Part shown: positions 1 to 64,000 of the stretch, piece after piece
Numbering within the stretch: the stretch's first letter is position 1
Layout: every line of letters begins with the position of its first letter
Assembly: GCA_965207885.1 (NCBI GenBank)
Contig: OZ242311.1
Span: forward strand, 1,056,001 to 1,120,000
DNA: 64,000 nucleotides
Direction of reading: 5' to 3'
Source of the DNA: Candidatus Latescibacterota bacterium
GTDB lineage: Bacteria > Latescibacterota > UBA2968
Position numbers and translations under genes: made by a program
The notes under the pieces: generated by a model
The model's database searches: none
Seen by the model: only the letters and a program-made list of their open reading frames with translations
Told to the model about the DNA's origin: nothing

Positions 1-383
1 ATGACTGCGAGTACCGCTGGTTTGATGCCGTAGAGCAGGTCGGCGACTTCTGGGATGGCGCCATAAGTCATGTAAGCCCAGGCGAGTATTGTTGTCAATG
101 TAACGGCGGGAAATATAAAACACAGGCCAGCCAGCAATAGGCCGGGCCAACCGCCGCGCAAGAATCCCAGGTGTATCGCCATTTCAGTCGAGTTTGGTCC
201 GGGGATAATACTGGTTACGCCGACGAGATCTAAGAATCGCTCGCGCGATAGCCACGCGCGTTTTTCAACTACTTCGTCTTCCATCAGGGCGATGTGCGCT
301 GCGGGTCCACCAAAACCTATTACACCGAGTTTGAAGAATAATGCCGCTACTTCACGCAGTCGTCCGGGTTTTTCGTTTGACAT
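1..383 (-). CDS. chrA: Chromate efflux transporter (CHR family), runs off the left edge
   Basis: Manual translation from ATG at 383: MSNEKPGRLREVAALFFKLGVIGFGGPAAHIALMEDEVVEKRAWLSRERFLDLVGVTSIIPGPNSTEMAIHLG, containing the CHR signature motifs GFGGP and PGPNS. Not in the ORF track because it is truncated. Confidence 0.9.
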   Translation of the reverse strand, partial: MSNEKPGRLREVAALFFKLGVIGFGGPAAHIALMEDEVVEKRAWLSRERFLDLVGVTSIIPGPNSTEMAIHLGFLRGGWPGLLLAGLCFIFPAVTLTTILAWAYMTYGAIPEVADLLYGIKPAVLAV

Positions 384-396
384 ATAAAATCCTTAA

Positions 397-464
397 GGGG
401 CTGGGGGTTGGAGACTGGGGGCTGGTTGGCGTTTTCTCACTTCACACTTCCTACTTCACACTTC
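397..464. repeat. Two blocks of 4x degenerate heptamer tandem repeats
   Basis: ggggctg/ggggttg/gagactg/ggggctg at 397-424 and tcacttc/acacttc/ctacttc/acacttc at 437-464. Confidence 0.75.
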
Positions 465-1825
465 TGTACTTCATCTACAACTTCAGCGAGTACTTGTAAG
501 CCGTCTTCGAGCGCGTCTTGTTCAATGGTCAATGGCGGAGAGATTTTTACGGTTTGTCCCCACGCGCCCACAGGAGCAAAGAATAGCAATCCTTTGTGAA
601 AACATCGCAGTACAATTTCGTGCGCCAGGTCCGGGTCGGGTTCTTTTTGTCCGGCTTTTACCATTTGTACACCGCCTACGAGTCCTTTGCAGGTTACGTG
701 CCCGACCACGTCGGGATGTGCAGTTTGGATTTTTTTGATTCCTTCCATCAATACTGGTTCGAGGCGCGCTGCATTGCCGGTTAAGTCGTCATTTACGATT
801 TTTTTCAGGCTGGCGAGTGCCGCTGCACAACAGACGGGGTTGCCCGTGTGGGTGCTTGTCATTGATCCGGGGGGGTATAAGTCCATGACTTCGGATTTGC
901 CGATTACGCCCGATAGAGGAAGTGAACTGCTTACGCCTTTGCCAAAGCAGATGAGGTCGGGTATTACGCCATAGTGCTCAAATCCCCACATTTTGCCGGT
1001 GCGACCAAATCCCGCCTGTATTTCGTCAAAGATTAAGAGAGCATTGTGTGCTTTGCACCATTCAGATAGTGCCTGTACGTACGCTACGGGCGCGAAATCA
1101 GGTCCCACGCCCTGATATGTTTCGAGCATGACACCGCATACATCGTCTGCATTTAGTCCTTTGTCTTTGAGTGTAGAGCAGAAGAAGTCGAAGTCCACGT
1201 TTTCTGTCCAATACCCGTCGGGAAAGGGGACCTGTACGATGGCGGGGTCTTCGTTGCCGATCCAGTCTTTTTGTCCGGGCATGCCGCCGACTTGCTGGGC
1301 ACCCATTGTACGTCCGTGAAATCCGCGTTCAAATCCCACAAAGCCGATTTTCTTTTTTCCTCCGATTGTAATGCCGTATGTTCGCGCCAGTTTTAAGGCG
1401 TTTTCCGTGCTTTCAGATCCGGTTGTTAGTAGAAATGCTTTGTCTAACCCTTCTGGTGCCAGATCCGCCAGAAATTCGACGAGTTGCGCCCGTTCTTCGC
1501 TCGGGAATACGTAGTTGTGCAGTAGCCCGGTGCCTACCTGATCTACGATTGCACGCCGCACTTCGGGCATGCCGTGTCCGGCATTGGTGACGAGTACGCC
1601 GGAGCTCCAGTCGAGCCACATGTTGCCGTATTTGTCATAGACCTGACAATCTTCTGCGCGGTCCCATACAATGGGCGGTTGTCCGCGCATGGAGATGGGT
1701 TCTACCCGGTGCAGGGTTTCCAAAGTTGCTACCGAGTCTGGGTGGGGCACAGGGGTCACGATGCGGCGATATTTTGTATCGACTTTTGGTACGTTAACAG
1801 GGGTGATGTCGAATTCTTTTCCCAT
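437..1825 (-). CDS. Class III PLP aminotransferase (GABA/ornithine aminotransferase-like)
   Basis: TTGSESTENA, FHGRT, LIFDEIQAGFGRTG, FGKG (PLP lysine) and STHTGNP motifs. Confidence 0.9.
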   Translation of the reverse strand: MGKEFDITPVNVPKVDTKYRRIVTPVPHPDSVATLETLHRVEPISMRGQPPIVWDRAEDCQVYDKYGNMWLDWSSGVLVTNAGHGMPEVRRAIVDQVGTGLLHNYVFPSEERAQLVEFLADLAPEGLDKAFLLTTGSESTENALKLARTYGITIGGKKKIGFVGFERGFHGRTMGAQQVGGMPGQKDWIGNEDPAIVQVPFPDGYWTENVDFDFFCSTLKDKGLNADDVCGVMLETYQGVGPDFAPVAYVQALSEWCKAHNALLIFDEIQAGFGRTGKMWGFEHYGVIPDLICFGKGVSSSLPLSGVIGKSEVMDLYPPGSMTSTHTGNPVCCAAALASLKKIVNDDLTGNAARLEPVLMEGIKKIQTAHPDVVGHVTCKGLVGGVQMVKAGQKEPDPDLAHEIVLRCFHKGLLFFAPVGAWGQTVKISPPLTIEQDALEDGLQVLAEVVDEVQKCEVGSVK

Positions 1826-3108
1826 TACACTGGCCTATCGTATATTTTTTCAAATACTGCGTCGGGTCCGTCAGATGCGCGGTTGGGATCGACGATGGTG
1901 ATGCCGTCTGCGCCGAATTGCGCTGTGACTGTGGCGCCTTTGCCTTCGCGCATGTATTCAAAATTGCGGTCGCGGACAATGCGCGCAGCATCTACGATCG
2001 CCGTGGTGATCCGCCCGTCTTCAGCCGTGGGATAGATTTCTTTTACGTCTGATAGGGTTTCACCCAGGAATTCGACGCGACATATTGCGACGAGTGCCAC
2101 GATGATGCTGTCTGTGCCATATCCCACATAGACTTCTGAGCCGTCGGGGCGTTTGACGTTGCGGGTAAAGTGGTTGTTTGAACTCTGGCTGCCGCCGTCT
2201 GCGTACCAGAATCGAAATCCGCGATATTGCTGGTCGGATTCCACTTTGCCGTCGGTGCCGACTATTTCGTGTCCCTGATTGACAGGTCCTTCAAAATCGT
2301 CGGGGGTGATCCAGTTGTTGTGGAAGTAAATGCTCATGCCATTGTCGAAATCTACGCGTACCTGGACGGCGTCATAAGCGTCAATTCCGTCGCGTATGAG
2401 GCGTTTTTTTTGCCCTACGGCTGTGAGGGATACGGGTTTGCTGCGGTAGTAGTTGTAAAATAGATCGACCCAATGGGGTCCCACATAGGAGAAGGGGTCG
2501 CTTTCTTCTGCCCACTTAAATGTGGTGGTGGATACTTCGAGGGGTTCTTCCAGCATGGCGAGCCCGTAAATGGGGTCGCCGATGCGATTGGCGATGTCGT
2601 GTTCGATGCGCATGTGATCCGGGTCGTAGCGTTTGTGCATATCTACCGCGCATACCAGTCCTTTTTTATTGGCGAGTTCGATCATTTCATCGGCTTCGTG
2701 GACCGATAAACACATCGGTTTTTCGGTGATGACATGGGTGCCGTTGTTCAGTGCTGCGAGTACCACAGGTGTATGCAGGTTGTCGGGTGTGGCAACGGCC
2801 ATTACGTCGAGGTCCGGAAAGTCGCTCAATACATCTTCCCAGGGGGTTTCGCCCCAATAGGGTGCGGGCGCGTGTCCGGTCCATTGCTCAAAGTTGGCTT
2901 TTGCGCGTTGTGCGGATGCTTCGCTGCGCGTGGCTACTGCAACGAGATCAAATTCGATGTCTGCAAGGTCGCGCGCCCAGGCGTCGAGTCCCACTCGTCC
3001 CATCAGGCCGCTGATGCCGTTGCGCTGCAGATCCGCAAATGCCCGGGCGTGAACATCGCCGCCAAACATCCCGGCACCAATCAATGCTATTGTTACTTTT
3101 TTTGCCAT
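1825..3108 (-). CDS. Gfo/Idh/MocA family NAD(P) oxidoreductase
   Basis: IALIGAGMFG Rossmann motif, ATPDNLH, EKPM. Start at ATG 3108 follows GGAG. Stop overlaps the start of the aminotransferase. Confidence 0.88.
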   Translation of the reverse strand: MAKKVTIALIGAGMFGGDVHARAFADLQRNGISGLMGRVGLDAWARDLADIEFDLVAVATRSEASAQRAKANFEQWTGHAPAPYWGETPWEDVLSDFPDLDVMAVATPDNLHTPVVLAALNNGTHVITEKPMCLSVHEADEMIELANKKGLVCAVDMHKRYDPDHMRIEHDIANRIGDPIYGLAMLEEPLEVSTTTFKWAEESDPFSYVGPHWVDLFYNYYRSKPVSLTAVGQKKRLIRDGIDAYDAVQVRVDFDNGMSIYFHNNWITPDDFEGPVNQGHEIVGTDGKVESDQQYRGFRFWYADGGSQSSNNHFTRNVKRPDGSEVYVGYGTDSIIVALVAICRVEFLGETLSDVKEIYPTAEDGRITTAIVDAARIVRDRNFEYMREGKGATVTAQFGADGITIVDPNRASDGPDAVFEKIYDRPV

Positions 3109-3362
3109 TAAATACTCCATTCTGGATCAGGTGTACACCATTCTACAGGATTTACGGGTCGCTAATTTACAAAGAGATTGAGAAAATTCAATAGAAAGAT
3201 GTACAACGGCAATAGCAGTTTACAAAAATGCAAGGTTGTGATACGGGTTTGAGATTTGTGTAATATTGAGTATCTTTAAGAATTATCAAGAAGAGCATTC
3301 TGGTTAAAATTTATTGAATGATACCCTCACCTCTGATCATAATGAAACCAAAGGAATAAAAA

Positions 3363-3614
3363 ATGCAGATGATTCAGATTGAAGTGCCAGAAGAGATCTT
3401 TCTGTCCTTAAAAGAGACACCTGAAGAATTTACCCAGGAGGTCCGCATGGCCGCCGCGGCCAAGCTCTATGAAATGGGTAAGATGTCTTCCGGGCATGCG
3501 GCTGAATTCGCTGGCATGTCGCGCATCCAGTTTCTTCAAAATATGGGTCACTACAGCGTGTCTGTATTTGATATGACAGATGAAGAATTAGAACAGGATC
3601 TCCAAAATGCCTGA
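3363..3614 (+). CDS. UPF0175 family HTH antitoxin-like protein
   Basis: 83 aa with AAKLYEMGKMSSGHAAEFAGMSRIQFL pattern and acidic C-terminus; overlaps the next gene. Confidence 0.85.
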   Translation: MQMIQIEVPEEIFLSLKETPEEFTQEVRMAAAAKLYEMGKMSSGHAAEFAGMSRIQFLQNMGHYSVSVFDMTDEELEQDLQNA

Positions 3615-4092
3615 GGTCGTGATCAGCAATACATCGCCGATCTTTTACCTCCATCGACTTCGTCTTCTCGATCTGCTTCAAGAACTCTATCAGAAGATTA
3701 TTGTTCCAAAAGCAGTTGTAGTAGAATTGGAGATAGGACGCAGACAAGGCGAAGATGTGCCAGAGATAGACAATTATGAATGGATTGAAACCCGAGCCAT
3801 TCAGGCACCTCAAATTTTGGGATTGAGTACAGACTTTGGCTCAGGTGAAGCGGAGGTGTTGGCTTTAGCATTAGAAGAATCGGATAGTCTGGTTATTATT
3901 GATGAAAAACTCGCAAGAAAAATAGCTCGTCTGCGAGGTTTACGAGTAACAGGTACAGCAGGTGTATTACTCAAAGCCAAACAAGAGGGTTATATCTCGG
4001 CGGTAAAACCTTTACTTGATCAGTTGCAAGAGATACATTTTCATCTCAGCGATAATGTGAGGACTCTAATTTTGAGTAAAGCTGGAGAATAA
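3607..4092 (+). CDS. DUF3368 PIN-domain protein (VapC-like toxin)
   Basis: VISNTSPI, GEAEVLALA, IIDEKLAR and GTAGVLLKAKQEG motifs. Confidence 0.88.
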   Translation: MPEVVISNTSPIFYLHRLRLLDLLQELYQKIIVPKAVVVELEIGRRQGEDVPEIDNYEWIETRAIQAPQILGLSTDFGSGEAEVLALALEESDSLVIIDEKLARKIARLRGLRVTGTAGVLLKAKQEGYISAVKPLLDQLQEIHFHLSDNVRTLILSKAGE

Positions 4093-4127
4093 CGAGTTCT
4101 AAAGAGTGCTGACATATTGTTTTTTTG

Positions 4128-4161
4128 GAGGCTACGAGATTAATAGTAGCCTTTTTGTTTT
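4128..4161 (+). terminator. Probable intrinsic terminator between convergent genes
   Basis: aggctac-N10-gtagcct stem followed by tttttgttttt. Confidence 0.55.
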
Positions 4162-4941
4162 TTAGACATGTGCGCGCAAGAACGATAGGTCGGCTTTCGC
4201 CGCTGCCCAGAGGTCGTCCATGTTTTCGCCGGGTTCGCGCGTTCCTTTGGAAAATTCGACGGTGATGGAGCCAGAGAATTTGTATTCGGCCATCAGGTCC
4301 AGTGCCGTTTGAGCGCGTTCGGGATGGTCGTGGAGCAATTGGACATTGGTGTTTTCATCGCGCAATTGCGTGTGTGCGTGTGTGACTTTGGGACCAAAGA
4401 GGTCGAACCATCGCTTCAGGATATCCATTTCGGGGATGAAGCAGTGTACGATGATTTCCCAGCCTTCGATGCCCAGGTCATCGAAGAATGCCCTGGCGTC
4501 ATCGGGGTGTTCAACGATTGTGCCCGGGTGACATTCGCAGAGCAGTGTACAGGTTTGTGGGACTTGTTCGCGCCAGGCGCGCAGGTTGTTCAAATAGGTT
4601 TCGCGCAGGGCAGGATCTTTGCCCACGTTGAATTTTACGCCGGTTGAGCCGAATAGGCCGATCATTTCTGCTGCGTTTTGTCGCGCATCGGAAGAGTTGT
4701 CGTCAAAGTCGCAATACGTGTTGTAGATGGTTGCGGGGAAATTAGAGGATAGCAATTTTTCGCGTTCGGCGTCTGAACACAGTGTGGCGTGATATTCCCA
4801 GAGTTCCATTCCGTCAAATCCGGCTTTCAGAAAGCGGTCAGTCCAATCGCTTACTTCGTAGGTCGGTGTTTTGGGATCGCCCCAGCGGTTGAGGTCCAGG
4901 AGTATGGAGCCGATCAAGATTTGTCCATTGCGATTTGACAT
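4162..4941 (-). CDS. Sugar-phosphate isomerase/epimerase (xylose isomerase-like TIM barrel)
   Basis: GFDGMELW, LCECHPGT, HAHTQ and SITVEF, the AP_endonuc_2-type metal-ligand pattern. Confidence 0.75.
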   Translation of the reverse strand: MSNRNGQILIGSILLDLNRWGDPKTPTYEVSDWTDRFLKAGFDGMELWEYHATLCSDAEREKLLSSNFPATIYNTYCDFDDNSSDARQNAAEMIGLFGSTGVKFNVGKDPALRETYLNNLRAWREQVPQTCTLLCECHPGTIVEHPDDARAFFDDLGIEGWEIIVHCFIPEMDILKRWFDLFGPKVTHAHTQLRDENTNVQLLHDHPERAQTALDLMAEYKFSGSITVEFSKGTREPGENMDDLWAAAKADLSFLRAHV

Positions 4942-4960
4942 GTTCTATCTCCATTAGAAT

Positions 4961-5050
4961 AAAAAGCGCGAATCAACGAATCAACGAATCGAAGTTCGTA
5001 GTGATTTTGAGTGGTTGAGCGGGGTTCGTCTATTCGTCTATTCGTTGATT
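4961..5050. repeat. Intergenic element with inverted 8-mer tandem arms, copy 1
   Basis: aaaaagcgcgaat-caacgaat-caacgaat ... tgattttgagtggttgagcggggttcg-tctattcg-tctattcg-ttgatt; homologous to 27678-27777. Confidence 0.8.
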
Positions 5051-5061
5051 TCCCTGCCTAT

Positions 5062-5928
5062 TTACGGACTCCAATTTCTCATCAACCGACGCCAGACTTT
5101 TATAATCTCGTTCTTTTCCCGGATGGCATCCTGCCAGATGTCGGGGAAACAGGCGAGCGCATATCCAGAGCCCTGTGGTCCCAGTTCGGGTACGATATGG
5201 AGTATTTTGCCCGGTTTTGCGCCCTGTAACCACGCTTCGAGGGCGGGTTCCAGGTAATTTGTCAGCCAGATTTTGAAATCGCGATCCAATCGCCCTTTGC
5301 CATTTGTTACCGGGGTCTGACAATGGCTGCCCGTAAAGGGACGAAAGTGGATGAGTTCGTGCATTTGCAAGAGGTCGGTGCGTTCCGATAGCCGCTCCCA
5401 GTATTCGTGCGGGCGGAGTTGTTTGATGATTGCCGGGTGCGAGTGGTCGAAGTTCATTCGCAGTTTCTTTTTGTATTTTTTTCGGTACGCATCGGCCAGT
5501 GCAAAGGCTTTTTCCGGTGTTTCTGTACAGGTGTCGCGATGGATCTCGATTGCGGGTGTGACTTTGTGCTTTTTTCCGGCTTTTACGACTGCTCGCGCGA
5601 CTTTTACCGCAGCTTTTGTTTTCGTGTCGTGGTCGCACAATTGGACGTTGATGTGAATCACGCCTATGTCGGCAAATGCTTTCATTTTTGCGTCGGCTTC
5701 TTTTTTGCTGCCTACATCTACCCCACCTACCATTTCCAATCCCTGTTTGTGCAATTCTGCGGCTAACTCGGCGTCGGCTCCAGACGACATGCCGTGAAAT
5801 CCCGCTTCTTTCACTTTTCGCACTTTGGTCTGAATAGTCCAGGGGTTTCTTGCAGATGGGTAATCTCTCAATGACCAGTCTGCTGCCATGATTTTAATTT
5901 TTGGTTTTTGAACTGGTTTTTTCGCCAT
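5062..5928 (-). CDS. Xylose isomerase-like TIM-barrel protein
   Basis: EIHRDTCTE, FDHSH and VPELGP motifs. Start at ATG 5928 follows GGAGG. Confidence 0.75.
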   Translation of the reverse strand: MAKKPVQKPKIKIMAADWSLRDYPSARNPWTIQTKVRKVKEAGFHGMSSGADAELAAELHKQGLEMVGGVDVGSKKEADAKMKAFADIGVIHINVQLCDHDTKTKAAVKVARAVVKAGKKHKVTPAIEIHRDTCTETPEKAFALADAYRKKYKKKLRMNFDHSHPAIIKQLRPHEYWERLSERTDLLQMHELIHFRPFTGSHCQTPVTNGKGRLDRDFKIWLTNYLEPALEAWLQGAKPGKILHIVPELGPQGSGYALACFPDIWQDAIREKNEIIKVWRRLMRNWSP

Positions 5929-5966
5929 ATAACACCTCCGCGACAATGAATACAAATTCTGGTTTT

Positions 5967-7424
5967 TTACATGGGTCCAATGCGTTCTGGTCCTCTGTCC
6001 ATTGCGAGCATTGACGCATCAAAGCTGCGTTGCATTAAGTCGAGTTTTACATCTGCATGATCGGGATTGTCCCACAGATTGTCAAATTCGTCTGGATCCT
6101 CCTGTAAGTCGTAGAGTTCGCCCAGGCCATGCCCGTGATAGACCACGAGTTTGTACCGACGGTTGCGATACATTGTGGCAAATGTTCCGTCGGCTTGATC
6201 GAGTGCATCGTAATATTCACAGCGCACGAAATCGCGGTGTTCGTCGGGGGGTTGATCACCGCTGAGCATGGGTGATAGAGAATGCGGTTGCATTCGTTCG
6301 GGCACTTCTATGCCAGCGAGTTCCAGCAAGAGGGGAGCTATGTCGCGCAATTCGACGAGTGCATCGCTTTTTTGTTCCGATTTTACGTGGCCCGGCCATG
6401 AGAAAATGAGCGGTACGCGCACCAGTCCTTCGTAAAAACGGCATCCCTTTTGAATCAGGCCGTGGTCTCCGAGAGTTTCGCCGTGGTCGCTGGTGAAGAT
6501 AATCAATGTGTTGTCGCGCTGTCCAGTTTCTTCCAGTGCGGTTATTATGCGTCCGAGTTGATCGTCGATTAGTTTGATCATGGCGTAATAGGCGGCAATG
6601 AGTGTTTTTGCATCGCGTTTTCCGGCTGATTCAGATTCGTGCAATCCGCGCGTCGGTGTTCTGGGGATTACAGGGCTTCTGATATCCAGTTCATCGGGAT
6701 GCCGCCCTTTGGACTGGAAGTCGATGGCTTCCAATTTTTCCTGTTGCGCGAGATCGCTTTCTCGAAATAGGGGGCCGTTTACCTGTTCGGGATCGAACAT
6801 TTCGCGGTACGTTTTTGGAGGATTAAATGGCGGATGTGGGTCGTAGATGTTCACAGAGGCCAACCAGGGGCCATCGCGCTGTTCGCTCAAAAATTCGATG
6901 GTTTTTTCCGCACACCACGTGGTCTGGTGCAGTTCTGCGGGTACGCCATCGGGACTTTTGATGAGTTCGCCCAGGATTTCGCCTTTTGATCGCACCCAGT
7001 CGGCATAATCGTGTCCGGTTTCCCAGTCGTCCCGGGGCGCGTGGCTGTATTGCCAGTAGCGGTATCCGTCATCTGTTCTTTTTTCAATGCGCCCATGCGC
7101 GCTCGATAAGTGCAATTTGCCGATTAGTCCGCAGTCGTATCCGTTGTCTGCGAGTATTTTGGTGACCAAGGGGGGCGCGTCTGGGAAATGCGAGTTGCCA
7201 TTGCCGTTTACGTGTACGGCGCTGGCGTATTGTCCGGTCAAAAAACTCGTCCGACTGGGTGTGCAAATCGGACTCTGGCAATAGGCATGGGTAAATGCAA
7301 ATCCTTCAGCGATCAGGCGGTCGATATTGGGGGTATCCACATGGGGATTGCCCAATGCACCAATGGTGTCATATCGCTGCTGGTCTGTACAGATCCACAA
7401 GATGTTTGGTTTTGTTCCTTTCAT
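5967..7424 (-). CDS. Sulfatase (Cys-type, no signal peptide)
   Basis: PNILWICTDQ, CTPSR (formylglycine motif), GKLHL, DPHPPF, TSDHG. Confidence 0.92.
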   Translation of the reverse strand: MKGTKPNILWICTDQQRYDTIGALGNPHVDTPNIDRLIAEGFAFTHAYCQSPICTPSRTSFLTGQYASAVHVNGNGNSHFPDAPPLVTKILADNGYDCGLIGKLHLSSAHGRIEKRTDDGYRYWQYSHAPRDDWETGHDYADWVRSKGEILGELIKSPDGVPAELHQTTWCAEKTIEFLSEQRDGPWLASVNIYDPHPPFNPPKTYREMFDPEQVNGPLFRESDLAQQEKLEAIDFQSKGRHPDELDIRSPVIPRTPTRGLHESESAGKRDAKTLIAAYYAMIKLIDDQLGRIITALEETGQRDNTLIIFTSDHGETLGDHGLIQKGCRFYEGLVRVPLIFSWPGHVKSEQKSDALVELRDIAPLLLELAGIEVPERMQPHSLSPMLSGDQPPDEHRDFVRCEYYDALDQADGTFATMYRNRRYKLVVYHGHGLGELYDLQEDPDEFDNLWDNPDHADVKLDLMQRSFDASMLAMDRGPERIGPM

Positions 7425-8272
7425 ATATGCTCCTTTTTGCAATCTACTAATTTTACGCCTTTTTTCATCCATTCGCGCAGGCGCGTTATGTCATTCACGG
7501 CTCGCAATGCGATGTTGCGCGATGCCTGATGGAGGTCTAATTTGCGGATTATGATTTCGTCGGTGAATATGCCAGCTTCGGTTATGACGTTGCCATTTGG
7601 GTGGATGATTTTTGATTCGCCGTGGGAAGATCCCGCACGGTTGATGTCCATAGGGTCGGCAGGGGCGTTTGCCATGACGACGTAGATGTCATTTTCGGTT
7701 GCGCGGCTGATGGGCATGGCGCGATAGGCCGACAATTTGTGCTCTGAGGTGACAGAGCTTTCACAACTTGAGAAGAAGCAGATTTTTGCACCGGCTGCGG
7801 CGGGCAATCTCACGAGTTCGGGATATCGAATGTCGTGACAGATTAAAAAACAACAGGGTATGCCGCACAAGTGATAAATGGGCAGGTGTTGCGCGGGTTC
7901 ACACCATTTTTCACCCGCCAGATGTATTTTGCCATAGCGTCCCTTTATGGTGCCATCGCGATCTATGACGAGCAGGCTGTTGTAGCGTTGTCCGTTTTCG
8001 AGATGTGTTGAGCCTACGATTGCGGCAATGCCTTTTTCACGGCATACCTTTATAATTTGTTGTTCGGCTCTTTCAATGCGCGTTTGATCCAGGCTTGACC
8101 AGAAGTCGGGGCAGTTGGTATAGCCGTATAAAATCCCTTCGTGAAATGCGGCTATTTCCACTTTTTCACGCGCACAGGTGTTTAGACGGTCGATAATCTC
8201 ACATGTGTTTTTTTCGATGTTCTCATCGGCATGCATTTGACATGCGGCAACGCGCAACCATTTTTTGGACAT
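7421..8272 (-). CDS. Carbon-nitrogen hydrolase (nitrilase superfamily)
   Basis: E-K-C triad in FHEG, YGKIHL and ICHDIRYPE. Confidence 0.88.
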   Translation of the reverse strand: MSKKWLRVAACQMHADENIEKNTCEIIDRLNTCAREKVEIAAFHEGILYGYTNCPDFWSSLDQTRIERAEQQIIKVCREKGIAAIVGSTHLENGQRYNSLLVIDRDGTIKGRYGKIHLAGEKWCEPAQHLPIYHLCGIPCCFLICHDIRYPELVRLPAAAGAKICFFSSCESSVTSEHKLSAYRAMPISRATENDIYVVMANAPADPMDINRAGSSHGESKIIHPNGNVITEAGIFTDEIIIRKLDLHQASRNIALRAVNDITRLREWMKKGVKLVDCKKEHI

Positions 8273-8425
8273 GTTTTCCTCCGATCGATGGTCAGGCGCG
8301 AAATATAATGACTATTTTTTAAAAATGAAGGAATTTTTGGTTGTGGAGTAATATTTGGTTTGGCGTGTTTTGTGTGATATATTTTAGTGTTGGGATTGAC
8401 AACTAATAACCGAAAGGATTCGTTT

Positions 8426-10006
8426 ATGACTGGAATAAATCTGGAACGCTACAATATTACCAGGCCGCTTATTTTGCGCAATGCTTCGCCTGCGGTGCTT
8501 TACGAGGAGGCGCTGACCCACGAGACTGGATCGACTATTACGAGTACTGGGGCACTTATTGTGCGTTCGGGAGAAAAGACCGGGCGCAGTCCAGAGGATA
8601 AACGCATTGTGAATCATCCCGATAGTGTGGACGATATCTGGTGGGGTGAGGTCAATATTAAACTCGATGAGCACACGTTTCTGATTAATAGAGAGCGGGC
8701 TATCGATTATCTCAATGTTTGCGATCGCATTTATGTGGTTGATGGGTACGCGGGCTGGGATCCCAAGTATCGCATTAAGGTGCGGGTTGTTTGCGCCCGC
8801 GCGTACCACGCTCTGTTTATGCACAATATGCTTATGCGTCCCTCGCGTACAGAGCTTGAAAATTTTGGCGAGCCGGACTATGTCATTTTTAATGCTGGCA
8901 GATTTCCCGCGAACCGATATACAGCCGAGATGACTTCGACTACGAGTGTGGATGTGAGTTTTGAGTTGCGGGAAATGGTTATTTTGGGGACGGAATATGC
9001 GGGAGAGATGAAGAAAGGTGTTTTTACGGTTCTGAACTATATTTTGCCCAAGCAGGATATTTTGTCGATGCACTGTTCGGCTAATGTGGGTGCAGCGGGT
9101 GATACGGCGCTCTTTTTTGGTCTGTCTGGTACGGGAAAGACCACGCTTTCAGCCGAGCCTCAGCGTCGTTTGATCGGCGATGATGAACACGGGTGGAGTG
9201 ATCGCGGCATTTTCAATTTTGAGGGTGGTTGTTACGCCAAGTGCATTGGCCTTTCGCAAGCGCGCGAGCCAGAGATTTACAATGCGATCCGTTTTGGGAC
9301 GGTGCTCGAAAATGTCGTTTTTGACGAGCATACGCGCGTGATTAGTTACGACGATGATTCTATTACGGAAAATACGCGCGCGGCATATCCCATCGAGTAT
9401 ATTCCCAATGCACAAATCCCCTGTGTGGGTGGACATCCCAAAAATGTGATTTTTTTGACTTGCGATGCGTTTGGTGTTTTGCCTCCGGTGAGCAAGCTCA
9501 CGCCTGCACAGGCGATGTACCATTTTATCAGTGGTTATACGGCTAAGGTCGCGGGTACAGAGATGGGTGTTACCGAACCACAGGCTTCTTTTTCGGCCTG
9601 TTTTGGCGCGCCTTTTCTCGTGTGGCATCCGGGGAAATATGCCGAGCAACTGGCAGAAAAAATCCAGCAACACAATTCGGATGTGTGGCTGGTCAATACG
9701 GGCTGGTCGGGCGGTGGTTACGGGGTTGGCAAGCGCATTACACTGACCAATACCCGATCAATTATTCGAGCGATACACAATGGTGCTTTGACAGGTGTGG
9801 CGTGCGAGAAAGATCCGCGCTTTGGTTTCGAGGTTCCAAAGACCTGTCCAGATGTTACAGGTAGTATTTTGTCGCCGCGTGCGACGTGGTCTAATCCGTC
9901 TGAATACGATGCGAGGGCTACGAATCTGGCGCGGTTGTTTAAGGAGAATTTCAAGCAGTTTGAAGATGGGGTCAGCGATGAGATTCTGAAGGCGGGTCCT
10001 GTTTGA
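8426..10006 (+). CDS. pckA: Phosphoenolpyruvate carboxykinase (ATP)
   Basis: [32 protein letters not shown] and TENTRAAYP motifs. Confidence 0.97.
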
Positions 10007-10011
10007 GGAGA

Positions 10012-11268
10012 TTACAAGTAGGGAATGACCAGTGGTCCATCGGGCAAGACGGCTACGCGATTATCCCGGGATTCCAGGTGCTCGTGTATCGCTTTGTTGA
10101 GGTCGGGTATGACCTGTAGTTTGCAGGCGCGGACCTCGTCCTTATTCATTTCGGTATAGACTTTTACGTTTACGCGGTCTAAGATGCCCGATAGAATTTG
10201 CGCCTGCCACTGGTCGAGGATCGGTTCGCGCGCATAGACCGATTCTATCACGTCTGCAGGTGTATGGCCTTCGCGCATCAATGCCGCAAAATTGCCGTGG
10301 TCGGGTACGCCATCGCTGCACGCACTGGCTACGAGGATTGTTCCGCCGTCGGTTACGATACGCGCTGCGGCTGAGATGCCTTTTACGGTTTGATACAGGT
10401 TTTGATCCAGGGGAAAGCCGCTGTTGGATGTTACGACCAGCGGGAAGGGTGTTTCGACAGGTACCATTGCCGAGGCTTTTACATCGGCGCATCCCTTTGC
10501 ATGGGCTTGGGAGAGATCGCCCGCGTAATATCCCGATATTTTCTTTTCTGCATTGAGTGTCACGTTGAGCAAAAAATCCGGGGGACATAGTGCGACGCAT
10601 TTGCGGATTTCCCGGTGTAGTGGGTTTTCGTGGAGTACGCCCCAGGTGCTGTTTGGGTCGGCGATGAGTTCGGCGCGATGTAGTCGGAAAATGGTTTCAA
10701 TGCTCGCCACACCGGGCGCGACGGCTTTTGGTCCGCCTGAGAAGCCCGCAAAGAAGTGCGGTTCGATAAATCCGAGGGCGATGCGCACATCTACGTTGAG
10801 GTATTCTTTGTTCAAAAATACGGTTGTTCCATCCGCAGTTTTGCCCACCTGTTCGTTTTGCGTTTCGCTAAATGCATCGTGGTTGACGATGCGTACGCGG
10901 CGAACCAGTTCTTCGCCAAACATTTCGACAATTTCGCGCTTTGTGTTTGGCCTGTGCGTGCCCGTGCCGATTAATACGGTTACCTGATCGGGGGATACGG
11001 GCAGTTCTTCGAGTAGCCATGGGATCAGTTGTTTGTTGGGCACGGGACGGGTGCCGTCGGATGTTGCGATTACGACGCGGTCTGAAGGCTTGACTATTTC
11101 TCTGAGCGGTTTTGTCCCGAGAGGGTGGCGCACGGCTTTGTGAAATAGCCGTTTGGAGTCTTCAAGTGCTGGTTCAAATGAGGGGCGGATTACGTCCCAT
11201 TGCGCGAGTTTGGGATCCGCACAAACAGATACGGCTCCTCGGCCATAAGGTATATCGATTTGTTTCAT
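10012..11268 (-). CDS. larA: Nickel-pincer-dependent lactate racemase family protein (LarA homolog)
   Basis: SDGTRP, GTGTHR, PHFFAGFSGGPK and NLYQTVKG motifs. Start at ATG 11268. Confidence 0.88.
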   Translation of the reverse strand: MKQIDIPYGRGAVSVCADPKLAQWDVIRPSFEPALEDSKRLFHKAVRHPLGTKPLREIVKPSDRVVIATSDGTRPVPNKQLIPWLLEELPVSPDQVTVLIGTGTHRPNTKREIVEMFGEELVRRVRIVNHDAFSETQNEQVGKTADGTTVFLNKEYLNVDVRIALGFIEPHFFAGFSGGPKAVAPGVASIETIFRLHRAELIADPNSTWGVLHENPLHREIRKCVALCPPDFLLNVTLNAEKKISGYYAGDLSQAHAKGCADVKASAMVPVETPFPLVVTSNSGFPLDQNLYQTVKGISAAARIVTDGGTILVASACSDGVPDHGNFAALMREGHTPADVIESVYAREPILDQWQAQILSGILDRVNVKVYTEMNKDEVRACKLQVIPDLNKAIHEHLESRDNRVAVLPDGPLVIPYL

Positions 11269-11270
11269 TT

Positions 11271-12536
11271 TTAGCCCCGTACCAAAGTGTCTGCTGTTTG
11301 CAAGATGATTTCCTCTTCGCCCTGATATGGCGCGGGTTCTCCGTAATACGGATAGGCATTGGGTTCGTAACCGCCTTCTTCGTATTGCCGCTCTGTACAC
11401 AAATATCCCACTTCGTCATTGGCATAGCCCACGGGCCACAGGTCCCCGCTGATGTTCCGCAGTCTTTTTTCCATTGCATGCCCAATTTCCTGCACGGGTT
11501 CGCCCGGTATGGTAATGAGTGCTATTGGTCCTATCTGCATCAGTTGCATTTCGGTGGGTTTTTCAGATGGGACAGTGCCTGACGCCACCATGTCCAGGAC
11601 CTTTCTTGCCCAGGGGCCTGTCAATAGTTGTCCGCGTTCGCTTTCGTCTGTTGCCATTTTTTTTAGTTCGTCTTCGGGCATCAGGTCGCCGAATGGAATG
11701 GCGATGTCGGTGCGGCGAGCAGATATGCCTTGTGCACTCCTGGTATTCAGTCCTGTAGCTATGCGGCAGACCTCATCGCCGAGTTCGTGACCACACGCGT
11801 CCAATTGTTCTCTGGTGGCGGATGCAAATCCCCCGGTTTCGCTCAGGATGGCGGGGCGGATGTTGCCGAAGCATCCGGGTAAGAAGAGTGCTTTGCTACC
11901 GAGGGTTTGTTCAATTCGGCTGCGAGCTATGCCGGGGTAATCGGGCGAGATGATGCCGTTGGAACCGCTCAATGTGGTCGGGTGACATGCGTAGTGGAAT
12001 AATGTGGCGAGGGGGGTGCCGTTTTCTCCTGTTACGTGTAAAACCCGTACGCGGCGATCGACGATTCCGCCGTAGTTCAAGGTCATGCTCGAGGCTCCGG
12101 GGAGCGGACGGCGGTTGATGTTGAAATGCGCGGATCCACATCCGAGACCAAGGGTTACGGGCTGGAGATTTGTGGCTGCTTCGGCTATGCACGCGGCGGT
12201 GGTTTCGACTATGCGATCCATATATTCGGGGTCGGGAGTCCCGCCCAAACACGGCAATGTGGCGAGGGCGCAGTGCGTGTGGCTGCACGCTACCATTACG
12301 CTGTCTCCCGGGATAATATTTGCCACTTTCGCCCGGATTCGGTCAGTGGTGGCTTTTGTTATGCCGATGACGTCGAGTGTGGCAATGGCTATTTGTGCGT
12401 CTCCGTCGGCAAAGACTACTGCCCGTACTTCCAGAGGGTAGAGTACGGAATGCGATGGGTTGGTGTTCCAATGCCCCTGAAGCACTGGACCGGGTTCTGG
12501 CGTGATGTCTCCGCTTGCAACGCCGCTTCGGATCAT
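11271..12536 (-). CDS. Neutral/alkaline ceramidase-like hydrolase
   Basis: ACSHTH, INRR, YACHPT, PDYPG, GYAN and YEEGGYE pattern. Confidence 0.75.
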   Translation of the reverse strand: MIRSGVASGDITPEPGPVLQGHWNTNPSHSVLYPLEVRAVVFADGDAQIAIATLDVIGITKATTDRIRAKVANIIPGDSVMVACSHTHCALATLPCLGGTPDPEYMDRIVETTAACIAEAATNLQPVTLGLGCGSAHFNINRRPLPGASSMTLNYGGIVDRRVRVLHVTGENGTPLATLFHYACHPTTLSGSNGIISPDYPGIARSRIEQTLGSKALFLPGCFGNIRPAILSETGGFASATREQLDACGHELGDEVCRIATGLNTRSAQGISARRTDIAIPFGDLMPEDELKKMATDESERGQLLTGPWARKVLDMVASGTVPSEKPTEMQLMQIGPIALITIPGEPVQEIGHAMEKRLRNISGDLWPVGYANDEVGYLCTERQYEEGGYEPNAYPYYGEPAPYQGEEEIILQTADTLVRG

Positions 12537-12622
12537 GGTGGGTCTCCTGAATTTGTGCGTTCGGAATTTAATTTTTCAAATGTATCTCAGAATCGCCTTT
12601 CGCGCAATCTTCTCACACGCCA

Positions 12623-12651
12623 TTGACTTTTGTAGTATAACACAGTAATTT
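12623..12651 (+). promoter_or_regulatory. Sigma70-type promoter
   Basis: TTGACT-17 bp-TAATTT upstream of the small ORF at 12701. Confidence 0.45.
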
Positions 12652-12700
12652 TGAAATATCAATCTATGACTGTTTGAAATACCTACCATTGGAGAGAACA

Positions 12701-12907
12701 ATGGAAACGACGCTTGATGTGGCAGGATTGCCGGAAGATCGAATACAATATCTCAAAAATCTCGTTGCGATTTGGAAAGCGCGAGGTGAGAATAGTGGTG
12801 GACTACAACCCATTATCAAGCGAAAGGTAGCTTCGTCGGAATTTATCGTGAAGGATTCTGATGTTGTTGGCGGTGAAGTGACCCGAGCAATGGCGTATGA
12901 TGAATAA
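12701..12907 (+). CDS. Small hypothetical protein, possibly an orphan antitoxin
   Basis: GGAG RBS then ATG; 68 aa ending TRAMAYDE, a tail resembling those of VapB-like antitoxins. Followed by a hairpin at about 12960-12988. Confidence 0.55.
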   Translation: METTLDVAGLPEDRIQYLKNLVAIWKARGENSGGLQPIIKRKVASSEFIVKDSDVVGGEVTRAMAYDE

Positions 12908-13086
12908 TTTTGGTGACCTCTCATACCTTCTCTTACAACCAAAATTCATCCAAATGACACCCCTGAAGAGATTATCTCTCCAGGGGGTTTTAAATTTTTC
13001 AATATAGGACATCAAGTGGAATAGGCATTATCAAATTACTTGTCAGAACTCGACGAATCAGTCGTTGCCAAACACCGTGCATAAGA

Positions 13087-13115
13087 TTGCGTAAAACTGC
13101 AACATGTGCTATAAT
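13087..13115 (+). promoter_or_regulatory. Sigma70 promoter with extended -10 for the TA operon
   Basis: TTGCGT-17 bp-TATAAT, with a TGn extension. Confidence 0.65.
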
Positions 13116-13165
13116 TTATCGTCTCCATGCCATCTTTAAAGGATTTTAGCCATGAATAATTAGGT

Positions 13166-13513
13166 ATGTGGCCTGTTGAATTTTACCAAAATGAAAATGG
13201 ACAAGAGCCTGTTAGAGGCTTTTTGCTCTCACTTCAACCAAAGCCGAGAGGAAAGATCTTGCAGGTGATTCAAATTCTTTCAGAGTTTGGTATTGATCTC
13301 CCCTTTCCCTATTCGAGTCAAGTTGAGGGAAGGTTGAGAGAACTGCGAGCGCGTTATGGGAAAAATCAATATCGCGTTTTGTACTACGGTGATGCGAATC
13401 GAATTTTTGTCCTGTTGCACGCCTTTGAAAAGCGAAGCCAGAAACTTCCGCAAAGAGAAATTCGGATTGCAATGGAACGCATGAACGCTGATCGAGAGCG
13501 AAAAGAGGGATAA
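13166..13513 (+). CDS. RelE/ParE-family toxin (HigB/Gp49-like)
   Basis: VEFY...EPVRGFL, LRELR, YRVLY and LLHAFEKRSQKLP motifs; toxin-first gene order. Confidence 0.88.
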   Translation: MWPVEFYQNENGQEPVRGFLLSLQPKPRGKILQVIQILSEFGIDLPFPYSSQVEGRLRELRARYGKNQYRVLYYGDANRIFVLLHAFEKRSQKLPQREIRIAMERMNADRERKEG

Positions 13514-13515
13514 AG

Positions 13516-13827
13516 ATGACCAGTGAAAAGACAAATGTTCGGATATTTCTCGAAGAACAGTTGAAAGATCGAGAAGTCGCGGAATCATTCTACCAGGGTC
13601 TTGATGAACTGCGGCTTGCAGTTAAAATTGCCCAACTGCGCAAGCAACGAGGATTGACACAAGCGCAATTGGCAGCGAAATTGGATACCAGTACACCGGT
13701 CATTAGCCGATTGGAAAACCGGGGAAACTGTACCATCAGCACCTTAAAAAAAGTCGCCGCAGCCCTGGATGCAGTTGTGCAAATTGACATCGTGTCTAAG
13801 GAAGATAGGGCAATTCAAAAAACGTGA
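13516..13827 (+). CDS. XRE-family HTH antitoxin (HigA-like)
   Basis: LRKQRGLTQAQLAAKLDTSTPVISRLEN helix-turn-helix. Confidence 0.88.
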   Translation: MTSEKTNVRIFLEEQLKDREVAESFYQGLDELRLAVKIAQLRKQRGLTQAQLAAKLDTSTPVISRLENRGNCTISTLKKVAAALDAVVQIDIVSKEDRAIQKT

Positions 13828-13886
13828 ACCTCTTCCTTCCCATAAAGTCGTTCAACAAATTTCAATTTAAGTGCAAAAGTAAAAAG

Positions 13887-13921
13887 AAAACGCCCCAGCA
13901 TCGTTGTGCCGGGGCGTTTTT
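13887..13921. terminator. Bidirectional intrinsic terminator
   Basis: aaaacgccccagca-tcgttg-tgccggggcgttttt, between convergent genes. Confidence 0.8.
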
Positions 13922-13972
13922 GTGTATCAAGTAAACCAATTCCCATTTGTTAAATCTTTATTTGCTTCAGAA

Positions 13973-14701
13973 TCATCCAGGATATAAACAAGCCTCCTGA
14001 TGTGCCTTTACGAGATCTGCCATGCTGTTGAATTGAAAATTGTAGTTTGGCATTTCACCCGGGTCTCTGGTCGCGCCGAAGCCTTCTTCATTGGAGCGCC
14101 TGTATATCCAACAGGTGGCGAGTCCGTTTTTGTTCGCGGGTATGTGATCGTGGAATAGGCTTTCTGCGGTGTGTAGTATTTCCGATTTTTCAATGCCGAG
14201 CGATTTCAGGTGTTCCAGCATGTATTTGAAGTTTCGATCCGCAGGTTTGTACGATCCTATGTCTTCAGCCGTGTATATGGCGTCAAATTCGACACCGAGG
14301 CGGTCGTTGCTGTATTTGAAGCTGTGGTTATCGACGTTGGACAGGATCACGAGCTTATAGTGCTTTTTGAGATATTGTAGCGCGTTGGGAGAATCGGAAA
14401 ACGCTGGCCATTGTTTTATCGATTGGCCATAAGCGGCGCATTCATCGGGTGTGACGGCGATGCCCCATTCTTCGGCGAGGCGTTTATATACGATGGCGAG
14501 GAGTTCGGAATAGCGCATTCCCGGCGTCCAGGTTTGTTGTGTTGATTCGTGTCGCGCGTGCGCTTGAAGGATTTCATTGCGCGGCAATTTTCGTTCGACC
14601 TTTGATAGAAGCGGTTCCAGCCCTTTGATCATCCCGGTTTCCCAGTCGATAAGCGTGCCATAGCAATCGAATGTGAGGACTTTGAAATCGGTGAGTTTCA
14701 T
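13973..14701 (-). CDS. Haloacid dehalogenase type II (HAD)
   Basis: FDCYGTLIDWE, ILSNVD, YKP and HTAESLFHDH motifs. Confidence 0.88.
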   Translation of the reverse strand: MKLTDFKVLTFDCYGTLIDWETGMIKGLEPLLSKVERKLPRNEILQAHARHESTQQTWTPGMRYSELLAIVYKRLAEEWGIAVTPDECAAYGQSIKQWPAFSDSPNALQYLKKHYKLVILSNVDNHSFKYSNDRLGVEFDAIYTAEDIGSYKPADRNFKYMLEHLKSLGIEKSEILHTAESLFHDHIPANKNGLATCWIYRRSNEEGFGATRDPGEMPNYNFQFNSMADLVKAHQEACLYPG

Positions 14702-14706
14702 TTTTG

Positions 14707-15414
14707 TCAATGACACCCCAGTTGGTCGGCGAGGTCGTGAAAATCTTGGGCTATGATGTCGAAGTCCAAATCGGGGGGTAGATCTTTTTTTGCGTTGGGT
14801 CCTCGCTCAAAAGGTCGGAATACATAAGCCGTTTTCATGCCGACGCCAGCTGCATGGTGCAGGTCGCCTTGGTGAGCGGCGACCATCATGACTTCCCGGG
14901 GTTCACAACTGAGCAGTTCGATGGCTTTCAAATAGGTCTCGGCATCGGGTTTGTAATGTCCGGCCAATTCGGCGGATAAGATGCAATCCCAGGGCAGTCC
15001 GCCGTATTTCGCCATGTTGGCGAGGAGCGATACATTGCCGTTGGATAGTGTGGCGATCAGGTACCGCGATTTTAACCGCCATAAGCCGCCTGCGGCATCG
15101 GGCCAGGGATCGAGGCGATGCCAGACGCGATTGAAGTCCGCGATTTCTTCTTCGGATAATCCCGAGATGCCCAATTTTTTCAGGAGTTCGTCCAGGATCA
15201 TGCGGTGCAGGTCGTCGATTTTTGTCCAGGGTAATTCGCCCGTGCGCACGCGGTTCATGGATGGGCCATAGCCCCCGCGCCACGCATCGGCAAATGCGGC
15301 CCAATCAATGTCCAATCCCTTGCGCTCGCCCAATCGCTCGCCGTCGCGGATGACGGAACTGCGCCAATCGACGACTGTGCCGAATACGTCAAATGTCAAT
15401 GCTTTGATTGTCAT
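14707..15414 (-). CDS. Haloacid dehalogenase type II (HAD)
   Basis: FDVFGTVVDW, LSNGN, YKPD and VAAHQGDL motifs. Confidence 0.9.
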   Translation of the reverse strand: MTIKALTFDVFGTVVDWRSSVIRDGERLGERKGLDIDWAAFADAWRGGYGPSMNRVRTGELPWTKIDDLHRMILDELLKKLGISGLSEEEIADFNRVWHRLDPWPDAAGGLWRLKSRYLIATLSNGNVSLLANMAKYGGLPWDCILSAELAGHYKPDAETYLKAIELLSCEPREVMMVAAHQGDLHHAAGVGMKTAYVFRPFERGPNAKKDLPPDLDFDIIAQDFHDLADQLGCH

Positions 15415-15423
15415 TTTTGACCT

Positions 15424-16521
15424 CTACGGTACTGCACCCACTGCTTTGTTCAAAGCTGGCATTAGTTCACGGGCGAATAATTCCATGCTGTATATCCAGC
15501 TATCTTTGTCGTCCCAGTCGTAGCCCATCAGCACCAGAGTGCCAAAGGGTCCGGTTTCCTCGAACAGGTCCAGCAAGCGACGCAGTGCTTCATCGACATC
15601 GCCAGCGATGATCTGTTCGGTCATCAAATAGTCCAGATTGCACTCGGAGTCGGGCATGTCCAGGTCGCGCTTGTACACCTGGCGCCCCAGGCCCTTGTCG
15701 AATAGACGCCCGATGTACTCGTAATTTTTTGCCAGGGAATTGTGCCGCGCCTTTTTCACGGCTTCGGCTGTGGTGTCGGCGAGAAAGATTGAACGGGCGA
15801 TTTTCCAGTCGGTCCGCTGCGGTTGTCGTCCCGCCTGCAGGGCGCTCTGCTCGTAGATCTGCCAGTTGTCGGCTACCACATTGCCCGATATCAGGCAGGC
15901 GGAAAAGGGCTGGAAGCCGCGCTCGCCAGCTGTTTGCATGCTGTGTGAGTTGCGGCTCATTCCCGGCATGGCAATGGGCGGGTGGGGCTGTTGAAAGGGT
16001 TTGTGGATGAAGCCGATCTGGGTTTCTTCGTCAATATTGTCTTTGAGCTGGAATTGCCAGTATTTCCCCCGGTGCTCATAGGGTGGATCCGATGTCCATA
16101 AATTGAGGATGGCGTCAATGGCTTCCCCGGTCATTGCGCCGCCCGATTTGGGATCCAGGCCGTACAGTTCCTGGTCTGAGGTGACACTGCCCGGGCCAAA
16201 GCACAGATTGAGTCGGCCTTTGGCCAGGTGATCCAAAAAAGATAGACGACTGGCGACATAGGCGGGGTGGTGCAGGTTCAAACAGACCGGTGCCGGTCCC
16301 AGGCGGATGCTCTGAGTCTCACCCAGGGCGCGTCCGATGAAAATTTCGGGCGTGACAATGGTCTCGTACTTCATGGTATGGTGTTCGCCGATCCAAAATT
16401 CATCAAAGCCCAGTTCCTCGGCTTTGACAACGAGTTCCAAATCCTCGTCAAATCCCTGACTCAACGGCTTGTCCGGGGCGTGGAAGGGCATGATGAACAT
16501 ACCGTATTTGATGGGTTCCAT
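15424..16521 (-). CDS. LLM-class (luciferase-like) flavin-dependent monooxygenase
   Basis: AEELGFDEFWIGEHH, HHPAYVA and LDHLAKGR motifs. Confidence 0.9.
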   Translation of the reverse strand: MEPIKYGMFIMPFHAPDKPLSQGFDEDLELVVKAEELGFDEFWIGEHHTMKYETIVTPEIFIGRALGETQSIRLGPAPVCLNLHHPAYVASRLSFLDHLAKGRLNLCFGPGSVTSDQELYGLDPKSGGAMTGEAIDAILNLWTSDPPYEHRGKYWQFQLKDNIDEETQIGFIHKPFQQPHPPIAMPGMSRNSHSMQTAGERGFQPFSACLISGNVVADNWQIYEQSALQAGRQPQRTDWKIARSIFLADTTAEAVKKARHNSLAKNYEYIGRLFDKGLGRQVYKRDLDMPDSECNLDYLMTEQIIAGDVDEALRRLLDLFEETGPFGTLVLMGYDWDDKDSWIYSMELFARELMPALNKAVGAVP

Positions 16522-16532
16522 AGAGGTGCTCC

Positions 16533-17237
16533 TTAATCTCCGTATTTGTTCACGATGACCAGATCAGCGGTCTCGGGGTAGATGAATTTTACGAGTAGCG
16601 AGACGCGATTGTCTTCGTCTAACAGGTTCCAGAATACATCGGCGGTTTGCTGTATGTCGTCGAATAATTCGACGGCATAAGGCTCTCCTTGGAATGAGGG
16701 CAGGGGATTGCCGTCGTCTGTATATGTTGTGATGCAGTGGCCCGTGCCGGGGATTGCGGTTTCATAATTGAAAAATTGGCGCGAACAATAGCGCGCATCA
16801 CCGCCAACAGTTTTTAAGACTGATAGTCGATAGGCTTGCGCGTCGCCCAGGTCGGTAAGGCCAGAGATGCGCGGTGTGAAATTGGGGGCGTCGGGTTCAT
16901 AAGTGCGCGTTTTTAAGGCGGATTCGAATGAGCCGCCGTTTTGCAGGGTATGGACGATGGTGTCGGTCTGGTCGCCATTTGTGACGATATGCGCGTTGCC
17001 CAGTACGCGGATGGGATAGTACATGGTCAGTGGATCAATGTCATGGGATTTATCCACAGTGTCGGTTTTTACCGCGTCGCCTTCTCGCACAAATACGCGG
17101 TTGCGACTGCTGGGACTGCGGCCCATGATCCAGTAGATTTGAACCATACATAAAGTATCAGGTGTTTGTCCTATTACGATACCTCGACCAGGATAGGTGG
17201 CGTTTTTTAAGCGGTTCATGTCGGCGTCTATGGTCAT
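16533..17237 (-). CDS. IMP cyclohydrolase-like protein (PurO-like Ntn fold)
   Basis: YPGRGIV, YWIMGRSPSSRNR, TNGDQTD and YEPDAPNFTPRISG motifs. Confidence 0.85.
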   Translation of the reverse strand: MTIDADMNRLKNATYPGRGIVIGQTPDTLCMVQIYWIMGRSPSSRNRVFVREGDAVKTDTVDKSHDIDPLTMYYPIRVLGNAHIVTNGDQTDTIVHTLQNGGSFESALKTRTYEPDAPNFTPRISGLTDLGDAQAYRLSVLKTVGGDARYCSRQFFNYETAIPGTGHCITTYTDDGNPLPSFQGEPYAVELFDDIQQTADVFWNLLDEDNRVSLLVKFIYPETADLVIVNKYGD

Positions 17238-20086
17238 TTTGCCGTCACCCCTTCTTCGGGTAATAGGACGAATCGCGCGTAGTTTTCCAGGTTGAAATAT
17301 TGCTGTGTTGATTTCTGCACGTGTTCTGCTGTGAGTTTTTTGATGACTTCGTCTTCATACGTCAACCACGCCATCAAATCCATCTCATTCTGGTAATACC
17401 GGCTCAGTGTACTGCGCCAGTAACCGTTTTCTTTTTTGTTGGTCTCCCGCCCCCGCAGATCCATTTCGGTCACTTTGTCGATGTAGGATTGATCGACGGG
17501 TTTTTGCTTCATGCTGTCAATTTGGGCAAAGACGAGTTGCGTCAGTTCTTCCAATCGCTCGGGATCGCATCCAAAGCTGATTGAGATGCTGTATCGGCCT
17601 TCGGGCCAACGCGAAAGAGATGTGCGCACGCCAACGCCGTACGTGCCGCCCTCGTCTTCTCGGAGTAATTCTCGAAGTTTTATCTGCAGGACGTCGCCCA
17701 TTGAGCCAAAGACATACCGCCTGAATCGATCGTTGTAATCAATAGGTCCCGTGAAAATCAAACTCGTCTGACTTTTGGGTTCTTGTCCCCGTTTCACGGT
17801 TTTTTCAATGACGCCTTTTGGCGCTCTGACGCCTGTGTTGCGCCAGGTTTCTCCGCGGTTGAGCGCGGGCAAGCCGCCCAGATAGGTTTCTATCAGCGGT
17901 TTTATTTTTTCTGGCTCAAAGTTGCCGACAAATACAAATGTGAAGTCACTGGCATCGGCAAATCGGTCTTTGTAAAATGCCAGCGATTTTTGCAGGTTCA
18001 TTTCTTTTAGGATTTCGTTTGATAGCGGGCGTGACCTGACGTGGTATTGAGACATGGTAACTTGAATCGTATCGTAATAAGCTGTTGTTGGCCTCATATC
18101 TCGATTTTGCAACCTGCCCCGATAGCGGTCCAGTAGTGCTTGAAACGCCAGAGAGTCGGCACGCGGTTCCTTGAAGATGAGATAGATGAGTTGAAACATG
18201 GTTTCTATGTCTTCGGGAGACGCGCTACCCGATACGCCCTCGCTGAGGCTGCTGATGCGGGGCGATACGCGCACGACTTTGCCGGCGAGTTTTTTATTGA
18301 GTTCAATTTGATTGAATTTTCCCAGACCGCTTTCCATTATGGCTGATGTCGCTGTGGATGCCGCCATGTAGTTTTCATCGCTTGATAGAGAATGACCGCC
18401 CGGGCTGAAGGATGTGAATAGGATTTCATCGTTTTTGAAGTCCGTGGGCTTCATGACGACTTTTACCCCATTGCTCAAGGCCCATTCTGTGACGCCAAAG
18501 GTGTCGATTGTTGTTTCGCGTACGACCTTTCCCGGCGTTGGGATATTCGCGATGAGGGGGTCGTCGGATACATCTTCCACATAGGGTTCAACCTCTTTTT
18601 GCTGGACTTCGTTGATTATGTTTAACAAGTCCGCTTCGGAAGGTACAGGTAGGCTGTCTTTCTCAGGTGCGCTGACTACGATGACGCGGTTTTTGTCGGT
18701 GATCCATTCGCCGACGAGGCGGTTGATTTCTTCGACTTGAATGCTCGGGAGTAATTCACGAAATAGATCGCGTTCGATTTCAATGCCCGGAATGGGTTCG
18801 CCTGTCAATATGTGACGGATGTATTCCGATGCAAAACCGCGCGAACGGCGTCTGTCGCGCTCGCGATAAGATTGTTCGATGCTGCGCAACATGTTGGTTT
18901 TTAAGCGATCTACTTCGGGTTGCGTAAATCCGTGGCGTTGGACGCGAATGGCTTCTGTTAAGACTGCTTCCAGGCCGCGTTCAATTCCTCCTTCTTTGAC
19001 GCCTGCGCCCAGGATGTATGCAGCTTTGGTTCTGACGAGGTTTCCGCGGCTGGAGCCTGCGCCCAGAAATGGTGGATCGGGCTTTTTGGTTATTTCTCTA
19101 AATCGCTGATTGAGCATGCTGTTGAACATGTTGCGAATGAGCATGCTGCGATAATCTTCTACTGTTCCTTCGGGTGCGACATCTTGCATGAAATAGATAG
19201 CGATGGAAGATTGAGAATTTTCCGGGTCGGTTGTAATCGCAAACAGGGTTTCACCGTGGTCGGGAACCGTATAGGCGGTTCGCGCGCGGGGATTATCTGC
19301 TTTTGGTATCGGGTCAAAGGTCTTTTTGATCAGGGTTTCAATCGCGTCTGTTTCAAAGTCTCCCACTGCAATGACTGCCATGAGGTCGGGGCGATACCAG
19401 TCGCGATAAAAGCGCGTGAGGGATTCGTGCTTGAATGTGTCGAGTAGTGCTTTTTGTCCGATGGGCAAACGCTCGGCATAACGCGAGTCTTTGAGTAAGA
19501 CCGGCAATTGTTTGTCGCGCATGCGCGCTCTGGCTCCGCGTCCCGAACGCCATTCTTCTATGACTACACCTCTTTCTTTTTCGATTTCTTCGGGGTCAAA
19601 TTTTACCCGATGCGCCCAGTCGCCCAGGATGCGAAATGCTTTTTCCATTACTTCGGTGCTGTCTGTGGGCATGCGAAGCATATAGACGGTCTCGTCAAAA
19701 CTCGTGTAGGCATTTAAGTGCGCGCCAAAGCGCATGCCAATGCTTTCGAGGAAATCGATTATTTCTTGTTTGGGGAAGTTGGCCGTGCCATTAAATGCCA
19801 TGTGTTCGGCAAAGTGCGCCAGTCCCTGCTGGTCTTCGTCTTCCAGAATGGATCCCGCATTGACTACGAGGCGCAATTCGGCGCGGTTTTCCGGTCGTTT
19901 GTTTTCCCGGATTACGTAGCGAAGCCCATTTGCCAGTTTGCCCGTTCGCACAGCAGGATCGATGGGCAGGGTGGGGGATGGTGGTTGGGGAGCTGGATGT
20001 TGAGGTGTTTCAACTTCTGTCTGCGTTGTTGCACACGAGGTTATGACACACGCGCAGCAAAGTAGAATGAAGTAGTTCCTGATCAT
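17234..20086 (-). CDS. M16 family zinc peptidase (PqqL-like), probable lipoprotein
   Basis: HFAEH inverted zinc motif, NAYTSFDET, N-terminal hydrophobic stretch ending VITSC (lipobox-like); 950 aa. Confidence 0.92.
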   Translation of the reverse strand: MIRNYFILLCCACVITSCATTQTEVETPQHPAPQPPSPTLPIDPAVRTGKLANGLRYVIRENKRPENRAELRLVVNAGSILEDEDQQGLAHFAEHMAFNGTANFPKQEIIDFLESIGMRFGAHLNAYTSFDETVYMLRMPTDSTEVMEKAFRILGDWAHRVKFDPEEIEKERGVVIEEWRSGRGARARMRDKQLPVLLKDSRYAERLPIGQKALLDTFKHESLTRFYRDWYRPDLMAVIAVGDFETDAIETLIKKTFDPIPKADNPRARTAYTVPDHGETLFAITTDPENSQSSIAIYFMQDVAPEGTVEDYRSMLIRNMFNSMLNQRFREITKKPDPPFLGAGSSRGNLVRTKAAYILGAGVKEGGIERGLEAVLTEAIRVQRHGFTQPEVDRLKTNMLRSIEQSYRERDRRRSRGFASEYIRHILTGEPIPGIEIERDLFRELLPSIQVEEINRLVGEWITDKNRVIVVSAPEKDSLPVPSEADLLNIINEVQQKEVEPYVEDVSDDPLIANIPTPGKVVRETTIDTFGVTEWALSNGVKVVMKPTDFKNDEILFTSFSPGGHSLSSDENYMAASTATSAIMESGLGKFNQIELNKKLAGKVVRVSPRISSLSEGVSGSASPEDIETMFQLIYLIFKEPRADSLAFQALLDRYRGRLQNRDMRPTTAYYDTIQVTMSQYHVRSRPLSNEILKEMNLQKSLAFYKDRFADASDFTFVFVGNFEPEKIKPLIETYLGGLPALNRGETWRNTGVRAPKGVIEKTVKRGQEPKSQTSLIFTGPIDYNDRFRRYVFGSMGDVLQIKLRELLREDEGGTYGVGVRTSLSRWPEGRYSISISFGCDPERLEELTQLVFAQIDSMKQKPVDQSYIDKVTEMDLRGRETNKKENGYWRSTLSRYYQNEMDLMAWLTYEDEVIKKLTAEHVQKSTQQYFNLENYARFVLLPEEGVTAK

Positions 20087-20109
20087 GATGTTCCCTTTTA
20101 TTTGAGTTA

Positions 20110-21447
20110 TTATTCCGGACGCCAGGCTACATCCAGTTTGCGATGTGTAAATGTTTTGGCATTTTCGCCGATGTAATCGTCCGCAATGTGTCCTTCACCT
20201 GTTACCACGTATTTGTAGATGACGAGGCCTTCCAGACCGACGGGTCCACGGCTGTGCAGGCGGTTGGTGCTGATGCCCACTTCGGCGCCGAGGCCGTAGC
20301 GAAATCCGTCGGCAAACCGGGTTGACGCATTGTGTATGACGGATGCCGAATCCACGGCTTGCAAAAATTTCTTCGCGGCTTGCTGGTCTTCGGTTACGAT
20401 CGAGTCGGTGTGGTGGCTGCTGTATTCGTTGATGTGGGCGATTGCTTCTTCGACCGAATCGACGACTTTGACGGATAGGACATAGTCGAGGTATTCGGTT
20501 GACCAGTCGCTGTCACTGGCCGGGGTCAGGGCATCTGCGCTGGCGGCGAGGTCCAGGGTGCGGGCGTCGCCGCGGATTAGAACGCCCTGGTCGGTGAGTT
20601 GTTGAATTGCCGTGGCGAAGAAGTTTCTGGCAATTTCGGCGTGTACCAGCAGGGTTTCGGCGGCGTTGCAGACGGCTGCGTACTGTGTCTTGGAGTCGAT
20701 GGCGATGCGCACGGCTTTTTTCAGGTCGGCGTCTTTATCTACGTACACATGGCAGATGCCGTCGGCGTGCCCCATGACGGGGATTTTTGTGTTGTTCATG
20801 ATGTGTTGCACGAATTCATTGCCGCCGCGCGGAATGATCAGGTCGATGAGGTCGTGTAATTCGAGAATGCCCGCGACCTCTTCTCGCGTTTCCAGAAGGT
20901 GCATCCATCCTTCGGGGATGCCGTCCAGGTCAGCCGTTGCAGCGACCATAATTTCGGCCAGTGCGCGGTTGGTGTGAAATGCTTCGCTGCCGCCTTTGAG
21001 CATGACGGCATTGCCCGATTTTAGACATAAGGTCGCGATTTGCACCAGTGCGTCGGGGCGCGATTCAAAGACCACGCCGATTACGCCGATTGGGACGGTT
21101 ACGCGATAGAGGTTGAGGCCTTCGTCCAATTCGGTCGCGGCCTGCGTTTTGCCAATGGGGTCTTCTTGGGCTGCGACACTGCGGACGCCAACTATTATTT
21201 CACTGTCCAGCTTTTCATCATCTACTTTCAGGCGCTTGATCAGGGGGAGGGTGATTTCTCCCTGTGCCAGCATTTTTTCTGCTGCCGCCTGATCGCGTTT
21301 GTTGGCGTCTAAAATGCGATCGCGATTAACATGCAATGCCTGTGCTATGGCCTCGAGCGTGGCATTGCGCTGTTTTTCCGTTGCCTGACTCAATGCGAGT
21401 GCAGCCTGCCGTGCAGTTCTCGCCGCAGCTTTGATATCATCTGCCAT
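20110..21447 (-). CDS. proA: Gamma-glutamyl phosphate reductase
   Basis: VPIGVIGVVFESRP, CNAAETLLVH, NASTRFADGFRYGLGAEVGIST and RGPVGL motifs. Confidence 0.96.
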   Translation of the reverse strand: MADDIKAAARTARQAALALSQATEKQRNATLEAIAQALHVNRDRILDANKRDQAAAEKMLAQGEITLPLIKRLKVDDEKLDSEIIVGVRSVAAQEDPIGKTQAATELDEGLNLYRVTVPIGVIGVVFESRPDALVQIATLCLKSGNAVMLKGGSEAFHTNRALAEIMVAATADLDGIPEGWMHLLETREEVAGILELHDLIDLIIPRGGNEFVQHIMNNTKIPVMGHADGICHVYVDKDADLKKAVRIAIDSKTQYAAVCNAAETLLVHAEIARNFFATAIQQLTDQGVLIRGDARTLDLAASADALTPASDSDWSTEYLDYVLSVKVVDSVEEAIAHINEYSSHHTDSIVTEDQQAAKKFLQAVDSASVIHNASTRFADGFRYGLGAEVGISTNRLHSRGPVGLEGLVIYKYVVTGEGHIADDYIGENAKTFTHRKLDVAWRPE

Positions 21448-21468
21448 GTTTCCTCCTGAAATATCTAA

Positions 21469-22944
21469 CTAAAAGAATTGCCGCTTTGTGTCAATCCATC
21501 GGCTGATTGTTACTTTTTGTCGCGTGAAGAACGATATGCCTTCGGTGCCCTGTACATGTAAGTCGCCGAAGAAGGAATTGTTCCACCCGGAGAAGGGGAA
21601 GAATGCCATGGGCGCGGGTACGCCGATGTTGATGCCGACCATGCCGGCGTTTACTTCGTGGCGAAATTTGCGCGCGGCTCCGCCACTGGATGTGAATAGT
21701 ACGGCTGCGTTGCCGTATCCGCTGGCATTGCACCGCGCAATGGCTCCGCTCAGGTCATCTGTGTGCATGGTCGATAATACGGGTCCGAAGATTTCTTCCC
21801 GCGCAATGGACATCTGGGGTTTTACCCGATCGAAAATTGTAGCACCGAGGTAGAAGCCATGCGGCGTTTCTTCGATGTGTACATCGCGTCCATCTACGAT
21901 CAGTTCTGCGCCTTCTCGCAATCCGTTTTCAATATGTTGATGGATGCGGTCCAGATGCGTTTTGGTCACTACTGGTCCCATATCTACACCGGGGTCGCGG
22001 TCGGTTGGTCCCACCCGAAATTCGCGTGCGGTTTCACTGAGCGGTTCCAGGAAACGTTCGCCCGCGCCTTCGGCACAGACGAGGACACTGCCGGCCATGC
22101 AGCGTTCGCCCGCGCAGCCATAAGCAGATCCCATGACGGCTGCTACGGTTGAGTCCAGGTCGGCGTCGGGCAATACGATTAAGTAATTTTTCGCGCCACC
22201 GGCTGATTGTACGCGTTTGCCATTGCGCGTGGCTGTTTCATAGACATAGCGCGCCACGGGTGTTGATCCGACGAATGAAACGGTTTTGACTTCGGGGTGG
22301 GCGAGTAGTGCATCTACCGCGTCTTTTCCACCGTGTGCGATGTTGAATACGCCGGGCGGTAATCCGGCTTCGGCCAATAATTCGCCAATTCGAATCGCGC
22401 TCAATGGTACGCGCTCCGATGGCTTTAATACGTAGGTGTTGCCACATACCAGGGCGATGGGCAATGTCCACATGGGTACCATAGATGGAAAGTTGAATGG
22501 CGTGATGCCCACGGATACGCCTATGGGTTGTCGGATGGTGTCGCAATCAATCCCCTGTGCGATATTTTCCAGCGAGTCGCCCATCAAGAGCGCAGGCGCA
22601 CCACAGGCAAATTCCGCGACTTCGATTCCGCGTCGAATTTCGCCTCGCGCATCCTCTATGGTTTTGCCGTTTTCGAGGGTTACGAGTTGGGCCAATTCCT
22701 CGAAGTGGGTTTCCATGAGTGCGACAAGCCGGAACATTACGCGCGCGCGGTCAACGGCTGGTGTATTTGCCCATTCGGGAAATGCGTCTGCGGCTGATTG
22801 CACTACGCGATCTATCTCTGACGCGCCACATAAGGGCGTTGCGGCTATTTCTGTTCCATCCGATGGGTTGTAAACCGGTACTGTTTCCGTTGTTTCAGAT
22901 GCTACCCATTCGCCATTGAGCAATAATTTGACTGTTTCGGCCAT
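21469..22944 (-). CDS. mmsA: CoA-acylating (methyl)malonate-semialdehyde dehydrogenase
   Basis: ITPFNFP, SFVGST, GAKN, GCAGERCMA and EEIFGPV motifs (MmsA/IolA). Confidence 0.93.
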   Translation of the reverse strand: MAETVKLLLNGEWVASETTETVPVYNPSDGTEIAATPLCGASEIDRVVQSAADAFPEWANTPAVDRARVMFRLVALMETHFEELAQLVTLENGKTIEDARGEIRRGIEVAEFACGAPALLMGDSLENIAQGIDCDTIRQPIGVSVGITPFNFPSMVPMWTLPIALVCGNTYVLKPSERVPLSAIRIGELLAEAGLPPGVFNIAHGGKDAVDALLAHPEVKTVSFVGSTPVARYVYETATRNGKRVQSAGGAKNYLIVLPDADLDSTVAAVMGSAYGCAGERCMAGSVLVCAEGAGERFLEPLSETAREFRVGPTDRDPGVDMGPVVTKTHLDRIHQHIENGLREGAELIVDGRDVHIEETPHGFYLGATIFDRVKPQMSIAREEIFGPVLSTMHTDDLSGAIARCNASGYGNAAVLFTSSGGAARKFRHEVNAGMVGINIGVPAPMAFFPFSGWNNSFFGDLHVQGTEGISFFTRQKVTISRWIDTKRQFF

Positions 22945-22959
22945 GATTATCTCCTGTGC

Positions 22960-24417
22960 TCACTCCGATCCGTGTTGGCGAAATTTTGGTGCTTCGCCGG
23001 GTACGGGCGAGTTGTCAAATGCGCCCCGATGAATTACGGCTTCTTTGCCACCCAGAGATTCAATCATTTCTCGTTGCGAGGTTTTGGCCCGGGTATCCAC
23101 AGCTTCGGGATCGATGAGGTCGCGCAATTCGCGTTCGAAATTTTCCAGGACTTCTCGATGATCGGGCGACTGCGCGAGGTCGCGGCACTCTTCTGGGTCG
23201 TCTATTGTATCGAATAATTGCGGCGGGTTATTGACGTGATATATGTATTTGTATTGTCGATTGCGCAACATATACGCCCCGTGCTGTGCGCCTATCGCGT
23301 GGTATTCGCTAAATACCGTGCGGTCGCGGTCTTCTTCCCGTGCAATGGACCACAGTGATTCGCCTGGCAACTCTGCGTCGTCTTCGGTGTGTTGCGCGCC
23401 CACGGCTTCCAAAATTGTCGGGAAGCTATCGACGAGCGAGACAGGCGTTTCCACGACTTTGCCCGCGGGGACGTCGGGACCTGCCATCAAAAAGGGTACG
23501 GCGGCCGATTCTTCATACATGGTAAATTTGCCGTATATGCCGCGTCCGCCCAGGTGTTCACCGTGATCTGTTGTATAGATTATGCGGGTTGTGTCGGTTA
23601 ATCTCAGTTCGTCCAGGGTATTTAGTACCCGACCAATTTGCCGGTCCAGGTATGTGCATACGCCGTAATACGCCGCATTTAGTTGCCGCACGGTGGCTTC
23701 GGGGAATTGGGGATCAAATGTGAAGAATCGCCTGAAATAGTCCATTGCGGGATGATCGGGCCAGTCCTCTGTGCGCCATTGCGGCGGCATGGGCAATTCG
23801 TCCGGGGCGTAGATGTCGTATGCGTCTGGCGGCGAAATATACGGCGGATGTGGGCACACAAATGATAAAAACAGGCACCAGGGTTTTTCGTCGTGCCAAT
23901 GCTCTTGCAGCCACTTTATCGCGTTGTCTGCGTTGCGCTGGTCGTATTGCAAATACGTCGAGTCGCCCGGTCCAGCTTCTCGAATTCCCGGTCGTTTGTT
24001 GCGATAGGGCGGCTGTTCCCGGATACAGGCCAGTATGTCGCCCATGCCATCGACGACGTTTAATGGTTCGATTTCTTCGGTGAAGCCGTGATCCGTGCCC
24101 TGGCCCTTAAAGTGCAATTTGCCAATTGATGTGGCGTTAAAATCCTGCTCGCGCAAGCGATGATGCCAGCTTGGCGTGTCTCCGATGTATGGATGTCCAT
24201 TATCCCAGTTGCCTATCTGATGTACGTAGCGTCCCGTGGCCAGAGATGCACGCGCCGGTACGCAAATTGGACAGTTGGTGTAGGCATTGGTAAATCGCGT
24301 GCCCTGTTCGGATAGCCGATCCAGGTTGGGGGTTTGTACCATCGGGTGACCATAACATCCGAGTAAATTGCGATTGTGTTGATCGGATATGATGTAGAGC
24401 ATGTTTGTCGGTTGCAT
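22960..24417 (-). CDS. Sulfatase (choline-sulfatase-like)
   Basis: SDQHN, CVPAR, GKLHF and TTDHG motifs; no signal peptide. Confidence 0.92.
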   Translation of the reverse strand: MQPTNMLYIISDQHNRNLLGCYGHPMVQTPNLDRLSEQGTRFTNAYTNCPICVPARASLATGRYVHQIGNWDNGHPYIGDTPSWHHRLREQDFNATSIGKLHFKGQGTDHGFTEEIEPLNVVDGMGDILACIREQPPYRNKRPGIREAGPGDSTYLQYDQRNADNAIKWLQEHWHDEKPWCLFLSFVCPHPPYISPPDAYDIYAPDELPMPPQWRTEDWPDHPAMDYFRRFFTFDPQFPEATVRQLNAAYYGVCTYLDRQIGRVLNTLDELRLTDTTRIIYTTDHGEHLGGRGIYGKFTMYEESAAVPFLMAGPDVPAGKVVETPVSLVDSFPTILEAVGAQHTEDDAELPGESLWSIAREEDRDRTVFSEYHAIGAQHGAYMLRNRQYKYIYHVNNPPQLFDTIDDPEECRDLAQSPDHREVLENFERELRDLIDPEAVDTRAKTSQREMIESLGGKEAVIHRGAFDNSPVPGEAPKFRQHGSE

Positions 24418-24424
24418 AAAGACC

Positions 24425-24973
24425 TCATTTTTTCCATAAATTCATTACGGCACCATTTGTTCCAAAGACCGGATCGGATGCGGGCATTGGTACTTTGGGT
24501 ATATTTTCCAGCGCGTGTTTGTGTTCACGGGCACTTTCTCGACACAGGTCTGGGTGCTGTCCATCGGGATATGCGCCTACGACTAATAGATCTGTACTCG
24601 CGCCCAGGTTTTTGTGTCCCACGCCCGCGGGAATTACCATGACATCGCCAGGTCCGATTGTCAAGCGCGCGCCCTGTTCACCGCCCATGCACACTCTGGC
24701 ACTTCCCTGCGCTATGCCCAAGACTTCGTGTGCTGTGGCGTGGTAGTGGTGAAAAGGATAAATGCCGTTGCGCCACGAACGCGACCAGCGATTGGCGGCA
24801 AATACCTGCTCAAATGCCCGTGCGGGATCGTCTTCGGGTAGTGATAGAGCACCTTGATAGACGATGAGGGGAAACGCGCTGTTTGGAACCACACCGTCGT
24901 CTTGAAAATAATGCGGTGTTATTTGTGCGTTTTTTTGGACGAATTCCATAATTTTCCTTTCGCGTGGATTCAA
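24425..24973 (-). CDS. Cupin (YjlB-like)
   Basis: HHYHATAHEVLG, IPAGVGH and VVGAYP motifs. True start may be slightly downstream. Confidence 0.85.
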   Translation of the reverse strand: MNPRERKIMEFVQKNAQITPHYFQDDGVVPNSAFPLIVYQGALSLPEDDPARAFEQVFAANRWSRSWRNGIYPFHHYHATAHEVLGIAQGSARVCMGGEQGARLTIGPGDVMVIPAGVGHKNLGASTDLLVVGAYPDGQHPDLCRESAREHKHALENIPKVPMPASDPVFGTNGAVMNLWKK

Positions 24974-25047
24974 GGAGTTTTAAGTTATTCATCTTGTGTG
25001 TTTTGTAAAGAATTAAAGATGGAGGAATGTAAAAGAAAAAACAAATC

Positions 25048-25076
25048 TTGACAAATGAACATTTGTGCACTAATTT
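25048..25076 (+). promoter_or_regulatory. Sigma70 promoter with a palindromic operator in the spacer
   Basis: TTGACA-17 bp-TAATTT; ACAAATG-aa-CATTTGT perfect inverted repeat at 25051-25066. Confidence 0.65.
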
Positions 25077-25123
25077 TTTGAAGTGTGTTTATTTTGTCTA
25101 GGCTGCTCTATGTGGGGTGTTCT

Positions 25124-26008
25124 ATGATGTATTACCGACGAAAAGTTTTGTTGGCAGTGGTTGAGGTATTTGGCGGCAGATTAAAGCGGACAGATTTTCA
25201 AAAACTGCTCTTTTTGTTTTGCCAATATACCGGGCAGAATTTCTACGATTTTTTCCCATATAAATACGGTGGATTTAGTTTCTTGTCTTATCAAGATAAG
25301 AGTCGTCTGGTATCACAAGGTCTTTTAAGTCGGGACGAGGATTTTGAATTTATAGCAGATGTGTCTTTTGTCGAGCAACTCAAGTCAAAAGATCAAGTTG
25401 CTCTTAAGACTTTTGTTGCTGAAACAAATGGATTGCGAGGGAATCCACTCATTCGAAAAACCTATCTCGAGTTTCCTGCTTACGCCTGTCAAAGTAAGAT
25501 TCTTTCAGAAATATTAAGCGATGATGAAATTACATCCCTGCAGCCGTGGTGGCAGCGGGATACATCGCCCTGTCTTTTCACAATTGGATATGAGGGTAAA
25601 AGTATTGATGCCTATCTTAATCAATTGATTGCCAATAATGTTAAGGCACTCGTTGATGTGCGTAAAAATCCATTATCTATGAAATATGGGTTTTCTAAAA
25701 CGAGATTGCGAAGTTATATAGAAAGCGTTGGCCTTCAATATTACCATTTGCCAGAGTTGGGCATTCCATCAAGTTTGCGGCGTGATCTAAATTCATCTGA
25801 TGCATATCGAGATTTGTTTGAATATTATCGTACGAAAATTTTACCAGACCAATTCGAGAGTCTCGAAGATGTAAAGACATTGTTGAGCAAACATACGCGT
25901 ATTGCATTGACGTGCTTTGAAAAAGATCATCACTGCTGTCATCGCAATCAGGTGACGGAATATTTAAAAAAGAACGCAGGTTTTAGCACCCGAGTTGCCC
26001 ATTTATAG
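25124..26008 (+). CDS. DUF488 family protein with an N-terminal SocA/Panacea-like domain
   Basis: N-terminal FQKLLFL...YDFFPYKYGGFS; C-terminal LFTIGYEG, LVDVRKNP, LPELGIPS and CFEKDHHCCHR (DUF488 motif). AT-rich. Confidence 0.8.
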   Translation: MMYYRRKVLLAVVEVFGGRLKRTDFQKLLFLFCQYTGQNFYDFFPYKYGGFSFLSYQDKSRLVSQGLLSRDEDFEFIADVSFVEQLKSKDQVALKTFVAETNGLRGNPLIRKTYLEFPAYACQSKILSEILSDDEITSLQPWWQRDTSPCLFTIGYEGKSIDAYLNQLIANNVKALVDVRKNPLSMKYGFSKTRLRSYIESVGLQYYHLPELGIPSSLRRDLNSSDAYRDLFEYYRTKILPDQFESLEDVKTLLSKHTRIALTCFEKDHHCCHRNQVTEYLKKNAGFSTRVAHL

Positions 26009-26018
26009 GACTTAAAGA

Positions 26019-26858
26019 ATGAATCTTGAAATTCCCCAGGCAGAGGTGTTCATTACAGTCAAAACCTATCCTCAACCTTCGAGCCGTTATGGAGAATTGG
26101 TATGTACAGCGGGGTTACTCAATGGCGAACAGTGGATTCGAATCTATCCCGTTCCATTTCGGTTTTTACAGGATAATCAGCAGTATCCGAAATACAGTTG
26201 GATTACACTTGATTTAGAAAGAAGGACGCGGGATTTTCGTCCCGAGAGCTATCGACCGCGTCGAGGCATTGATGAACCTATTCATGTAGGCGATAAGCTG
26301 GGTACTCAAGATGCATGGGCTGGACGAAAGGAGTTTGTACTGAAGGAAGTTTTTACATCTATGCAGGAGCTTATCAAATTGGCCAGGACGGAGCCAGAAT
26401 ATAAATCGCTCGCTACGCTTAAGCCTGCTGAAATTGTCGATTTTGAGATCCGAGAAACAGACCGCGATTGGAAAGAGAAAATTATCGCTCAAAATCAACA
26501 GGGTAATATTTTTGAGACCAATGCCAAAGGAGAGATGCAATCGCGCCAGTTTGTGCAAAAACTTCCTTACAAATATTCCTATAAGTTTTTTTCAGAAGGC
26601 GATGATCGGCCACGTACGATGATGATTGAGGATTGGGAAATCGGAGCACTGTTCTGGAACTGCTTTAAAAAAACCGATGGGGATGAAGTGGCGGCCAATG
26701 CACTTGTTAAGCAACAATATTTTGATACATTTCTCGAAAAACGTGATGTGTATCTTTTTTTGGGTACCACGCTACAACACCATCACGTATCTCTAAATCC
26801 CTTCGTGATCATTGGTGTTTTCTATCCTCCTAAGACACCGCAATTGTCTCTCTTTTAA
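26019..26858 (+). CDS. Conserved hypothetical partner of DUF488 (possible dual-OB-fold nucleic-acid-binding protein)
   Basis: ITVKTYP..S..YGELVCTAG...WIRIYP, RPES, IEDWE and C-terminal QLSLF. Located 10 bp after the DUF488 gene. Confidence 0.7.
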   Translation: MNLEIPQAEVFITVKTYPQPSSRYGELVCTAGLLNGEQWIRIYPVPFRFLQDNQQYPKYSWITLDLERRTRDFRPESYRPRRGIDEPIHVGDKLGTQDAWAGRKEFVLKEVFTSMQELIKLARTEPEYKSLATLKPAEIVDFEIRETDRDWKEKIIAQNQQGNIFETNAKGEMQSRQFVQKLPYKYSYKFFSEGDDRPRTMMIEDWEIGALFWNCFKKTDGDEVAANALVKQQYFDTFLEKRDVYLFLGTTLQHHHVSLNPFVIIGVFYPPKTPQLSLF

Positions 26859-26875
26859 ATCTCGTGACCCACGCT

Positions 26876-27661
26876 TCATTTTTTTAATCTACGCATCACC
26901 TCGATGCACTCAGCTACCTGTTTCTCTGGGGAAGGAGCGTTATTTTCTTCTTCCAATACCAGCCAGCCCGTAAATCCTTGTAGCGCGCTTTGCAGTGCTG
27001 ATAGGTCTAATACGCCCGTGCCCAATTGTGGTCGAAGGGCATTGCCCTGAGCGTCTTCTGAATGGTCTGCGAGGTGGATGATGTGTAGTCTGTCTGAGAG
27101 TTCTCTGACCAATGCGATTGCGTCTTTGCCCGCCCGTATGTGATGTCCGGTGTCAAAGGCAAATCCCACGTATGACGGTTCGGTATATGCCGCCAGTTTG
27201 ACCAGTCCTTCTTGTTCAGATTCCCACCAGTGGTTGTGATAGGCGAGTTGGACGCCTTTGGGCGCGCAGTGTTCGCCCAGGAGGTTCAGACCTTCTGCGG
27301 TTTTTTCCCACATTTCGTCTGATACGGTTCCCTGTGTTGGACGTCGTCCGCTGCAAACAATGTACTGTCCGCCAACAGCGGATACAAAGTCGGCGATTTG
27401 GTTGCCTTCAATTCTAATTTGCTCGCGGGAGGATTCATCCCAGTGTGCGGCACCGTAATGCGCGCCGATCAGTTCGAGATTGGTTTCGGATAGGATGCGT
27501 TTGAATGCTTCGGGGTCTTGAAAATAGCGTTCCAGATTTTTCCAATTTGCTTCCAGTCCCCTGAAACACAGCTTTCCGATTTGGTGAACCACTGAGAGGA
27601 AGTCCGCTTCGCTGGGGTATATTCCTTTGCCAAATGATCTCGCCTGGCATCCGAGTTTCAT
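26876..27661 (-). CDS. Sugar-phosphate isomerase/epimerase (IolE-like TIM barrel)
   Basis: AYHNHWWE, FDTGH, HLAD and WLVLEEE motifs. Confidence 0.82.
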   Translation of the reverse strand: MKLGCQARSFGKGIYPSEADFLSVVHQIGKLCFRGLEANWKNLERYFQDPEAFKRILSETNLELIGAHYGAAHWDESSREQIRIEGNQIADFVSAVGGQYIVCSGRRPTQGTVSDEMWEKTAEGLNLLGEHCAPKGVQLAYHNHWWESEQEGLVKLAAYTEPSYVGFAFDTGHHIRAGKDAIALVRELSDRLHIIHLADHSEDAQGNALRPQLGTGVLDLSALQSALQGFTGWLVLEEENNAPSPEKQVAECIEVMRRLKK

Positions 27662-27677
27662 TTTGTCTTCCTTCGGT

Positions 27678-27777
27678 AAAAAAAGCGCGAATAGACGAAT
27701 AGACGAATAGACGAATGGCAACACTGATTCTGGGAGGATGGGCGGGGTTCGTAGATTCGTAGATTCGCTGATTCGTT
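27678..27777. repeat. Intergenic element with inverted 8-mer tandem arms, copy 2
   Basis: aaaaaaagcgcgaat-(agacgaat)x3 ... tgattctgggaggatgggcggggttcg-tagattcg-tagattcg-ctgattcg. Confidence 0.8.
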
Positions 27778-28777
27778 AAAGCTCGACTGTGATGGCTTTT
27801 CCCTCGCGGGAAGAGAAATATGCGCCTTCGCTTACCGCTACTTGTGCGAGTCCATCTCGCAGGCTCGCTCCGGGCGATACATCCGTTCGCCCTTCTTTCA
27901 CGCATTGCGCGAAATGCGTCCACATGTCTGTCGGCGGCTGTCCCGATCCCGTCCATTCTCCCGCTTTTAGATCAATCGGTGTTTTGTTTTCGTTAAATCC
28001 GAGGTGTGTGACGTATCGGATTCGATTGCGTTCTACTGACGAGATGTTTCCCCTCAAGCCCGCCATCTGATAGATGTTCTGCATCTGGATGCCCGCCATG
28101 CTGCCCGTCATGCACACGATTTGCCCGTTTTCGCATCGGGTTGTGATGTTGACAAATTCTACGGCGTCTTTGTCGGGTTTGAACAGGCCGCAACGCTGGT
28201 GTCCCATGACTTCTACGGGCAAAGAGCCTGTCCACCACAAAGCCAGGTCCATGGTGTGTGAGAGCGCGTCGAGGATGCCGCTGTAGTGTTCGGGAAAGAA
28301 ATATTGCGGGTTAAAAAATCCGCGCTGAAGTGTTACATTGGTTTGTATCAGGTCGATCTGTGAGGCAAGGGCTTTCATTTCCTGGGCAAAAGCCGTGAAG
28401 CGAGATTGATAGCCCACCATTGCTACGACGTTATTTTTTTCTGCAAGTTCACAAATTTCTACGCCCGATTCAATGCTGTCGCAGTATGGCTTTTCGACCA
28501 GGAATGGCTTGCCTGCCGCGGCTGCATCGCGCATGACGCCTGCGTGGTGTCGCGTGTGCGTTGCAATTGCCAGGGCGTCGATGTCATTCCGTGCGATGAC
28601 TTCCCGATGGTCGAGTTCGTATTTTACGTTAAAATTTTCAGCCGCGTTTTTGGCGCGTTCTTCATCCAGGTCGCACACGAGTGCGAGTTCGGCTTCATCG
28701 CATCCCAATAGTTCGCGAGCATGCGACGGTCCGCGCTGTCCTGTGCCAATGACTGCTACGCGAATTTTGTTTGACAT
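27776..28777 (-). CDS. Gfo/Idh/MocA family oxidoreductase
   Basis: VAVIGTG, VEKP and GYQSRF motifs. Confidence 0.88.
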   Translation of the reverse strand: MSNKIRVAVIGTGQRGPSHARELLGCDEAELALVCDLDEERAKNAAENFNVKYELDHREVIARNDIDALAIATHTRHHAGVMRDAAAAGKPFLVEKPYCDSIESGVEICELAEKNNVVAMVGYQSRFTAFAQEMKALASQIDLIQTNVTLQRGFFNPQYFFPEHYSGILDALSHTMDLALWWTGSLPVEVMGHQRCGLFKPDKDAVEFVNITTRCENGQIVCMTGSMAGIQMQNIYQMAGLRGNISSVERNRIRYVTHLGFNENKTPIDLKAGEWTGSGQPPTDMWTHFAQCVKEGRTDVSPGASLRDGLAQVAVSEGAYFSSREGKAITVEL

Positions 28778-28866
28778 AATACGCTCCTTTCATCCGTGAA
28801 CATGATTTCGGGGTAAGAAATAACCACCAATCTCTCAATACGTCAACAAAAATAGCCTGTTCTGTC

Positions 28867-28896
28867 TTGACAAGTGCTCAGATGTGTCAGTACTTT
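28867..28896 (+). promoter_or_regulatory. Candidate promoter at the head of the plus-strand run (divergent region)
   Basis: TTGACA-18 bp-TACTTT. Confidence 0.45.
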
Positions 28897-28946
28897 TAGT
28901 TTTAACAGGTATTAAAACACCTATTAAAGTAGATATGGAGGATTAA

Positions 28947-30092
28947 ATGAGCGATATAGGTGGAAAAATAGGTGCTGCTCCCATTACGGCACCTGGCTGG
29001 ACCGCGAAGTCCAGAGAAGGCGTTGCAATTGTCGATTGCGATGTACACCAAAATTTTCGCCGTCCGGAAGATTTGTTGCCGCATCTTTCCAAATTTTACC
29101 AGGAGCATCTCTACGATCAGGGGTTGCATTTGCCCGGCGGTGGATATCCCAATATGCCTTTCCGCGCCAATCGGCCGGATTTGAAAGATCCGGATCTCAA
29201 GGAGCGGGATTTCAATTTTTCCGTTGAGTTTTTGCAGAAGGAGCATCTCGACCGCTGGCATATCGATTACGCGCTGTTGACGGGTCCACCGCCTTTTTAC
29301 GGGTATTCGGGTTTGCCGGATCCGGATTGGGCGGCTGCGCTGTGTCGCGCGTTTAACGATTGGACGATTGAGCATTGGCTCAGTCGCGATGACCGTCTCG
29401 TCAATGCCATTCTCGTTTCGGCTACTGATCCGTCTCAGGCGGTCGATGAAATCAACAGGCTGGCGCATCGCAAAGATACGGTTGCGGTGATGGTGCCGAT
29501 GGGTACGATGATGCCTTTTGGGAATCGCTTTTACCATCCGATATGGGAGGCGTGTGAGAATCACGGGTTGCCAGTGGTTTCCCATGTGGGTGGCGGCGGT
29601 GGGGCGACGCGGACTGTTCCGACTCCGGTGGGTTTTCCCACGTATTATATGGAGTCCAGGATGAGCCGACCGTATATGGCGAGTTCTCATGCGTCGTCGT
29701 TGATTTGTGAAGGTGTTTTTGAGAAGTTTCCAAATTTGAAGTTTGCGCTTATTGAAGCACAGCAGTTTTGGGCTGTTCCGATGATGTGGCACATGGATTC
29801 GGATTGGAAGGCGTTGCGCGACCAGACGCCGTGGCTCAAGCGGTTGCCGAGCGAGTATTTCCGCGACCATATTCGGGTTGGCTCACAGCCCTTGCACGAG
29901 CCTGAGCGACCCGAGCAGATACACCAGATGCTGGATATGTTACACGCGGATGAGACCCTTATTTATTGTTCGGATTTTCCCCATTTTGACTGGAACGATC
30001 CCGTGACGACATTTCCCAGGCTGGCAGAGGATTTGCATCAGCGCATTTTTGCCGATAATGCCCTGGAGATGCTGCGTATGGAGGTTGTGTAA
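28947..30092 (+). CDS. Amidohydrolase_2-fold protein, possibly a dinuclear oxygenase
   Basis: IVDCDVH, FNDW, SHVG, FALIE and CSDFPHFD motifs; directly abuts a Rieske gene. Confidence 0.85.
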   Translation: MSDIGGKIGAAPITAPGWTAKSREGVAIVDCDVHQNFRRPEDLLPHLSKFYQEHLYDQGLHLPGGGYPNMPFRANRPDLKDPDLKERDFNFSVEFLQKEHLDRWHIDYALLTGPPPFYGYSGLPDPDWAAALCRAFNDWTIEHWLSRDDRLVNAILVSATDPSQAVDEINRLAHRKDTVAVMVPMGTMMPFGNRFYHPIWEACENHGLPVVSHVGGGGGATRTVPTPVGFPTYYMESRMSRPYMASSHASSLICEGVFEKFPNLKFALIEAQQFWAVPMMWHMDSDWKALRDQTPWLKRLPSEYFRDHIRVGSQPLHEPERPEQIHQMLDMLHADETLIYCSDFPHFDWNDPVTTFPRLAEDLHQRIFADNALEMLRMEVV

Positions 30093-30470
30093 ATGGCGCG
30101 TATTGTAGTTGCCAGGGTTTCGGAGATCCCGCCTGGACAGCGCAAAATTGTGGTGCCATTTCGCGGGCGCGCCGGGATTGGCATTTTTAATGTGAGGGGT
30201 TCGTTTTACGCGGTTCGCAATATTTGTCCGCATAAGAATGGTCCGCTTTGTACCGGGACACTCGGCGGTCGGGTGACGACTCAGGCGCCGCCTTCGACGG
30301 GAGAAGGCGAGATTTCCATTGATGGCGATGGCGAGATTCTGCACTGTCCGTGGCATCAGTGGTCTTTTGAGATTTCAACGGGACGCTGTCTGGTGGATCC
30401 GGAGGTGTATGTCAAGACCTATGCGGTAGAAATTGACGGCGATGATGTTGTCGTCACTTATGATGACTAA
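30093..30470 (+). CDS. Rieske [2Fe-2S] ferredoxin
   Basis: CPH...CPWH ligand motifs; 125 aa. Confidence 0.92.
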   Translation: MARIVVARVSEIPPGQRKIVVPFRGRAGIGIFNVRGSFYAVRNICPHKNGPLCTGTLGGRVTTQAPPSTGEGEISIDGDGEILHCPWHQWSFEISTGRCLVDPEVYVKTYAVEIDGDDVVVTYDD

Positions 30471-30477
30471 GGTCGTT

Positions 30478-32472
30478 ATGGCACGCGCTCAACCTTCAGA
30501 GGATGTATCAGAACAAAAACGGCCGGTTATTACTGTGCGGGCAGTTGTATTGGGCGTGGCTACGGGTGTTTTGCTCAATACTTATACCAATTACACGGGG
30601 ATGGTGCTCGTCAATAGCGCGCTGGTTAAGTCGCAACTCCCGATGTCTGTGTTGCTGCCTTTTGTGGGATGGATTGGCGTCAATCTCGTTCTCAGATTTT
30701 TTTGGCCCCGCATTGCCCTTTCCAGTTCTGAACTCGTCTTGATTTACAGTATGTCGTGGATTGTGGGGACGATTCCCGTTGCGGGATGGGCCACGTACTG
30801 GGGCGGTATTGTCAGTTCTCCGACTTATTATGCCTCGCCGGAAAATCGATGGGAGGAGTTTCTTTTTGATGTTATGCCCTGGTGGGTATTGCCCCAGGCG
30901 TCGCAGGGGTCCATAACGACCTTTTACGAGGGCCTGCCGCCAGGAGAGAGCATTCCGTGGGGCAGTTGGGTAGGCACACTTTGCTGGTGGTTCAGCTTGT
31001 CTATCGCGCTTGTGGTGGCCGCGCTTTGTGTTTCGGTTATTTTTCAGAGGCAGTGGGAAGATGCCGAAAAGCTGACGTTTCCTCTGGTGACTTTCCCAGT
31101 CGCGCTGACAGAGGGTTTTGATGGTAAGGAGCGCATTCCCGCCATTTTTAAAGGCGGTATCTTCTGGGCGGGCGTTCTGGTTGTGTTGCTGGTTTATGTC
31201 TATAATATCATCACGTATTTTGCGCCCAATTTGCCCCATATGGGGATTTACGATTCGGTTCGTATCGCGAATAAGGATGTTATTATTGCAGAACATTTCC
31301 CGCCTTTGAGGCTGCGCATTATGCCGCCCGTTATTGGGCTGACCTATTTGTGCAATCTCGATATTCTTCTTTCTTTTTGGGCATTTCGCCTTTTTGCGAT
31401 TTTGAAAGAGGGATTTATCAATCGCGTTGGATATACGGTGGGCTATACGGGTCAGCAGGCAGATGCGTATGAGATTTTGCTTTTGGAATCCCACGGGGCT
31501 TTTGTTTTTCTTGCGCTGTGGTCGGTGTGGATTGCTCGGGGGCATTTGCGCAGGGTGTTTCAGGCGGCAATAGAGGGCTGTCGATCTCCCAAGGATGATG
31601 GTCTTATTCCCTACCGGTTCGCGCTTGTGGGGTTGGGACTTTCTACGGTTTTTGTCGTGGGGTTTGTCACGTATATGGGGCTTTCGTTGCCCCTTGCGAT
31701 TCTTCAGGTGGTGCTTCTCTATATTGCCTATTTTACGATTGCGAAATACACGGCGGCGAGTGGGTTCTCCTATTTGTTTCCGGTGGCGGTTCGGGGTGGA
31801 CGTATTATTGAGAGTTTGATTGGCTATTCGACGTTTACGCGCCGGGAGGTCGTTGGTCTGGGTCTTGTCAATTCCAATATGTTTTTTGGGAATTACCGCA
31901 TTCCAGTCTGGCCCTCGCTGCCCCACCATCTCAAGCTTTTTTCGTCCGAGGAGAGACGGAAGCGGGTTGTGTGGACGATTTTTCTGGCTTTTTCGACGTG
32001 TTTTTTCGCGTCTATGCTCTATACGATTTATCTGGGTTATGACAATGCGGCGCAGAATTTGGGGTTGGGTGGATTTCAAGGTGGTAATCGGAATCTCTAT
32101 AATCGCATGGTTTCGATTATTGTGCAGGCAGATAAGACGGTGTTCGATCCGGCCAAGGTGACTGTGTGGGTTCTGGGCGTGCTTTTTGCCGGTTTGCTCA
32201 CGCTTTTGAGAAATCGCGTGCCCTGGTGGCCGCTGCATCCGATGGGACTGGCTTTTCAGATTAGCCAGGGGTCGAGGACGTATGCTTTCAGTATGTTCCT
32301 GACGTGGTCGGCCAAGCATATGATTCTGCGGTTTGGCGGTATTCCGCTTTACAATCGCGTGCGTCCGTTTTTCTTTGGTCTCGTTGTCGGATATGTGACG
32401 GGGTGCGCGCTTTCTTCGCTTGTGGATTATGTCTGGTTTCCGTCAACGCCACACTGGACGCATGGATGGTAG
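30478..32472 (+). CDS. DUF6785/DUF6784-type polytopic membrane protein (putative transporter), paralog 1
   Basis: Many TM segments; YYASPENRW, RQWEDAEKLTFP and WWPLHPMG motifs. Confidence 0.75.
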   Translation: MARAQPSEDVSEQKRPVITVRAVVLGVATGVLLNTYTNYTGMVLVNSALVKSQLPMSVLLPFVGWIGVNLVLRFFWPRIALSSSELVLIYSMSWIVGTIPVAGWATYWGGIVSSPTYYASPENRWEEFLFDVMPWWVLPQASQGSITTFYEGLPPGESIPWGSWVGTLCWWFSLSIALVVAALCVSVIFQRQWEDAEKLTFPLVTFPVALTEGFDGKERIPAIFKGGIFWAGVLVVLLVYVYNIITYFAPNLPHMGIYDSVRIANKDVIIAEHFPPLRLRIMPPVIGLTYLCNLDILLSFWAFRLFAILKEGFINRVGYTVGYTGQQADAYEILLLESHGAFVFLALWSVWIARGHLRRVFQAAIEGCRSPKDDGLIPYRFALVGLGLSTVFVVGFVTYMGLSLPLAILQVVLLYIAYFTIAKYTAASGFSYLFPVAVRGGRIIESLIGYSTFTRREVVGLGLVNSNMFFGNYRIPVWPSLPHHLKLFSSEERRKRVVWTIFLAFSTCFFASMLYTIYLGYDNAAQNLGLGGFQGGNRNLYNRMVSIIVQADKTVFDPAKVTVWVLGVLFAGLLTLLRNRVPWWPLHPMGLAFQISQGSRTYAFSMFLTWSAKHMILRFGGIPLYNRVRPFFFGLVVGYVTGCALSSLVDYVWFPSTPHWTHGW

Positions 32473-32493
32473 AAGTGTGAAAAGGAGAATAAA

Positions 32494-33627
32494 ATGAAGA
32501 CTACGGCAGGAGATACTATGGATGCTTATGTCCGCGAGGGCGAGGAGATGGCGTTTGCGCTTGGGAATCGCGGTGCTATCAAGTTTAATGCGGACGGTGC
32601 GCTGGATGAGGTTATTGCAGAGGCGTATTGGCGCGTGGGGTTCTATGTGTTTGAGGGTGCGCTGGGCGATGAGGAACTCGAAGATTTGCAGGCGGATCTG
32701 GCGCATGCGTTTGAGCGGGCGCCGCATACTAAAGACGCGCTGGTCGATTCAATGGGTCGCAAAGCGCTCGGGGCGGATTTGGCGCGACAGCCATTTCGAT
32801 TTGTCAAACCGCTGAGCGATCCCGTGGGGGGTACGTCGAGCAATAATGGGCGGCATCCGGCCAGGATGTCGGAGCCAGAGCCTCCGGCTGATGCGCCGGA
32901 TTATGTGATTTCCAATATTGCTGCGCCACTGCAAATTATGGATTCTTGTTTGCGGCTTTATGGACATCCCGAACTGCTGTCTGTTGCAGAGCAGATCAAT
33001 GGGCCGGATTTTACGCCGTTTACGGAGTCTGTTATTGTCAAGCAGCCGGGGCTGGGTGCATCGGTGGCCTGGCATCAGGACGGTACCACGCAGTGGGATA
33101 GGCCCGATTGGGATGAGGGTACGCACGGGTTTAATTTTATGGCTCAGCTTTTCGGGAGTACGGCGGCCAACGGGGTATGGGTGATTTCCGGGTCGCACAA
33201 GCAGGGCAAGCTGGATATTAAAGCGATGATTGCGGATAATGATGGTTCTGACCGTTTGCCGGGGGCGGTTCCCATGGTGTGTGAGCCCGGCGATGTGGTT
33301 ATGTCCAACCGTCAGGCTCTGCACGCTTCTTTTGCCAATACGTCGTCGGATAAGCGGATGACGATTAATTTTGGCTTTCATCGTCGGTCTTCTGTCCTGA
33401 ATGCGCGGGTGAGGCGTGGGGATGAGGAGGTGATTTACGATGAGGAGCGTATCTATGAGCGTTCTCGTTTGATCGCTTTGGGGATCGATGCGCGGCAGCA
33501 GCGATTTCCAGATGAATCGCGCTATGTTTATCAGCCTCTGATTGGGGAGGAGGATGCCAACCGGTGGAATGAAGAGACGCGGGAGAGTGTTTTAAAAAAT
33601 TATAATCTGAGAGATCTGGGGCTTTGA
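32494..33627 (+). CDS. Phytanoyl-CoA dioxygenase (PhyH) family 2OG-Fe(II) oxygenase
   Basis: WHQD, GSH, LHAS and KR motifs. Confidence 0.88.
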   Translation: MKTTAGDTMDAYVREGEEMAFALGNRGAIKFNADGALDEVIAEAYWRVGFYVFEGALGDEELEDLQADLAHAFERAPHTKDALVDSMGRKALGADLARQPFRFVKPLSDPVGGTSSNNGRHPARMSEPEPPADAPDYVISNIAAPLQIMDSCLRLYGHPELLSVAEQINGPDFTPFTESVIVKQPGLGASVAWHQDGTTQWDRPDWDEGTHGFNFMAQLFGSTAANGVWVISGSHKQGKLDIKAMIADNDGSDRLPGAVPMVCEPGDVVMSNRQALHASFANTSSDKRMTINFGFHRRSSVLNARVRRGDEEVIYDEERIYERSRLIALGIDARQQRFPDESRYVYQPLIGEEDANRWNEETRESVLKNYNLRDLGL

Positions 33628-33634
33628 TTAAGGT

Positions 33635-35083
33635 ATGGATGCGATTTCGAGAAATCTCCTGGCGGGTGTTGCAAAGGTAGTGATAACCGATCCGGAGGCG
33701 GGACCGGCTAATGACCCACTTTATGTCAAAGCTCTGGCTCTGAGGTCTGGTGATGAGATAGCTGTTATTGTGACTGTAGATGCGGTAGCGATAGCTGAGA
33801 TCGGTTCTATCAAAAATGATTTTCTCGCCAATGTGCGTTCTCAATTGAACAGGGAGTTAAATCTCGATTCTGCGCGTATTCTGATCAATGCCAGCCATTG
33901 TCATGGTAAGGTGTGTGCAGATGTGGAAGCGCGAACTGTTCAGGCGGTCGTGGAGGCGTGGCAAAATATGGTTCCCGTGAGTGTGGGTGCTGGTACTGGC
34001 TGCGAGGACAGGATTATGGAGAATCGCAGGCTTGTGCTGAAGAATGGAAGGGAAGCCGATATCCGCCACGCGTATTCGCTTCCGCCCGATGAGGAAATCG
34101 CTTCGGTCGGGCCAGTTGATTCGGAGATTGGCATTCTTCGGTTGGATAGGAAGGATGGTGAGACGCTGGCGGTTGTTTTCAATTTTGCGTGTCATCCGAT
34201 TCTGGAGGTGCCGAGCAGAGAAAATACGGCGGATATTTCCGGGTTTGCGTCAAGGGTGATTGAGGATAATTTGAGCGAGGATACGATTGCGCTGTTTTTG
34301 CAGGGTTGTGGGGGCGATGTCAATCCGATTTTGTACAAGGATGTCAATAATCCTCGGGATGCCGAGATTTTGGGAAATATGCTGGGTCTTAGCACGTTGC
34401 AGGGGTTGAAGAAGATCTGTAGTAGTAAGGGTGGAGAGTTGAAGGTTATCCGTGAGACCATTGAACTTCCGAGGGCTGATCTCGCAGAGCGTATCGAATC
34501 TCTACAGGCCGAACAGATACAATTGCTTGGGGCGCTGAAGGGGACGAGTCTCAATTTGAAGACGTTTATTCCTCTGTATGTGAAATGCAATCTTTCCCGC
34601 GATTTTCCTTCTTATTATTCTCATCGTTATTTGCATGAGGAGATGATGGGGAGAGATGGTTTGAAGAAGCTGGATGCCGAAAATAGAGCGAATATGGACC
34701 GGTATATTGAGAATATTTACGCGATGGAGCAATTGACGAGGATCCAGATTAATCTAAATTTGCTTAAAAAACATCAGGCGCGGAATGTCGCTGCTGGAGA
34801 GAGTACAATTGAAGTTGAGATGATGGGTTTGAGAGTTGGGGAATTTGTTCTGGTGACGTTTCCGGGTGAGTTGTCGGTGGAGATCGGTCTCAATATTAAG
34901 AAAGGGTCTCCGCATAAGTTCACTTTTGTCGCGGGTGTTACAAATGGCTATATCTATTATACGCCAACGGCTGAGCAACTCAAAAATCGGGGCGGTTCAC
35001 AAGAAGATAGCGATTGTATGCTGGCGCCTGAGTGGCAGATGATTTTTGAGGATGAGGTGGAGAAATTATTGGCGGTTTTGTGA
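33635..35083 (+). CDS. Ceramidase-like hypothetical hydrolase
   Basis: DPLYVKAL, NASHCH, ENRR, FACHP and FPGE pattern. Confidence 0.65.
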   Translation: MDAISRNLLAGVAKVVITDPEAGPANDPLYVKALALRSGDEIAVIVTVDAVAIAEIGSIKNDFLANVRSQLNRELNLDSARILINASHCHGKVCADVEARTVQAVVEAWQNMVPVSVGAGTGCEDRIMENRRLVLKNGREADIRHAYSLPPDEEIASVGPVDSEIGILRLDRKDGETLAVVFNFACHPILEVPSRENTADISGFASRVIEDNLSEDTIALFLQGCGGDVNPILYKDVNNPRDAEILGNMLGLSTLQGLKKICSSKGGELKVIRETIELPRADLAERIESLQAEQIQLLGALKGTSLNLKTFIPLYVKCNLSRDFPSYYSHRYLHEEMMGRDGLKKLDAENRANMDRYIENIYAMEQLTRIQINLNLLKKHQARNVAAGESTIEVEMMGLRVGEFVLVTFPGELSVEIGLNIKKGSPHKFTFVAGVTNGYIYYTPTAEQLKNRGGSQEDSDCMLAPEWQMIFEDEVEKLLAVL

Positions 35084-35120
35084 AGGTGTAATTTTTATTT
35101 TTTTGAATAGGAGAATGGTC

Positions 35121-37586
35121 ATGGGTAAATCGATAAACGTCGGTTGCGAAGACCATTTGGCGATGGACGAGCGGCATATTTACCCCCGGTATATGGGGTT
35201 TCGCCCGGCGGATGGTCAGGTGTGCGATGTGAATCCGCCCAGGTTTAGCTGGCCGTTTGATCCGGCGATTATTCCGCAGGGGCCACTGCCGATAGAGCGG
35301 AGGTTCAGGCTGCGGATTGGGCGCACACCCGATTTGAGGGATCCGGTGGTCGATGTCAAACAGACGCCGTATAATTTTTACAATGCACTTCCGGTTTTGA
35401 AGGGTGCTCGCAAGTGGTTCTGGCAGGTGACGTACGATGTGGGAACGCCTCAGGAGCGCGAGAGCGAGGTGAGGCGTTTTGAGCTTGCGCCCGATGCGGT
35501 TGCATGGGATCGCACGGCGATTGAGCAGTTGGTGCATGGGCATCCGAGGATTATTTTTACGCCCGAGAATTTGCAGGACCTGAGAGAACTTCAGGATAAG
35601 GATTTGGAGTGTGGAGAGATTGCGCGGCAGGCGATTCGTCTGGCGGATGAGACGTTGAAGGCGAACTGGTTTGTGAATTTTCCGGAGACGGATGCGGATG
35701 CAGGACCTTTTGCGTTTCCTTTTATTTATCCCGAATACGCGCAGTTGCTCACGAATATGGCGTTTGCGTATATGCTGACGGGGGATGAAATGTACCTGGC
35801 GATGAAAGATCGGCTGTTGACGATGGCGCGTTACCAGCCCAACGGATTTTCTTCGCCAGAGGGTTTTCAGAATGGGGAAAAATTCAATACTAAAGTTACG
35901 GAGTTTATGGGTGTCTGCTTTGACTGGTTGTACCCGATTCTTTCCGAGGCTGAGCGCGAGACGATTATTCATTCGCTGGATTGGCGAATTGAGCATACGC
36001 TGAATGAATATTCCTGGCGGCACGAGGGCGCGGTTCGCGCAGATGGCATTGCGGTGGCGCCGGCTTCTCATCCCTGGGAGAATATTACGTGGACGCTGAC
36101 GGGTGCGCTGGCGGTTGCCGAGCATTCGGAGGCGGCGCGGCAATTCGCGGAACTCGGTTTGCACTATATCACGGGCGTGGGTACCGGGTTTGGTCCGGAT
36201 GAGGGGTGGAACGAAGGTGTTTCTTATAGTACATGGAAGTTCGGTTCTCTGGTGGCGACGTCTCTTTATGCCGCGATGATGCATCCCGATCTTCGTCTGG
36301 GACGCAATCCTTTTTACCGGGGTATGGGGAATTTTCTCTTGAATCTGGCGCCTGTCGGGGTTTTGCGGCCTGCATGGGGCGATATCGCTTTTCAGTATCG
36401 CTATTACGAACGCGGGCAGCACGCGTACCGCAGGAAATTGGCTTATTTGACGGGGGATGGGCGCATGCTGGAGGCGTGGAGGGAGTGGAAACGGGTGTTG
36501 GCGACGGGCGAGGTGAAGCCCCTGAATCTGGGGGAGCCCGATATTACTGAGATTACGGATTATCCCCGACCCTGGATCGAGTATGCGTTGAAGCATTTTT
36601 TTGCAGAGCCAAAGGCAGAGCCTGCACATCCGCGTACGCATCTCTTGCCGGTTGCCGGTTGGGCGATGGGGTATTCAGAGCGGCCCGAGAAGTTGGAGTC
36701 TTTTCGCAAGGGTGTGGGATTTGTGTTTACTTGCCGACCACGCGGGGGATATAGCCACAGCCACAAGAGCAATGGCGGTTTCGAGTTGTTTGCCTATGGA
36801 AAGACGATTGCCACGGGTGGGGGCAAGAAGAGCAATCGGGATGCTGTGGCGCGGTCGAGCCAGTCGCACAATACGGTGTTGATCGATGGCATTGGACAGG
36901 GCGAGGTGCGCGGTTCAGCCGGGTTGCCAAATGCGGGGCACATTGCGGCGTGGAAGGAGACGCCGCAGATGGTCTATGTGTGCGGGGATGTGCGAAATGC
37001 CTATACCGAGCATCCCAATCTGGCGCGGTTTTACCGCCATTTTCTTTTTGTGAGAGATCGCTATTTTGTGGTGTTTGACGATCTGGCTCTGACGTCGGAT
37101 GCCGCGGTGTTTTCATGGTTGTATCACGTTCAACCGGATGTGCCGGTGGCGATATCGGGAGAGGCTTTTGATTATGCGATTGATGAGGTGCAGGTGCAGG
37201 TGCATCACTTTGGGGAGACCGGTCCTTTGAAGGTGGAAAATATGTGCGGCGAGAAGGGGTATCGGAATCCAATTACGGGAGAGGATCTGTACAGTGAAAT
37301 TGAGGCTCAGAAGCAGGCTCTCAGAAAGTCTAAAGAGGATGAGATCTGGGATGGTGCGCCTCTCGTACATAACAATCTCTGGTTTTCTACTGAATCGCGC
37401 CGCGATGCAAAATTTCTCGCGGTTATTGTGCCGCATCGTGAGGGCGAGGACAGGCCATGCGTGCGAAAGGTGGCGCCGAATGTGGTTGGGGTATCGCTGA
37501 AAGAGGGCGTTGAAGATGTAATTGCGTTTGGACGGGAATGGGAGGGTGCGTTTGCGGTGGTTGATTACGAAGTGATGCGTGAGTAA
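35121..37586 (+). CDS. DUF4962/heparinase II/III-like polysaccharide lyase
   Basis: NPPRFSWP, HPRI, EGVSY, SHSH and HNTVLIDG motifs; no signal peptide. Confidence 0.78.
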   Translation: MGKSINVGCEDHLAMDERHIYPRYMGFRPADGQVCDVNPPRFSWPFDPAIIPQGPLPIERRFRLRIGRTPDLRDPVVDVKQTPYNFYNALPVLKGARKWFWQVTYDVGTPQERESEVRRFELAPDAVAWDRTAIEQLVHGHPRIIFTPENLQDLRELQDKDLECGEIARQAIRLADETLKANWFVNFPETDADAGPFAFPFIYPEYAQLLTNMAFAYMLTGDEMYLAMKDRLLTMARYQPNGFSSPEGFQNGEKFNTKVTEFMGVCFDWLYPILSEAERETIIHSLDWRIEHTLNEYSWRHEGAVRADGIAVAPASHPWENITWTLTGALAVAEHSEAARQFAELGLHYITGVGTGFGPDEGWNEGVSYSTWKFGSLVATSLYAAMMHPDLRLGRNPFYRGMGNFLLNLAPVGVLRPAWGDIAFQYRYYERGQHAYRRKLAYLTGDGRMLEAWREWKRVLATGEVKPLNLGEPDITEITDYPRPWIEYALKHFFAEPKAEPAHPRTHLLPVAGWAMGYSERPEKLESFRKGVGFVFTCRPRGGYSHSHKSNGGFELFAYGKTIATGGGKKSNRDAVARSSQSHNTVLIDGIGQGEVRGSAGLPNAGHIAAWKETPQMVYVCGDVRNAYTEHPNLARFYRHFLFVRDRYFVVFDDLALTSDAAVFSWLYHVQPDVPVAISGEAFDYAIDEVQVQVHHFGETGPLKVENMCGEKGYRNPITGEDLYSEIEAQKQALRKSKEDEIWDGAPLVHNNLWFSTESRRDAKFLAVIVPHREGEDRPCVRKVAPNVVGVSLKEGVEDVIAFGREWEGAFAVVDYEVMRE

Positions 37587-37616
37587 ACGACTTACCTTCA
37601 GTTCAAAGGAGGAATA

Positions 37617-39608
37617 GTGTCTGAGAATGTCATTGTTGCTCCACGGCCCGAAACACAGGCTAGTCCGTTCCCGGATCGTGGGGTCACATTCCGGTCGCTC
37701 GCTCTGGGGCTCTCCATTGTGATCCTTACCAACCTCTGGGTGACCTATGCCGAAGCGGTCGTCAAATCTACCCGGCTCAATCTGGCCTATTTTCAACTCC
37801 CACTCCTGGCCCTCTTCGTCCTGCTGGTGGGATTTCTCAATCCTCTGCTCAAGCTCTACCGGCAACGGCTTGCCTTTTCCCCTGCGGAGCTTCTGACAGT
37901 CGTGGCTATAGGTATTGTCGGGTCGGTCGTTCCCGGTTCCGGCATTACCGGCTTTTTCCTGGGCATCATCACCTCCCCGTTCTACTTCGACACCCCCGAA
38001 AACCAGTGGGCCGAATTCTATCACCCCCACCTCAGCACCTGGATGGTGCCCACCGACCGCGAGGCTCTGAGGATGTTCTACGAGGGGCTACCTCCGGGCG
38101 CACAGGCTCCCTGGACGGTCTGGCTGGTTCCGCTGGTGTGGCGGAGCAGCCTCATCGCGGCCATCCTGGTTGGAACGGCGTGTGTGATGGCCATCCTTCG
38201 AAAGCAGTGGGTTGAGCACGAGAAACTCGTGTACCCGCTGGTCTCCATACCCATTGAATTGGTCAGAGACACCGATTCGGAGCGCCTCTGGCCGACCTTG
38301 ATGCGGAGCAAGCTCTTCTGGGTTGCGGCCCTTCTGGCGTTTGGACTCTTCTTCTGGAAATCCCTCTCCTGGTTCTTTCCCGCCGTCCCCGATATCGCCC
38401 TTATCCCTTCCGGGGGCTACTTCCAATTCACGCGCTACTCGCCTTCCCTACGAGTTCGCCCTTTGCAGTTCTACACGCTCGGCTTTGCGTACTTCGCCAA
38501 TCTGGAGGTCCTCTTCAGTGTCTGGTTCTTCTTCCTGATCCATGTGGTGGAAGGGCACATCATCAACCGCATGGGTCTGCAGACCGAGCAACCCTCGGAC
38601 TCTTTTACCGCCGATCAGGAGATTCAGTCCTGGCAGTGTTTCGGCGCACTGGCCAGCCTGGTCCTCTGGCGACTTTGGGTGGCTCGGCACCATCTGAGAG
38701 ACGTCTTTTTGAAGGCCCTCAATTCCCGTTATCCAGCCGATGACCGCCAGGAGATCCTCTCTTACCGCACATCGGTTTTGGGGCTGCTGCTGAGCCTGTT
38801 GTATATCCTGTTTCTGATCCATCAATCCGGCATGGACCTCCTCACAGCGCTGGTCTTCATGGCCGGTACGGGAATCATTTACATCGGGATGGCCCGAATC
38901 GTCTCCGAGACCGGCCTGGTTACCACGCAGGCCCCCATCACCGCGCAGGCCTTTGCGATGGACATGCGGGGGACCGACGTGATGACAGGGTCCACCCTCA
39001 CCTCGATGCTCCTCTCCTATTCGCTGATTGACTACATCCGTGGCCTGTTCGCGCCGGGGCTGGCGCAGGCCGTCAAGCTGGGCGATCTGGTTCGTAGAAA
39101 CCGACGCATGCTGGTGTTCTGGGTGGTGATCGGTGCATTGGTCGGACTCGTCGCCTCGGTCTGGCTTACGCTTTATCTGGGATACGTCCACGGAGCCTAC
39201 AACTTTGCGTTCTACTACAAAGGGAATCCCAAGAGTGTCTTCTCCTCTACCCTATCGCATATGAGGACACCTGGGCCAATGGCCCTGGACCGGATGATTT
39301 TCTTTGGCATTGGCGCGGCTCTGATGGGTCTGCTCACCTTCCTGCGGTATCGGTTCGCCTGGTGGTCGATCCATCCCATCGGCCTGGCCATATCTGCCTC
39401 GGATAACTCCAAGTCCATCGTCATCCCGGTCTTCTTCGCCTGGGTCTGCAAGGCGATCCTGATGCGCGTTGGCGGGGTGACCCTCTACCGCCGGGCCATG
39501 CCCCTGTTTTTGGGCCTGTTGATTGGCTACACGTTTGGGGTCGTCTGGTGTTTTCTCATTGACGCAGTCTGGTTCCCCGGGCAGGGACATGGCGTGCATA
39601 GTTGGTGA
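37617..39608 (+). CDS. DUF6785/DUF6784-type membrane protein, paralog 2
   Basis: GTG start after AGGAGG; FDTPENQW, RKQWVEHEKLVYP and WWSIHPIG motifs. Confidence 0.78.
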   Translation: MSENVIVAPRPETQASPFPDRGVTFRSLALGLSIVILTNLWVTYAEAVVKSTRLNLAYFQLPLLALFVLLVGFLNPLLKLYRQRLAFSPAELLTVVAIGIVGSVVPGSGITGFFLGIITSPFYFDTPENQWAEFYHPHLSTWMVPTDREALRMFYEGLPPGAQAPWTVWLVPLVWRSSLIAAILVGTACVMAILRKQWVEHEKLVYPLVSIPIELVRDTDSERLWPTLMRSKLFWVAALLAFGLFFWKSLSWFFPAVPDIALIPSGGYFQFTRYSPSLRVRPLQFYTLGFAYFANLEVLFSVWFFFLIHVVEGHIINRMGLQTEQPSDSFTADQEIQSWQCFGALASLVLWRLWVARHHLRDVFLKALNSRYPADDRQEILSYRTSVLGLLLSLLYILFLIHQSGMDLLTALVFMAGTGIIYIGMARIVSETGLVTTQAPITAQAFAMDMRGTDVMTGSTLTSMLLSYSLIDYIRGLFAPGLAQAVKLGDLVRRNRRMLVFWVVIGALVGLVASVWLTLYLGYVHGAYNFAFYYKGNPKSVFSSTLSHMRTPGPMALDRMIFFGIGAALMGLLTFLRYRFAWWSIHPIGLAISASDNSKSIVIPVFFAWVCKAILMRVGGVTLYRRAMPLFLGLLIGYTFGVVWCFLIDAVWFPGQGHGVHSW

Positions 39609-39640
39609 ATATGCAGGCTATATTTACTTTTACTAATGGC

Positions 39641-39669
39641 TTGACACAGGATTTCTTAAGGTTTATCTT
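39641..39669 (+). promoter_or_regulatory. Sigma70 promoter of the outer-membrane cluster, giving a leader of about 310 nt
   Basis: TTGACA-17 bp-TATCTT. Confidence 0.6.
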
Positions 39670-39726
39670 TTTCAAAGGGAACTGCTGGGCACTATCAGAT
39701 AGGTGTATGGAGAGAGTTCAAGCCTG

Positions 39727-39777
39727 AAAAAAAAGAGCCGTTAGCTACCGACTTTGGCGAGACTGGAGCTAACGGCT
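39727..39777 (-). terminator. Minus-strand intrinsic terminator-like hairpin, possibly the 3' end of an antisense sRNA
   Basis: 11-bp perfect stem agccgttagct/agctaacggct with A8 on its 5' side, which reads as U8 on the minus strand. Confidence 0.55.
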
Positions 39778-39986
39778 TTGGAAAGATGTGAAGAGGCACT
39801 GTCACCTCCTCGCATATCCAGGTCAGGAAATAAAATGGGTTGTCTTTTATTGTCAAGACAAATCTTGTATTAAAGTGCTATTTGGTAAACTGTTATGCCT
39901 GTTGAAAGGAGGTGAAGCGCGGGAAGATCTAATAGTATTTTGGGGTAGTTTTCGAAGGGATTGAAGGTCTCAAAAAAGGAGGAATT

Positions 39987-40700
39987 ATGAGATACAGGAT
40001 GTTGCTCTTAGCGGGGGTCTTACTGCTGGCCTGGCCCTTTGGCGCCGTCGCGCAAGTTGGGGGGACGTGGGGTTTTGGCGTCGCTGCCAGCTACGATCTG
40101 CCGACCTTCAAATTAAACGAATGGTTTCCCTCCGGTGGTGTCAATCTCGGTGGGACGGTGCTCTACGTCCTCGACGAGCGGTGGACCGCCGAAGTGGAGG
40201 GACACTACATCAAGTACAGTGGCGGAGAACTGGAGAACCGAACATTTCTCTGGTCGATTGACAAGCAGGAGTATGCCAGCCCACAGGCCAGTTCGAAGAT
40301 GACCTGGATGGGCGGGACGATTAGCTGGCTATATCATTTTAATCAGGGGGGTAAGAAGTTGGCAGAAGGCGGGGGTGGGGCGCCCTACCTGGTGGTGGGT
40401 ACGGGGTATTTTAAATATAAGAACGAGGTCAGTGGCCTGATCTGGCCCGGTCAGCCCGCGCCGCCTCTGAACGAGAATCTGCTGCTGGAACCCGCGATTG
40501 ATCAGCACATGACGCTGGGGCTTAATGTGGGGTTGGGGGTGCAGTTTTTCACCTCCCAATCTCTGGCTATCGACTTGAGAGGACAGTATAACATCGTGTT
40601 GGGCAGTGTGCGTCCGCTGGAGGCCTGGGGAATGGAAGAGGTCTTCCCCTTTCAGAAGCTCAATGTCGGTGTGCGGTTCAAGTTCTATACCCAGCAGTAG
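39987..40700 (+). CDS. Outer-membrane beta-barrel protein (small, OmpA/OmpW-like)
   Basis: Signal peptide ending AVA, alternating amphipathic strands, PYLVVGTG, C-terminal VGVRFKF. Confidence 0.78.
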   Translation: MRYRMLLLAGVLLLAWPFGAVAQVGGTWGFGVAASYDLPTFKLNEWFPSGGVNLGGTVLYVLDERWTAEVEGHYIKYSGGELENRTFLWSIDKQEYASPQASSKMTWMGGTISWLYHFNQGGKKLAEGGGGAPYLVVGTGYFKYKNEVSGLIWPGQPAPPLNENLLLEPAIDQHMTLGLNVGLGVQFFTSQSLAIDLRGQYNIVLGSVRPLEAWGMEEVFPFQKLNVGVRFKFYTQQ

Positions 40701-40749
40701 CCCATATCTGGCAATGTCTCACGACTTTACGCGATAAGGAGGTTTTTCT

Positions 40750-43700
40750 ATGAAATACCTTTATTATTTGGTTTGCCTGTTGTTGATCGGGGTGCCGATC
40801 GCCTTCTCGCCCGCGGACGTATCGGCCGGGACGGTCGGCAAACTCAATGGTGTTGTGGCCGATGTCTCAGGCGCGCCATTACCCGGGGCCAACGTGGTGA
40901 TCCAGGGCACCCGCAGGGGTGCTACGACCGATGCAGAAGGCTACTTTCTCATCCTGTCGGTCGAACCCGGCAGGTATAAACTGGAAGCCTCGATGGTCGG
41001 TTATACCGCGGCGACCAAACAGGATGTGGTCGTGCAAGCGGATTTCACCACCACCGTCGATTTTAATCTGGTGGAGGCCGCGCTACAGGCCGAAGAACTG
41101 GTGGTGATTGCCGAGCGACCACCAGTAGAGCCGGACCGGACCTTCAGCCGTTATGTCGTCGATGCCGAGGACATCGAGAATGTGCCCCTTGCGCGCACCC
41201 TCGATGAGGTGATCGCGCTACAGCCGGGCGTGTCGCTGGACGGCAACCTCCGCATCCGGGGTAGCAACAATGCGTCTATGGCTGGCTCAAACGATACCTT
41301 TGTGGAGATTGACGGGGTTCGACTCGTCAACAATGACGGATTTGTTGCTCCCACCTGGATGGGCATCAACAAAAGCGCCCTGCAGGAAGTGCAGGTGGTC
41401 ACTGGTGGGATGGAGGCCGAGTACGGCAACGCTCAGGCAGGCGTGATCAGCCTGGTCACCAAAGAGGGCCGGGACGCCTATACGGGCTTTGGGGAATACC
41501 GCCTGGACCTGCCGGCCAAGAGGCACTGGGGACCGAATATCTACGATCATCCCTTCCACGCAGGCAAGGTGGATTGGAGTGACCCGGCCTTTACGAACGA
41601 AACCGATCCCGAGACCGGGCGCAAGGTGCATGAACGCACCGACTACACGGGCGTGTTCGGGCACTATTTGGAAGGTTCGGCCTCTGGACCGATCGCTAAG
41701 GATGTCTCCTTCTTTGTGAATGCGGCCCACAGTCGCAAGGCCCCCATCTATCCCAGCGCGCTCAACCGCGAGCCACTCAATATCCAGACTTTCGGCAACT
41801 TTGTCACCCGACCATCTTCCAACTTCAAGGTTAAGTTGGGCGGGGTGTTCGCCTATTACGAGGGTTTCGATCCCGGGACCAGAGGCAGCAGACGAATTGG
41901 AGGGTCTAATACGAGGATCGATCCCGATGATCCCTTCGCTGGCCAGCAGCTAGATACCGACGGGGGTGTGCGGGGTATCACCAGGGGCGGGCGCAATCTT
42001 TTCCTGCCCGAGGGCCACTCTGCAGCTGGCAAACAGAACTTCAGCGAAAGGATGGCGTATCTCCTCTTTACCCATACCCTATCCCCCACGACCTTTTATG
42101 AGGTGCGTCTCAACTGGCAGCAAACCCTGACCGATACCAGCGATGTGCCTCCTGTGACCGAAGGTGTGCGACGCGACAGCAAGGGGTACTTCCTGCCGAG
42201 GGATATCTACTCCTTTAAGTATATGGATAACAAGCGGGTGCGCATCAAAGCCGATCTGAGCAGCCAGATCACCAAGGGACACTTTGTCAAAACCGGGTTT
42301 GAGATCACCCGCTACGGCCTCTACCACCACGAGGAGGGCTCCCGTCAGGCCCGCGCTTTTACGATCCGTCTTGCCGGCGGTCCGGGCGACCCGATCATCG
42401 GTATGGAGCGGGCCCATCCCATCCAGTACGGGGTCTATATCCAGGACAAGATGGAGTTTGAGGGCCTGGTGATCAACGCCGGTATCCGGTTCGACGCAAT
42501 GGACCCGGTAGAGGGCTGGCGCAATATCGCCACGCTCTGGATGTTCAGACACTACGAATCCCTGACGCGCTTTCGGAATATGCCCGTAACCGAAGACCTC
42601 CCCCTTTTGCACGCATGGAGTCCCAGGGTTGGAGTCTCTCACCCCATCACCGATCGCTCCACCATCCGGTTCTTCACTGGCGTCTTCCGGCAATTTCCCG
42701 ATATCCAGAATTTTTACCAGCGGGAATTCGGGGGGACAGGAGAGGACAGGGATGTGAACGGGAACGGACAGATCGATCAGATGGAGAAGTACAACAGCCT
42801 GAAGCAGTTCCACCACGCGGTCTCCGGGATGTCCGACATCGAGCCGGAAAAATCAACCAGTTTCGAGGCCGGGTTTGACTGGAACTTCGCCGGTAAATAC
42901 GTTGCCAGTGTCACCGCCTTTTACAGGGATCAGATGGGGATTATCACCAATGGCTCCACCTCCTGGCGCCTGGAGGAACCAGCTTTCGGGTACGACGGCG
43001 TCTCTTCAAGGGGATCCGGCAACCGGGGGCGGAAGTGGTCCCGGGGGTTCGAGGTCTCTCTGCGAAAGCAGTTCAGCAACATGGTCACGTTCAACGTGGC
43101 GTATAATCTTGCATGGACAAAAAATATGAATAACTCCGGCTTTCGGAACTGGCGAGCCTACCATGTGGTCGGGCCCTCATACGTCATGAGTGACCGATAC
43201 TTCGTGGGTGTGGATGCGCGGGCGGACGGGCAGGAGGTTCCTCACGCACCCACTCAGGAAGAGCGGGTGCAACTGGCCGAAAGGGCCAGGGCACAACTCA
43301 GGGATTACGATAGCCGAATCGGCGAGCCTCTGTCCGATGGCTACTGGAACGCCCCGGTGGAGATACTCGAGCCTGGGATTTATGCCTATACCATCGGCCG
43401 GTACAATACGCCGACATTGCAAAGCGGTATCGACCGGCGCAACATCCTCAGCGGGCAATTTCTTTTTTCCAGTCCCTCTGATTTTCACATTGCGCCCCTG
43501 GCCAGTCTTCGGATATCGTTGCTCTACCGGCTCCATACCGGTATTCCCTTCAATTATACGCCTCCCACAGGTCCCCAGGAACGACGGACCGGACCGATCT
43601 CTCTGGTTAGCGATATCAACCTGGAGAAGGAATTCTACATTGGTGGTGCTATGACAGCCACCGCTTTCCTGGAGATCCACAACCTCTGGAACGACAAGGC

Positions 43701-43863
43701 CGACATGACGACCGGTTTCGATTGGATACAGTGGGGGAAGCAGATGCCAGACCCGGACAACGGCACCTACTTGAAGTATGGGGATGGCGATATAGACCGT
43801 TACGACCAGGGACTGGGGCGATATCCCCGCAACTGGGTGGTCGGCGCACGCCTGAAGTTTTGA
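40750..43863 (+). CDS. TonB-dependent receptor with an N-terminal carboxypeptidase-regulatory-like domain
   Basis: Signal peptide; PLPGANVVI, LQPGV, IRG, GGMEAEYGNA, SPRVGVSHPI and EPEKS motifs; terminal Phe. Confidence 0.92.
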   Translation: MKYLYYLVCLLLIGVPIAFSPADVSAGTVGKLNGVVADVSGAPLPGANVVIQGTRRGATTDAEGYFLILSVEPGRYKLEASMVGYTAATKQDVVVQADFTTTVDFNLVEAALQAEELVVIAERPPVEPDRTFSRYVVDAEDIENVPLARTLDEVIALQPGVSLDGNLRIRGSNNASMAGSNDTFVEIDGVRLVNNDGFVAPTWMGINKSALQEVQVVTGGMEAEYGNAQAGVISLVTKEGRDAYTGFGEYRLDLPAKRHWGPNIYDHPFHAGKVDWSDPAFTNETDPETGRKVHERTDYTGVFGHYLEGSASGPIAKDVSFFVNAAHSRKAPIYPSALNREPLNIQTFGNFVTRPSSNFKVKLGGVFAYYEGFDPGTRGSRRIGGSNTRIDPDDPFAGQQLDTDGGVRGITRGGRNLFLPEGHSAAGKQNFSERMAYLLFTHTLSPTTFYEVRLNWQQTLTDTSDVPPVTEGVRRDSKGYFLPRDIYSFKYMDNKRVRIKADLSSQITKGHFVKTGFEITRYGLYHHEEGSRQARAFTIRLAGGPGDPIIGMERAHPIQYGVYIQDKMEFEGLVINAGIRFDAMDPVEGWRNIATLWMFRHYESLTRFRNMPVTEDLPLLHAWSPRVGVSHPITDRSTIRFFTGVFRQFPDIQNFYQREFGGTGEDRDVNGNGQIDQMEKYNSLKQFHHAVSGMSDIEPEKSTSFEAGFDWNFAGKYVASVTAFYRDQMGIITNGSTSWRLEEPAFGYDGVSSRGSGNRGRKWSRGFEVSLRKQFSNMVTFNVAYNLAWTKNMNNSGFRNWRAYHVVGPSYVMSDRYFVGVDARADGQEVPHAPTQEERVQLAERARAQLRDYDSRIGEPLSDGYWNAPVEILEPGIYAYTIGRYNTPTLQSGIDRRNILSGQFLFSSPSDFHIAPLASLRISLLYRLHTGIPFNYTPPTGPQERRTGPISLVSDINLEKEFYIGGAMTATAFLEIHNLWNDKADMTTGFDWIQWGKQMPDPDNGTYLKYGDGDIDRYDQGLGRYPRNWVVGARLKF

Positions 43864-43890
43864 CCTTGAATATACACTGGAGGAATTTCA

Positions 43891-46069
43891 ATGTCCTTAT
43901 CTCTGATAAAGAAATGGCTTGGGGTGGGCCTGCTGGCGCTGGCGCTACTGCTGTCGGGCGCCCTGACCGCTTCGGCCCAGCTCGATTACTACGCCAGCCG
44001 CATGATGACGCGCTCGCTTGTGTGGGAGACCTTCATCCGGCAATGGCGTGCTGGTACTCACGAATGTGGATGGAGAGAAGCACGTCTCCTGGACCGGTCC
44101 GCGCCACCCCTCGGAGGATGTGTTCCCGATGATCTACGACATCCTGAACGGCCCAGAGGCCAATTGGGGCATCCGCACGGTCGTGCCCTTCAGGGGGATC
44201 AAGACCGGTCTGGAAATGTCCAACTGGTATCCCGGCGCAACGCCCAAGTCGGGCGATGCCACGGCTGCCGAACCCTACGAGATTCACAATTACGACTACC
44301 ATATCTATCCACCTGTGCAGGACGCGCCTGAGGAGATTCACATCACGCAGACGCGGTTCAAGCACAACATCGTGATGACGCGCAAGATATACGCCTGGAG
44401 CCACCAGGACTTCGACGACTTCATTATCGTGGATGTCGAGTTCGAGAACCGGGGCGATAAACAGCTCAATGACACCTACTTCGGCTTCAATAACACCCTC
44501 TACGTCAACTCCACCGGTACCTCTTACCGGTGGGGGCACGAAGGGGGGATGATCCGATACAACAGGTCGGGTGGGCTGGACGATTTCTTCCGTTTCTCGG
44601 GATCTCCCGGCTTCCAGCCCAATTCCCTCAGCGGCTTGACCGCTGCGGACTTCGCCGGCAAATACATCACCTATGTATATGACGGGAATACCACCAATAG
44701 CTTTGAGGAAGACACGGGAGATCCATTTGATTCCGATCTTGAAAATCCCGGTGGTTCCTTCCCGGCCAGCGGAGACCGACCGAAAGGCACACCGATCGCG
44801 CCAGAATACGCCGGGTTTGCACCTCTGGCGTTTCGCAATTCCGGTTCCAGCCACGTTTTCAACGCGAACGATCTGGCACAGGGCTATGTGGATCCGAAGA
44901 GCGACCAGGTTTTGGGGCATTGGTTCAGGGCACACGGGCTTGATAATATCGATGATCCCATCGGCAAGGGCGTCGGTATGGCCGAGCTCTACGACATTTA
45001 CACGGCTCCCTCGATGGCCGATCCCCCTGCAGAGGGGGTCGTCTGGTCCGACCAGATCTACGGTCCCTACGACCTGGCACCCGGAGATAAGGCCAAGATC
45101 GTGGTCGCCTACGTCTTTGGCCACGCCGGGGACATAGAAGAGAGCAATGTCGATTCCAGGACCGGTTTTGCAAGGGACCAGATGAGTTGGGCATTCGGGG
45201 TGGGGGAAAGGGGCCTGAATGACGATGCCCGCAAGCAGGTGCTTGCCCAGGGTGAAAAGGCCCTCCTGCAGAACCTGTCTCACGCCCAGTTCGCATACGA
45301 CAGCGGCTTCCGCATTCCCAACTCTCCTCCGGACGTGGACTTCCAGGCGGGAAATAACCAGGATGCCAACATCGAGATCTCGTGGACTGACGCCGCTGAA
45401 AAGGCAATCAATCCCGAATATGGGACGGCCGATGTTGTGGCCTACCGGATCTACCGATCTACCTTCCAGGAATACGGTCCGTGGGAACTGGTGGAAGAGA
45501 TTCCCGCCACCAGTGCCGGAACGTATAAGTATGTCGATACGAACTCTCTGGCTGGCTTTCGCTATATCTACAATGTCCGCGCCGTTGCTTCCCCCAAGCA
45601 GGACTGGAACGAAGGGTCAGTGACCCTGGCCGATCTGCCTCCGAAAGTCCGGGAACACCTCACCGTGAGCGGACTGGAGGGCGGCTACTCCGCGCCGGAG
45701 ACAAAGGTCAATGTGCCGCTGCGCCCCAAGATGGCCAGTAGCACATTGAGCGACAATCTGGAACGACAGGTGCGGGTGGTGCCCAACCCGTTCAGCGTGA
45801 CTCTGGACGGCCAGAGTTACCAGGGTGCCGAGAGCCTGCGGTTTGTGGGATTACCCCACAAGTGTACGATCCGCATCTTTTCGGTATCGGGCGATATGGT
45901 AGCGATAATCAGACACGACAACCCGCTTCTCGGCGAGACCAATTGGGAGTTAAAGGATCGGTTCCTCAGTGGAGAGGTCATTTCCGGACTGTACTATTTT
46001 GTCGTGGAATCCGAAGTACAGGAGAGCATGGGCAAGCTGTCTCGAGGAGCCTTTATCCTGCACAAGTAG
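43891..46069 (+). CDS. Large secreted protein with an FN3-like domain and T9SS-CTD/FlgD-Ig-like C-terminus, split by a frameshift near 44030
   Basis: Frame 1 from 43891 (GGAGG RBS) gives a signal peptide; frame 2 (44018-46069) carries the body, ISW...AYRIYRS...YVD and VVPNPF...IRIFSVSGD...W...SGLYYF tail. Confidence 0.75.
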
Positions 46070-46097
46070 CTGTTTTAAATAAAGGATGGTTTCAACT

Positions 46098-47081
46098 ATG
46101 AAAAGAATTCTCTTCTTTGTGATCGCGATTGTCGTCTGCGGCACGCTGGGGGCGGAGGCACAGCAAGAGTTGGATGTGCCGCACCTGTTTAATGACAAGG
46201 TTACCGGAGCTTTTGAAAAGCAAGGGCCGAGTACGCTCGCCTTCCTGAAGGTCACACCCAGTGCCCGTATTGCGGCAATGGGCGATGCCTATACCTCTGT
46301 TGCTGAGGGCATGGATGCGATCTATTTGAATCCGGCCGGTATCACCTCGGTGCGGCGGTTGGGTTATTCCTTCGGATATGTGCAGTGGCTGGTAGATTCC
46401 AGGTTCTACTCTGGCGCTGTTGCCCTCAATGTCGGGTGGAACGCTGTGCTGGGCATTTCCGTGGTCAATCACCAACCTCCAGAGATCGAACGGACCACCA
46501 TCCTGGAGCCCAATGGCACAGGAGAAATGCTGGATGTAGGCGACTACGCCCTGGGTGTGATTTTTGCCCGTCAGTTGACCGACAAGCTCTCTGCGGCTGC
46601 CAAGTTCTCATTCGTACAGTCCAATCTTGGCCCGGAAAAGCTGGGCGGGACCTCGCTGAGCCTCTACACGTTGCTGCACACTGGCTACCGCAGCCTGCGC
46701 ATCGGCATGGGCATCAACAACCTGGGCAACGAGATGAAGATCCACAGCGACCCCGCGGAATTTCCAGTGGTGTTCAACCTGGGCACCTCGATGGAGGTCG
46801 TCGGCGAGTTGGGCGACCCGATGTCGTTGACCGCCTCCTTTGAGGGGGCCTACTTCACCGACCGCGACCAGCGCTATAATCTGGGCGGCGAGTTGTGGTT
46901 GAAGAATATCGTCGCGCTGCGCGCTGGCTATAAGTTTGACTACGATGCAGAATCGTGGACCGTCGGCGCAGGGCTGAAGGGCACCTTCTCAGGTCGAAAT
47001 ATTCGGCTGGACATCGCCTACTCCAATTTCGGCAAATATTTCGATGCCCCGATCCGTCTGAGTTTTTCCGGCTCGCTGTAA
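46098..47081 (+). CDS. PorV/PorQ-family outer-membrane beta-barrel
   Basis: FLKVTPSARIAAMGDA, YLNPAG, ALRAGY and DIAY motifs; signal peptide; about 330 aa. Confidence 0.82.
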   Translation: MKRILFFVIAIVVCGTLGAEAQQELDVPHLFNDKVTGAFEKQGPSTLAFLKVTPSARIAAMGDAYTSVAEGMDAIYLNPAGITSVRRLGYSFGYVQWLVDSRFYSGAVALNVGWNAVLGISVVNHQPPEIERTTILEPNGTGEMLDVGDYALGVIFARQLTDKLSAAAKFSFVQSNLGPEKLGGTSLSLYTLLHTGYRSLRIGMGINNLGNEMKIHSDPAEFPVVFNLGTSMEVVGELGDPMSLTASFEGAYFTDRDQRYNLGGELWLKNIVALRAGYKFDYDAESWTVGAGLKGTFSGRNIRLDIAYSNFGKYFDAPIRLSFSGSL

Positions 47082-47105
47082 CCGCCAGACTGAAAACGCG
47101 AAATC

Positions 47106-47137
47106 CCCTCGGCTTCCCTTTTAGGCGGAGCCGAGGG
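47106..47137. other. GC-rich hairpin after the PorV-like gene (terminator or mRNA stabiliser)
   Basis: ccctcggcttc-N10-ggagccgaggg, with no plus-strand U-tract. Confidence 0.5.
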
Positions 47138-47226
47138 AACCTCAAGTGGCGCAAAGTTTACCCGACTGGATTTTTTCGGTTCGAATGGGGGGCTTTTGCG
47201 CCATTGCGATTTTTTTAACAGATTCC

Positions 47227-49239
47227 ATGCCAGATTCTTCAGCTCTTGACACCAAGGCCAGCCAGGCTCCCGAGAAGGCGCCCGCCCGCATCACCCTCCG
47301 CTCCGTTCTCCTGAGCGCGGCCACTGTCGTAATTCTCAACATCTATGCCGACTATGCCGGCATGGTCATGGGCTCCTTTTCCCTGAATAAGTCCCAGTTT
47401 CCAATGGCGATGCTTATCCCGTTTGGTCTTTGGCTCTTCGTCAACCTGGGCCTGAAGGCCTTTTTCCCCCGAGCGGCGTTGAGCGGCACCGAACTCCTGG
47501 TGATCTACAGCATGTCCTGGATCGCCGGAAATATCCCCTTCGAGGGTTTTACCGGCTACTGGGCGAGCACCCTTGCCGCTCCCACCTACTTTGCCTCCCC
47601 CGAGAACCGTTGGGAAGAGGCGTTCTTCGACGCCCTGCCCTGGTGGTATATGCCCGATGCGTCTCCGGCTGTTATCCGGCCCTATTACGACGGCCTTGCG
47701 CCCGAGACACCCGTGCCCTGGATCGGGTGGGTCAGACCCCTCTTTTGGGGTACGGCGGTCCCCGTCGCCGTGCTCACAGCCGGCATCTGCGCGTTTATTA
47801 TCCTCCAGCGCCAGTGGGAGGATGCCGAGCGGTTGACCTATCCGCTTGCGCAATTTGCCGTGGAGTTGACGTCGGGATTCGACGAGCCGGGACGGGTACC
47901 CCGCCTCTTCCGCGATGGCGTCTTCTGGGCGGGCTTTTTTCTGGTATTTGGTATCTTTCTCTGGAATATCGTGGGTTACTTCGCGGTCGTATTGCCCGAA
48001 ATCACCGTTTTTGGATTCTACCTGACCAAGGCGGTGCATGTAAGCAGGGACTTTCCTCCGGTCTATCTCCGCGTCCTGCCCACGGTGATCGGGCTTACCT
48101 ACTTCTGCAACCTGGATATCCTGCTCAGCCTCTGGGCATTCCGCTTGCTGGCGATTTTCAAATTGGGAATCATGAACCGCACTGGCTTCGGTATTGGACT
48201 GTCCGGACAGCAGGCTCCTCCCAGTGGAATCCTCGACCTGGAGGGCTACGGCGCAATGGTCCTGTTGGCGCTCTGGTCGGTCTGGGTCGCGCGGGGCCAT
48301 CTGCAGCGGGTCTGGCGCACCGCACTCGGGGACGTGGGTGCTGTGAAGGACGAGGGGACCGCGTCCTATCGGATTGCCCTGCTCGGGTTCGGGATTTCTA
48401 CCGTCTTCATCATCGGCTTGATGCACGCCTTCGGCATATCGCTCCCAATGGCTATCGCCCACACTCTAATGCTCTACATCGCCTACCTGACCGTTGCTAA
48501 GTTCACGGCCGCCAGCGGGTTTACCCATCTCTTTCCGGTGGCTGTAAAAGGGGGACCTATGCTGGAGACTCTGGTCGGCACCGCGAACCTCTCTCGGGGG
48601 GACCTCGTCGGCATCGGCATGGTCAACACGGGCGCGTTCTTCGGCAATCTCCGCATCCCGGCCTGGCCGGCGCTGCCACACCACTTCAAGCTCCTCAGCA
48701 GCCTCACCCGCAGGCGATCGCTCGTCGTCTGGCTCGCTCTGCTGGCGTTTCTCGCGGGTCTGTTCGCCTCCTTCTTCTTCGTGATCTACCTGCCCTATAT
48801 CTACGGTGGACAGAACCTGCACAAAGGACCTTTTAACCCGGAGGGATCACTGGTCGCTCCGTACAACAGGCTGGCGGCGAAAGTCCTGGAGAGCGATCTT
48901 ACCGTCTTCGACCCCGCCAAGGTGGGCGTTTGTCTTTTTGGCGCCCTGGAGGTTCTGCTCATGATATTGTTGCGCAACCGCCTGCCCTGGTGGCCCCTTC
49001 ATCCCCTCGGCCTGGCCTTCCAGAATACCACAGGTCCCCGGATCTACGCTTTCTCCATCTTCTTGACCTGGGCTGCCAAGAGCCTGATTATGCGCATCGG
49101 GGGCATTGGTCTGTATCGCCGCGCCGCTCCTTTTTTTATCGGTCTCCCGATAGGCTACGTCGCAGGGGTCTTTCTCTCCTCCCTTGTTGACTATATCTGG
49201 TTCCCCCTCGGAGACGGGCATTATGTTCACGGCTGGTAA
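47227..49239 (+). CDS. DUF6785/DUF6784-type membrane protein, paralog 3
   Basis: YFASPENRW, RQWEDAERLTYP and WWPLHPLG motifs; clearly alignable to paralog 1. Start codon uncertain. Confidence 0.78.
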   Translation: MPDSSALDTKASQAPEKAPARITLRSVLLSAATVVILNIYADYAGMVMGSFSLNKSQFPMAMLIPFGLWLFVNLGLKAFFPRAALSGTELLVIYSMSWIAGNIPFEGFTGYWASTLAAPTYFASPENRWEEAFFDALPWWYMPDASPAVIRPYYDGLAPETPVPWIGWVRPLFWGTAVPVAVLTAGICAFIILQRQWEDAERLTYPLAQFAVELTSGFDEPGRVPRLFRDGVFWAGFFLVFGIFLWNIVGYFAVVLPEITVFGFYLTKAVHVSRDFPPVYLRVLPTVIGLTYFCNLDILLSLWAFRLLAIFKLGIMNRTGFGIGLSGQQAPPSGILDLEGYGAMVLLALWSVWVARGHLQRVWRTALGDVGAVKDEGTASYRIALLGFGISTVFIIGLMHAFGISLPMAIAHTLMLYIAYLTVAKFTAASGFTHLFPVAVKGGPMLETLVGTANLSRGDLVGIGMVNTGAFFGNLRIPAWPALPHHFKLLSSLTRRRSLVVWLALLAFLAGLFASFFFVIYLPYIYGGQNLHKGPFNPEGSLVAPYNRLAAKVLESDLTVFDPAKVGVCLFGALEVLLMILLRNRLPWWPLHPLGLAFQNTTGPRIYAFSIFLTWAAKSLIMRIGGIGLYRRAAPFFIGLPIGYVAGVFLSSLVDYIWFPLGDGHYVHGW

Positions 49240-49267
49240 GTTGGAATTTTCAAACGGAGAAAACACA

Positions 49268-50713
49268 ATGTCAGACCATCTGCCAAATATCCTGTGGTAC
49301 TGCACCGACCAACAGCGCTTCGACACCATCGGCGCGCTGGGCAATCCCCACGCTCGCACCCCAGCACTCGACCGGTTGGTATCCGATGGCGTGGCTTTCA
49401 CGCGCGCCTACTGCCAGCATCCTATCTGCACCCCGAGCCGTGCCAGCTTTATGACCGGGCGCTATCCCAGTGCAGTACACGTCAATTACAACGGCAATGA
49501 CTACTTTCCCAAAGAAGCCGAGGCCACGCTCGTGAGCCGCTTGCTGGCAGAGGCCGGCTACGATTGCGGGCTGGTTGGAAAACTACATCTGGCGGGGAGC
49601 AAGAACGGGCGCGAATCCCGAGCCGACGATGGGTTCAGGTACTTCCAGTGGAACCACACTTTAGTTAACCCCCTGTCGCCCGACCAGGATGATTACGCCG
49701 ATTGGCTGAGTAAAAAAGGTCTGGATCCCGCCGAAGTCGTCAGGCTCCCGCACCGGAAGTTGGACCGCGTTATGGCCCCAACACCCGAACGCGACAACGT
49801 ACCACCCGACCTGCATCAGACCACCTGGTGTACGGAGAAAGCCCTTGAGTTTATCGGCCAGGCACAGGCCCCCTGGATGCTGTGCGTGAATGTCTTCTAT
49901 CCCCACAAACCCTTTAACCCGCCCTGGGAATACTATCGTCGGTTCGATCCCGCCGCCATGCCCTTACCACACTTCCGCGAAAGCGACATCGCCCACCAGG
50001 ACAGGCTGGCGGAGATGGGCGTGCGTTTTCAGACGCGCTCTCTTCCCCCCGATGAGAGAAACGCCCGGGCCCTGTATGCTGCGTACTGCGCCATGGTCGC
50101 GCTGGTAGATGACCAGTTCGGACGCATCCTGAGCTTTTTGGACGAAACCGCACAGCGCGAAAACACGGTTGTGCTCTTCACCAGCGATCACGGTGAAATG
50201 CTCGGGGACCACGGCCTGGTTCTGAAGGGCTGCCGCTTTTACGAAGGCGGAGTACACGTTCCCCTCATCTGGTCGTGGCCCGAACGCTTCCGGTGCGGTA
50301 TGCGCAGCCCGGCTCTGGTCGAACTCATCGATATCGCGCCCACCTTGCTGGATCTGGCTGGATTGTCGATTCCCGAGCGCATGCAGGGAAAGTCGTTGCT
50401 GCCCATCCTGACCGGGCGTGCAGAACCGGATAAGCACCGGGAATTTGTGCGGTCTGAATACTTCGACCACCGGCCATCCAGTCCCGTACACGCGACGATG
50501 TACCGGGACGACCAGTGGAAGATCGTGGCCTACCACAGTGCCGCGCACGATGATCTGGGCGAACTCTACGACCTGGAAAACGATCCCTGGGAGTTTACCG
50601 ATCTGTGGCAGAATCCGGAATATCGGGACCTGAAATTGCAGCTTTTGAAAAAAAACTTTGACGCTCGTGTGTTATCGATGGATCCCGGTCCTCCGCAAAC
50701 AATGAGTTTTTAA
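49268..50713 (+). CDS. Sulfatase
   Basis: PNILWYCTDQ, CTPSR, GKLHL and TSDHG; close paralog of 5967-7424. Confidence 0.92.
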   Translation: MSDHLPNILWYCTDQQRFDTIGALGNPHARTPALDRLVSDGVAFTRAYCQHPICTPSRASFMTGRYPSAVHVNYNGNDYFPKEAEATLVSRLLAEAGYDCGLVGKLHLAGSKNGRESRADDGFRYFQWNHTLVNPLSPDQDDYADWLSKKGLDPAEVVRLPHRKLDRVMAPTPERDNVPPDLHQTTWCTEKALEFIGQAQAPWMLCVNVFYPHKPFNPPWEYYRRFDPAAMPLPHFRESDIAHQDRLAEMGVRFQTRSLPPDERNARALYAAYCAMVALVDDQFGRILSFLDETAQRENTVVLFTSDHGEMLGDHGLVLKGCRFYEGGVHVPLIWSWPERFRCGMRSPALVELIDIAPTLLDLAGLSIPERMQGKSLLPILTGRAEPDKHREFVRSEYFDHRPSSPVHATMYRDDQWKIVAYHSAAHDDLGELYDLENDPWEFTDLWQNPEYRDLKLQLLKKNFDARVLSMDPGPPQTMSF

Positions 50714-50724
50714 GGAGATATTAG

Positions 50725-52311
50725 ATGAACTCGAGTAGATCGACGGAAAATAGCGCAAGACCAAATATCCTCCTGATTATGGTCGATGATATGGGCTTTT
50801 CCGACCTGGGATGCTATGGCGGCGAGATCCGCACGCCCAACCTCGACCGGCTTGCCTCAAACGGCCTTCGCTTCACCCAGTTTTACAACAATGCCCTGTG
50901 CGCACCCACGCGGGCGTCTCTGCTGACCGGGCTTTACTCCCAGCAAGTCAGCAGGGGAGGGCCGAAGGGCTGTGTTACCATCGCCGAGGTACTCAAGGCG
51001 GCTGGCTACCGCACCCTCATGGCGGGAAAATGGCATCTGTCCGGGCTCTTCGCAGGATTACCCGTCGAACGGGGTTTCGATCGCTATTACGGCCTCGTCG
51101 ATGGGTGCTGTAACTTCTTTAACCCGGGTCTGCAACGATCCGGTGAAGAACGGCCCGGTGAAAAATTTCCGGATGACAATCCCGCATTTGCCATCGACGA
51201 CAGGGTCATCCAGCCCTATACACCCGAGGATAAAGACTTCTACACCACCGACGCGTTCACAGATTACGCCCTTGGATACCTGGACGAGTACGGGCGGGAA
51301 GACAGACCTTTCTTCCTCTACGTGGCCTATACTGCGCCGCACTATCCCCTGCACGCCTGGCCGAGGGATATCGCAAAGTATAAGGGCAAATACAAAGTCG
51401 GTTGGGACAGGCTGCGGGAGCAGCGCCTCAAACGCATGGTCGAGATGGGCCTGATTGACGAGCGGTGGGCCCTTTCGGCGCGCGATCCGGATTCGCTGTC
51501 TTGGGAGGAGATCGAGGATCGAGATGCCTGGGATCTGAAGATGGCTGTTTACGCGGCCATGATTGACCGCGTGGACCAGAATGTCGGGCGCCTGCAGGCC
51601 AAACTCCGCGAACTCGGTATAGAGGAAAACACCCTCGTGCTATTTCTGTCCGACAACGGCGCCAGCGATGAAGACAGGACCAACACGCCCGCTATTCCGC
51701 CCGGTCCCGCGGCGTCGTACCGTACGGTAGATCTACCCTGGGCCAATCTCAGCAATACGCCTTTTCGCAAATTCAAGCGGTGGAATCACGAGGGTGGCAT
51801 CTCTACACCGTTTATCGCACACTGGCCGCGCGTGATTCAAAACGGGGGCGAGATCACCCATCAGATCGGTCACCTCATCGATGTTATGGCTACCTGTACC
51901 GATATTGCAGGGGCGGAATACCCGTCCTCCCACAAAGGCGTCCTGCCCCTGGAAGGCAAGAGCCTGTTGCCGGTTTTCAGAGGCGAACAGCGCGAGGGCC
52001 ACAGGGCGCTGTACTGGAATCAGTATAGTGAGACCGCCCTCTGGCGTGCCGTGAGAATGGGAAAATGGAAACTCGTCTCTCCTGATTATTGGAGAGATTA
52101 CAATCCCTGGCGTCCTGAAAGAGAGGCAAGGTCAGAACAAAAAGCGCGGCCGGACCCGAATTCGCTTTGGGAACTTTACGATATGGAGGTTGATCGAACA
52201 GAGGTGAATGACCTTGCGGATCAATACCCGGATCTGGTGAAAGAGATGGCCGAGATGTATGATGTATGGGAAAGGCATGTCCGGGGTGATTCGGGAATTG
52301 GCTCAGGTTAG
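50725..52311 (+). CDS. Arylsulfatase
   Basis: PNILLIMVDD, CAPTR, GKWHL and SDNG motifs. Confidence 0.92.
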   Translation: MNSSRSTENSARPNILLIMVDDMGFSDLGCYGGEIRTPNLDRLASNGLRFTQFYNNALCAPTRASLLTGLYSQQVSRGGPKGCVTIAEVLKAAGYRTLMAGKWHLSGLFAGLPVERGFDRYYGLVDGCCNFFNPGLQRSGEERPGEKFPDDNPAFAIDDRVIQPYTPEDKDFYTTDAFTDYALGYLDEYGREDRPFFLYVAYTAPHYPLHAWPRDIAKYKGKYKVGWDRLREQRLKRMVEMGLIDERWALSARDPDSLSWEEIEDRDAWDLKMAVYAAMIDRVDQNVGRLQAKLRELGIEENTLVLFLSDNGASDEDRTNTPAIPPGPAASYRTVDLPWANLSNTPFRKFKRWNHEGGISTPFIAHWPRVIQNGGEITHQIGHLIDVMATCTDIAGAEYPSSHKGVLPLEGKSLLPVFRGEQREGHRALYWNQYSETALWRAVRMGKWKLVSPDYWRDYNPWRPEREARSEQKARPDPNSLWELYDMEVDRTEVNDLADQYPDLVKEMAEMYDVWERHVRGDSGIGSG

Positions 52312-52354
52312 AGTTGACTTTTCTCTGGTCTCGAAACACTTTTGAAGGTAGTCT

Positions 52355-53912
52355 TTGAAAAGAAACGAGGTCGAACTGATGGCACTCTCAGATGCGCAAA
52401 TCAAGGCTCTTCGCAAAGCGGCCGCCGGGCGCAAACGCCGGATTGTCTTTCACTCCGACGGGCAGCCCATAGAGCGAATTCTCGCGCATGCGGTGGGTAC
52501 CCGGGTCGATACGTGTACCTATTCACTGGTGCATCAGTTCAACCTGTCCCGTTTGTATCGCACCGCAGTCGGACAGGAGTGGCCGCCAGAAGGCATCGAG
52601 CTCGACGATAAGGGGCGCGATGGGCTTCAGATCTACCTCGAGTTCTGTCGCGAGAATAACTTCGAGGCCTTCTGGGCCATGCGCATGAACGATACCCACG
52701 ATGCTGGCGATTACGAGGATGCGAGGTGGAAGATCGCCAACAACAAGCTCAAACAGGAACAACCCGACTGGCTGGTGGGTACCCAGGAGGATCTGCCTCC
52801 TCACGGTCGCTGGACATCGGTCAATTACGGACGGCCCGAAATTCGCGACCAGGCCTTTCGCCTGTGGGAAGACGTGGCTCGTCGCTACGATATCGATGGG
52901 TTCATGTTCGATTTCTTTCGGCATCCGACCCTGTTCAAGAGCGCCGCCTGGGGTGAGGAGGTCAGTGATGCAGAGCGCGAGAGTATGACCGATCTGATGC
53001 GCAGGACCAGAGCGATGACCGATGAAATTGGTGCGGAGCGTGCCCGGCCCATCCTCCTGTCCGTTCGCACCCCGGATTCCGTCGGGTACTGCAACGGAAT
53101 GGGTATCCAGATAGAAAAATGGATGGCCGAGGATTTGATCGACATCTGGATTCCGGGCGGATACTTCCGCCTGCAGGAATGGTCCGAGAGTGTCGCCCTC
53201 GGTCACAGATACGGCGTTCAGGTCTGGGCGGCTCTGGACGAATGTCGCGTCCAAACCCCTTTGCCTCAACTAACTGAGGTTTCCAGGCACCTCGAGTGCG
53301 AACTCTCCGCCGCTTCCGGTGTGACGCCGCCCTTTTCTGTGGTGCGCAATTCGCTGGAAGCGTACCGGGCGCGATCTGTCAACGCCTTAAACGCGGGGGC
53401 CGATTCGGTCTATTTCTTCAATTTGACGCGCTGGCAGATTCTCCACGATCTGGGCGATCCAGATACGCTCGCCCATTTGAACAAGGTTTATTGCCCCGTT
53501 TTCCGGGGGCGACAGGCCATGGATGCCGGGTTATTGGCTGAAGGATGGCGATCGCTTCTACACGCGTCCAGGGGTCTTTTCCCCCGAGGATCCGCATACT
53601 TTGAATGCTGGCGAGTTCCTGGAGATTGACCTGACTGTCGGGGATGATCTGGCTAGTGCCGGGGCTAGCGGCTTCAGGCCCAGGGCAACTCTGTGTCTTC
53701 AAGCTGAAGCATTAACCGATGCCAGCGACGTATCTATCACCTTCAACGGTAATCCCCTTGTCTGCACGGGGCTCACCGATGTTTGGGCGACCTATACCGT
53801 GAATCCCCGGAAGGTGAAATTGGGCTCAAACCGAATTGAGATCGCGCACAATGCGCCAGGCGGCGACGCGCTCACCCTTTGCGACTTACAGCTCTGGATA
53901 GAGTATGAGTAG
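52355..53912 (+). CDS. Glycoside-hydrolase-like TIM-barrel protein (GHL10-like) with a C-terminal beta domain, frameshifted near 53505
   Basis: MRMNDTHD, NYGRPEIR and YDIDGFMFDFFRH motifs; continues in the +1 frame as 53523-53912. Confidence 0.65.
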
Positions 53913-54003
53913 TGTTTGTCTTGTCCGCCCGGTTGATGTGATGTTAGTCGAAGAAGAATCAATGATCCTCAGGAACTCTCTATAATCTCTAAGGAGGATA
54001 CTC

Positions 54004-54927
54004 ATGTCCACTTTTAACATTCCCGACGGTACCCGGGTTTCGATGTCTGGGCGCGAACTCGTCTTTGGCGAAACCATTTTCACCCCCAGAGAAGCCACCC
54101 ATCTGCTCGACGATACCGAGGCCCTTCACCAGCGCATCGAAGAAGACGGCTATCTCATCATTCGCAACTTTCATACGCGGCAGCAAATTCAAAATGCCCG
54201 GCGAGAAATTCTGGAAAACATGGCCGCCCAGAATCTCCTTGCCCCGGACACGCCTCTGGACAAGGCGGTGATTGGCGAAAATCGCCGTCCCCGCTTTCCG
54301 GATCGACTTGTAAAACAATGGCCGGGATTTCTCGAAATCGTTGAAGGTAAAAACACCATGGACTTCTTTGAACGCTTCATGGGTGGCCCCGTACTTTCAT
54401 TTGACCACAAATGGCTCCGCGTGATCTGCCGCGGTCAGAATGCGGGGGCGCATTACGATGTGGTCTATATGGGTGCCGGCACCAAAAAACTCTATACGAT
54501 GTGGACCGCGCTCGGCGATATATCTCTGGACATGGGTCCGCTTGCTCTCTGTTTAGGCTCCCACAAAATCCAGCATCTCAAAAATACTTACGGCGCAATG
54601 GACGCGCATCAAGATCTGGACGGGGGTGCGTTTTCCACCGATCCCGATGACGTTATGAAAACTCTGGGTGTCCGCTGGGCATCTACTCCTTTTAACGCGG
54701 GCGATGTCGTCATTTTCGGCATGTATTTCATGCACGCCTCACTTGAAAACACGTCCAATTATTTTCGCTTTAGCAGCGATACCCGTTATCAACTCGCATC
54801 CGAAGCGATTGACGATCGCCATATGGGAGAGGACGCGGGCGACGTCATTCCCAAGGCTCCTCTGGAAGATCGAAAATCCATTTTGAAACTCCGCAAAGAA
54901 TGGGGCTTTACCTCAAAAGCAAAGTAG
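54004..54927 (+). CDS. PhyH family 2OG-Fe(II) dioxygenase
   Basis: AHYDVVYM, GSH, MHAS and SSDTRYQ motifs. Confidence 0.87.
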   Translation: MSTFNIPDGTRVSMSGRELVFGETIFTPREATHLLDDTEALHQRIEEDGYLIIRNFHTRQQIQNARREILENMAAQNLLAPDTPLDKAVIGENRRPRFPDRLVKQWPGFLEIVEGKNTMDFFERFMGGPVLSFDHKWLRVICRGQNAGAHYDVVYMGAGTKKLYTMWTALGDISLDMGPLALCLGSHKIQHLKNTYGAMDAHQDLDGGAFSTDPDDVMKTLGVRWASTPFNAGDVVIFGMYFMHASLENTSNYFRFSSDTRYQLASEAIDDRHMGEDAGDVIPKAPLEDRKSILKLRKEWGFTSKAK

Positions 54928-54950
54928 AGCGGAGTAAGGAGAAGGGTGCG

Positions 54951-57439
54951 ATGAATGCTTTGACCGGATTGTGTCGATTACGAGACCGGGGAAACTGGAA
55001 TAAATTTCCCCGCAATTGGATCCTCTTGGTGGGGATAGGAATTACGATCCTCGTATCTGCTGTTTCTGCCCAGGAAGAGGGTGAAACAGAACAGAAGGTG
55101 GTGCTTTCCAAAGCCGAGAAGGACACTCTGCTTGCCCGGGGAGAGCAACAGATGCTCGAAGGCGCGCCCGGCGATGCGGTCATTACCTTCACCCGGCTGG
55201 TTGAGGCTTATCCGGAGGATGCCGCCCTTCGCTCTCGGCTCGGCTACGCCTACCTCAAAAATCGGGACTTCAAGGCAGCCGAAAAGACCTTCAAAACGGC
55301 CAAAAATCTGGATGCAACCCGTCCCGATGCCTATGTAGGTCTCGGGCTGGTCTATGTGGAGGGCCCCGGTAGGGGACTCAATGCCTTCTTTAACTCCAGG
55401 CGTGCTCGAGGCGAGGCCAGGCGGGCGATCAGGATTGATTCTACTTATGCCCCGGCCTACCGGCTTTTGGGCGAACTCTACGAGCGCTTCTGGCAGGATC
55501 ACGAGAAAGCCATCCACTACTATGAGAAGTACGTAGCGCTGGAGCCCGACAATGTAGATGGGCTTTACTACTTCGGACTCGCCTGTGTGCAGGGCGAACA
55601 GTACAGCAAGATCAACACATACCTCACGCCTCACTTGAAACCGCATCTCAGAGAGACCCGGCTGATCCCCTTAATAGCCCAGGGCTACTTCTTTTTAGAG
55701 CGCTATGAAACCGCCTTAGAACAGTTTGAGCGCTATCTGCAGAAGGTAGATGATCAGGACGCCAGCACTATACCGACATCTCGCTCGTTGCATCTGAGAG
55801 GGAACTCCACGCCTATCAAGCGATCTCTGACAGTACCGAGCGTCTGGACTACCTGGAAAAATTCTGGTTGCGGCGAGATTCCGATATCCTGACGCGGATC
55901 AACGAGCGCATCATTGAACATTATCGCCGGGTCTGGTACGCACGCACCTTTTTTTCCAAAAAGGTATTCCCATGGGACAAGCGGGGAGAGGTCTATATTC
56001 GTTACGGAGAGCCCGACTACCGTTCCAGTAAGAGGCAGTTGAGTGTGAGCCCTGAGGTCGAGGCGGTGCGCACCCGGATGGCCGTGGACCTGTACGGGCC
56101 TGCCGCCACGTATTTAACCTTTACCGGGCCAGTCTTTCCCATCCGATCCAGTCCTCGTCGTCCCGATATGGAGTTCGATATCGAAACGGGGTCCCTCGAC
56201 GCGCCCGGGGAGTTGGAAGAGACCGTGGGGCCGGCTCCGGCAGAAGCGGAAGGAGATGCCAACGCCGATATGCTCGGTCTTAATCCCACGAGCATGTTGG
56301 ATGAGTTGGGAAATCCAAACCTCCGCCTCACCTTCGAAAACTACGCTCCAGTGACGATGGAACGCAGCGCTGAAACCGTGCCCTGGGAGACGTGGACTTA
56401 CACCCAGTTCCAGGGGGGTGTGGAGTTTACTTTTACCGATGAGTTCGGCAGCGGCGATTACGAGTTTGCCCGGGTTCCCCCCATTCCCACTGGAGAGAAT
56501 AAGCTTGCAAATGCCGCGCGAATGCTCGAATATGCTCCCGGGACGGTCTTCCAGAGGACCATTGCACAAACTCCTGATTATTATCGTCCGAGCATACGAG
56601 GTGCCGCTTTGCATTTCTATTACGATCTGGCCGATTTCCGCGGTTCCGAGGGACAGACCAATTTCGAAGTCTATTACGGTATTCCCCCCCGAGAGGTGGA
56701 GATCGTCAAGGGAGACGAGGACTTCATGATCCGGGTGCAGAGTTCCATGGCTCTGATGAACGAGGATTATACCCATATTTACCGAGCTGCAGATGAGTTT
56801 TTCTACCAGAACAGCAAGGGTTTCAGTCAGGCGAGGGGGGTGTTTGTGCCCGACCAGCTTCGGGTTCAGGTACCGCCCGGGAAATACGAGCTACAGGTTC
56901 AGCTCAAGGACAGGGCTTCGGGGCGCATCGGGATCTATAAGCAGTCTGTAGAGGTCCCGGACTATGCACTGGAGGGCCTCCATGTCAGCGGTATCCAGCT
57001 CGCTTCTTCAATTGGCGGTGAAGGGACGAACGACCGATTTCGGAAGGGCGAACTCTGGGTGGTTCCGGTGCCTTCCAGGACATATACGAAGAAGCAGAAG
57101 GTCTATGCCTATTTCGAGATCTACAATTTGAAACGGAATGACTACGGTCAGACCCGTTACAAGGTAAAATACCTGGTGCGGTTCACGCCTGAAGCTGCTG
57201 TGGGAATTGCCGGGGCGATTACGACCGGGCTCCGTTCGCTCTTCAAGCGGAGAAAACCCCAGGTGTCGGTGACCTACGAGCAGATAGGGACGGAGCGGTC
57301 CGAGTACGAATATGTCGAACTCGACCTGAGGCAGGCAAAAGCTGGCGTGAATGTATTGGAGATTACCGTTGAAGATCTGGTCAGCGGTGAGGTCAGGGTG
57401 CGAGAGGTGGTTTTTTATTACGGAGGTACGCCGGGATAG
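54951..57439 (+). CDS. TPR + GWxTD-domain protein, split by a 1-nt frameshift near 55759
   Basis: Signal peptide and TPR repeats in 54951-55760; FW..RD...NER..EHYRRV.YA...WDKRGEVYIRYGEPD in the next frame. Confidence 0.78.
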
Positions 57440-57550
57440 GTGGATGTGGACCGCTTCAAAAGAGGGACCGCAGAGAACGCTTGACCTGGAGAAAATTCTG
57501 CGGTTGATTACAAGGCGATGCGTGGATAAAAACTGATTGGAGGGTTTCCC

Positions 57551-58426
57551 ATGAAATACGGACTGAGTGTGGAACAGGTGGCGCAGTTCCACGACGATGG
57601 TTTTTTGATCGTCCGCGATCAGCTTCCGAAAGAAGCGTACCAACCGTTTCTCGATGAAGTTGTAGCTAAAATTGATGAGGTGGTGAGCGAGGCGGTGGGT
57701 GAGGGGCTGCTCGATCCGGGGGATACGTTTCCCGACGCGTCTTTTGAGACCCGATTGGCTCTGGTGTCGAATGCCTGTTCGAAGCCAGAGCGGATCTGGA
57801 AAAATTTTCAGGGTAAGAGATTTAAGACGCCCGGGATGTTCGCGCTCAGGACGCATCCCGCTATACTGGATGCGACTGAATCTCTGATTGGTCCTGAAAT
57901 TTTTGCCCATCCGCAGTCCAATCTGCGCGCAAAATTGCCGGATCTGGAGGCGACCGTGGTGCCGTGGCATCAGGATCTGGCGTATCTCATACCGGAGGAT
58001 GCGGGAGAGACGCTTTTTGTCAATTTCTGGATCCCACTGGTTAAGGCGACGGCTGATAACGGCTGTTTGCAGGTGCTTCGCGGTTCCCATCGGGTTGGTC
58101 TTTTGCCGCATGATTATCGAACGCCCCACTTTAAAGGGGTCTTCGAAAGCGAGCTTCCAGATTCTGAGGTCGTGACCTGCGAGGTGGATGTGGGCGATGT
58201 ATTGTTGACGATGGAGCGGGTTCTTCATCGATCAACCCCGCATACGACAAATTCGGTCAGGTGGAGTCTGGATGTTCGCTATAGCCGCATTGGGCTTCCG
58301 ACGGGTCGTGAGGATGTGCCGGGTTTTATCGCTCGAAGCCGGGTTAATCCGGAGAGCGTGGCGAGGTCCCATCACGATTGGATCAGGAATTACGAGTTGG
58401 CGGGTATCGATCCGTTCGGCAATTGA
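57551..58426 (+). CDS. PhyH family 2OG-Fe(II) dioxygenase
   Basis: WHQD, NGCL, GSH, LHRS and RWSLDVRY motifs. Confidence 0.9.
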   Translation: MKYGLSVEQVAQFHDDGFLIVRDQLPKEAYQPFLDEVVAKIDEVVSEAVGEGLLDPGDTFPDASFETRLALVSNACSKPERIWKNFQGKRFKTPGMFALRTHPAILDATESLIGPEIFAHPQSNLRAKLPDLEATVVPWHQDLAYLIPEDAGETLFVNFWIPLVKATADNGCLQVLRGSHRVGLLPHDYRTPHFKGVFESELPDSEVVTCEVDVGDVLLTMERVLHRSTPHTTNSVRWSLDVRYSRIGLPTGREDVPGFIARSRVNPESVARSHHDWIRNYELAGIDPFGN

Positions 58427-58436
58427 GGAGGGTTTT

Positions 58437-59687
58437 ATGGAACTGACAGGAGAACAGCAGGCAGTTCTGGATGGGTCGCGGGGAGACTATCTGGCTAAGT
58501 GCATGCGCTGGCTGGTTGATTGGGGTGAGGTAATGGGGGCAAAACGGCTGATTAAGGTGGATAATACACACGCTTTGCTGCCGGTGCCCAATTTGATGGC
58601 TCAGGGGGCGTCCAAAGAGACGATGGACCGATATATGGCCGATCTCGTGGAGGCGTGTTCTCATGGGACACATCCTGGATGTACCTGTACGGTGCATGCC
58701 GCGTTTGTGACTCTGGATGATGTAGATGTGCCGGAAAATGATCCCGAACAGGTGCAGATGCAGAAGGATCTGGCGGTTCTGGCTGCGGATGCGGGATTTA
58801 TTCCCACTTTTACCTGTGCTCCGTACCTGGTGGGCAATGTGCCGCTCAAGGACGAGATTCTGGCGTGGACGGAGTCGTCTGCGGTGGTTTATGCGAATTC
58901 TATTCTGGGCGCGCGAACTACGCGGCACGGCACGGAGAGCGCGATTGCAGCCTCGCTTCTGGGTCTGGTTCCGGAGTTTGGCGTGTTGCTGGATGAGAAT
59001 CGCAAGGGTACGCTTCGGATAGAGGTGACGGCGGAGTTGGAGGATCCACCGGATTGGGGCGCGCTGGGCTATTTTGCGGGGAAAGCAGCGGGTCTGGGTA
59101 TTCCGGTATTCAATGGCATACGACGACCCTCTCAGGACGAGGCCAAGCAACTCTGTGCGGCTCTGGCGACTTCGGGCGGGGTTACGATGTGTCATATCGC
59201 GGGTGTTACGCCAGAGGCGCCCACGATAGATGCGGCTTTTCAGGGGGATGTTCCAGAAGAATATTTGACGTTTGATGCAGAGACGTTGAGGGAGACTTAT
59301 GAGTCTTTACGGGTGCGCACGGGAGATGAAATCGATTCGGTCATTCTGGGTTGTCCGCATGCGTCTATTAATGAATTGTCGAAGATTGCCGCTCTTTTGA
59401 AGGGGAAAAAGGTGGCGGAAGGCGTGCGGCTGTGGATCGATACGGCGAGGGGTACCAAGGGGAATGCGGATAGGATGGGTTATACGGAGATTATCGAGGC
59501 GGCTGGCGGGCGCATTCTTTGCGATACCTGTCCGACAAATATGCGGATTCCGGCGAAGCGCATTGTGACCCACGGTTTTAAGCAGGCGCACTACGCGCGG
59601 GGGATGGTGGGTGCAGAAGTGATTATTGCCAAAACGGAGGCCTGCATACGCGCAGCAGTTGCCGGGAGGTGGCTCGGAGATGGCTGA
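58437..59687 (+). CDS. Aconitase X large (catalytic) subunit (DUF521)
   Basis: TCAPY, AWTESSAVVYANS, GVTPEA, LGCPH and DTCP motifs, giving three Fe-S cysteines. Confidence 0.9.
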   Translation: MELTGEQQAVLDGSRGDYLAKCMRWLVDWGEVMGAKRLIKVDNTHALLPVPNLMAQGASKETMDRYMADLVEACSHGTHPGCTCTVHAAFVTLDDVDVPENDPEQVQMQKDLAVLAADAGFIPTFTCAPYLVGNVPLKDEILAWTESSAVVYANSILGARTTRHGTESAIAASLLGLVPEFGVLLDENRKGTLRIEVTAELEDPPDWGALGYFAGKAAGLGIPVFNGIRRPSQDEAKQLCAALATSGGVTMCHIAGVTPEAPTIDAAFQGDVPEEYLTFDAETLRETYESLRVRTGDEIDSVILGCPHASINELSKIAALLKGKKVAEGVRLWIDTARGTKGNADRMGYTEIIEAAGGRILCDTCPTNMRIPAKRIVTHGFKQAHYARGMVGAEVIIAKTEACIRAAVAGRWLGDG

Positions 59688-60096
59688 TACTATTGATATC
59701 AGAGGACACGGCGTGGTTAAGGGATACGCAGAGGGCGAGGCGCTGGTGGCTGATACGACGCTGTCGTTCTGGGGCGAGGTGGATGCTATTACGGGTAAGG
59801 TGATCGGCGTGGGGCATCCTCTGGAGGGGATTTCTCTGGGGGGGCGCGTGCTGGTTATTCGCTCGACCAAAGGTTCTTCGGGTACGCCTATGGTTTTGAA
59901 TCTGGCACAGTTGGAGGGCAATGCGCCTGCGGCTTTTGTCAATGTGGAGGTGGATGGGTTGGCTGCGCTCGGATGTATTGTCAATGAGATTCCGATGATG
60001 ACAGAGTTGGAACGGGATCCGTTTGAGCTGATCGCTACGGGCGACCACGTGGTGGTAGATGCCGATGAGGGCGTGCTGCGGGTGACGCGAAAGTGA
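59680..60096 (+). CDS. Aconitase X small (swivel) subunit (DUF126)
   Basis: AEGEALV, SFWG, HPL and KGSSG motifs. Confidence 0.9.
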   Translation: MADTIDIRGHGVVKGYAEGEALVADTTLSFWGEVDAITGKVIGVGHPLEGISLGGRVLVIRSTKGSSGTPMVLNLAQLEGNAPAAFVNVEVDGLAALGCIVNEIPMMTELERDPFELIATGDHVVVDADEGVLRVTRK

Positions 60097-60104
60097 GGCG
60101 TTAA

Positions 60105-61601
60105 ATGGCATCTGGACAACCGAATATTCTCTGGATTTTGACCGATCAGCACAATGCGCGCACGATGTCCTGTGCTGGAGAGCCCCTGCTTCGGACGCCG
60201 AATATGGACCGCCTGGCGCGAGAGGGGGTGCGGTTTTCGCGGGCGTATGGCAATAGCGCGCACTGTGGTCCGTCCCGAATTTCCTATATGACGGGGATGT
60301 ACGAGCATTTTCACCGGCGGCACAATAATACGGACGAGCCGCCCGATCACCTGAACCCGATCACCTCTACATTGAAGCGGGTGGGGTATCAAACAGCTAT
60401 CATCGGCAAGGGGCATATCGGCGTTCACTGGCCCCGCCGCGAGTTCGATTATCATCGTTTCGACCACATGACCGACGCCCTGCCCGACGACCCGCTGAGT
60501 TGCGATTATTTCCGTAGTCTGGTCGAAGCGGGGGTGGCGGATGATTTTGACCTGACCAGAAAATGGGCACAGCACCCCGAATGTGCGGTGACTTCGCCGC
60601 TGCCACTGGAACACTCGGTCGAGGTCTGGTGTGGGAATGAGTCTGTAAAATATCTTCGGGAGCGCGATAAGGGCAAACCGTTCTTCGCGTGTATCTCTTT
60701 TTCCAGACCACACGACCCGCTTACTGTGTCCGCGCCTTTTGATCGCATGTACGATCCCGAGGAGGTCGCGGTGCCGGATAATGCAGCGGATGCGTTTGAG
60801 GGCAAGTCCGAACGCCAGCAACAGGCCAAACGGGGGGAGCTTCCCTATCCGTTCAGGCCCAGAGATAGGGCACATCTGCAGAAGTGCATCGCCCATTATT
60901 ACGGGCTGGTCTCTCTGATTGATGAGCAGATTGGGCGCATTCTCGAAGAGTTGGAATCTCAGGGTGTTCTGGAGGAGACTATTGTCATTTATTCGGCAGA
61001 TCACGGCGATTTTGCCGGTGAACACGGTCTTATCTGGAAAAATCTCGGATTTTACGAGTGTATCCATCGGGTGCCGTTTATTCTGCGCTATCCCGCGGCG
61101 TTGCCGAAGGGGGAGGTTTTTGATGGGTTTGTGGAGTCTGTGGATCTCTATCCCACGCTGATGGATATTCTGGGTGTTGATGCGCCCAATACGGTTCAGG
61201 GCAGAAGTCTGGTTCCCACTCTTCAGGGTAGGGAGGCCTGGAATAAGCAGGCTGTGCTGTGCGAACACGTCAAGGCGTATCACCATATGTCGATGCGTAC
61301 GGAAGAATTTCGGATTACGCTGGATATTACGGGAGATGAGAGCGAACTCTACGACCATCGCATTGATCCGGGGGAACTTATCAACCGGTGGGATGATCCG
61401 GATTATCGCGAGGTCCGGGGGAAGTTGCTGATCGATTTGCTGCGTTTTCGTTCCTGTCCGCCGCTTATGCACGGTCCGCTCATAGAGGGGTTGAATCCGG
61501 CAGATGTTCCGGGTTATGATACGGAGACGTGGTCTCAGGCGCACCAGGACATCCATCATGGCGTTCCCTGGTCGGAGGTCGTTGCGCGGGGCGATGGGTG
61601 A
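60105..61601 (+). CDS. Sulfatase
   Basis: PNILWILTDQ, CGPSR, GKGH and SADHG motifs. Confidence 0.9.
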   Translation: MASGQPNILWILTDQHNARTMSCAGEPLLRTPNMDRLAREGVRFSRAYGNSAHCGPSRISYMTGMYEHFHRRHNNTDEPPDHLNPITSTLKRVGYQTAIIGKGHIGVHWPRREFDYHRFDHMTDALPDDPLSCDYFRSLVEAGVADDFDLTRKWAQHPECAVTSPLPLEHSVEVWCGNESVKYLRERDKGKPFFACISFSRPHDPLTVSAPFDRMYDPEEVAVPDNAADAFEGKSERQQQAKRGELPYPFRPRDRAHLQKCIAHYYGLVSLIDEQIGRILEELESQGVLEETIVIYSADHGDFAGEHGLIWKNLGFYECIHRVPFILRYPAALPKGEVFDGFVESVDLYPTLMDILGVDAPNTVQGRSLVPTLQGREAWNKQAVLCEHVKAYHHMSMRTEEFRITLDITGDESELYDHRIDPGELINRWDDPDYREVRGKLLIDLLRFRSCPPLMHGPLIEGLNPADVPGYDTETWSQAHQDIHHGVPWSEVVARGDG

Positions 61602-61635
61602 TGGTTGTTTCCATATCTGAGTTGGATTATAAACA

Positions 61636-62382
61636 ATGTCTTTGTCTTTCAGATCTCGCGTTCCCGTATTTGATGCCAATGTCGGGATTGGCAATCGCCA
61701 CGACCGGCGGTCTCCAGTCGATTCGCCCGGTCAGTTGCTCGAAGAGATGGGGCGTCACGGGGTTGATCGCGCGCTTGTCTATTCCGTTCAAGGCGAATGG
61801 ATTAGTCCGATGCAGGGAAATGATTCGCTCGCAGGGTTGACGGGGCAAAACGACGCGCTGGTTCCCCAGTTCGTCGCCGGGTGCGATTCCGGTTCGCTGG
61901 GGCAGTTGTGCGATTTCCATCGGGATGGCGTCGTTTCGAGCGTTCGGCTGCACAATACCGAGGAATGCAGGCTGCCATTTGTTTCGTGGCTCTATGGTGA
62001 TTTGCTCGCCTGGCTGAGTGCTGAGGGTATTCCCCTCTGGGTCTCGCTGGCGGATACGCCGCCGGCTGAGATTGTCGATACGCTGGGTGGGTATCCGGAT
62101 CTGACTGTTGTGTTGGTCGGCGCGCATTATACGCATTCGATGATGATCCGTCCGATGATGCAGGTGTTGCCCAATGCGTTTCTCGAACTCAGCCGTTATG
62201 AGAATATCTGCGGGATTGAGAAGCTCGTTCGGGAGCTTGGTGCAAGTCGCCTGATGTACGGGTCGTTTTTTCCGCGGTATGCGATGGGTCCGATGCTGTT
62301 CGCGCTCCATCATCTGGAGATATCGGACGATGATCTCAGGTTGATTTGTGCGACGAATCTGGAGCGGATTCTCTATGATTGA
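61636..62382 (+). CDS. Amidohydrolase-fold protein with degenerate metal ligands
   Basis: FDANVGIG where DxHxH is expected and GSFFP where GSDxP is expected. Confidence 0.7.
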   Translation: MSLSFRSRVPVFDANVGIGNRHDRRSPVDSPGQLLEEMGRHGVDRALVYSVQGEWISPMQGNDSLAGLTGQNDALVPQFVAGCDSGSLGQLCDFHRDGVVSSVRLHNTEECRLPFVSWLYGDLLAWLSAEGIPLWVSLADTPPAEIVDTLGGYPDLTVVLVGAHYTHSMMIRPMMQVLPNAFLELSRYENICGIEKLVRELGASRLMYGSFFPRYAMGPMLFALHHLEISDDDLRLICATNLERILYD

Positions 62383-63124
62383 TGGTTGGGAAATTATCGA
62401 TTTTCACGGGCACGTCGGCCGATGGGATATTTTTGAGATGGGCGATGATGCCGATGAGATTCTCCACGCGATGGATGCCGTGGGCATTGATCGCTGTTGT
62501 ATGTTCAATATCTTTCATCCAGATGGCGCGACGGGTAACGACCAGACTGCGGCTTTCGTGGGTCGCTATCCGGAGCGGTTTATCGGTTTTGCCTATGTCT
62601 CTCCCCTGATGCCCGAATTTATGGTGCCGGAGTTGGAACGGGCGATTGACAAGCTCGGATTTTTGGCGATTAAGATTTACCCGCCCTATTCCCGCTGGCT
62701 GTTGAACGATCCGGTGTGGGATCCGGTCTATCAGTTCGCGGATGATCGCGGTCTGGCGATTATTTCGCATACGGGTGGGGAAGAGACGTGTTGGCCCGTT
62801 TATGTTGAGGATATTGCCGGGCGCTATCCGAATGCGAATTTTGTGATCGCGCATGCGGGCAATTCCGAGCCGTACAGGAGTCAGGCGATCCGGGCGGCGC
62901 AGCGGTTTTCGAATGTTTATGTCGAGACGTGTTCCACTTTCCGCGAGCCTGGTGTGATCGAAAGGCTGGTGGCCGAAGCGGGTGCCGATCGCGTACTTTT
63001 CGGTTCGGATGTTCCGCTTATGGATCCGCGAACACAACTGGGGAAGATTATTACCGCGAGGATCAGCGATTGTGAGAAGCGCCTGGTGCTTGGAGAAAAT
63101 GCGAGACGTCTGTTGAAACTGTGA
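62375..63124 (+). CDS. Amidohydrolase_2 family metallohydrolase
   Basis: IIDFHGHVG, IKIYP, SHTG, AHAG and FGSDVP motifs. Confidence 0.87.
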   Translation: MIDGWEIIDFHGHVGRWDIFEMGDDADEILHAMDAVGIDRCCMFNIFHPDGATGNDQTAAFVGRYPERFIGFAYVSPLMPEFMVPELERAIDKLGFLAIKIYPPYSRWLLNDPVWDPVYQFADDRGLAIISHTGGEETCWPVYVEDIAGRYPNANFVIAHAGNSEPYRSQAIRAAQRFSNVYVETCSTFREPGVIERLVAEAGADRVLFGSDVPLMDPRTQLGKIITARISDCEKRLVLGENARRLLKL

Positions 63125-63137
63125 TGGAGATTGTGCT

Positions 63138-64000
63138 ATGTCACGAGAGACTATTGAAGTTAGATATCGCAAATTGACGCCGATGTCCCGTCAGATGTTT
63201 GAGGATGGTCGATCGGTGAATGCCGGCGCCGCCAAGGGCGCCTATTTTTTTGCGCCGTATCCGATCGCGCTGCGGCGGGGAAAGGGATGTGTGCTCGAAG
63301 ATGTTGACGGCAGGTCCTATGTCGATTTCTCGAATCACCACACCGCGCAGGTTCTGGGGCATAACCATCCTGCGATTGTAGAAGCGGTGGAGAGACAGTT
63401 GGTCGATGGTATCGCGCTTGGCGCTGCAACGGGTGTCGAGACCCGGTTGGCGCGGATGATGTGCGAGCGCATATCTTCGGTTGATCGCATCCGGTTTGTC
63501 AGTTCCGGGACCGAAGCCACATTGCACGCTGTCCGGCTGGCGAGGTGTTTCAGCGGTAGGCCGAAGATCGCGAAGTTTGAGGGCGGTTACCACGGGAGTC
63601 ACGATGCTGTGGAGATCAGTACTGCTCCGCCCCTGGAATCCGCGGGCGAAGCCTCTGCGCCCAATGCGGTTCCCAGTGCGGGGGGTATGGCGTCGCACGC
63701 GCTTGATGATGTGATTGTTTTGCCCTATAACGATGAGGAGAGTGTCGAGCGGATTTTGTCGCGTCACCGGGATGAACTGGCGTGTGTGATTCTCGATCCA
63801 AAGGCGGGTATTATTCCGATCCGGCACGATTTTATCCAGCGGGTGCGCGCGATTACCGAGGAACTCGGCATTTTGCTGATTCTCGACGAGATTGTCGGTT
63901 TTCGTCAGGCGAAGGGCGGTCTGCAGAGTCATGTGGGGGTCAGGCCCGATTTGACGTGTTTTGGCAAGATGATCGGCGGCGGGTTTCCCGTTGGGGCTTT
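63138..64000 (+). CDS. Class III aminotransferase (GSA-aminomutase/HemL-like), runs off the right edge
   Basis: Manual translation: DVDGRSYVD, LGHNHP, FVSSGTEA, KFEGGYHG, LILDEIVGFR, FGKMIGGGFPVGA. Confidence 0.88.
   Translation, partial: MSRETIEVRYRKLTPMSRQMFEDGRSVNAGAAKGAYFFAPYPIALRRGKGCVLEDVDGRSYVDFSNHHTAQVLGHNHPAIVEAVERQLVDGIALGAATGVETRLARMMCERISSVDRIRFVSSGTEATLHAVRLARCFSGRPKIAKFEGGYHGSHDAVEISTAPPLESAGEASAPNAVPSAGGMASHALDDVIVLPYNDEESVERILSRHRDELACVILDPKAGIIPIRHDFIQRVRAITEELGILLILDEIVGFRQAKGGLQSHVGVRPDLTCFGKMIGGGFPVGA

Follow-up and report, generated by a model that had tools for sequence, protein, structure and literature searches.

A repeated SusD-less cassette joining a TonB-dependent receptor, a predicted T9SS-type tail protein and a PorV-like barrel in a sponge-associated Latescibacterota bacterium

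The window analysed here, a 64,000-nucleotide stretch of contig OZ242311.1 from an uncultured sponge-associated bacterium, carries a single copy of a Latescibacterota gene cassette, in which the key gene is disrupted (Table 1); the cassette also occurs in a Marinimicrobia lineage. With moderate confidence, we read the cassette as a multi-copy outer-membrane uptake unit in which a PorV-like barrel would anchor a ~780-aa protein by its C-terminal tail at the cell surface as the partner of a TonB-dependent receptor (TBDR), making it a SusD-less counterpart of SusC/SusD. Gene order and analogy with known systems suggest the contacts between tail and barrel and between the protein and the TBDR. We found no description of the cassette in the literature.

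Table 1. Features of the cassette and its upstream gap, in window coordinates
Feature	Position	Strand	Details
Best sigma-70-like promoter match	39641..39669	+	TTGACA-17-TATCTT, 10/12; weak candidate, in the 378 bp preceding the cassette
Small outer-membrane β-barrel, 237 aa, signal peptide, first cassette gene	39987..40700	+	weak OMP_b-brl matches
TBDR, 1037 aa: signal peptide, CarboxypepD_reg-like N-terminal domain, Plug, large barrel	40750..43863	+	
Broken gene of the ~780-aa tail protein	43891..46069	+	deletion junction 44033; stop 46067-46069
Predicted C-terminal T9SS-type CTD β-sandwich of the tail protein, body-frame residues about 576-683	45743..46066	+	
PorV/PorQ-family outer-membrane barrel (by profile), 331 aa, signal peptide	46086..47081	+	NF033709 144.7 bits
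DUF6785 + DUF6784 polytopic inner-membrane protein	47146..49239	+	PF20581 284.5 bits, PF20580 78.1 bits
Cys-type sulfatase, without signal peptide	49184..50713	+	PF00884 162.1 bits; CTPSR motif
Second Cys-type sulfatase, without signal peptide	50725..52311	+	PF00884 204 bits from residue 13; CAPTR motif

The genes, their order and the coordinates proposed in an earlier note on this DNA were all recovered on the + strand, with intergenic gaps of 11 to about 65 bp across the cassette; the PorV-like gene begins 16 bp past the tail-protein gene. A promoter scan of the upstream gap returned 9 sites compared with 6.7 ± 3.4 in shuffled sequences and is thus overall not above chance. In profile searches the small barrel matched OMP_b-brl at 21.8 bits and TIGR04565 at 24.7 bits, each under cut-off, and each of its 12 paralogs in the genome lies immediately upstream of a cassette TBDR. 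The TBDR itself is identified by its Plug domain and the large barrel that comes after it, with CarboxypepD_reg (PF13620, 73.9 bits; PF13715, 70 bits) and Plug (PF07715, 38.5 bits against a cut-off of 23.9) both above cut-off and weak matches only in the barrel region (OMP_b-brl_3, 19.3 bits). None of the window ORFs scanned belongs to the SusD, SprA or GldKLMN families, as the earlier note had remarked for SusD and SprA.

The cassette is a repeated and conserved unit. The 6.2-Mb single-contig Latescibacterota genome encodes 22 PorV-family genes above cut-off, and 18 of these come after TBDR and tail-protein genes, an arrangement far from chance. The 18 units, which supply the per-genome count of triplets that the earlier note had proposed to make, comprise 12 with the order small barrel, TBDR, tail protein and PorV, 4 that lack the small barrel, and 2 whose tail proteins are divergent. 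Of 61 related loci, 58 have the whole TBDR, tail-protein and PorV triplet and the remaining 3 are truncated by contig ends; in a second phylum, the Marinimicrobia lineage, all 6 loci have it. This bears out the idea of a conserved SusD-less unit. Genomes with the tail-protein family number 108 of 151 in the phylum and 79 of 81 in the second phylum. Pairwise distances among TBDR, protein body and PorV correlate (Pearson 0.89–0.91 over 105 cassette pairs), but this correlation reflects duplication as a unit and is not evidence of binding. Around the 17 other cassettes lie chiefly genes for oxidoreductases, PhyH dioxygenases, TPR and GWxTD proteins and symporters, and recognised glycoside hydrolases are few; the cassette substrate need not be a polysaccharide. 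Contigs from RNA libraries span the cassette at only 90–95% likeness and so derive from relatives, and such contigs cannot prove transcription.

SusD is a lid on SusC, and the cassette shares several features with SusC/SusD (RagA/RagB) pairs of Bacteroidota polysaccharide utilization loci: a large TonB-dependent barrel preceded by a CarboxypepD_reg-like N-terminal domain and a Plug, a gene for a putative extracellular partner directly after the barrel gene, and many paralogous copies per genome among substrate-processing genes. The partner differs in kind, being a TPR-like SusD lipoprotein in those loci and here a Sec/T9SS-type protein with predicted supersandwich, FN3 and CTD parts that comes with its own PorV-like barrel; a small extra barrel also heads most cassettes. 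No SusD/RagB lipoprotein adjoins the TBDR in the cassette, and across the whole genome SusD_RagB gives at most one match (33.1 bits, with an internal TAG) and SusD-like_3 gives none. The TBDR likewise fails the SusC/RagA model TIGR04056, scoring 77.6 bits against a cut-off of 368.25 over residues 31–241 in its N-terminal part only, and its solved relatives at E ≤ 0.001 include no SusC chain.

A predicted model of an intact ortholog of the tail protein (pLDDT 89.4, pTM 0.89) has three parts: a galactose-mutarotase-like supersandwich, an FN3 domain and a C-terminal tail. The supersandwich resembles the N-domains of GH94, GH15 and GH116 enzymes (Z 17.4–17.9, 246–275 residues aligned), with best matches to 2cqs_A (Z 17.9, 272 aligned, rmsd 4.0), 1lf6_A (Z 17.7) and 7w2t_A (Z 17.4), and aldose epimerases follow at Z 12–13.6. 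The modeled body thus has a galactose-mutarotase-like fold with putative sugar binding; the fold alone shows no function, and the protein could be an enzyme. The tail (ortholog-model residues 679–786) superposes on the CTD of PorZ (5m11_A) with Z 12.4 and rmsd 2.3 over 91 residues at 22% identity, and among the structures compared it is closest to this retained CTD. A profile alignment with the genome's 11 canonical T9SS type-A tails (TIGR04183) gave an hhalign probability of 97.5% (E 5.3e-12, 68 columns). The window protein itself has a weak match to the PorZ C-terminus (E 0.0084), misses the PorZ equivalog cut-off, and matches neither TIGR04183 nor PF18962 at E ≤ 0.01 (Pfam) or E ≤ 0.1 (NCBIfam); the sole cassette tail protein matched by these models is a divergent one at 1534553-1534714, under cut-off. 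By homology and predicted β-sandwich fold, the tail is a T9SS-type CTD, though the curated type-A models miss it. The earlier note's CTD-like assignment is therefore upheld by the profile alignment and the PorZ superposition and not by those models; the tail motifs it had quoted are present in the translation.

The barrel encoded directly downstream covers positions 3–322 of the 326-position NF033709 profile with residues 50–327, scoring well above the cut-off of 90, which assigns it by sequence to the PorV/PorQ family. It lies under the equivalog cut-offs for PorV (NF033710, 48.3 bits against 250) and PorQ (NF033711, 60.5 bits against 220), and PorP/SprF (TIGR03519) is not among its matches. 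When a profile of 47 barrel members was compared with solved chains, Flavobacterium johnsoniae PorV (6h3i_F, E 1.1e-21) was the only match at E ≤ 0.01. The identification of the barrel as PorV-like in the earlier note thus stands.

The closest precedent is the PorZ–PorQ pair of the Porphyromonas gingivalis T9SS attachment complex, described as a carbohydrate-binding surface protein that retains its type-A-like CTD, with a PorV-like barrel holding it (PMC10202324, PMC8754138). The PorZ CTD is reported to be kept to bind PorQ, and cognate PorV-like barrels may shield a CTD from cleavage (PMC10202324). The likeness lies in the tail superposition and in the score of the barrel on the PorQ model, but the cassette proteins miss both equivalog cut-offs, PorZ–PorQ is one housekeeping pair per genome compared with 18 cassette-specific pairs here, and PorZ has β-propeller domains and a role in sortase chemistry whereas the tail protein has a predicted supersandwich body and adjoins a TBDR. 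Type-B CTD cargo such as SprB of Flavobacterium is likewise encoded beside its own PorP/SprF barrel (SprF), which has been proposed to keep the cargo, still uncleaved, attached to the cell surface (PMC10202324); here the barrel is of the PorV/PorQ family by profile, the tail is type-A-like, and the pair is coupled to a TBDR. A FadL-type barrel, BamG, is described as holding the extracellular protein BamH by its loops (PMC12578637).

Together with these precedents, the gene content suggests a possible pathway. The ~780-aa protein would be exported by Sec, as its signal peptide indicates, and by its T9SS-type CTD would then be carried over the outer membrane by the SprA translocon, a route suggested by tail homology. 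Bypassing the sortase and keeping its tail, it would remain attached to its own PorV/PorQ-like barrel on the extracellular side, mirroring PorZ on PorQ. The supersandwich and FN3 domains would capture, and perhaps process, a glycan beside the TBDR, which would import it with TonB energy. The DUF6785/DUF6784 protein, with the predicted fold of a proton-coupled OPT/Yellow-stripe transporter, would then bring oligomers into the cytoplasm as substrates for the two sulfatases, which lack signal peptides.

It is also conceivable, though in our judgement unlikely, that the PorV paralog is a dedicated secretion helper that only shuttles its cargo from SprA to the sortase or the medium, the cargo being a secreted or LPS-attached polymer-cutting enzyme whose products the TBDR imports with no stable complex. 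PorV is described as such a shuttle (PMC8754138, PMC10202324), a PorU-like ORF of 1896 aa is present in the genome, the supersandwich also matches lyase domains and a GH174 endo-fucanase (9k1g_B, Z 13.4; 5xq3_B, Z 13.0), and many acidic positions of the body are invariant in the alignment (D236, D325, D335 and others) and could be catalytic. However, the closest folds belong to non-catalytic N-domains, from enzymes whose catalytic domains the tail protein lacks, and its tail most resembles the one that PorZ retains. The genome's best PorV candidate moreover lies elsewhere (L018:3346-4410, 165.3 bits) next to a canonical T9SS cargo gene and is by sequence a housekeeping-type PorV, leaving one dedicated barrel per cargo in the cassettes, which suggests stable pairing over shuttling. 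We hold it very improbable that the barrel is instead a FadL-type substrate channel, a second import route whose adjacency to the tail protein is unrelated to binding. PorV-family barrels are described as FadL homologues (PMC12578637) and the barrel falls short of both equivalog models, but among solved chains the 47-member profile matched no FadL at E ≤ 0.01, a FadL-type transporter being what the earlier note had named as contrary to its reading; the NF033709 cut-off is exceeded, and a CTD-bearing protein is encoded immediately before the barrel in 18 of the 22 genomic copies and every complete related locus. The minimal secretion route raised in the earlier note, in which the ~1000-aa cassette barrel exports the tail protein and is no importer, is scarcely credible: GldL, GldM and GldN models found no match in the single-contig genome, which leaves room for a non-canonical export route, but SprA is encoded outside the window (623.5 bits), as are the PorU-like protein and the housekeeping-type PorV, the Plug and CarboxypepD_reg N-terminal domain follow the domain order of TonB-dependent importers, and the downstream inner-membrane transporter and cytoplasmic enzymes fit import.

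The core T9SS is represented by SprA, the PorU-like protein and PorV but not by GldL, GldM and GldN; export by a T9SS is putative in this genome, or it proceeds in another way. For the anchored uptake unit that we favour, the conserved SusD-less arrangement, the PorV-family barrel and the CTD tail carry over from the earlier note, and the minimal T9SS does not.

In the window copy, the two portions of the tail-protein gene are out of register: the signal peptide reads in frame with 43891, the body with 44018. Compared with six orthologous loci (92–95% nucleotide identity), which each encode an intact 786-aa protein, the window lacks 182 bp at the junction. The deletion takes out about 61 codons, including those of invariant P72 and nearly invariant Y71 (alignment A3), and shifts the frame, leaving the window cassette without a working tail protein. 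It recurs in independent contigs of the likely source sample and is not present in the six orthologous loci or in another sponge metagenome. The copy was probably inactivated recently and may be decaying or working without its partner. The earlier note had held that a real and fixed frameshift would count against its reading; the frameshift is real and fixed in this copy and leaves the family untouched, with other copies and orthologs intact.

The DUF6785/DUF6784 protein has 12 hydrophobic segments, and its true start may be ATG 47185 or 47227. Its predicted model (pLDDT 83.6) aligns over 552 of 600 residues with barley YS1 (7wsr_A, Z 21.2) at 10–14% identity, the next best match having Z 6.1, and Foldseek agrees (E 2.6e-8, TM 0.58–0.68 to 7wsr/7wst). 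YS1 is a proton-coupled member of the OPT superfamily. The whole modeled chain thus has an OPT/Yellow-stripe-type transporter fold, in line with the transport role suggested in the earlier note, but differs from this family in sequence: the Pfam OPT model gave no match at E ≤ 0.01, and only PF20581 and PF20580 were found. Both sulfatases combine a PF00884 domain with the C-x-P-x-R motif of formylglycine-type enzymes, and their lack of signal peptides agrees with the cytoplasmic location proposed earlier. The first sulfatase probably starts at ATG 49268, from which its N-terminus leads directly into the sulfatase domain, and its gene is a variable insert among strains, missing from L037 and skipped in the run X5 contig.

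The cassette occupies eight closely packed ORFs from 39987 to 52311 on the + strand, and ORF positions, domain matches and N-termini bear out the gene content and order described in the earlier note. All four outer-membrane genes encode signal-peptide-like N-termini. Both sulfatases contain the C-x-P-x-R motif and lack signal peptides, each N-terminus leading directly into the catalytic domain, in agreement with the cytoplasmic location first assigned to them. A family scan found no SusD, SprA or GldKLMN member among the other ORFs scanned in the window, as had been read from the sequence for SusD, sprA and porKLMN, and a promoter and terminator scan did not rise above shuffled sequence. The first of the two sulfatases is a variable insert. 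It is absent from the orthologous locus L037, sequencing run X5 gave a contig that skips 49275-50678, and one from run X6 has 1141 other letters at 49255/49256. A sponge metatranscriptome library (X15) yielded contigs that span 39900-48272, from the small barrel through DUF6785, with a likeness of 90-95% indicating that they derive from related strains; they are assembled sequence and no proof of transcription.

Genes of the cassette in the window and their family matches
Feature	Coordinates	Strand	Matches
Small barrel, 237 aa	39987-40700	+	weak OMP_b-brl matches
TonB-dependent receptor (TBDR), 1037 aa	40750-43863	+	CarboxypepD_reg 73.9 bits, Plug 38.5 bits
Large unannotated (tail) protein	43891..46069	+	sole Pfam/NCBIfam match: weak PorZ C-terminus, E 0.0084
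PorV/PorQ-family barrel, 331 aa	46086-47081	+	NF033709 144.7 bits vs cut-off 90
DUF6785 + DUF6784	47146-49239	+	284.5 and 78.1 bits
Two sulfatases	49184-50713, 50725-52311	+	PF00884

We compared the tail-protein gene, which encodes its signal peptide in the frame of 43891 and its body in that of 44018, with six orthologous loci from sister genomes at 92-95% nucleotide identity. All six share the order DUF6785, barrel, TBDR, protein, PorV, DUF6785, sulfatase and encode an intact 786-aa tail protein. Relative to these orthologs the window is missing 182 bp at 44033, with 2-3 bases of microhomology at the junction, a loss that shifts the frame and takes out ~61 codons, among them P72, which is invariant in the family alignment, and Y71, which is nearly so. 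An independently assembled 3949-nt contig from X1, the run that contains all sampled words of the stretch and is its likely source sample, spans 42634-46582 across the junction with zero differences, and a 17.8-kb X5 contig from another sponge metagenome carries ~180 additional letters exactly at the deletion site. The deletion is real in the window's population and absent from relatives, so the frameshift, which the earlier note had listed as counting against its reading if real and fixed, is genuine for the window copy. It is also recent, since the remainder of the gene retains 95-97% protein identity to the orthologs. Ribosomal frameshifting and an internal start were both rejected as rescues of the gene, given that the ~61 lost codons include the invariant proline and that the downstream frame has no signal peptide. 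The window cassette is a naturally broken copy. One X15 contig stops exactly at 44033. In a second damaged cassette of the same genome (G000:C1:2297645-2301905; L005:3646-7906) an IS carrying a 374-aa DDE_Tnp_1 transposase gene on the opposite strand divides the TBDR into fragments of 710 and 323 aa, and the same transposase is found next to at least five further cassettes.

AlphaFold2 modelling of an intact ortholog from a 55-sequence alignment (pLDDT 89.4, pTM 0.89) predicts a galactose-mutarotase-like supersandwich for tail-protein residues 31 to ~590. Foldseek searches of the model against the PDB recovered an FN3 domain and otherwise weak partial matches only (TM 0.10-0.24); the supersandwich was recognized with an exhaustive structure aligner. 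Its nearest folds are the non-catalytic N-terminal domains of GH94, GH15 and GH116 enzymes (GH94 cellobiose phosphorylase, Z 17.9, 272 aligned, rmsd 4.0; GH15 glucoamylase, Z 17.7; GH116, Z 17.4); aldose epimerases reach Z 12-13.6. The final ~108 residues of the model superpose on the PorZ C-terminal domain (CTD; Z 12.4, rmsd 2.3, 22% identity), and the tail profile aligns with the 11 canonical TIGR04183 tails of the genome at 97.5% probability. The CTD-like ending proposed from sequence is thus upheld by profile and structure, although curated Pfam and NCBIfam CTD models do not match the window protein. The cassette TBDR reaches 77.6 bits against a SusC/RagA cut-off of 368, no SusC chain appears among its solved relatives, and judged by these profiles it is not a SusC/RagA member. 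The genome encodes at most one SusD-like gene. This sole SusD_RagB match (33.1 bits; G000:C1:5487969-5492211) directly follows a TBDR-like ORF, and a TAG falls within it; perhaps the locus is a solitary classical SusC/D pair in decay.

The stretch is found mainly in sponge metagenomes and belongs to a single-contig genome of 6.23 Mb with 22 PorV-family matches over the cut-off. Twelve of these genes follow a small barrel, a TBDR and a tail protein in strict order, four are preceded by a TBDR and tail protein with the small barrel missing, and two by a TBDR and a protein of 724 or 739 aa that shares the tail motifs; the other four are isolated, one of them being the best PorV-proper candidate, which adjoins canonical T9SS cargo. 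Among 61 loci with a tail-protein relative in genome_contigs, 58 keep the full TBDR, protein, PorV order and three are interrupted by contig ends; this list under-samples distant loci because its search patterns came from an alignment of closer relatives. Of the genomes sampled, 108 of 151 in the phylum (19/19 of the genus) contain the tail-protein family, as do 79 of 81 in a second phylum, whose loci are titled Marinimicrobia or Neomarinimicrobiota and retain the triplet in all six cases fetched. Five genomes of 1.4-7.1 Mb contain 10-28 PorV-family matches each. With 18 of 22 genomic PorV-family genes in triplets, the conserved, multi-copy unit that the earlier note proposed to count is confirmed. 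In the test of co-evolution that it called for, distances among TBDR, protein body and barrel correlate (Pearson 0.89-0.91; 15 cassettes, 105 pairs), a result that speaks only for duplication as a unit. Searched by profile, 1.84 billion cluster representatives yielded 597 tail-protein relatives at E <= 1e-30, and all named homologs are "hypothetical". At one locus (G000:C1:423541-428914; L019:3542-8915) an additional tail-protein paralog of 910 aa, sharing the C-terminal domain, precedes a different 865-aa TBDR-like ORF, and there is no PorV-like barrel; this may be a partial duplicate or a variant order.

Of the core type 9 secretion genes that the earlier note proposed to look for, the genome encodes SprA (623.5 bits) and a PorU-like candidate that scores under its cut-off, alongside a housekeeping-type PorV and the type-A tails. 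GldL, GldM and GldN models found nothing in the genome, and controls also fell under the cut-off, so that divergence and absence look alike in this search, which leaves two options, strongly divergent motor and ring components or a T9SS that operates without them. A PorK candidate from the GldK model was rejected, as the model matches only FGE-type proteins, below cut-off, which is expected in a sulfatase-rich genome.

PorQ is described as holding PorZ by its uncleaved tail (PMC10202324, PMC8754138), and PorP/SprF barrels are proposed as holders of type-B cargo (PMC10202324). The likeness to PorZ–PorQ lies in a barrel holding an uncleaved tail, which for the cassette is our proposal. By this analogy we lean towards a model in which the cassette barrel would be a permanent surface anchor for the tail of its neighbour, with binding inferred, and the predicted supersandwich protein would replace SusD as capture partner of the adjacent TBDR. 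We regard a dedicated shuttle for a secreted enzyme, the shuttle role being the one described for PorV itself, as a less probable alternative, the nearest folds of the cargo being non-catalytic. An independent FadL-type channel is improbable: the barrel profile found only F. johnsoniae PorV among solved chains, with FadL absent, and NF033709 scores over its cut-off. Export of the tail protein through the TBDR itself, which the earlier note had entertained for the large barrel, is very improbable in a genome encoding SprA; of that interpretation, a SusD-less conserved unit with a PorV-like barrel and a T9SS-type tail is supported.

The DUF6785/DUF6784 protein has ~12 hydrophobic segments, and its model (pLDDT 83.6) matches one solved fold, the OPT-type barley Yellow stripe 1 (Z 21.2, 552 residues aligned; Foldseek E 2.6e-8), with the next best match at Z 6.1. 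The predicted OPT-type fold supports the transporter role suggested earlier. Fold, gene order and the missing sulfatase signal peptides suggest that it would act as a proton-coupled oligomer importer supplying the cytoplasmic sulfatases. The genome contains at least 50 DUF6785-type and ~190 sulfatase-like ORFs.

The textbook model of glycan capture, SusC/SusD, is regarded as a Bacteroidota trait; both triplet-bearing phyla are abundant in sponges and the ocean. Neither the triplet nor DUF6785 is described in the openly available full texts searched. In a 2015 paper on Latescibacteria genomes, uptake of vitamin B12 and iron is the function given to Plug-domain proteins, and a 2023 review restricts T9SS tails to Bacteroidota (PMC10202324). 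The cassette is a variant assembled from known parts; new from the window are the naturally broken copy, the IS-split second cassette, the triplet in a second phylum and the predicted OPT-type fold of DUF6785. We tentatively propose, at somewhat less than even confidence, that FCB phyla outside Bacteroidota (Latescibacterota, the Marinimicrobia lineage and perhaps Ignavibacteriota) have a second, independent TonB-dependent glycan capture, in which a T9SS-delivered binder keeps its tail and docks next to the receptor on a PorV/PorQ-like barrel specific to its cassette, replacing a surface lipoprotein, tens of triplets per genome each feeding OPT-fold DUF6785 importers and cytoplasmic enzymes, with SprA maybe working without a recognisable GldLMN motor. 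If true, a fixed triplet repeated tens of times per genome in two further phyla would be a second architecture for high-affinity nutrient capture, give the PorV family a new role as permanent anchors, provide the first functional context for the unannotated ~780-aa protein family and DUF6785, and change the search strategy for "PUL-like" loci in uncultured FCB bacteria.

Flanks of the 17 other cassettes contain few recognised glycoside hydrolases, which counts against a strictly glycan-centred reading. Two further DUF6785+DUF6784 genes of the window (30433-32472 and 37617-39608) bound an upstream block on the same strand, 30433-39608, that also encodes a PhyH dioxygenase, a ceramidase-like protein and an 846-aa DUF4962/heparinase II/III-like protein; its content hints that the substrate of the neighbourhood may be of glycosaminoglycan type. 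GWxTD-domain proteins recur beside cassettes (window 55868-57439; L001:4390-5760 and L016:195-1559 at two other loci), once separating the PorV-like barrel from DUF6785, and TPR proteins and PhyH-type dioxygenases (window 32494-33627, 54004-54927, 57551-58426) also recur near cassettes.
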